Program-made: the position numbers and the translations under genes
Shown here: positions 1 through 32,000 of the stretch, piece after piece
How positions within the stretch are numbered: position 1 is the first letter of the stretch
How the letters are laid out: every line of letters begins with the position of its first letter
The notes under the pieces: model-generated
What the model saw: only the letters and a program-made list of their open reading frames with translations
Database searches by the model: none
What the model was told of the DNA's origin: nothing
NCBI RefSeq assembly: GCF_005116715.1
Contig: NZ_SWCI01000002.1
Coordinates: 169,120 to 201,119 of the forward strand
Reading direction: 5' to 3'
DNA length: 32,000 bases
DNA from: Ferrimonas sediminicola
GTDB lineage: Bacteria; Pseudomonadota; Gammaproteobacteria; Enterobacterales; Shewanellaceae

Positions 1-116
1 TGGTGCCGGAGGCGCACCAGGTCACCATCGAGATGAAATTGGGGCTGCTGCTGCTCCCCTTTGCCCCGGTGATCAGGCAGGGGATAGAGACTCAACTGGA
101 TACCCTGCTAATCTAA
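1..116 (+). CDS. 3' end of an upstream gene (partial); C-terminus resembles the SRPBCC/START-like protein at 3982-4479
   Basis: The open frame from position 3 reads ...VTIEMKLGLLLLPFAPVIRQGIETQLDTLLI and stops at TAA 114-116. The pattern is similar to ...VNRVEMQMKSALPFIGNKLTRFVHDEIERM of the 165-aa protein downstream. Confidence 0.3.
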   Translation, partial: VPEAHQVTIEMKLGLLLLPFAPVIRQGIETQLDTLLI

Positions 117-150
117 ACCAAGTTTGACCAACCTCAATTTTTCCCCGCCG

Positions 151-170
151 TTTAGAATGTCCCTTCTAAA
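151..170. promoter_or_regulatory. Perfect 7-bp inverted repeat TTTAGAA-N6-TTCTAAA upstream of the phasin operon; candidate operator
   Basis: TTTAGAA at 151-157 and TTCTAAA at 164-170, 54-73 nt upstream of ATG 224. A TetR-family regulator is encoded in the locus. Confidence 0.3.
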
Positions 171-223
171 GATCCACCGTACTCTGACCATGACAAAGAA
201 AACTTTCCCGTCATGGAGGCAAC

Positions 224-712
224 ATGTTGAAGCGACTGTTTGGATCAAAAAATGCGGATGCTGACACCCAGGAAGCACTGTATCGGAAAATCTGGTTGGC
301 CGGTCTGGGCGCCTACTCCAAAGGGGCCGAAGAGATCAGCCAGCTGTCGGAAAGGGGCCTGAGCCTGTTCGATGAACTGCTGGAGCGGGGCAAGGAGCTG
401 GAATCCTCTACCGTCGAGCGCGTCTCCGAAGCGTCCACTCAGACCAAGGAAGCGTTCGAGGCCCAACTGCACAGCCAGGTCCAGAAGGTGACCGGACTGG
501 AGGCTGAACAACTCGAAGAGCTGGAGTCCAAGATCGACCGGCTGACCACGCTGGTGGACAAGATGGCGGAGGAGAAGGCCGCCGCCAAGGCCGCCCCCAA
601 GGTCACCGCGACCCCGAAGACGCCACCTAAAGCAGCCCCTAAGGCCGCCCCTAAGCCTGCCGCCAAACCAGCGGCAAAGACCCCCCGCCGTACCACCAAT
701 AAGCCCGCCTGA
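224..712 (+). CDS. PhaF-like granule-associated protein (phasin domain plus short AKP-rich histone-H1-like tail)
   Basis: GGAGG RBS lies 5 nt upstream. The N-terminal motif YRKIWLAGLGAYSKG matches the conserved RKIWLAGLGIYSK core of Pseudomonas PhaF/PhaI as I remember it. There is a coiled-coil middle and a C-terminal KAAAKAAPK...PKAAPKAAPKPAAKPAAK tail. Confidence 0.75.
   Translation: MLKRLFGSKNADADTQEALYRKIWLAGLGAYSKGAEEISQLSERGLSLFDELLERGKELESSTVERVSEASTQTKEAFEAQLHSQVQKVTGLEAEQLEELESKIDRLTTLVDKMAEEKAAAKAAPKVTATPKTPPKAAPKAAPKPAAKPAAKTPRRTTNKPA
575..709 (+). repeat. Low-complexity Ala/Lys/Pro coding repeats (AAPK/PAAK units)
   Basis: Residues 118-162 of the 162-aa protein: KAAAKAAPKVTATPKTPPKAAPKAAPKPAAKPAAKTPRRTTNKPA. 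Confidence 0.8.
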
Positions 713-732
713 AGCCGCGGTGTAAGGAGCAC

Positions 733-1086
733 ATGATGACTGAACAAGTGAAGGGAATGCCACCCGTAGAAGGCGTTGACAACGAGCAGCTGGCTCGAAA
801 CATCTGGCTCGCCGGGCTGGGTGTCTACAGCCGCAGCATCGAGGAGGCCAGGGAGCTGGAGGGCAAATCCGGTGACCTGTTCGAGAAGCTGGTTGAGCGC
901 GGCCGCGAAGTGGAAGCCAACACCCGAGCCCGGGTAGAGGACAACCTGGATCGCGCCAACGAGGAGGTGGAAGCCCGGGTGCATAACCTGTTCTACCGCC
1001 TGAGCGGCATCCATCCGCGTCAGATTGAGGAACTGAACGCCAAGGTAGACAAACTGGCTGACGCCATCGAGAAACTGGCCAAGTAG
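733..1086 (+). CDS. PhaI-like phasin (phasin domain only)
   Basis: AAGGAG RBS. ARNIWLAGLGVYSRS is a paralogous motif to the upstream gene. The 117-aa protein has no AKP tail, and the gene lies 20 nt after the previous stop. Confidence 0.7.
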   Translation: MMTEQVKGMPPVEGVDNEQLARNIWLAGLGVYSRSIEEARELEGKSGDLFEKLVERGREVEANTRARVEDNLDRANEEVEARVHNLFYRLSGIHPRQIEELNAKVDKLADAIEKLAK

Positions 1087-1102
1087 GCCTGAAGGAGGGC
1101 GC

Positions 1103-2500
1103 ATGACCACCTTGTCCCTGTCCGAGCTGGTGTTCCTGCTTTTTGAAAGCGACTCGACACCGCTGCATGTGTCAGGGCTGATGATGCTGCGCCCTCCTGA
1201 GGATTTGCCCGATTTCGGGTCGCGCCTTCACCGCCAACTGGTCCGCTGCGGACCGGTGGTGGCCCCCTTCGATCAGGTGATCCACTTCACCCCCTCCAGC
1301 TTGCCCCGCTGGCAGGCGGCGGATGAGGTGGATCTCTCCTACCATGTTCGCCTGGCGAAGCTACCCAGGCCCGGTGATGGCGATCAGTTGATGGAACTGG
1401 TGGCGCGGATCCACAGCTACCGACTGGATCGCAGCCGCCCCCTGTGGGAGCTGTGGGTGATCGACGGGCTGGAGAGTGGCGAGATCGCCCTGGTGATGAA
1501 GTTCCACCATGCCCTGACTGACGGCCTGCGCGCCGCCAGCCTGGTGAGAGACAGTTTCGACCTAACCGAGCGCCTGGGTTACCTGGTGCCCTTCTGGCAG
1601 CTCGGCAGCCGCATCGACGAGGAGCAGCCGGATCTGAGCCAGTGGCTGCAGACCCTGACCCCCGCCTTCTGGGCAAAGCAGGCGAGGATCGGCCTGGACA
1701 GCCTCAAGCTGCTGTGCCTGGCCACCACCGATCGGCTGTGCCTGACCCACAGTGGTATCCGCCTGCCCTTTACCGCACCGCGTACCCCCTTTAACCACAT
1801 CAGCCCGGAGCGGGCCAAGCAGGTGACCCTGGCCAAACTGCCCGCCAGCCGCCTCAACCGCTTGGCGCTGCACACCGGCGGCCGTTTCGATGATGTGGTG
1901 CTGACCCTGTGTGACATGGCGCTGCACCGTTACCTCAGGGTACACAACTGGGGGGACAGTGACCCGCTGGTGGCCATGGTGCCCCTGCATTCCGCCGACA
2001 GCGACGAGCGATTGCATATGATCTCGGTCGGCCTGGTAGAGCTTGGACGACCGGGACTGACACCGATGCAGCGGCTTAAGGCGATCGGCCGCACCAACCG
2101 GCGCATCCGCGAACAGACCCGGCGCACCAGCGCCCGCGCCTACAACCGCTACTCGTCGGTGGTCAATGCCCTGTCGCTGGTGGCGGCCCGCTACGACAGC
2201 CAGCAGTGGCTGCCGCCGGCGGCGAACATGCTGATCACCGAGGTGGACGCGTCGGATCACCCCCTCTCCCTGCGCGGTGCCAGGATGACCGCCAGCTACC
2301 CACTGTCGCTGCTGATGCCGGGGCAGACCCTCAACATGACCCTGCTGCGCTACGATGGCATGCTCCACTTTGGCCTGGTGTGCTGTCGCCACTCACTGCC
2401 GGGATTTGAATCTTTCGACCGTTATCTGGAGGAGGGCTTGGAAGAGCTTGAGTCTTCAGTGTTTTCTCACATATCATCTAGCCTTTCTCCCGCAAACTAA
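1103..2500 (+). CDS. Wax ester synthase/diacylglycerol acyltransferase (WS/DGAT family)
   Basis: 465 aa. The catalytic HHxxxDG motif is present as KFHHALTDG. Length and N-terminal LxxxDxxxxxxxPLHVxGL pattern are typical of the family. Confidence 0.85.
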   Translation: MTTLSLSELVFLLFESDSTPLHVSGLMMLRPPEDLPDFGSRLHRQLVRCGPVVAPFDQVIHFTPSSLPRWQAADEVDLSYHVRLAKLPRPGDGDQLMELVARIHSYRLDRSRPLWELWVIDGLESGEIALVMKFHHALTDGLRAASLVRDSFDLTERLGYLVPFWQLGSRIDEEQPDLSQWLQTLTPAFWAKQARIGLDSLKLLCLATTDRLCLTHSGIRLPFTAPRTPFNHISPERAKQVTLAKLPASRLNRLALHTGGRFDDVVLTLCDMALHRYLRVHNWGDSDPLVAMVPLHSADSDERLHMISVGLVELGRPGLTPMQRLKAIGRTNRRIREQTRRTSARAYNRYSSVVNALSLVAARYDSQQWLPPAANMLITEVDASDHPLSLRGARMTASYPLSLLMPGQTLNMTLLRYDGMLHFGLVCCRHSLPGFESFDRYLEEGLEELESSVFSHISSSLSPAN

Positions 2501-2509
2501 GGAAAGTGG

Positions 2510-3430
2510 ATGTCCAGCTGGCGTGCCAAGGCGCTCAACAAGGTGCTCTACCGGGCGATTCGAGGCCGCCTGGAGCGGTGTAACGACATCCTGTCGGTCA
2601 GGGGAGTGATAGCCGGGCTGGACAAGCTGAACTCCTACATAGGCACCCCGGCGGGGCTGGAGTGGATTGAGGACAGTCTCTCCGGCGTTCCATGTCAGTG
2701 GATCGTCAAAGGCCGCCCGGCCGGGGACAGCGTGCTGCTCTACTTTCATGGTGGTGGCTTCTGCTTCCGCTCTCCCCAGGTCCACAGCGCCATGCTCCAC
2801 TACCTCAGCAGGCACAGCCGGGCCCGCGGGGTGATGGTCAACTATCGGTTGGCCCCAGAGTTTCCCTTTCCTGCCGCCCTCCACGATTGCTTTACCGCCT
2901 ACCGCACCCTGCTGGAGCAAGGGGTGCCCCCGGAGAAGATCATCCTCGGGGGCGATTCCGCCGGCGGCAACCTGGCGCTGGCGACCATGGTGAAGTGCAA
3001 GGAGAAGGGGTTGCCTCAGCCGTTGGCGGCGCTGCTGTTCTCGCCGGCGCTGGACCTGACCATGAACAGCCAGTCCGCCTTCGTCATGCGTAACGAGGAT
3101 CCCTTCTTCGACCTGGGCAGCCTGATGCTGCTGCGCAACTCCTACCTCAATGGCCACACTCCCTGTGACCCGCTGGCATCACCCCTGGCGGCGGATCTCA
3201 GCGACCTGGCACCGATAATGGTGCACGTGGGCAGCCTGGAGATCCTGCTGGATGATTCGGTCAGGCTGAAGTCCAGGGTGAGGCGCCAGGGCGGGGTGGC
3301 TGACCTGACCATCTGGCCAGGCCTGCCCCATGTATTCACCCTGTTTCAGCAACTGCCCGAAGCCCGGGAAGCGATGGAGCGGTGTGGCCGCTTTATTGAT
3401 CAGTGCCGGCAAGATTCAGCTGCCGGGTAA
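2510..3430 (+). CDS. Alpha/beta hydrolase, hormone-sensitive-lipase family (family IV) esterase/lipase
   Basis: HGGG oxyanion motif (LLYFHGGGFCF), GDSAGG nucleophile elbow, and a C-terminal His region (GLPHVF). Starts 9 nt after the WS/DGAT stop. Confidence 0.85.
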   Translation: MSSWRAKALNKVLYRAIRGRLERCNDILSVRGVIAGLDKLNSYIGTPAGLEWIEDSLSGVPCQWIVKGRPAGDSVLLYFHGGGFCFRSPQVHSAMLHYLSRHSRARGVMVNYRLAPEFPFPAALHDCFTAYRTLLEQGVPPEKIILGGDSAGGNLALATMVKCKEKGLPQPLAALLFSPALDLTMNSQSAFVMRNEDPFFDLGSLMLLRNSYLNGHTPCDPLASPLAADLSDLAPIMVHVGSLEILLDDSVRLKSRVRRQGGVADLTIWPGLPHVFTLFQQLPEAREAMERCGRFIDQCRQDSAAG

Positions 3431-3980
3431 GGTGAGGGTTGACCAGGGAGATCAGCCGTTGGGCCCCGCGCTCAACCGCCTTGTCGTCGCTGTCGCCTGA
3501 ATCGAAACAGAGCCAGGAGAGCCCCAGCAGGAATAGGTTGTCCGCCAACTGCTCCCGCTGCTCCCCCTTTACCTGCAGCAACGCCTTCTCCTCCAGCGCC
3601 TCCAGGCTGTGGGCGGTGAAGCTGTGCAGCTGCTTCATCAGCCGCTGGGCGCCGCGGTTGCCCTGGGGCGGTGCCACCGTCTGCAGATCCAGGAACAGGA
3701 AACGGTAGTGCAGGCACACCCGCAGCAGGGAGAGCAGGAACACCCAGTACTCCGACTCGCTTATCGCCTCCAGGTCCACCCTGGCCAGCAGGGTGCCCAC
3801 GGCCAGTTCACACTCCTTGGAGAGCTGGTTGATGATCTCCTCCTTGCCCTTGAAGTGGTAATAAAGGTTGCCCGGGCTGATCTCCAGCTCGGCGGCGATG
3901 TCCAGGCTGGTGATGTTGGCGGAACCGTGATGGTTGAACATCGCCAGGCTGGTGTCGAGGATACGCTGTCGGGTTCCCAT
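3393..3980 (-). CDS. TetR/AcrR-family transcriptional regulator
   Basis: N-terminal HTH RQRILDTSLAMFNHHGSANITSLDIAAELEISPGNLYYHFKGKEEI. 195 aa. The 3' end overlaps the convergent esterase gene by 38 bp. Confidence 0.85.
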   Translation of the reverse strand: MGTRQRILDTSLAMFNHHGSANITSLDIAAELEISPGNLYYHFKGKEEIINQLSKECELAVGTLLARVDLEAISESEYWVFLLSLLRVCLHYRFLFLDLQTVAPPQGNRGAQRLMKQLHSFTAHSLEALEEKALLQVKGEQREQLADNLFLLGLSWLCFDSGDSDDKAVERGAQRLISLVNPHLTRQLNLAGTDQ

Positions 3981-3981
3981 A

Positions 3982-4479
3982 TCAGGCCGGCTCTGTGGTC
4001 AGTTGGGTCTGCAGGTAGTGCCATTCGGCGTTGGCCATCCGCTCGATCTCGTCATGGACGAAGCGGGTCAGCTTGTTGCCGATGAAGGGCAGGGCGCTTT
4101 TCATCTGCATCTCCACCCGGTTGACACACCCCTGCTTTGCGGGTTCGAACACCATGGTGCCGGTGATCTTGATCGGCACCCCCACCAGTTCCACCGACAT
4201 CTCGCAACGGTAGAGCGGCGCCCGGTCCAGCTGCCACTCCTCCACCTGCTTCACCAGGTTCTGCGATCCGAGCAGCCGCTTGAGCACCGCCGGCACATTG
4301 CTGGTCACCTCACGCTTAGTGGAGAGGGCGACGCCGCTGGGCTCGGCGAGATGTTGCGGAATACGCACCCGCTGACACCCCAGTGCCTCATACTTCTGCT
4401 GGATCATCTCAGGCTCGACGAAGAAGCGCAGCAGTTCCTCGGTGGAGCAGGCGTAGGTGTGGGTGAGTTCCAATTTCAT
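3982..4479 (-). CDS. SRPBCC/START-like (polyketide cyclase/lipid-binding fold, DUF2505-like) protein
   Basis: The ATG at 4477-4479 gives 165 aa (MKLELTHTYACSTEELLRFF...). The longer track ORF extending to 4977 would overlap the reductase gene. The gene sits 8 nt after the reductase stop and 1 nt before the TetR start. Confidence 0.55.
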   Translation of the reverse strand: MKLELTHTYACSTEELLRFFVEPEMIQQKYEALGCQRVRIPQHLAEPSGVALSTKREVTSNVPAVLKRLLGSQNLVKQVEEWQLDRAPLYRCEMSVELVGVPIKITGTMVFEPAKQGCVNRVEMQMKSALPFIGNKLTRFVHDEIERMANAEWHYLQTQLTTEPA

Positions 4480-4487
4480 TGTGTCTC

Positions 4488-6467
4488 CTAAAAGTGAATG
4501 CCCCGGAGCATCGCTGCCAGGCCTATCATCTGTTGCTGTTGGCTGTAATTCAGTTTCTCTTCCTGTACTTCGCCGGACTCGGGGAACATCCGGTAGATCA
4601 TGTTCATGGTTATCTCCGCCAGCCTGGGGGAGAGGGCGTGCATCACCGCCCCCAGCACCCCGAGGCGGGTGGCCACCCGCTTGGGCTGGTGAACCACCGC
4701 CTTGGCCACCAGGTCGGCGGCCTGCTCGGCGCTGAGGGTGGGGACCGCCTGGTAGAGCTGGGTCGGGGCGATCATCGGCGTATCCACCAGCGGCATGTTG
4801 ATGGTGGTGAAGCGCACCCCCTGATCCGAGTACTCGGCGGCGGCGCAGCGACAGAAGGATTCCAGGGCGGCGTTGGAGGCCACATAGGCGCTGAATCTGG
4901 GGGCGTTGGTGAGCACGCCGATGGAGGAGATGTTGATCACCTGGCCGGACTGCGCCTTGGCCATGGCCGGCAGGCACCCCAGTATCAGCCGCAGGGCGCC
5001 GAAGTAGTTGATGGCCATGGTGCGCTCATAGTCGTGCACCCGTTCGGTGGAGGCCGCCACCGAGCGGCGGATGGAGCGCCCGGCGCAGTTGATCAGCAGA
5101 TCCACCCGCTCGTGGGCGCCGAGGATCTTGGCCAGCATCGCCTTGGCGACCACCTTGTCGGTGAGGTCGCAGCTGAAGCACAGCGCCTTGCCTCCCAGGG
5201 CTCGCACCTGCTGCTCGGTCTCCTTCAGCCGCTCGCTGTTTCGTGCCACCAGCAGCAGTTTGGCCCCGTAGGGCGCCAGCCGCAGGGCGGTGGCCCGGCC
5301 GATGCCGGAGCTGGCGCCGGTGATCAGCACCACCTTGTTGGTCAGCCTGTGGCGCAGGCTGTCATCCAGGAACAGGTCCGGATCCAGGTTGCGCTCCCAG
5401 TAATCCCAGATGGGCACCACGTAGCTGGCCAGGTCCGGACAACGGATGCCGGCGTCCCGCAGCAGCGCCTGGGTGGACTGGCTGTCGAAGCGGGTGGGAT
5501 AGTTGAGCAGGCTCAGGGTCTCCGGCGGGATGCCGTAATCACTGACGATGCGCCGGGCCAGCTTGACCAGGGGCGGGTACTGGCTGGCCAGCTGCAGCCA
5601 GGGCCGGGGCAGCAGGCTGCTGAGGTTGAGATTGAATCCCAGCGCCAGGGTCGGCCCATGGCCCGCCTTGGAGAGCAGGTTGAGCACCTGGCCGGCGCTG
5701 TAGGGACGGGGATCGGTCAGGTGGAAGCAGCGCCGGTCCAGCTCGGGCTGACGGATCAGGTAGGCCATGGCCTCGGCGACAAAGTCCACCGGCACGATGT
5801 TGATCGGGCCCCCTTCGAACCCCACCAGCGGAAACCAGCTGGGCAGGGCGTTGCGGATCTTCTGCAGCAGCTTGAAAAAGTAGTAGGGGCCCTGGATGCG
5901 GTTGGCTTCGCCGCTGTGGCTGTCGCCCACCAGGATGCCGGGGCGGTAGATCCGCCAGGGCAGCGCGCCTTGCTGGCGGACCGCCTTTTCGCACAGGTGC
6001 TTGGAGAGGAAGTAGGGATGGGTCAGCTGCTCCGCTTCCTGGAACATGGTCTCATCGAAACAGCCGCGGTAGAGGCCGGCGGCGGCGATGGAGCTGAGAT
6101 GGTGAAAGCACTGTGCCCCGAGATCGGCGGCGCAGGCCAGGGCGGCCTCGGTGGCCTGGACATTGGCCTTGACCACACCGTTGCCGTCGCGGCGGAAGTC
6201 GTTGTAGGCCGCCAGGTGGATGAAGTGGTCGATCTGCCCCCTCAGCCGGTCGCGGTTGGCCTGGGACAGCCCCAGTGCCGGGTCCTTGAGACTGCCGGCC
6301 ACGGGGTGAATCTGCCCGTGGGCGTCCAGTTCGTCGGCCAGGGCGTCGAGACGCGCCTGTCCCTCCTGGTCGCGGACCAGGCAGTAGAGGGGGGCGCCAC
6401 CGCTGAGCAGACGACGGATCAACTGCCGCCCCAGCAAGCCGGTGGCTCCGGTTACAAAGTAGCTCAT
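4488..6467 (-). CDS. Two-domain fatty acyl-CoA/fatty aldehyde reductase (N-terminal FAR/thioester-reductase-like Rossmann domain plus C-terminal SDR domain)
   Basis: 659 aa. N-terminus: VTGATGLLG and YFLSK (YxxxK). C-terminus: VLITGASSGIGRA, LINCAG, INISS and YVASN. Size and architecture match the roughly 660-aa Marinobacter-type reductases as I remember them. Confidence 0.8.
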   Translation of the reverse strand: MSYFVTGATGLLGRQLIRRLLSGGAPLYCLVRDQEGQARLDALADELDAHGQIHPVAGSLKDPALGLSQANRDRLRGQIDHFIHLAAYNDFRRDGNGVVKANVQATEAALACAADLGAQCFHHLSSIAAAGLYRGCFDETMFQEAEQLTHPYFLSKHLCEKAVRQQGALPWRIYRPGILVGDSHSGEANRIQGPYYFFKLLQKIRNALPSWFPLVGFEGGPINIVPVDFVAEAMAYLIRQPELDRRCFHLTDPRPYSAGQVLNLLSKAGHGPTLALGFNLNLSSLLPRPWLQLASQYPPLVKLARRIVSDYGIPPETLSLLNYPTRFDSQSTQALLRDAGIRCPDLASYVVPIWDYWERNLDPDLFLDDSLRHRLTNKVVLITGASSGIGRATALRLAPYGAKLLLVARNSERLKETEQQVRALGGKALCFSCDLTDKVVAKAMLAKILGAHERVDLLINCAGRSIRRSVAASTERVHDYERTMAINYFGALRLILGCLPAMAKAQSGQVINISSIGVLTNAPRFSAYVASNAALESFCRCAAAEYSDQGVRFTTINMPLVDTPMIAPTQLYQAVPTLSAEQAADLVAKAVVHQPKRVATRLGVLGAVMHALSPRLAEITMNMIYRMFPESGEVQEEKLNYSQQQQMIGLAAMLRGIHF

Positions 6468-6523
6468 CTGCGGCTCCTTCCTTGTGGCCCGGGGAGCGCT
6501 CCTGCGCCCCTGAGATGGCAGGC

Positions 6524-6542
6524 TAACTTTTCACCTAAGTTA
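6524..6542. promoter_or_regulatory. Inverted repeat TAACTT-N7-AAGTTA upstream of the reductase operon; candidate TetR operator
   Basis: TAACTT at 6524-6529 and AAGTTA at 6537-6542, 57-75 nt upstream of the reductase start codon (6467, minus strand). Confidence 0.3.
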
Positions 6543-6750
6543 CCCCCGAAGGTAATTAAGTAGTTGACCTAAATCAATATCCTTCGAGGTATTCCCCTAT
6601 AAAAGACGGGAATCTTTGTTTCTGTTATGGAAATGACCGGGGCCGGGATCGCCCAGAAAAACAGCGTTCGCGAGCGCGGTGGTGGTGAGGGGCTCGGCCC
6701 TTGCTCTAAGATGAGTGGTTTTTTCAAAATGGCGAGGTCAGAGGAACAAA

Positions 6751-7617
6751 ATGAACCAGCCCAAGCGAATCGATGGACGGCGCATTGCCGATGAACAGGT
6801 GGCCCAGATCGCCCAACGGGTGGCGGCCTTGACCGAGCAGGGCAAGCGTCCTCCCGGGCTGGCGGTGGTGATGGTGGGGGACAACCCTGCCAGTGACGTC
6901 TATGTTCGAAACAAGATTCGCCGCTGTGAGCAGGCGGGGATCCTCAGCCGGGAGCACCGCCTGGATGAGCGGACCACCGAGGAGGATCTGCTGGGGCTGC
7001 TGGACAGCCTGAACCAGGACCCGCAGATCGACGGCATCCTGGTGCAGCTGCCGTTGCCGGCCCACCTGGAGGAGGGGCGGATCCTGAAACGGATCTCACC
7101 CGCCAAGGACGTGGACGGGTTCCACCCGGTCAACGTCGGCCTGCTGGGCATTGGCGATGCGCGCGCCCTGGTGCCCTGCACCCCGGCGGGCTGCGTCATC
7201 CTGGCCAAGGAGGTGCTCGGCGATCTCACCGGCAAGCACGTGGTGGTGGTGGGCCGCTCCAACATCGTCGGCAAGCCGGCGGCGCAGCTGTTTTTGGCCG
7301 AGGATTGCAGCGTCACACTGGTCCACTCCAAGAGCGCCAACGGCGCCGAACTGGCGCGCCAGGCCGACATCCTGGTGGTGGCGGTCGGACGGCCGCAGAT
7401 GGTGGATGAGAGTTGGGTCAAGCCCGGCGCGGTGGTGATCGATGTGGGCATCAACCGCATCGATACCGGCGAGGGGACCCGGCTGGTGGGCGACGTGGAT
7501 TATCAGCGGGTGGCCCCGGTCGCCGGAGCCATCACCCCGGTACCCGGCGGGGTGGGGCCGATGACCATCGCCGGCCTGCTGAACAACACCCTGACCGCCT
7601 ATGAGGCGGTGGAGTAG
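6751..7617 (+). CDS. folD: Bifunctional methylenetetrahydrofolate dehydrogenase/methenyl-THF cyclohydrolase
   Basis: The ATG at 6751 follows a GAGGAA RBS. PGLAVVMVGDNPASDVYVRNK, DGILVQLPLP, DVDGFHP and PVPGGVGPMT are colinear with E. coli FolD. Confidence 0.92.
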   Translation: MNQPKRIDGRRIADEQVAQIAQRVAALTEQGKRPPGLAVVMVGDNPASDVYVRNKIRRCEQAGILSREHRLDERTTEEDLLGLLDSLNQDPQIDGILVQLPLPAHLEEGRILKRISPAKDVDGFHPVNVGLLGIGDARALVPCTPAGCVILAKEVLGDLTGKHVVVVGRSNIVGKPAAQLFLAEDCSVTLVHSKSANGAELARQADILVVAVGRPQMVDESWVKPGAVVIDVGINRIDTGEGTRLVGDVDYQRVAPVAGAITPVPGGVGPMTIAGLLNNTLTAYEAVE

Positions 7618-7718
7618 GGCTGAGGCCCGCGCCTAGCACAAAAATGATCGGCGAAGGTCAACAGCCACCCCTGGGTGGGTTAGACTGGAGCCGATGAGTT
7701 AAACACAGGAATCAATTC

Positions 7719-8027
7719 ATGGTATTACCTGGATTTGAAGGGCATGAAACCACCGAGTTCGCACTGATCCGGCTGCGGGTCGGCTTCAAGCTGGCGCCTG
7801 AGCATGTGTCCGGGCTGGAGCGGCTGCTGGAACAGTATATGGACGCGGCGATCTCCGACTCCAACGTGATGTCGTGCCAGTACCTGGATGGCGAGATGCA
7901 GCTGGAGATGAGCTTCTTCGGTGCCGATCAGACCACGGTCAAGATGGAGCTGGCCCGGCTGCACAAGGTGGTGCAGAGCCTGCTCAATCCCACCCCGGTG
8001 TTTACCGTGACCGTCGACAAGGAGTAG
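7719..8027 (+). CDS. Hypothetical 102-aa protein
   Basis: AGGAA RBS and host-like GC. Its stop lies 2 nt before the patatin start, whose AAGGAG RBS is inside its 3' end. I recognised no motif. Confidence 0.5.
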   Translation: MVLPGFEGHETTEFALIRLRVGFKLAPEHVSGLERLLEQYMDAAISDSNVMSCQYLDGEMQLEMSFFGADQTTVKMELARLHKVVQSLLNPTPVFTVTVDKE

Positions 8028-8029
8028 CG

Positions 8030-8905
8030 ATGACCGAGGACAGGGATGGGTCCGGCGCCGCGGCGCACGGTGGCAGAAGAGAGGCCCTGGTTGTGGAGGG
8101 CGGGGCGATGCGCGGCATCTTCGCCGCCGGGGTGCTGGACAGGTTCATCGAACGGGATCATTTCGCCTTCGATGGCTGCTTCGGCGTCTCCGCCGGCTCC
8201 ACCGCGCTGGCCGCCTACCTCTCCGGCCAGCGCGGACGTACCCGGCGCATCATCGAGGATTACTCCTGCCGGCCCGAGTTCATCAACCCCTGGCGGTTCC
8301 TGTGCGGCGGCCACCTGCTGGACCTGGACTGGCTGTGGCCCATCACCCTGACCGAGCTGCCCTTCGACTTCGACGCCTTCGAGGCCCGCGGCATTCCCCT
8401 CTACATTGGCCTGACCCGGGCCAGCGACGCCGCGCCCCGTCAGCTTAAAGCCGACCGCCACAACCTGGCGATGGCGATGAAGGCCTCCTGCTCGCTGCCG
8501 CTGGCCTACCGCGAGTTTGTCTCGTTGGAGGGGGAAGCCTACACCGACGGCGGCGTCTCCGACTCCATCCCGGTGGAGGCGGCCTGGCGGGCGGGCTTTA
8601 CCGAGATCACCGTGGTGCTGTCCCAGAGGGCCGGTTACCTGAAGTCGCCGCCGCGATTCCCCGCCCTGATGCGCTGGGCGTTTCGCCGCCATCCCCAGCT
8701 GGGCCGGGCGATGCTTGAGCGCCACCGCCACTACAACCGCACCCTGGCGTTTCTCGCCTCCCCGCCACCGGGCTGCACCGTCCGGCTGATCCAGCCGCCG
8801 CCGCAGTTTCCGGTGGGCCGGCTGACCAAGGACTCCGCTCTGCTGGGGCTGGGCTATCAGATGGGCGCAGCGGCGGCGGATGGCTACCTGGCAGGACTTG
8901 GCTGA
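8030..8905 (+). CDS. Patatin-like phospholipase
   Basis: The ATG at 8030 has an AAGGAG RBS. Oxyanion GGAMRG, nucleophile GVSAGS (GxSxG) and catalytic Asp motif TDGGVSD. Confidence 0.8.
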   Translation: MTEDRDGSGAAAHGGRREALVVEGGAMRGIFAAGVLDRFIERDHFAFDGCFGVSAGSTALAAYLSGQRGRTRRIIEDYSCRPEFINPWRFLCGGHLLDLDWLWPITLTELPFDFDAFEARGIPLYIGLTRASDAAPRQLKADRHNLAMAMKASCSLPLAYREFVSLEGEAYTDGGVSDSIPVEAAWRAGFTEITVVLSQRAGYLKSPPRFPALMRWAFRRHPQLGRAMLERHRHYNRTLAFLASPPPGCTVRLIQPPPQFPVGRLTKDSALLGLGYQMGAAAADGYLAGLG

Positions 8906-9780
8906 TGGGCCTCTGCTGGTCGGCGGTCGCAAAGGGGATGGCTGAGGCGCTGAACGCACCGGTGTCCCTGTCCTCGCCGCAGCCGGTCTGCGGCGGCGAC
9001 ATCAACCCGGCGTTTTCGGTCAGCGACGGCCACAACCTCTGGTTTGTGAAGGTCAACCGCCGCAGCCACGGCGCCCTGTTCGAGGAGGAGGCCGAGGGGC
9101 TGATCGCCCTGGGCACTCTCGCCCCTCAGCCGCTGTGCTGGGGGGAATCCGGCGGCTGGCAGTACCTGGTGCTGCCCTGGATGGAGCTGGGGCGCCGGGG
9201 TGACGAGCGGGCGTTGGGCCAGGCTCTGGCCCAGTTGCACCAACAGCCCTCCAGGGACCGCCGCTACGGCTGGCAGGGCGACAACCACATCGGCACCACG
9301 GTGCAGCTCAACGGCTGGAGCGACAGTTGGCAGGGCTTCTGGTGGCGGCGGCGGCTGGAACCCCAGCTGACCTGGGCCATCGAGGCGGGCGCCGCCCGGC
9401 TTCGTCGCTGGCAGCGGCCCCTGAAGGAGGCCAGCGACGCCCTGCTGGCGGATCACCAGCCGCAGCCCTCGTTGCTGCACGGTGACCTGTGGCGGGGCAA
9501 CGCCGGCTTCGACGGTGACCGCCCGGTGATCTTCGACCCCGCCTGCTACCAGGGGGACAGGGAGGCCGACCTGGCGATGACCCGGCTGTTTGGCGGCTTC
9601 TCCCCCTCCTTCTATCAGGGCTACGACAGTACCTGGCCACTGGCGCAGGACTGGCAGCGCCGAGAGGCGCTGTACAACCTCTATCATCAACTCAACCACC
9701 TCAACCTGTTCGGAGAGGGCTACCTGGATAGGGTGCTCTGTGGCTGCCAAGAGGTGATGCGCCAGGCCGAACGGGTTTAG
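8905..9780 (+). CDS. Fructosamine/ketosamine kinase family protein (YniA-like)
   Basis: CGGDINPAF...WFVKVN N-terminus, HGDLWRGN catalytic loop and DPACYQGDREADLAM. The start overlaps the patatin stop (TGATG). Confidence 0.85.
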   Translation: MGLCWSAVAKGMAEALNAPVSLSSPQPVCGGDINPAFSVSDGHNLWFVKVNRRSHGALFEEEAEGLIALGTLAPQPLCWGESGGWQYLVLPWMELGRRGDERALGQALAQLHQQPSRDRRYGWQGDNHIGTTVQLNGWSDSWQGFWWRRRLEPQLTWAIEAGAARLRRWQRPLKEASDALLADHQPQPSLLHGDLWRGNAGFDGDRPVIFDPACYQGDREADLAMTRLFGGFSPSFYQGYDSTWPLAQDWQRREALYNLYHQLNHLNLFGEGYLDRVLCGCQEVMRQAERV

Positions 9781-9826
9781 CCTGCCGGCCGTTACAGCCA
9801 TTCCCAACGCCGTCTGGTGATATTGC

Positions 9827-9900
9827 GTCACAGAGGGTCATCAAATGTCCCAAATCCAACACTCTGTGACCTGCCGCCTACCAAACCCCTGTGAAAGGGG
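9827..9900 (+). other. Two stem-loops downstream of the kinase gene: GTCACAGAG-N26-CTCTGTGAC and ACCCCT-GTGAA-AGGGGGT
   Basis: Perfect 9-bp arms at 9827-9835 and 9862-9870, plus a second hairpin at 9885-9901. Neither is followed by a U-run, so terminator function is uncertain. Confidence 0.3.
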
Positions 9901-10283
9901 GTAACTTAAACAATCAGTTAAATCAGTTAGATGTGGCCTGCCTAAGATGGCAACGACGAGCGCCCCCGCGCGTTATGGCGAAGCTTGGCCAACGTTCAGC
10001 CAGAACATTAATCAAGCCTTTAAAATTCAATAAGCTATAGGTTGGCAAAGACTAACCTCTCGGCAAAGCAAGATACTGTGCGTATGCACAGGTGTTGGTT
10101 GAATCCGCCTTTCCGCAAGCAACCGCCGCCTTGCACGCAGAACCGGGGTCACCAAGGCGTTGGGGTTCTAGCCTATCAACCTGAAAGGGTTGAAAAAGAT
10201 GGCGCCAAGCAAGAAACCCTGGTTTGAGGATAGGCGGACAACTTCAATGAGCGAAAGGCGGATTGGTTCCGCATATTAAACTG
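9899..10283 (+). other. Intermediate-GC flank with degenerate attC-like relics and GTTRRRY-type cores; no coding capacity evident
   Basis: Tandem AATCAGTTA x2 (9912-9929) runs into GTTAGATGTGGCC (9926-9938). GGCAAC...ACGAGCGCC...AAGCTTGGCC (9949-9990) resembles the left half of attC2, and the 9-mer AAGCTTGGC is shared with attC1. GGCAAAGACTAAC lies at 10043-10055. Confidence 0.4.
10102..10264. repeat. Long imperfect palindrome (about 165 bp) with 12-bp perfect terminal inverted repeat
   Basis: AATCCGCCTTTC (10102-10113) pairs with GAAAGGCGGATT (10253-10264). The interior is colinear and complementary in blocks: AACCGGGG/ACCCTGGTT, CCGCC/GGCGG, and tip CAACC-TGAAAG-GGTTG at 10177-10192. Confidence 0.6.
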
Positions 10284-10304
10284 TTATGTGGCAAAGGGAA
10301 TAAA

Positions 10305-10598
10305 TTGACTATTACAGCAAAAATAACTTTTTTGACGATTCCCAGACCTCCATATGGATATAGGTACTTTGGTAACAATTGCTGGATGCGGATGGACTCC
10401 GCAAAATTTACTGATTTAGCATGTGCATTGAGTTTTGAAGAAGGTAAAGAGTTTTTCGACGGTGATACTGCAGACGTAGAACTAGTATTCTACAACGGTG
10501 AGCCACTAGTTGAATCATTCGAAGAGGGAATGCAGTTCGACTTAAGGGTTCTCGATCTAAAAGTTGCAGAAGGAACCCTCACCAATGTATCTATTTAG
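10305..10598 (+). CDS. Cassette 1: small beta-rich protein with an EF-Tu domain-3-like sequence pattern
   Basis: A TTG start at 10305 follows an AAGGGA RBS inside the cassette; the track start at 10263 lies outside the cassette boundary. AKITFLT...GYRY...DGDTADVELVFYNGEPLVESFEEGMQFDLRVLDLKVAEGTLTNV parallels EF-Tu SEVYILS...GYRPQ...[40 protein letters not shown] as I remember it. Confidence 0.45.
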   Translation: MTITAKITFLTIPRPPYGYRYFGNNCWMRMDSAKFTDLACALSFEEGKEFFDGDTADVELVFYNGEPLVESFEEGMQFDLRVLDLKVAEGTLTNVSI

Positions 10599-10601
10599 CC
10601 A

Positions 10602-10709
10602 GCCACATAACAAACGCATGAATGAATGGACGTCTAAAGCTTGGCTGTCACTCGTTCCTCGCTAATTTTAGCCAAGCTTAATCCGCCCATTATGCGGGCG
10701 TTAGTTGCC
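10602..10709 (+). repeat. attC site 1 (about 108 bp, VCR-like)
   Basis: R'' is GCCACATAAC followed by AAACGC. The central stem is AAGCTTGGCT/AGCCAAGCTT. The end is CCGCCCATTATGCGGGCGTTAGTT with R' GTTAGTT at 10700-10706. Confidence 0.85.
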
Positions 10710-10720
10710 AAGGATAGCTC

Positions 10721-11182
10721 ATGGAATATTTATATCGCGGTGTTAGTGAAGAATTTTTTGAAAAGTTAGGTGGTAAATTATCACCTAAAAAAATGCATGA
10801 AAATTTTGCTACTTATGCGTCAGCAGGTGATCCACATGCTTTATGTGGTTCTGGAGTTGAGTGTGGCGAATCTACACTTAATACCACGATACTTCACCAA
10901 TGGGAGCAACTTGGTTTGCCTACATCCGGGGTGTCTTCATCACCAGATAAAGAACGTGCAAAATTTTATGCTTTAAACGGTGGCAAGGTCAATAAAGGTT
11001 ATGTTTTTCAAATTTCTGTCACAAAACTAAAAGAGCATGATGTATCAATATATATTGTTAACGATTTAGTGCCTTACCCTGCTATCCCGGAAGATAATGA
11101 GCATATTCTAGTTGCTAGTGATTTTGGAGCGATACCTACCCAAGCAATCGTTAGTGTTGAGTCGGTTGATATAGGCAACTAA
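10721..11182 (+). CDS. Cassette 2: putative R-S-E class mono-ADP-ribosyltransferase-like protein (153 aa)
   Basis: AAGGA RBS. Three motifs occur in ART order and spacing: LYRGV (aa 4-8), GVSSSPDKERAKFYA (STS-like, aa 69-83) and PEDNEHILV ((Q/E)xE-like, around aa 123-131). The stop TAA lies inside the attC2 R'' box. Confidence 0.45.
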   Translation: MEYLYRGVSEEFFEKLGGKLSPKKMHENFATYASAGDPHALCGSGVECGESTLNTTILHQWEQLGLPTSGVSSSPDKERAKFYALNGGKVNKGYVFQISVTKLKEHDVSIYIVNDLVPYPAIPEDNEHILVASDFGAIPTQAIVSVESVDIGN

Positions 11183-11280
11183 CAAACGCCTTAAAAAATG
11201 GACGCAAAACGCTTGGCTTGCGCTCATTCTTCGCTAATTTTAGCCAAGCATTTTCCGCCTCTTAGGCGGGCGTTAAATTC
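11174..11280 (+). repeat. attC site 2 (about 107 bp, VCR-like, paralogous to attC1)
   Basis: GGCAACTAAC-AAACGCC...AACGCTTGGCTT...CGCTAATTTTAGCCAAGC...CCGCCTCTTAGGCGGGCGTTAAAT, with R' GTTAAAT at 11272-11278. Confidence 0.85.
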
Positions 11281-11294
11281 TAAGGGAGTACTGA

Positions 11295-12227
11295 GTGCAG
11301 TCTGTAATATTCGCAAAGAAGCTAGCAAGAGCCTGGAGCACTGAATCTAGTAAATCCAACTTTTCCGAGGTTCAGCAGTTCAGAGCATTAATGAGAAGCT
11401 TTGCTACGTTACGTGGGCCATTCAACATCGAAGAGTTTCACGGAATGAAACATCAAGTTGTTTTTAATGGTAAAGGTAGTTGGGGGCGTCCATCCGCAAG
11501 ATGCGAAATTTCTGACTTGCTTATTGTGTCGTATAAGTAAAACCCTGAATTTCAGGCTAGAGTCACATTATTGCAAGCAAAGAAATCAAACGAAAAGCAC
11601 ACTAGTTTGTGTTGTGGTCTCGGTCATTCTGTTCCCTATACAGACTTTAAAGCGAACCTAGAGCAGTGGGACTTATTATCTCGTCGGCCAAATGTGCTTC
11701 CGTACCCGCCTTTTGATTGTCATCCAGAGATTCTAAGTGGGGCGATACTACCATCTATTGGTTCACTAGGCGTCTTTCACAGATACTCCGGTAAAAACTA
11801 TGGTTTCTTTTACATGTCTGCGGATTCGGCTGAGCCTTTAAGCTTTCCAAAGCGTAAACACGCAAAATTGAAAACCAAGACAACTACAAATTATAGAAAT
11901 TTACATGGATACACCGAATGCACTTACGCGTGCTGTTTGTCTACATTTGCAAGAGCACTTTATGAGCTGGAAATCGGCACCCCTATTGAGCCAAAAAATG
12001 TTACAAGTAAAAAGGACGAGAACTACAGAAATATTTTTAGGGGTTGGTTGCGCACGGTTTTATATAGTCACCTAGAAATGACTGATAATAACTCTGAATT
12101 GGCGAGAGACTTACTTAGTCAAATTGATTCAGAGTATGACGGGGAGTTCATGGGCGAACCACCATCGTTGTTGCTCCTCAACTGTGATGACATCGAATTT
12201 AACAAGCAAAGGCAGTCGGACGCGTAA
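11295..12227 (+). pseudogene. Cassette 3: about 310-codon gene interrupted by one in-frame TAA (11538-11540); PD-(D/E)xK nuclease-like motif spans the stop
   Basis: Track ORFs 11295-11540 and 11571-12227 share a frame, and the only stop between them is TAA at 11538. The joined reading is ...ARCEISDLLIVSYK*NPEFQARVTLLQAKKS..., which fits hhhD-x(n)-hhQxK. The second ORF has no RBS, while the first GTG has a GGGAG RBS. Confidence 0.55.
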
Positions 12228-12255
12228 ACGCGCCGCTGCTTAGAGCGTTATAAGT
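12195..12255 (+). repeat. attC site 3 (short, about 61 bp)
   Basis: R'' is GAATTTAAC. The imperfect inner palindrome is GCAGTCGGACGCG/CGCGCCGCTGC. R' GTTATAA lies at 12247-12253. The stop codon of the cassette 3 ORF is inside it. Confidence 0.75.
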
Positions 12256-12265
12256 TTGAGGAAAT

Positions 12266-12931
12266 ATGACAACAGTCAGAGAAGTTTTAGTTCGTACAGA
12301 ACAAACGTTGGAAACTGCAAAGCATGGCTTTGACGACCTAGTTTCATCAAACATGACTCGACGTTTTACTGGTTTAAGGAACCTTATCGTATTTGGTCGT
12401 TCGGTAACTTTTGCGCTTCAAAATTTAAGGACTGCTGTTGGTAAAGAAAGATTCGATGCATGGTATGAACCTCATCAAGAATCGATGAAGCAAGATGTGG
12501 TGATGAAATACTTTGTGAAACTCAGAAACGAACTTGAAAAACAAGGACGTTTACCTGTCTCGACATCAGCACGTATCCATAATTTTTCTTCTGATATGAT
12601 CTCACAATATAAGAAGCCACCGGGTGCTGTTGGTTTTTTCATCGGTGATCAACTCGGTGGTAGCGGTTTTGAAGTTGAGCTTCCAGATGGTAGCAAGGAA
12701 AAATATTACGTTGAAATACCAACCAGTGTTGCAGAGGTAACACAACATTTTAACGAATTACCTGTGCCTGATGACGATGAACTAAAATCAAAGACTATTG
12801 AGCAACTTTCTGAACATTTCCTCAAATCTTTAGAGGCTCTTCTGGATAACGCAAGAAAAGAGTTTCTTGACCAAGACACACAAATCATAAATGGACGCCG
12901 GTTGCCACCATACATGAGAGTGGTGAAATAA
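12266..12931 (+). CDS. Cassette 4: hypothetical 221-aa protein, no recognisable family
   Basis: A GAGGAAA RBS precedes the ATG. This is the only ORF filling the 809-bp cassette. The N-terminal half looks helical (RFTGLRNLIVFGRSVTFALQNLRT) and the C-terminus is acidic. Confidence 0.6.
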   Translation: MTTVREVLVRTEQTLETAKHGFDDLVSSNMTRRFTGLRNLIVFGRSVTFALQNLRTAVGKERFDAWYEPHQESMKQDVVMKYFVKLRNELEKQGRLPVSTSARIHNFSSDMISQYKKPPGAVGFFIGDQLGGSGFEVELPDGSKEKYYVEIPTSVAEVTQHFNELPVPDDDELKSKTIEQLSEHFLKSLEALLDNARKEFLDQDTQIINGRRLPPYMRVVK

Positions 12932-13064
12932 AACTTATAACAAACAATTAAAGAGGGATTCTCAACGCTTGGCATTTTTGCTTCTACTTCAATTTTAGTG
13001 GTTACGGTACAATGCTTTAGGTTGGGTGGTAGCGTTGCTCACCCCTTAATTGGGCGTTGATATG
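12931..13064 (+). repeat. attC site 4 (about 130 bp, closest to the Vibrio cholerae repeat type)
   Basis: AAACTTATAAC-AAACAATTAAAGAGGGATTCTCAACGCTTGGCATTT...CACCCCTTAATTGGGCGTTGATA. This parallels the VCR consensus TAACAAACGCCTCAAGAGGGACTGTCAACGCGTGGCGTTT...CCCCTTAGGCGGGCGTTA as I remember it. Confidence 0.75.
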
Positions 13065-13171
13065 ATTCCCCTGTCAGTAGACGCAGATCTGTTCAGGCCG
13101 GGCCCCAAAAGGCCGGTCTGTGCCGTGAAGCCTGAAGCGCCACCGCCCGCGTTTCCCGAATCAGATGGCTT

Positions 13172-13180
13172 TGTTATACT
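13172..13180 (+). promoter_or_regulatory. Extended -10 promoter element TGTTATACT upstream of the helicase gene
   Basis: TG at 13172-13173 and TATACT at 13175-13180, about 60 nt upstream of ATG 13242. The -35 is weak (TTTCCC). Confidence 0.35.
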
Positions 13181-13241
13181 CGCCGCCCCTGTCCGCGGCC
13201 GTCTTTTGCCGAGCCGTTGTTTCACCTGAATGAGACCGCCG

Positions 13242-14441
13242 ATGCCTTTCTCACGCCTGGGCTTATCCGCCCCACTTGTCGACGCCGTAACCGAAGCCGG
13301 GTACAGCGAGCCTACCCCGATTCAGCACAAGGCCATTCCCGTGGTGCTGCGGGGCGACAACCTGATCGCCGCGGCACAAACCGGAACCGGCAAGACCGCC
13401 AGTTTTGTGCTGCCGATTCTGCAGCGGTTGAGTCAGGGCAGTCGTGGACGCAAGAAGCGGGTCCGGGCTCTGATCATCGCTCCGACCCGGGAGTTGGTGG
13501 TACAGGTGGCCGACAGTGTCGAGCGCTATGCCCGCCACCTGCCGCTAACCTGCATGCCCATGTACGGTGGCGTAGACATTGAGCCGCAGCGCCAAGCCCT
13601 GCTGGATGGGGTTGATGTGTTGGTGGCCACCCCGGGACGGCTGTTGGACATGTACAGTCGCCGTGCCGTCCATTTCGATGAGGTGGAACTGCTGGTGTTG
13701 GACGAAGCCGACAAGATGCTCGACATGGGCTTTATTGACGACATCAATGACATCGTGGTCAAGCTGCCAACCGATCGCCAGTCTCTGCTGTTTTCTGCCA
13801 CCCTGTCCAACAAGGTGCGGGCCCTGGCCAAGAGCGCGATCACCGACGCGGTTGAGATCAGCATTGCCGCCAGTCAGGCCAGCAAGGCGACCATCAGCCA
13901 GTGGCTGACGACCGTGGATAAAGACAGGAAGTCGGCGCTGCTGAGCCACCTGATCCAAACCACTCCCTGGAACCAGGCGCTTGTCTTCATCGAGACCAAG
14001 CACGGCGCGGCCAAGCTGGTGAGTCAATTGGCCAAACGCGGCATCAAGGCCGAATGTATCCACAGTGGCCGTAGCCAGGCGGTCAGGGAACAGATACTGG
14101 CCGATTTTAAGGATGGGAAGATTCGTTATCTGGTGGCCACCGGCGTTGCCGCCCGTGGCATCGACATCGATAACCTGGAGCGGGTGGTGAACTATGACCT
14201 GCCGTTCCCGGCGGATGAGTATGTCCACCGCATTGGTCGTACCGGCCGAGCCGGCGCCAGCGGCGAAGCGGTGTCACTGGTCTCAAAGGACGACTTCAAG
14301 AACCTGTGCATGATTGAAAGCCGGTTGAATCACTTGATTGAGCGCCGCGAGGTTGAGGGGTTTGCACCGAGAAAAGTGGTGCCGGTATCGATCTTAAATT
14401 ATGTTCCCAAGGCCAAACGACAGGCCGACAACCCCAAGTAG
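13242..14441 (+). CDS. rhlE: ATP-dependent DEAD-box RNA helicase (RhlE-like)
   Basis: MPFSRLGLS... N-terminus with the Q-motif (YSEPTPIQ), AQTGTGKT, DEAD (VLDEADKM), SAT and HRIGRTGRAG. The start was chosen at the second ATG by homology to RhlE N-termini. Confidence 0.88.
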   Translation: MPFSRLGLSAPLVDAVTEAGYSEPTPIQHKAIPVVLRGDNLIAAAQTGTGKTASFVLPILQRLSQGSRGRKKRVRALIIAPTRELVVQVADSVERYARHLPLTCMPMYGGVDIEPQRQALLDGVDVLVATPGRLLDMYSRRAVHFDEVELLVLDEADKMLDMGFIDDINDIVVKLPTDRQSLLFSATLSNKVRALAKSAITDAVEISIAASQASKATISQWLTTVDKDRKSALLSHLIQTTPWNQALVFIETKHGAAKLVSQLAKRGIKAECIHSGRSQAVREQILADFKDGKIRYLVATGVAARGIDIDNLERVVNYDLPFPADEYVHRIGRTGRAGASGEAVSLVSKDDFKNLCMIESRLNHLIERREVEGFAPRKVVPVSILNYVPKAKRQADNPK

Positions 14442-14625
14442 CGGGTATATCGTCCAGGCCAGCTCTGCTGATGTGCGGCCTTAGGCACGGCTGTCGCTCC
14501 TTGAGAGTGAACAACTAGGCGAGTCGCGGCCGATGACTGCTGCTGATATCCTGGGTGACAGGATAGGTTGGCCGGCTCAACCCGCCATAGGGGAGTGTTA
14601 GGTCGAATAGCAGGGAGATCGGTGA

Positions 14626-15297
14626 GTGCGCAACGCACTAGGCAAGGGCAGGTTGAAAGAGATCTATGGGCATATCGCCAAGCGGTATGATTGCCAGCAC
14701 GCCCTTGTTACCCTCCGTTCCGATCAGAAGGGCAGGGAAGTGCTGGTCGATAACTCTGTCAAAGAGGGAGACCAGGTACTGGATTGCGGCGCGGGCACCG
14801 GAACTACCGCACTCTTGGCAGCCAAGAGGGTCGGAGCCAGTGGCAAGGTCACCCTGTTTGATCTCAGTGAAGCGATGCTCGTCGTTGCACGCGAAAAGGC
14901 CGCCCGAGACAATCTGCAAGAAAGGATGTCATTTCAAACCGGCGACATGGTTGATCTGCCGTTCGACGACAACAGTTTCGACGTCGTGTTTTCAACCTAC
15001 AGCCTGTGCCCACTGTATGATCCCGTAGGAGGCGCCCTAGAGCTCTACCGGGTGACCAAACCAGGAGGCAAGATTGCCGTTGCCCATTCGGTGGAGCCGG
15101 AACACCCTGTCGTGAGGTGGTTGGCCGAGCGCATCGACGCTGTTGCCTGGCGTTTGCCCTGGCTATCGATGGGTTGTCGATCTGTCGATGTCCTTCCTGA
15201 TCTGGAGGACGCCGGAGGGAGAGTGCTTCTACTGAAACGCATCGGCGTTCCGCTGTGGCCATTTTTGCTGTTCGTCCTCGAGAAGCCTGCAACATAG
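14626..15297 (+). CDS. Class I SAM-dependent methyltransferase (UbiE/COQ5-like, Methyltransf_11 type)
   Basis: A GTG start has a GGGAGA RBS 7 nt upstream. Motif I is VLDCGAGTG, and the post-I and motif II features DLSEAML and FDVVFS are present. Confidence 0.75.
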   Translation: MRNALGKGRLKEIYGHIAKRYDCQHALVTLRSDQKGREVLVDNSVKEGDQVLDCGAGTGTTALLAAKRVGASGKVTLFDLSEAMLVVAREKAARDNLQERMSFQTGDMVDLPFDDNSFDVVFSTYSLCPLYDPVGGALELYRVTKPGGKIAVAHSVEPEHPVVRWLAERIDAVAWRLPWLSMGCRSVDVLPDLEDAGGRVLLLKRIGVPLWPFLLFVLEKPAT

Positions 15298-15402
15298 CCA
15301 TGCACCTTTATGGAACACTTTCCCGAAACCCTTACGCAGAGCGCATGCCACTGGCCGAGTTTTGCTCCGGTTGACCGATGGTTTTCGGAATGGTCTTTTC
15401 CT

Positions 15403-15696
15403 ATGGTTGAACGAATTACGATGTTTTTTCGTATGATTGCCATCTCCTCGTGTATCGCGTTGTTCCCATTGCTTCTCGGCTACTTGGCCGGCGGTATTGC
15501 AGATATTTTGGACTGCCCGATTGCTGATGGGGTTATCGATCAGTGCCTGGTTGGCCCGTTAGACCTGAGTACGGTCCTCAATGTCATGCTATTAAGTCTT
15601 TGGTTATTGATTTTGACCTTTCCACTCGGTGCGTTTGGGGTGGCATTCAGTCTGGGTTACGTGGTTTTCGATTTTTTACGCCGAGAAAAAGCCTAG
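15403..15696 (+). CDS. Small hypothetical membrane protein (start uncertain)
   Basis: Two or three hydrophobic segments (MIAISSCIALFPLLLGYLAGG; LLSLWLLILTFPLGAFGVAFSLGYVVF). There is no clear RBS, and the track ORF starts at 15310. Confidence 0.35.
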   Translation: MVERITMFFRMIAISSCIALFPLLLGYLAGGIADILDCPIADGVIDQCLVGPLDLSTVLNVMLLSLWLLILTFPLGAFGVAFSLGYVVFDFLRREKA

Positions 15697-15769
15697 TCGG
15701 GCGCTGTCAGCGGTTCTCAACCCGCCCGGCTGTGGTCCAGTGTCGCCGGTTATAGTCAAGGAGAGATTG

Positions 15770-16063
15770 ATGTACGCGGTGATTTTCAAAGCCAAAGCCG
15801 GTGTCCAGGATTCCCAGTACTCGCAGATGGTTGAGCTGATGCGGGAGTTGGCGTTCAGCCAATATCAGTGTCAGGACTTCATCGCGGTGACAGAAGGGGA
15901 CCAGGAGATCGCAATATCGTATTGGGACAGCGAAGAGGATATCCGCCGCTGGCACGCAGATAGCCAGCATGCGCTAGCTCAACGGTTTGGCCGTAAGAAG
16001 TGGTACCGGTCCTACGTCGTCGAGGTGGTGAAGATCGAAAGACGCTATGCATTTGGTGGATAG
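15770..16063 (+). CDS. Antibiotic-biosynthesis-monooxygenase (ABM) domain protein
   Basis: AAGGAGAG RBS. The 97-aa protein MYAVIFKAK...FIAVTEGDQEIAISYWDSEEDIRRWHADSQHALAQ follows the typical ABM ferredoxin-like pattern. Confidence 0.7.
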   Translation: MYAVIFKAKAGVQDSQYSQMVELMRELAFSQYQCQDFIAVTEGDQEIAISYWDSEEDIRRWHADSQHALAQRFGRKKWYRSYVVEVVKIERRYAFGG

Positions 16064-16172
16064 CGGCCCAGCTTGACTGCGCCTATCATAGAGCGCCAAA
16101 GAGTGGGGGAAACGACAGGAGCCGCTGTGGCGGTCGACCCCAGCGCTTCATTGGCCAACAGCCCATACCAAA

Positions 16173-16205
16173 ACAGGAGCCCCGGAGGCTCCTGTTCTGT
16201 ATTCG
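16173..16205. terminator. Intrinsic terminator hairpin (repeat copy A)
   Basis: ACAGGAGCC-CCGGA-GGCTCCTGT followed by TCTGTATT, with an A-run upstream, so it may act in both directions. Confidence 0.6.
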
Positions 16206-16448
16206 GCTGAGTTACTCGGCGAAGCCGTCGGCATCGGCATCGGCAGCGCCGGGATCGTTACTTCGGCCAATTACACAACCAACCCTCTTCGGCCGGGCCT
16301 CCTTGAGCGTCGATTTCACTGTTATGAGCCATATAGATCATTGATTTAAAACGAGACAATTGCTAGCATGCCGTCGATTCTCAGCCGTCCTTGCGACCCC
16401 TCGGTTACACTCAGTCAGGCGGGACTTTGACTAATCCACCGGAGCAAT

Positions 16449-16919
16449 ATGTGTAGTGATATCACCGTCAGAGACGGAAGAGTGGCCGACGCCAAGTTAG
16501 TTCAGGCGATTGCCTCGCCAATCATGGAAAGTTATGGACTTGTACCAGATTTCGATTGCTTAGATTATGAGCTGGGCCATTTCGGGGAGTGTTACCATGG
16601 CTCCATTGCCCAACTTGTGGCCTGCTCAGACGGTGTTGTAGTTGGCTCGGTTATCCTCAAGGCTCACCAGGGAGAGGTGGCCAAACTTACCGGGTTCTAT
16701 ATAGCGGCGTGCCATCAAGGGAAGGGGGTAGGGAAGAGGTTGTTGGGTGCCGCTATCCAGAGGGCAAAGTCATCTGGACATCGCGCAATCTACCTGGAGA
16801 CATGGGACAAGATGGCCGCCGCCACCGCCTTGTACAAGAGATTTGGCTGGAAGAAGATCACCGACCTTCCGCCAGAAAGTGGTGCGCAGCGGGGATACTG
16901 TCTCGATTTAGGCTGTTGA
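16449..16919 (+). CDS. GNAT-family N-acetyltransferase
   Basis: 156 aa with the acetyl-CoA binding motif A region HQGKGVGKRLLGAAIQRAK and the downstream YLETWDKMAAATALYKRFGW. Confidence 0.8.
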   Translation: MCSDITVRDGRVADAKLVQAIASPIMESYGLVPDFDCLDYELGHFGECYHGSIAQLVACSDGVVVGSVILKAHQGEVAKLTGFYIAACHQGKGVGKRLLGAAIQRAKSSGHRAIYLETWDKMAAATALYKRFGWKKITDLPPESGAQRGYCLDLGC

Positions 16920-17060
16920 GCTCGCTCTGAGCATGGGGGGACAGCGTGGTCCCAGCGCCTGGCCACCAAGTTCGCCGCCTCCTTAGGTCGGATCTCCACC
17001 GGTTCGAACAACCCTATCGTGGCGGTGACAGTCGCTATGGAGCCAGAGCCATCAAGCAAA

Positions 17061-17090
17061 ACAGGAGCCCCGGTGGCTCCTGTTTTGTTT
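17061..17090. terminator. Bidirectional intrinsic terminator hairpin (repeat copy B)
   Basis: ACAGGAGCC-CCGGT-GGCTCCTGT flanked by AAAA upstream and TTTTGTTTT downstream. It lies between the convergent GNAT gene and the 17139-17642 gene. Confidence 0.7.
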
Positions 17091-17138
17091 TCGGCCCAGT
17101 GGCCTTCCGCAACGCCGCCATCGGCGCCGCCGTCGTCG

Positions 17139-17642
17139 TTACTTCAGCAGCAGCGGCCGCTGCTCGACCAGTTGCAGGAACTGCTCCATGTCGATCTTGT
17201 ACAGCTCGGACAGCTGACCGATGAAGGCCTGGTGATCCCAGTCGCTGCTGCGCTGCTCGGCCACCGCCGCCATCAGGGTGGCGGTATTGTCCTGGTGCAG
17301 CTCAACCGGGCGCTCGCCCAGCAGGGCGCCGGTTTCCGCATCGAACACCTGCAGCATCAGCGGCAGGCGGCCGTCGGTCAGCTCGGGCTGCACGAACTTG
17401 TCGCCCAGGCCCTTGGCCTCGAAGGGGCAGTCCATCACCAGGCCGTTACCGAAGTCGAAGGAGAGCAGCAGGGCAGGGGCGCGGTAGATGACACCGGCCT
17501 GCACCTGGTGACTGCCCTGGCCCAGCACCTGCTCCACCTCGGGGTGGCTGGGGGCGGGGATGGCGATCAGGATGCGGTTGCTGTCGCCGGCAAACAGGTC
17601 GACGGAGGCGCCTTCCGGCGGAAGCTTGGTTGATTCGGTCAT
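17139..17642 (-). CDS. Conserved hypothetical protein (167 aa)
   Basis: The ATG at 17640-17642 (MTESTKLPPEG...) is preferred over the longer track start. Codon usage is host-like. I recognised no motif. Confidence 0.5.
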   Translation of the reverse strand: MTESTKLPPEGASVDLFAGDSNRILIAIPAPSHPEVEQVLGQGSHQVQAGVIYRAPALLLSFDFGNGLVMDCPFEAKGLGDKFVQPELTDGRLPLMLQVFDAETGALLGERPVELHQDNTATLMAAVAEQRSSDWDHQAFIGQLSELYKIDMEQFLQLVEQRPLLLK

Positions 17643-17832
17643 GGGTACTCTCTTTAGCGTGATAGCCGTGTGCGCCAAGTGTACCAGAGCCATGGGCACA
17701 TGCCAGGGGTTGCATCCATCTGCGCTTAAGAAGGTGGCCAAAAATCAATCTGTTCCAAATGGCAGGTGCGCATTGTCCGCAGGGGTGGCGGATTTTGGAC
17801 TAGGATAGAGATCCAACAGAGGAGGCCGGATC

Positions 17833-18198
17833 ATGGTGCGCAAGGCATTCAAACTGGGCGGGGTTTTGCTGGTGGTGGCCGGGCTGTCGGGCTGCAGCGA
17901 GGACAATCAGCAGCGGGTCGAGGACGCCCTGGTTCAGGCGGGCCAGGCGGTGGAGATGCTCGGCAGCAGTGCCGCGGAGCTGGCCCAGGTGGCCTGGCTG
18001 GAGGGGCAGTCGCTGTGGCACTCCGGCGAAGCCCTGGCCCGTGACAAGCAGCAGGCGTTCAACCAGTGGCGCCGGCCGGTGTCACCCATCAGCCGCTACG
18101 GGGTGGTGGAGCCGGAGGTTACCGCCCGGGTCACTGCGGCGCCAGGTGAAGATCCGTCTCAGGCACGCAGCAACAGGGAAGAATCTCATCACCCCTGA
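17833..18198 (+). CDS. Small lipoprotein
   Basis: AGAGGAGG RBS. The signal peptide carries a lipobox: MVRKAFKLGGVLLVVAGLSGC. The 3' 68 nt overlap convergent yfaE. Confidence 0.6.
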   Translation: MVRKAFKLGGVLLVVAGLSGCSEDNQQRVEDALVQAGQAVEMLGSSAAELAQVAWLEGQSLWHSGEALARDKQQAFNQWRRPVSPISRYGVVEPEVTARVTAAPGEDPSQARSNREESHHP

Positions 18199-18388
18199 CC
18201 AGGGCCATGGGGGTGGAGAGATAGCGGACCCGGCCGTCGAGCAGCCGGGTCTTGCAGGCGCCGCAGTAACCGCTGCGGCACTCGCTGTAGTGTCCCTCAA
18301 GGGCGGTGAGCAGCGGGGTGGAGTCACCGCGGTGGCTGACCGGCGCCCGCTGGCCAACCCGCACCTTGAAGGTGTTGCCGTTAGCCAA
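18131..18388 (-). CDS. yfaE: 2Fe-2S ferredoxin YfaE (class Ia RNR diferric-tyrosyl radical maintenance)
   Basis: 85 aa with the Cys pattern C-x4-C-x2-C...CC (SECRSGYCGACKT...PCCC). It lies immediately downstream of nrdB (2-nt gap), as in E. coli. Confidence 0.85.
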   Translation of the reverse strand: MANGNTFKVRVGQRAPVSHRGDSTPLLTALEGHYSECRSGYCGACKTRLLDGRVRYLSTPMALVRGDEILPCCCVPETDLHLAPQ

Positions 18389-18390
18389 AC

Positions 18391-19533
18391 TTACAGCTCA
18401 AACCCGGACAGATCGTCCTGGTCCACCTCGTTCTTGATCTGGTTGGTCAGGTAGGAGGAGACCTCCACCTCCTGGGGCGCCACCTGCACGGTGTCGCTCT
18501 CCAGCCACTTGCTCATCCACGGCAGCGGGTTGGAGCGCTTGGGGAACAGCTCGGGCAGTCCCAGGGCGCTCATCCGCTGGTTGGTGATGAACTCCACGTA
18601 GTCCTCGATGATCTTCTTGTTCAGGCCCAGCATCGAGCCATCCTTGAACAGGTAGGCGGCCCACTCCTTCTCCTGCTCGGCGGCGCGGCGGAAGATCTCC
18701 ACCGACTCCTGGAAGCACTCCACGGCGATCTCCGCCATCTCGTTGTCATCCTGGTTGGTGGCCATCAGGTTGAGCATGTGCTGGGTGCCCACCAGGTGCA
18801 GCTGCTCGTCCCGGGCGATAAAACGGATGATCTTGGCGTTGCCCTCCATCACCTCACGCTCGGCGAAGGCGAAGGAGCAGGCGAAGGAGACGTAGAAGCG
18901 GATCGCCTCCAGCACGTTGATGGAGACCAGGCACAGGTACAGTTTGCGCTTGAGCTCGCGGCGGCTGATGGTGAAGGCTTCCTCGCCCACCTGGTGCTCG
19001 CCCTCGCCAAACTGCTGGTAGCGCTGGGTGTAATCGATCAGCTCGTCGTAGTAGCCGGAGATGTCACCGGCGCGCTTCTGGATCTCGCTGTTGACCACGA
19101 TGTCATCGAACACCACCGACGGGTTGTTGACGATGTTGCGGATGATGTGGGTGTAGGAGCGGGAGTGGATGGTCTCATAGAAGGACCAGGTTTCGATCCA
19201 GGTCTCCAGCTCCGGCAGTGACACCAGCGGCAGCAGCGCCACGTTGGGGCTGCGACCCTGGATGGAGTCCAGCAGGGTCTGGTACTTGAGATTCGACAGG
19301 AAGATGTGCTTCTCGTGCTCCGGCAGCTCGGCGAAGTCGATGCGGTCCTGGGTGACGTCCACCTCTTCGGGGCGCCAGAAGAAGGAGAGCTGCTTCTCGA
19401 TCAGCTCCTCGAAGATGGGGTGCTTCTGCTGGTCGTAACGGGCAACGTTCACCGGGTTGCCGAGGAACATCGGTTCCTTGAGGGCATCGTTGGCTTCCCG
19501 GGAAAAGGTGCTGTATCTGTGGCTCATGGTCAT
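18391..19533 (-). CDS. nrdB: Ribonucleotide reductase class Ia beta subunit
   Basis: 380 aa with the iron and radical-site region SYTHIIRNI and [28 protein letters not shown], and an acidic C-terminus. Confidence 0.95.
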
Positions 19534-19571
19534 ATCCTTGGCTGAGAGAGCGGCCCTGTCGGGCCGGTCGC

Positions 19572-21848
19572 TTAAATCTTACAGGCGCCGCCGGCGCAGT
19601 CATCGGCGCTGTCGGTCTTGCTGCTGGTGTCCGACTGGCCGTCCCGGGTGTTCTGATAGTAGAGGGTCTTCAAACCGTACTTGTAGGCCAGCATCAGGTC
19701 CTTGAGCAGCACGCTCATCGGCATCTTCCTGTCGTTGAAGCGGCTGGGATCGTAGTTGGTGTTGGCGGAGATCGCCTGGTCCACAAACTTCTGCATGATC
19801 CCCACCAGCTGCAGGTAGCCGTTGTTGTCGGGAATGTCCCACAGCAGCTCATACTGGTTCTTCAGGGTTTCGATGCCGGGCACCACCTGCTTCATGATGC
19901 CGTCCTTGGAGCCCTTGACGCTGACCAGGCCGCGGGGGGGCTCGATGCCGTTGGTGGCGTTGGAGATCTGCGAGCTGGTCTCCGACGGCATCAGCGCCGA
20001 CAGGGTGGAGTTGCGCAGGCCGAACTCCTGGATGTCGGCGCGCAGGCTTTCCCAGTCCAGGTGCAGGGGCTCGTCGCAGAACTCGTCCACCGCCCTCTTG
20101 TAGGTGTCGATGGGCAACAGCCCCTGGGCGTAGGTGGTTTCACCGAAACCCGGGCAGGCGCCCCGCTCCTTGGCCAGGGTGCTGGACGCCTTGAGCAGGT
20201 AGTACTGGATCGCCTCGAACGCCTTGTGGGTCAGGCCGTTGCCGCTGCCGTCGGAGTAGCGGGCGCCGTTCTTGGCCAGGTAGTAGGCGAAGTTGATCAC
20301 CCCGATCCCCAGGGTGCGTCGCTTCATCGAGCCCAGCTCGGCGGCGGGCACCGGGTAGTCCTGGTAGTCCAGCAGGCTGTCCAGGGCGCGCACCGCCAGT
20401 TCCGCCAGCTCCTCCAGTTCACCCAGGTCGTCAATGGCGCCCAGGTTGAACGCGGACAGGGTGCACAGGGCGATCTCGCCATCGGGATCGTCCAGCCGGG
20501 TCAGCGGCTTGGTGGGCAGGGCGATCTCCAGGCACAGGTTGGACTGCTTCACCGGCGCCACCTTGGGATCGAACGGGCTGTGGGTGTTGCAGTGGTCCAC
20601 GTGCTGGATGTAGATGCGGCCGGTGGAGGCACGCTCCTGCATCAGCAGGCCGAACAGGCTGACCGCTTTCACCGTCTTGCGGCGAATGCTGCTGTCCGCC
20701 TCGTACTGGGTATAGAGCCGCTCGAACTCCTCCTGATCGGCGAAGAAGGCGTCATACAGGCCGGGCACGTCCGAGGGGGAGAACAGGCTGATGTTGCCGC
20801 CGTCGATCAGCCGCTGGTACAGGGTGCGGTTGATCTGCACGCCGTAGTCCAGGTGGCGGATGCGGTTGGCGTCGGTGCCGCGGTTGTTCTTCAGCACCAG
20901 CAGCTCCTCCGCTTCCAGGTGCCACAATGGGTAGAACAGGGTGGCGGCACCACCGCGGACCCCGCCCTGGGAGCAGGACTTCACCGCGGTCTGGAAGTGC
21001 TTGAAGAAGGGCAGGCAGCCGGTGTGGAACGCCTCGCCGCCGCGGATCGGGCTGCCCAGGGCGCGGATACCGCCGCCATTGATGCCGATGCCGGCGCGCT
21101 GGCTGACGTAGTTGACGATGGCCGCGGAGGTGGCGTTGATGGAGTCCAGGCTGTCGCCGCACTCGATCAGCACACAGGAGCTGAACTGGCGGGTCGGGGT
21201 GCGCACGCCGGACATGATCGGCGTGGGCAGGGAGATCTTGAACTTGGAGGTGGCGTCGTAGAAGCGCTTGACGTAGTCCAGCCGCTCCGCCTTGGGGTAG
21301 TCGGCAAACAGGCAGGCCGACACCAGCATGTAGAGGAACTGGGCGCTCTCATACACCTCACCGGTGACCCGGTTCTGCACCAGGTACTTGCCCTCCAGCT
21401 GCTTCACCGCAGCGTAGGAGAAATCCATGTCGCGCCAGTGATCGATGTGATCGTTCAGCTGGTTGAGCTCGTCGCGGCTGTAGTCGCTGAGGATATGGGG
21501 ATCGTAACGGCCCGCCTCGACCATCTTGGTGACGTGGTCGTACAGGTGGGGCGGTTCGAACTGACCGTAGGCCTTCTTACGCAGGTGGAACACCGCCAGC
21601 CGGGCCGCCAGGTACTGGTAGTCCGGGGTCTCCTCGCTGATCAGGTCGGCGGCAGCCTTGATGATGGTCTCATGGATCGCTTCGGTGGTCATGCCATCGA
21701 AGAAATGGATGTGACTGGCCAGCTCTACCTGGGACACTGACACATTGTTCAGGTCCTGAGCCGCCCAGTAGATCACCCGATGGATCTTATCCAGATCCAG
21801 GGGTTCCTGTTTACCACTTCGCTTGGTGACGAGGAGAGATTTATTCAT
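19572..21848 (-). CDS. nrdA: Ribonucleotide reductase class Ia alpha subunit
   Basis: 758 aa with an N-terminal ATP-cone ([19 protein letters not shown]), active-site regions (SSCVLIE, NLCLEI) and a C-terminal CxxxC tail ([10 protein letters not shown]). Confidence 0.95.
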
Positions 21849-21952
21849 GTCCGACTTTCGGGCGGGGAGTCACCAGCTGCCGCAAAGGTGACGCCGCGCC
21901 CTTATCCTTATTTTGAGTACCTGAGAACTGCCGATCGCCGCCTGAACGGCAA

Positions 21953-22000
21953 TCATCCTTAATAGTGTGTGTTTCCCCTATTGGACACTATATGTAGTAG
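21953..22000 (-). promoter_or_regulatory. Tandem NrdR-box-like sites upstream of nrdA
   Basis: ACACTATATGTAGTAG (21985-22000) matches 13 of 16 positions of the remembered consensus acaCwAtATaTwGtgt. A weaker box, TCATCCTTAATAGTGT (21953-21968), matches 10 of 16. Centre-to-centre spacing is 32 bp, and the pair lies 105-150 nt upstream of the nrdA ATG. Confidence 0.4.
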
Positions 22001-22069
22001 CGCCAATGGCATAATTTACAAGATAAGGCGGTTTCGGGATCTGTGCAATAGGTCCGGATGTGATCAATT

Positions 22070-22090
22070 TGTGGGTAAGGTTGTGAATAA
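22070..22090 (-). promoter_or_regulatory. Two adjacent DnaA-box-like 9-mers upstream of nrdA
   Basis: On the minus strand, TTATTCACA (22082-22090) fits TTWTNCACA, and TTACCCACA (22070-22078) matches 8 of 9 positions of TTATCCACA. They share orientation and are 3 bp apart. Confidence 0.4.
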
Positions 22091-22163
22091 TTGGGGAGGG
22101 GAAAATATGGGCTTCTGCCAAGCCTTACCACCATTGGCCTGGCGGAAATGCAAGTGTTTTTTT

Positions 22164-22199
22164 CAAAAAAAGTGAGGGACAAAAAAAATTTTTTGCCCC
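22164..22199 (-). terminator. Putative intrinsic terminator of the phosphatase gene within an A/T-tract region
   Basis: Minus-strand GGGGCAAAAAATTTTTTTTGTCCC forms a GC-clamped hairpin, followed by TCACTTTTTTT. It begins 12 nt after the stop codon. Confidence 0.45.
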
Positions 22200-22210
22200 G
22201 GTCCGTATGA

Positions 22211-22888
22211 CTAATTTTGAGTCAGATCGCGGATCAGATCGAACAGATCGCTGGGGCGATCGCAGCGGTGGTGAGCGGGCCAGGTGTGGGCCTGATCCTC
22301 GTCGCTGATGTAGCCCCACAGGGCGGCGACGCTGATCATGCCGGCGCGGTTGGCCGCCACCATATCACGCTCGGCATCCCCCACGTAGAGGATGCTGTCC
22401 GGGGCCAACGCCAGGGTGTCGGCACCCAGATGCAGCGGCGCCGGATCCGGCTTGGCCACCGCCAGGGTGTCGCCGCCCACCAGCACGCCGCTGCCGGCCA
22501 ACGCCGGCTGCAATGCCAGCAGCTGCCGGGCCAGTCCCTCCGGCTTGTTGGTGATGATCCCCCAGGGCAGCCGGTTGGCGTCCAGGTAGTCGAGCATGGT
22601 GGGGATACCGTCGTAGGGGCGGGTATGATGGCTGATGCGCTCGGCGTAGGCCGCCAGCAGGGTGTCGCGCATCGGCCCGATGTCGGTGCGGTGGAAGCTC
22701 TCCCCCAGCCCCGCCTTGAGCAGCCCCCTGGAGCCGTGGCTGGAGTAGAGGTAGGCCTGTTCGTCGCTGATGCCGGGGTAGCCGAATCGGGCCAGGGCCA
22801 CGTTGGCGGCATGGCCCAGGTCCAGCGCGGTGTCCAGCAGGGTGCCGTCCAGATCGAACAGCACCCCCTTGATGGCGCCGTTACTCAT
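22211..22888 (-). CDS. HAD-superfamily phosphatase (phosphoglycolate phosphatase / MupP-like)
   Basis: DLDGTLLDT motif I, ITNKP motif II and YVGDAERD motif IV. It lies downstream of and overlaps ubiG by 8 nt, the arrangement I recall for ubiG-mupP in pseudomonads. Confidence 0.8.
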
Positions 22889-23591
22889 GGGGCTTGACCG
22901 CGTGGATCATGTAGTTGATCTCCATGCGGCTCGACAGGCGGAAGGTCTCGGTCAGCGGGTTGTACAGCACGCCGTCGGCATGTTGGACACGCAGGCCGGC
23001 GCGCTCACACCACTGGATCAGCTGGGAGGGGCGCAGGAACTTGCTGTAGTCGTGGGTGCCCTTGGGCAGCACCTTGACGATCTGCTCGGCCCCGACGATG
23101 GTGGTCAGGTAGGCCAGCGGCGTCTTGTTGATGGTGGACAAGTACAGGTGGCCACCGGGCTTGACCATCTCGGCGCAGGCGCGGACCACGGATTCGGGGT
23201 CCGGCACGTGCTCCAGCATCTCCATGCAGGTGACCACGTCGTAGTGGGCCCCCTTGTGGGCGGCGTGGGCCTCGGCGGTGCACAGCTGGTAGTCGATATC
23301 CAGCTCGCTCTCCAGGGCGTGCAGCCTGGCCACTTCGATGGGCTCCTCGCCCATGTCCAGGCCGGTGGCCTGGGCGCCGGCCCGGGCCATCGCTTCGGTC
23401 AGCAGACCACCGCCACAGCCCACATCCAGCACCCGCTTGCCAAACAGACCGTCGGCATGGCGCTCCACGTAGGCGGTGCGAAGGGGGTTGAGCTGATGCA
23501 GAGGCTTGGAGTGCCCCAGGGGATCCCACCAGGTGGCGGCCAGCTTCTCGAATTTGCCCACTTCGACGGGATCGACGTTTGACTGCTGCAT
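22881..23591 (-). CDS. ubiG: Bifunctional 3-demethylubiquinone 3-O-methyltransferase
   Basis: The start at [23 protein letters not shown] is colinear with E. coli Ubi[25 protein letters not shown] and KPGG are present. Confidence 0.92.
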
Positions 23592-23903
23592 GTTGTGTCC
23601 TTTCTCTTGATACGGCCGGCTCCCCAACCGGGGAAGCGTGATGGGGCCAGTATACGATGGGGCAGGGTGGGTAGAAAGCCGGTTACGGCAGGAAAACCGT
23701 GCAAACGGGTCTGAAAAGGTACATTTTAACCACGGTGCAGCGTGTTTTTTAGTCAGTTGTAAGCCGTTGTTTCCTTAGGCAAGAAACGCCGCTTTCCAAC
23801 AGCTATCTCTGTGCTACAATGCCGAATTACCGTTTTTACCGGCCTGGCCGGGACGGCGGAGGAATTGGGATTCTCCGTCGCATTTAGGGGACACTATCTG
23901 TCT

Positions 23904-32000: not shown

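What the first reader, a model, noticed from the sequence alone, without database searches (positions are those of the whole stretch)
1..6570. pha-cluster-like locus rebuilt around wax-ester enzymes: PhaF/PhaI-type phasins linked to WS/DGAT, esterase, acyl-CoA reductase, SRPBCC protein and TetR
Two tandem phasin genes carry the (K/N)IWLAGLG(A/V)YS core of Pseudomonas PhaF/PhaI, and the first also has an AKP-rich histone-H1-like tail. They sit directly upstream of, and are apparently co-transcribed with, a WS/DGAT (HHALTDG) and an HSL-family esterase (HGGG, GDSAG). A convergent operon encodes a two-domain fatty acyl-CoA reductase, an SRPBCC lipid-binding-fold protein and a TetR regulator. The gene logic parallels phaC-phaZ-phaC-phaD plus phaF-phaI: polymerase becomes acyltransferase, depolymerase becomes esterase, and PhaD becomes TetR. 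No PHA synthase is visible. This suggests phasin-family proteins recruited to coat, and possibly tether to the nucleoid, wax-ester or TAG bodies rather than PHA granules. As far as I know, that role is not well characterised for this phasin family.
Basis: partly seen in the sequence, partly recalled or inferred. Interest (0 to 1): 0.62.

Follow-up and report, generated by a model that had tools for sequence, protein, structure and literature searches.

The report
Phasin-coated wax-ester storage gene cluster
A marine Ferrimonas bacterium, like many other marine Gammaproteobacteria, links the coat proteins, regulator and operator known from Pseudomonas bioplastic (PHA) granules to wax-ester/fat-making genes, which gives the first concrete candidates for the proteins that organise fat droplets in Gram-negative bacteria.

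Summary
Observation confirmed; interpretation supported by comparative genomics, with no expression or localisation data. The window (Ferrimonas, contig C39) encodes: PHA_gran_rgn protein | operator | phasin with a basic AKP tail, tail-less phasin, WS/DGAT, HSL esterase; convergent: Maqu_2507-type acyl-CoA reductase, StART-like DUF2505, TetR.

New here:
1. The TetR is the reciprocal best hit (34%) of Pseudomonas-type PhaD.
2. A palindrome TTAGWA-N6-TWCTAA at 152-169 fits the published PhaD operator layout. It lies upstream of the first phasin gene in 59 of 80 related loci, and upstream of phaC1/phaI in Pseudomonas-like genomes.
3. The eight-gene cluster is syntenic in 16 further Ferrimonas/Paraferrimonas genomes.
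4. In 251 genomes of the order, this phasin type occurs in exactly the 26 that carry WS/DGAT. Only 6 of those 26 have a PhaC (6.4 expected by chance).
5. Five complete relatives have the cluster but no class I/II/III PHA synthase. Three relatives with PhaC lack phasins, WS/DGAT and reductase together.
6. This genome's own PhaC, on another contig, has its own Phasin_2 gene.

Best reading: a PhaD/PhaF/PhaI-type granule module serving wax-ester/TAG bodies. The scan has noted similar phasin-with-lipid-gene themes on other DNA (PhaR/PhaP type, other phyla). New variant of a known kind; untested experimentally.

The parts
1..116 (+). 3' end of the PHA_gran_rgn (PF09650) gene, 120 aa, which starts 246 nt before the window (G000:C39:168873-169235)
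   Evidence: PF09650 at 83.3 bits. It holds the same position upstream of the phasin pair in Pseudomonas-like pha loci (32% identity) and in nearly all Ferrimonas and Photobacterium loci.
151..170 (.). Candidate PhaD-type operator TTTAGAATGTCCCTTCTAAA (core TTAGAA-N6-TTCTAA at 152-169), 54 nt upstream of the phas1 start
   Evidence: It is the only such site in the 32-kb window. It is conserved, with a compensating arm change, in other Ferrimonas. The exact motif lies upstream of a phasin gene in 59 of 80 related loci; 66 of 69 sites lie there against 0.6 expected in shuffles. The same motif lies upstream of phaC1 or phaI in Pseudomonas-like loci L117, L130, L131 and L133. The layout fits the published PhaD operator (PMC7590123).
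224..712 (+). phas1: PF05597 phasin with a basic Ala/Lys/Pro tail (PhaF-like architecture)
   Evidence: Tailed orthologues occur in all related loci, with net charge +4 to +21 in the Ferrimonas, Paraferrimonas, Corallincola, Vibrio and Photobacterium loci read; the Plesiomonas MAG tail has net 0.
733..1086 (+). phas2: tail-less PF05597 phasin (PhaI-like architecture)
   Evidence: The AF2 model has helices at 17-91 and 95-116, pLDDT 80.8. Amphipathic segments reach muH 0.5. The C-terminal helix has an a/d heptad of I/L/V residues, read directly from the sequence.
1103..2500 (+). WS/DGAT acyltransferase (wax ester / triacylglycerol synthase)
   Evidence: PF03007 at 176.6 bits and PF06974 at 65.2 bits. 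HHALTDG at residue 135. TIGR02946 scores 302.9 bits, just under its 309.95 cut-off.
2510..3430 (+). HSL-family (Abhydrolase_3) esterase/lipase, the likely mobilising hydrolase
   Evidence: PF07859 at 182 bits. HGGG, GDSAG and HVF motifs. A paralogous WS/DGAT-esterase pair lies in the same order on contig C6.
3393..3980 (-). PhaD-like TetR regulator; its 3' end overlaps the 3' end of the esterase gene by 38 nt
   Evidence: PF00440 plus PF13972. It is 34% identical to the PhaD of a phaC1ZC2D locus (E 1.6e-25) and is that protein's reciprocal best hit in G000.
3982..4440 (-). DUF2505, a StART-like/SRPBCC lipid-binding-fold protein
   Evidence: PF10698 at 89 bits. AF2 pLDDT 90.5 and pTM 0.84. Foldseek best matches are Lam4 and Aster-A StART domains, then Ups1/PRELID and Bet v 1.
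4488..6467 (-). Two-domain fatty acyl-CoA reductase of the Maqu_2507 / PRK07201 type
   Evidence: NF005539 at 832.6 bits against a cut-off of 549; NAD_binding_4 plus adh_short. Caveat: the SDR domain reads YVASN at 528-532, where 116 of 120 homologues have YV(A/S)SK.
6524..6542 (.). Second, different palindrome (TAACTT-N7-AAGTTA) in the reductase promoter region; significance not established
   Evidence: Read directly. It is conserved only in relatives that are >85% identical and is not recognisable in F. aestuarii.

Best explanation
This is a self-contained neutral-lipid (wax ester, possibly also triacylglycerol) storage module. It uses the granule-organising parts known from Pseudomonas medium-chain PHA granules.

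Proposed mechanism:
1. The two-domain reductase turns acyl-CoA into fatty alcohol.
2. The StART-like DUF2505 protein probably carries the hydrophobic intermediate.
3. WS/DGAT esterifies the alcohol (or diacylglycerol) with acyl-CoA.
4. The product accumulates in cytoplasmic bodies. These are coated by the two amphipathic-helix phasins, which probably oligomerise through their C-terminal zipper-like helix.
5. The basic AKP tail of phas1 may tie the bodies to the nucleoid, as the PhaF tail does for PHA granules.
6. The HSL-family esterase mobilises the store.
7. The PhaD-like TetR protein binds the palindrome at 152-169 and controls the phasin-WS/DGAT-esterase operon, perhaps in response to an acyl-CoA-type ligand.

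Shown here: gene content, catalytic motifs, predicted folds, synteny, phyletic coupling to WS/DGAT but not to PhaC, homology of the regulator, and conservation of the operator.

Inferred: coating, nucleoid tethering, co-transcription, the ligand, whether regulation is activation or repression, and the lipid product.
For: Gene families and motifs:
- All assignments rest.

Synteny:
- The eight-gene cluster is conserved in order and orientation in 16 further genomes, down to about 33-45% protein identity.
- It is also present in named Paraferrimonas, Corallincola (no PHA_gran_rgn hit), a Plesiomonas MAG (contig cut at both ends) and Vibrio.

Neighbourhood of the closest phasin relatives:
- Of the 80 closest phasin loci in public genomes, 61 have WS/DGAT or the reductase within 10 kb.
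- Only 1 of the 80 has a PhaC within 10 kb.

Order-level phyletic sample (251 genomes, at least 90% complete):
- This phasin type is in 26 genomes and WS/DGAT is in the same 26, with no discordant genome. They span 10 genera in 8 families.
- PhaC is in 62 genomes and overlaps the 26 in only 6, against 6.4 expected.

Within the genus sample:
- G001, G009, G012, G014 and G023 have the cluster but no PhaC_N and no class III PhaC.
- G003, G013 and G016 have PhaC but lack phasins, WS/DGAT and the reductase together.
- G000's own PhaC sits next to a Phasin_2 gene on another contig.

Regulator and operator:
- PhaD homology and reciprocal best hit.
- Operator conservation in wax-ester-linked loci and at phaC1/phaI in Pseudomonas-like loci.
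- The published PhaD operator layout matches.

Phasin architecture:
- Helical model, amphipathicity, and a conserved pairing of one tailed with one tail-less phasin.

Other support:
- DUF2505 has a StART-like fold.
- Alteromonas shows a variant with a patatin lipase in place of the HSL esterase, and its complete genome has no PhaC.
Against: - There are no expression, localisation or lipid data.
- G000 does have a PHA synthase, so a dual role on PHB granules cannot be excluded for this strain.
- Both phasins score below the TIGR01837 PhaF/PhaI cut-off: 62.8 and 37.2 bits against 94.7. They match only the N-terminal half of PF05597.
- The cluster's reductase has Asn in place of the SDR catalytic Lys, a change confined to close Ferrimonas relatives. 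A paralogue on the same contig keeps Lys. The first reduction step might therefore be impaired or delegated.
- In Photobacterium the cluster lacks WS/DGAT, which lies elsewhere in the genome. In one genus (g7) the phasins are dispersed and not adjacent to WS/DGAT. Adjacency is therefore not universal.
- Related genomes are not independent observations.
Confidence: 0.7

Rival explanations
1. The two phasins are ordinary PHA-granule proteins serving the genome's PhaC on contig C12. Their position beside wax-ester genes is a historical accident or reflects only shared regulation of carbon storage.
For: G000 has a class I-type PhaC. PF05597 and PF09650 are annotated as PHA-granule families. The same module sits in phaC1ZC2D loci of Pseudomonas-like genomes.
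Against: The PhaC locus has its own Phasin_2 gene. Twenty of 26 phasin-carrying genomes in the order lack PhaC, and five close relatives have the full cluster with no class I/II/III synthase. Three PhaC-positive Ferrimonas lack the phasins. Co-occurrence with WS/DGAT is perfect. Only 1 of the 80 closest loci has a PhaC nearby.
Confidence: 0.1
2. The phasins act mainly as regulatory partners of the PhaD-like TetR protein, not as a structural coat. In Pseudomonas putida, PhaF binds PhaD and DNA. Here the phasins would titrate or co-activate the regulator according to lipid load, and the droplets themselves would be coated by something else or by phospholipid alone.
For: A PhaF-PhaD interaction and PhaF effects on pha transcription are published (PMC7590123). 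The operator, the regulator and the tailed phasin are conserved together.
Against: Two abundant-type amphipathic helical proteins per locus, and up to nine copies per genome in one genus, fit a structural coat better than a co-regulator. The two roles are not exclusive in Pseudomonas either.
Confidence: 0.12
3. The cluster does not build storage bodies. It makes fatty alcohols or wax esters for another purpose, such as envelope lipids or export. The phasin-like proteins would then have an unrelated role, for example nucleoid-associated or stress-related.
For: Photobacterium clusters keep the reductase, the phasins and the esterase but have no adjacent WS/DGAT. The reductase's SDR domain carries an unusual Lys-to-Asn change. 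No wax-ester phenotype is reported for Ferrimonas.
Against: Those Photobacterium genomes do carry WS/DGAT elsewhere. A synthase-hydrolase pair together with coat-type proteins and a PhaD-type switch is the logic of a turnover store. The Alteromonas variant swaps in a DUF3336-patatin lipase; from general knowledge, that architecture is typical of triacylglycerol lipases.
Confidence: 0.08

Closest known systems
Pseudomonas putida pha cluster: phaC1-phaZ-phaC2-phaD with divergent phaI-phaF (PhaD activator, PhaF/PhaI phasins)
   Same: Shared features, seen directly in Pseudomonas-like loci L117 and L129-L133:
- a PHA_gran_rgn gene, then an operator, then a pair of PF05597 phasins, one tail-less and one with an AKP-rich basic tail;
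- a PF13972-type TetR regulator, 34% identical and a reciprocal best hit, which is the last gene of the biosynthetic operon;
- the same palindrome, TTAGWA-N6-TWCTAA;
- a synthase and a hydrolase in one cluster.
   Different: - The synthase is WS/DGAT plus an acyl-CoA reductase instead of PhaC1/PhaC2.
- The hydrolase is an HSL-family esterase instead of PhaZ.
- A StART-like DUF2505 protein is added.
- The tail is on the first phasin gene, not the second, and is short (47 aa against about 120-250 aa).
- The phasins are co-oriented with the synthase and lie directly upstream of it.
- The phasins fall on the other side of a 99% SH-aLRT split from PhaI/PhaF and score below the TIGR01837 cut-off.
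Marinobacter aquaeolei VT8 wax-ester pathway (Maqu_2507 reductase plus WS/DGAT enzymes)
   Same: The enzyme types are the same: a two-domain acyl-CoA reductase of about 660 aa and a WS/DGAT with HHxxxDG. [quoted passage not shown]
   Different: No role for phasins, a PhaD-type regulator or DUF2505 is described for that pathway in the literature I could search. I could not retrieve the Marinobacter locus to compare its neighbours. The Ferrimonas reductase has YVASN in place of YVASK.
Rhodococcus lipid-droplet proteins MLDS and TadA
   Same: The functional idea is the same. A small abundant droplet protein with a basic region ties triacylglycerol droplets to genomic DNA and improves stress survival (PMC5504291, listed).
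   Different: From general knowledge these are unrelated protein families; I did not test this here. They occur in Gram-positive actinobacteria, store TAG not wax ester, and have no PhaD-type regulator.
Sediment metagenome scaffolds described by Galván et al. 2023 (PMC10351704)
   Same: That paper mentions in passing WS/DGAT scaffolds that also carry a Maqu_2507-like reductase (about 59% identity), a 'polyhydroxyalkanoic acid system family protein' and a 'putative phasin'. This is evidently the same module.
   Different: There the genes were read as PHA-related neighbours. No link to lipid bodies, PhaD or an operator was proposed, and no phyletic test was made.

Membership tests
Pfam PF05597 Phasin (PhaF/PhaI-type phasins) | Score above the Pfam gathering threshold (28.8 bits) | tested here: met
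   phas1 scores 41.5 bits and phas2 57.4 bits. Only profile positions 13-90 of 126 are matched.
TIGR01837 PHA_granule_1 (PhaI/PhaF subfamily domain) | Score above the curated cut-off (94.7 bits) | tested here: not met
   62.8 and 37.2 bits. Genuine Pseudomonas-type PhaI/PhaF score 130-150 bits on PF05597 over the whole profile. The window proteins are divergent relatives, not PhaI/PhaF orthologues.
PhaF of Pseudomonas | C-terminal AKP-rich, histone-H1-like, strongly basic tail | tested here: met
   The phas1 tail is 47 aa: A 32%, K 21%, P 21%, net +10. It is conserved in orthologues. It is shorter than in PhaF (176-251 aa after the matched domain, net +25 to +42, in the Pseudomonas-like loci read).
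PhaF of Pseudomonas | N-terminal amphipathic helix followed by a short leucine-zipper-type helix | tested here: inconclusive
   The AF2 model of phas2 has a long helix (17-91) and a second helix (95-116) at pLDDT 80.8. Amphipathic moments reach 0.55. An a/d heptad is read from the sequence. No oligomer or binding test was possible.
PhaF of Pseudomonas | Encoded beside phaC1-phaZ-phaC2-phaD and bound to PHA granules | tested here: not met
   No PhaC lies on this contig; the only PhaC is on C12. The neighbours are WS/DGAT, an esterase and a reductase. Granule binding is not testable with these tools.
PhaD (TetR-family regulator of pha genes) | TetR_N plus the PF13972 C-terminal domain, and orthology to PhaD | tested here: met
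   PF00440 at 43.8 bits and PF13972 at 65.6 bits. It is 34% identical (E 1.6e-25) to the TetR that follows phaC2 in L117, and is the reciprocal best hit in G000.
PhaD (TetR-family regulator of pha genes) | Operator of two 6-bp inverted half sites 8 bp apart in the phasin and synthase promoters | tested here: met
   TTTAGA-N8-TCTAAA at 151-170. The same motif occurs at phaC1/phaI in Pseudomonas-like loci and upstream of phasin genes in 59 of 80 loci. The layout is as in the PMC7590123 Fig. 1 legend. Binding itself was not tested.
PhaD (TetR-family regulator of pha genes) | Acts as a transcriptional activator | not testable with these tools
   This needs reporter or EMSA/in vitro transcription experiments.
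WS/DGAT (wax ester synthase / diacylglycerol acyltransferase) | Catalytic domain with HHxxxDG plus the WS_DGAT_C domain | tested here: met
   PF03007 at 176.6 bits, PF06974 at 65.2 bits, HHALTDG at 135. TIGR02946 scores 302.9 bits, marginally under its 309.95 cut-off.
Maqu_2507-type two-domain fatty acyl-CoA reductase (PRK07201) | Full-length match over the NCBIfam cut-off, with both Rossmann domains | tested here: met
   NF005539 at 832.6 bits against 549, covering residues 1-659.
Maqu_2507-type two-domain fatty acyl-CoA reductase (PRK07201) | Catalytic YxxxK in the C-terminal SDR domain | tested here: not met
   YVASN at 528-532. 116 of 120 homologues have Lys at that position; only P0018-P0021 have Asn. 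The N-terminal domain keeps YFLSK.
Hormone-sensitive-lipase family (Abhydrolase_3) esterases | HGGG oxyanion motif, GxSxG nucleophile and a C-terminal His | tested here: met
   HGGG at 80, GDSAG at 148, HVF at 274; PF07859 at 182 bits. The NCBIfam subfamily models score below their cut-offs.
SRPBCC / StART-like lipid-binding fold (DUF2505) | Helix-grip fold with a hydrophobic pocket | tested here: met
   PF10698 at 89 bits. AF2 pLDDT 90.5. Foldseek best matches are Lam4 and Aster-A StART domains, with TMq up to 0.77. The ligand is unknown.

The most novel reading that the evidence does not exclude
The set PHA_gran_rgn / PhaI-like / PhaF-like / PhaD plus its operator is not a PHA-specific system. 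It is a product-agnostic organiser of hydrophobic storage bodies in Gammaproteobacteria. In most marine lineages that carry this branch (Ferrimonas, Photobacterium, Vibrio, Alteromonas, Glaciecola, Colwellia and others) it builds, regulates and perhaps tethers to the nucleoid wax-ester/triacylglycerol droplets. These phasins would then be the long-missing lipid-droplet coat proteins of Gram-negative bacteria, with the Pseudomonas PHA version as one specialisation.
Probability: 0.55. Interest if true: 0.8.

Novelty: new variant of a known kind. Interest (0 to 1): 0.68.

Why it matters
To my knowledge, which proteins coat and organise wax-ester and triacylglycerol bodies in Gram-negative bacteria is essentially unknown. 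Droplet proteins have been characterised mainly in actinobacteria.

This locus and its many relatives give named, testable candidates:
- two coat proteins;
- a regulator with a defined operator;
- a StART-like carrier;
- a mobilising esterase.

It also gives natural test strains that lack any PHA synthase.

Wider consequences:
- 'Phasin' and 'PHA system protein' annotations in marine genomes and metagenomes would be systematically misleading about which carbon store is present. That matters for estimates of bacterial lipid storage in the ocean.
- The parts could be used to engineer wax-ester production and droplet size in bacteria.

Tried and rejected
- Simple promoter/terminator scan: no convincing sigma-70 promoter and no internal terminator in the + operon. 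This is uninformative beyond being compatible with one transcript.
- tRNA or integration-site explanation for the cluster's position: no tRNA gene between the upstream integrase-like gene and the cluster, and G+C is unremarkable. Dropped.
- Class III PHA synthase as a hidden explanation for the PhaC-less genomes: none found.
- Even class-level sample of PF05597: too few carriers (15 of 400) to be useful statistically. It did yield the Pseudomonas-type comparator and further reductase-phasin loci.
- Naming the reductase through its homologues: more than 8000 relatives, all labelled only 'SDR family oxidoreductase'. No Marinobacter entry was among the best 120, so identity to Maqu_2507 was not measured.
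- Second palindrome upstream of the reductase: conserved only among near-identical relatives, so not interpretable.
- PDB sequence search for DUF2505: no hit. The fold search was needed.
- A fold search with the phasin model was not run, because long single helices give meaningless matches.
- Ten literature searches found no paper describing PF05597 phasins on wax-ester bodies, apart from one passing mention. One further search supplied the PhaD operator paper.

Full report
WHAT IS THERE

The window is G000:C39:169120-201119 of a 3.97-Mb Ferrimonas genome. The cluster mates of its proteins are named F. futtsuensis and Ferrimonas sp. YFM.

ORF listing and profile searches give this gene map:
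- A PHA_gran_rgn (PF09650) gene ending at window 116.
- phas1, 224-712 (+), 162 aa: PF05597 at 41.5 bits.
- phas2, 733-1086 (+), 117 aa: PF05597 at 57.4 bits.
- WS/DGAT, 1103-2500 (+): PF03007 plus PF06974, with HHALTDG.
- An HSL-family esterase, 2510-3430 (+): PF07859, with HGGG and GDSAG.
- Convergent with these, a two-domain acyl-CoA reductase, 4488-6467 (-): NF005539 at 832 bits.
- DUF2505, 3982-4440 (-).
- A TetR regulator, 3393-3980 (-): PF00440 plus PF13972.

The gaps in the + operon are 20, 16 and 9 nt, with no terminator-like site between those genes on that strand. The phas1 tail (residues 116-162) is 32% Ala, 21% Lys, 21% Pro, net charge +10.

THE REST OF THE GENOME

- The genome has one PHA synthase (576 aa, PhaC_N at 220 bits) on contig C12. 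A Phasin_2 (PF09361) gene lies directly beside it.
- The only two PF05597 genes in the genome are the window's pair.
- Nothing resembling PhaC lies on contig C39.
- The 8 kb of ORFs read upstream of the cluster include an integrase-like gene (weak Phage_integrase and Arm-DNA-binding hits) and large ORFs I did not identify.
- The genome also has two further WS/DGAT genes. One, on C6, is again followed by an HSL-esterase paralogue.
- A second full-length reductase lies on C39:48948-50924 (41% identity).

THE CLUSTER IS A CONSERVED UNIT

The same eight genes occur in the same order and orientation in 15 other Ferrimonas species genomes and one sister-genus genome. Protein identities fall to about 33-45% for the regulator and DUF2505, about 37-38% for PHA_gran_rgn and about 42-48% for WS/DGAT.

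Among named public genomes the arrangement recurs in:
- Paraferrimonas sedimenticola and two Vibrio species;
- Corallincola platygyrae, where no PHA_gran_rgn hit was found;
- a Plesiomonas MAG, whose short contig is cut at both ends.

THE WIDER PHASIN FAMILY

An alignment of these phasins was used to scan one genome per species. It gave 557 relatives, of which the best 80 loci were kept.
- 61 of the 80 have WS/DGAT and/or the two-domain reductase within 10 kb. Most of the remainder are cut by contig ends.
- Only one of the 80 (Exilibacterium) has a PhaC within 10 kb.

Variants seen:
- Photobacterium: PHA_gran_rgn, two phasins and the esterase, then intervening genes, then TetR-DUF2505-reductase. 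WS/DGAT lies elsewhere in the genome.
- Alteromonas: phasin, two unknown genes, a DUF3336-patatin lipase, DUF445, a PF13972 TetR and WS/DGAT. The complete A. gracilis J4 genome has no PhaC.
- Glaciecola, Colwellia and an Acidiferrobacterales MAG: a phasin pair plus the reductase, and several WS/DGAT genes that each have their own phasin.

PHYLETIC TEST

I searched the same 251 genomes of the order, all at least 90% complete, three times.
- This phasin type is present in 26 genomes.
- WS/DGAT is present in exactly those 26 genomes and in none of the other 225. They span 10 genera in 8 families.
- PhaC_N is present in 62 genomes and overlaps the 26 in 6. Independence predicts 6.4.

In the closer sample of 41 relatives:
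- Five genomes of 99-100% completeness (G001, G009, G012, G014, G023) carry the full cluster. They have neither PhaC_N nor a class III synthase.
- Three Ferrimonas with PhaC (G003, G013, G016) lack the phasins, WS/DGAT and the reductase together.

Related genomes are not independent observations, but the pattern recurs across families.

THE PARALLEL WITH THE PSEUDOMONAS pha CLUSTER IS HOMOLOGY, NOT ONLY ANALOGY

A Pseudomonas-like genome from the class sample (L117) has phaC1-(phaZ)-phaC2-TetR, with a convergent tailed phasin, tail-less phasin and PHA_gran_rgn. Three of four further relatives show the same; the fourth stretch showed only the phasin pair and PHA_gran_rgn within the part fetched.
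- The window's TetR is 34% identical (E 1.6e-25) to that PhaD. It is PhaD's best hit in G000.
- The window's PHA_gran_rgn protein is 32% identical to its counterpart.

THE OPERATOR

Between PHA_gran_rgn and phas1 lies the palindrome TTTAGAATGTCCCTTCTAAA (151-170). It is the only match to TTAGWA-N6-TWCTAA in the 32-kb window.
- It is conserved in other Ferrimonas. One case has compensating changes in both arms.
- The exact motif lies within 260 nt upstream of a phasin domain start in 59 of 80 loci.
- 66 of the 69 sites in 1.5 Mb lie in that position, against 0.6 expected in shuffles.
- The same motif, exact or with one mismatch, lies upstream of phaC1 in L117, L130, L131 and L133, and upstream of phaI in L131.
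- The published PhaD operators in the PC1 and PI promoters are described as inverted 6-bp half sites separated by 8 bp. That is the layout of TTTAGA-N8-TCTAAA.
- PhaD is described there as an activator whose effector may be a CoA intermediate. PhaF is described as binding both PhaD and DNA (PMC7590123).

PHASIN ARCHITECTURE AND HISTORY

- Each locus pairs a tail-less phasin with one carrying a basic Ala/Lys/Pro (or Ala/Lys/Thr) tail of net charge about +4 to +21; the Plesiomonas MAG tail (net 0) is the exception. In Glaciecola the tail is a near-perfect (AAPKAAAK)n repeat.
- AF2 models phas2 as a long helix (17-91) plus a second helix (95-116), mean pLDDT 80.8.
- Helical segments are amphipathic. 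The last helix carries an a/d heptad of I/L/V residues.
- In a tree of 156 phasin domains, a branch with 99% SH-aLRT support separates two groups.
  - One group holds Pseudomonas PhaI and PhaF plus a few others.
  - The other holds 135 sequences: 108 linked to wax-ester genes, 26 with neither gene type within 10 kb (several on cut contigs), 1 linked to both gene types, and 0 linked to PhaC only.
- phas1 and phas2 fall in two subclades. Each spans Ferrimonas, Plesiomonas, Corallincola, Vibrio and Photobacterium.
- This favours an old duplication independent of the PhaI/PhaF one. However, the alignment has only 116 columns, and the 80 loci were chosen for similarity to the query.
- The proteins are members of PF05597 but fail the TIGR01837 PhaI/PhaF cut-off.

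THE OTHER PARTS

- DUF2505 folds with high confidence (pLDDT 90.5). Its best PDB matches are StART-like lipid-transfer domains: Lam4, Aster-A, Ups1/PRELID and Bet v 1.
- The reductase keeps YFLSK in its N-terminal domain. Its SDR domain has YVASN where 116 of 120 homologues have Lys.
- Only the four closest Ferrimonas sequences share the Asn. The paralogue on the same contig has YVASK. This is a real caveat for the first reduction step in this species group.

LITERATURE

Ten full-text searches found no description of PF05597 phasins, PhaD or PHA_gran_rgn acting on wax-ester or TAG bodies; an eleventh supplied the PhaD paper.
- The only trace is a 2023 metagenome paper. It noted, as 'PHA-related' neighbours, a phasin, a 'PHA system protein' and a Maqu_2507-like reductase beside WS/DGAT genes (PMC10351704).
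- A functional precedent exists in Rhodococcus, where the droplet protein MLDS ties TAG droplets to DNA (PMC5504291).
- Earlier notes of this scan report phasin/PhaR genes beside lipid genes without PHA synthase in other phyla. They also report a basic tail on a Halieaceae WS/DGAT. I did not test those notes.

VERDICT

The most likely reading (about 0.7) is a wax-ester/TAG storage module organised by PhaF/PhaI-type coat proteins under a PhaD-type switch. Coating, nucleoid tethering, co-transcription, the ligand and the lipid product remain inferences.

Noticed in passing
window 4872-4886 (reductase residues 528-532): The SDR domain of the cluster's acyl-CoA reductase reads YVASN, where 116 of 120 homologues have Lys in that position. 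Only the four closest Ferrimonas sequences share the Asn. A paralogue at G000:C39:48948-50924 (41% identity) keeps YVASK.
   Followed up: partly
G000:C6:61506-63937 (L127:5507-7938): A second WS/DGAT (36% identity) is followed by a second HSL-family esterase (39% identity) in the same order as in the window. This synthase-hydrolase pair has no phasins. A third, lone WS/DGAT lies at C48:220578-221933.
   Followed up: partly
G000:C12:390887-392969 (L005:8885-10970): The genome's only PHA synthase (576 aa) lies directly beside a 110-aa Phasin_2 (PF09361) gene. PHB granules therefore appear to have their own coat protein.
   Followed up: yes
L046 (Photobacterium lutimaris) 8700-16450, and 16 other Photobacterium loci: The Photobacterium version of the cluster keeps PHA_gran_rgn, a long-tailed phasin, a tail-less phasin, the HSL esterase, TetR, DUF2505 and the reductase, but has no WS/DGAT in the cluster. 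Unrelated genes (1.7 to about 7 kb) are inserted between the two halves. The single WS/DGAT lies elsewhere in the genome.
   Followed up: partly
G025 and 11 other genomes of genus g7: One genus of the order carries 3-9 dispersed copies of this phasin type and 3-4 WS/DGAT genes per genome, with no PhaC. In G025, where I compared positions, none of the phasin genes lies near a WS/DGAT gene. The named Moritella loci (L064, L067, L069) show the same lone-phasin context.
   Followed up: no
L066 (Vibrio maritimus CAIM 1455) 9395-15600: In this genome phas1, WS/DGAT and the reductase each match in several separate pieces. This suggests frameshifts (decay) or assembly errors in an otherwise complete cluster.
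   Followed up: no
L122 (G300:C30) 7515-11954: A compact variant in another family: PHA_gran_rgn, reductase and phasin on one strand, with a PhaD-like TetR and a second phasin nearby. A one-mismatch operator lies upstream of the second phasin. The genome has two WS/DGAT genes elsewhere and no convincing PhaC.
   Followed up: partly
L004:13035-14291 (about 0.5 kb upstream of the PHA_gran_rgn gene): An integrase-like ORF (weak Phage_integrase and Arm-DNA-binding hits) lies just upstream of the cluster. No tRNA gene is adjacent, and the cluster's G+C matches its surroundings.
   Followed up: partly
window 10001-13000: A stretch of about 40-43% G+C in a 60-65% G+C chromosome. Earlier notes of this scan describe it as an integron cassette array without an integrase.
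   Followed up: no
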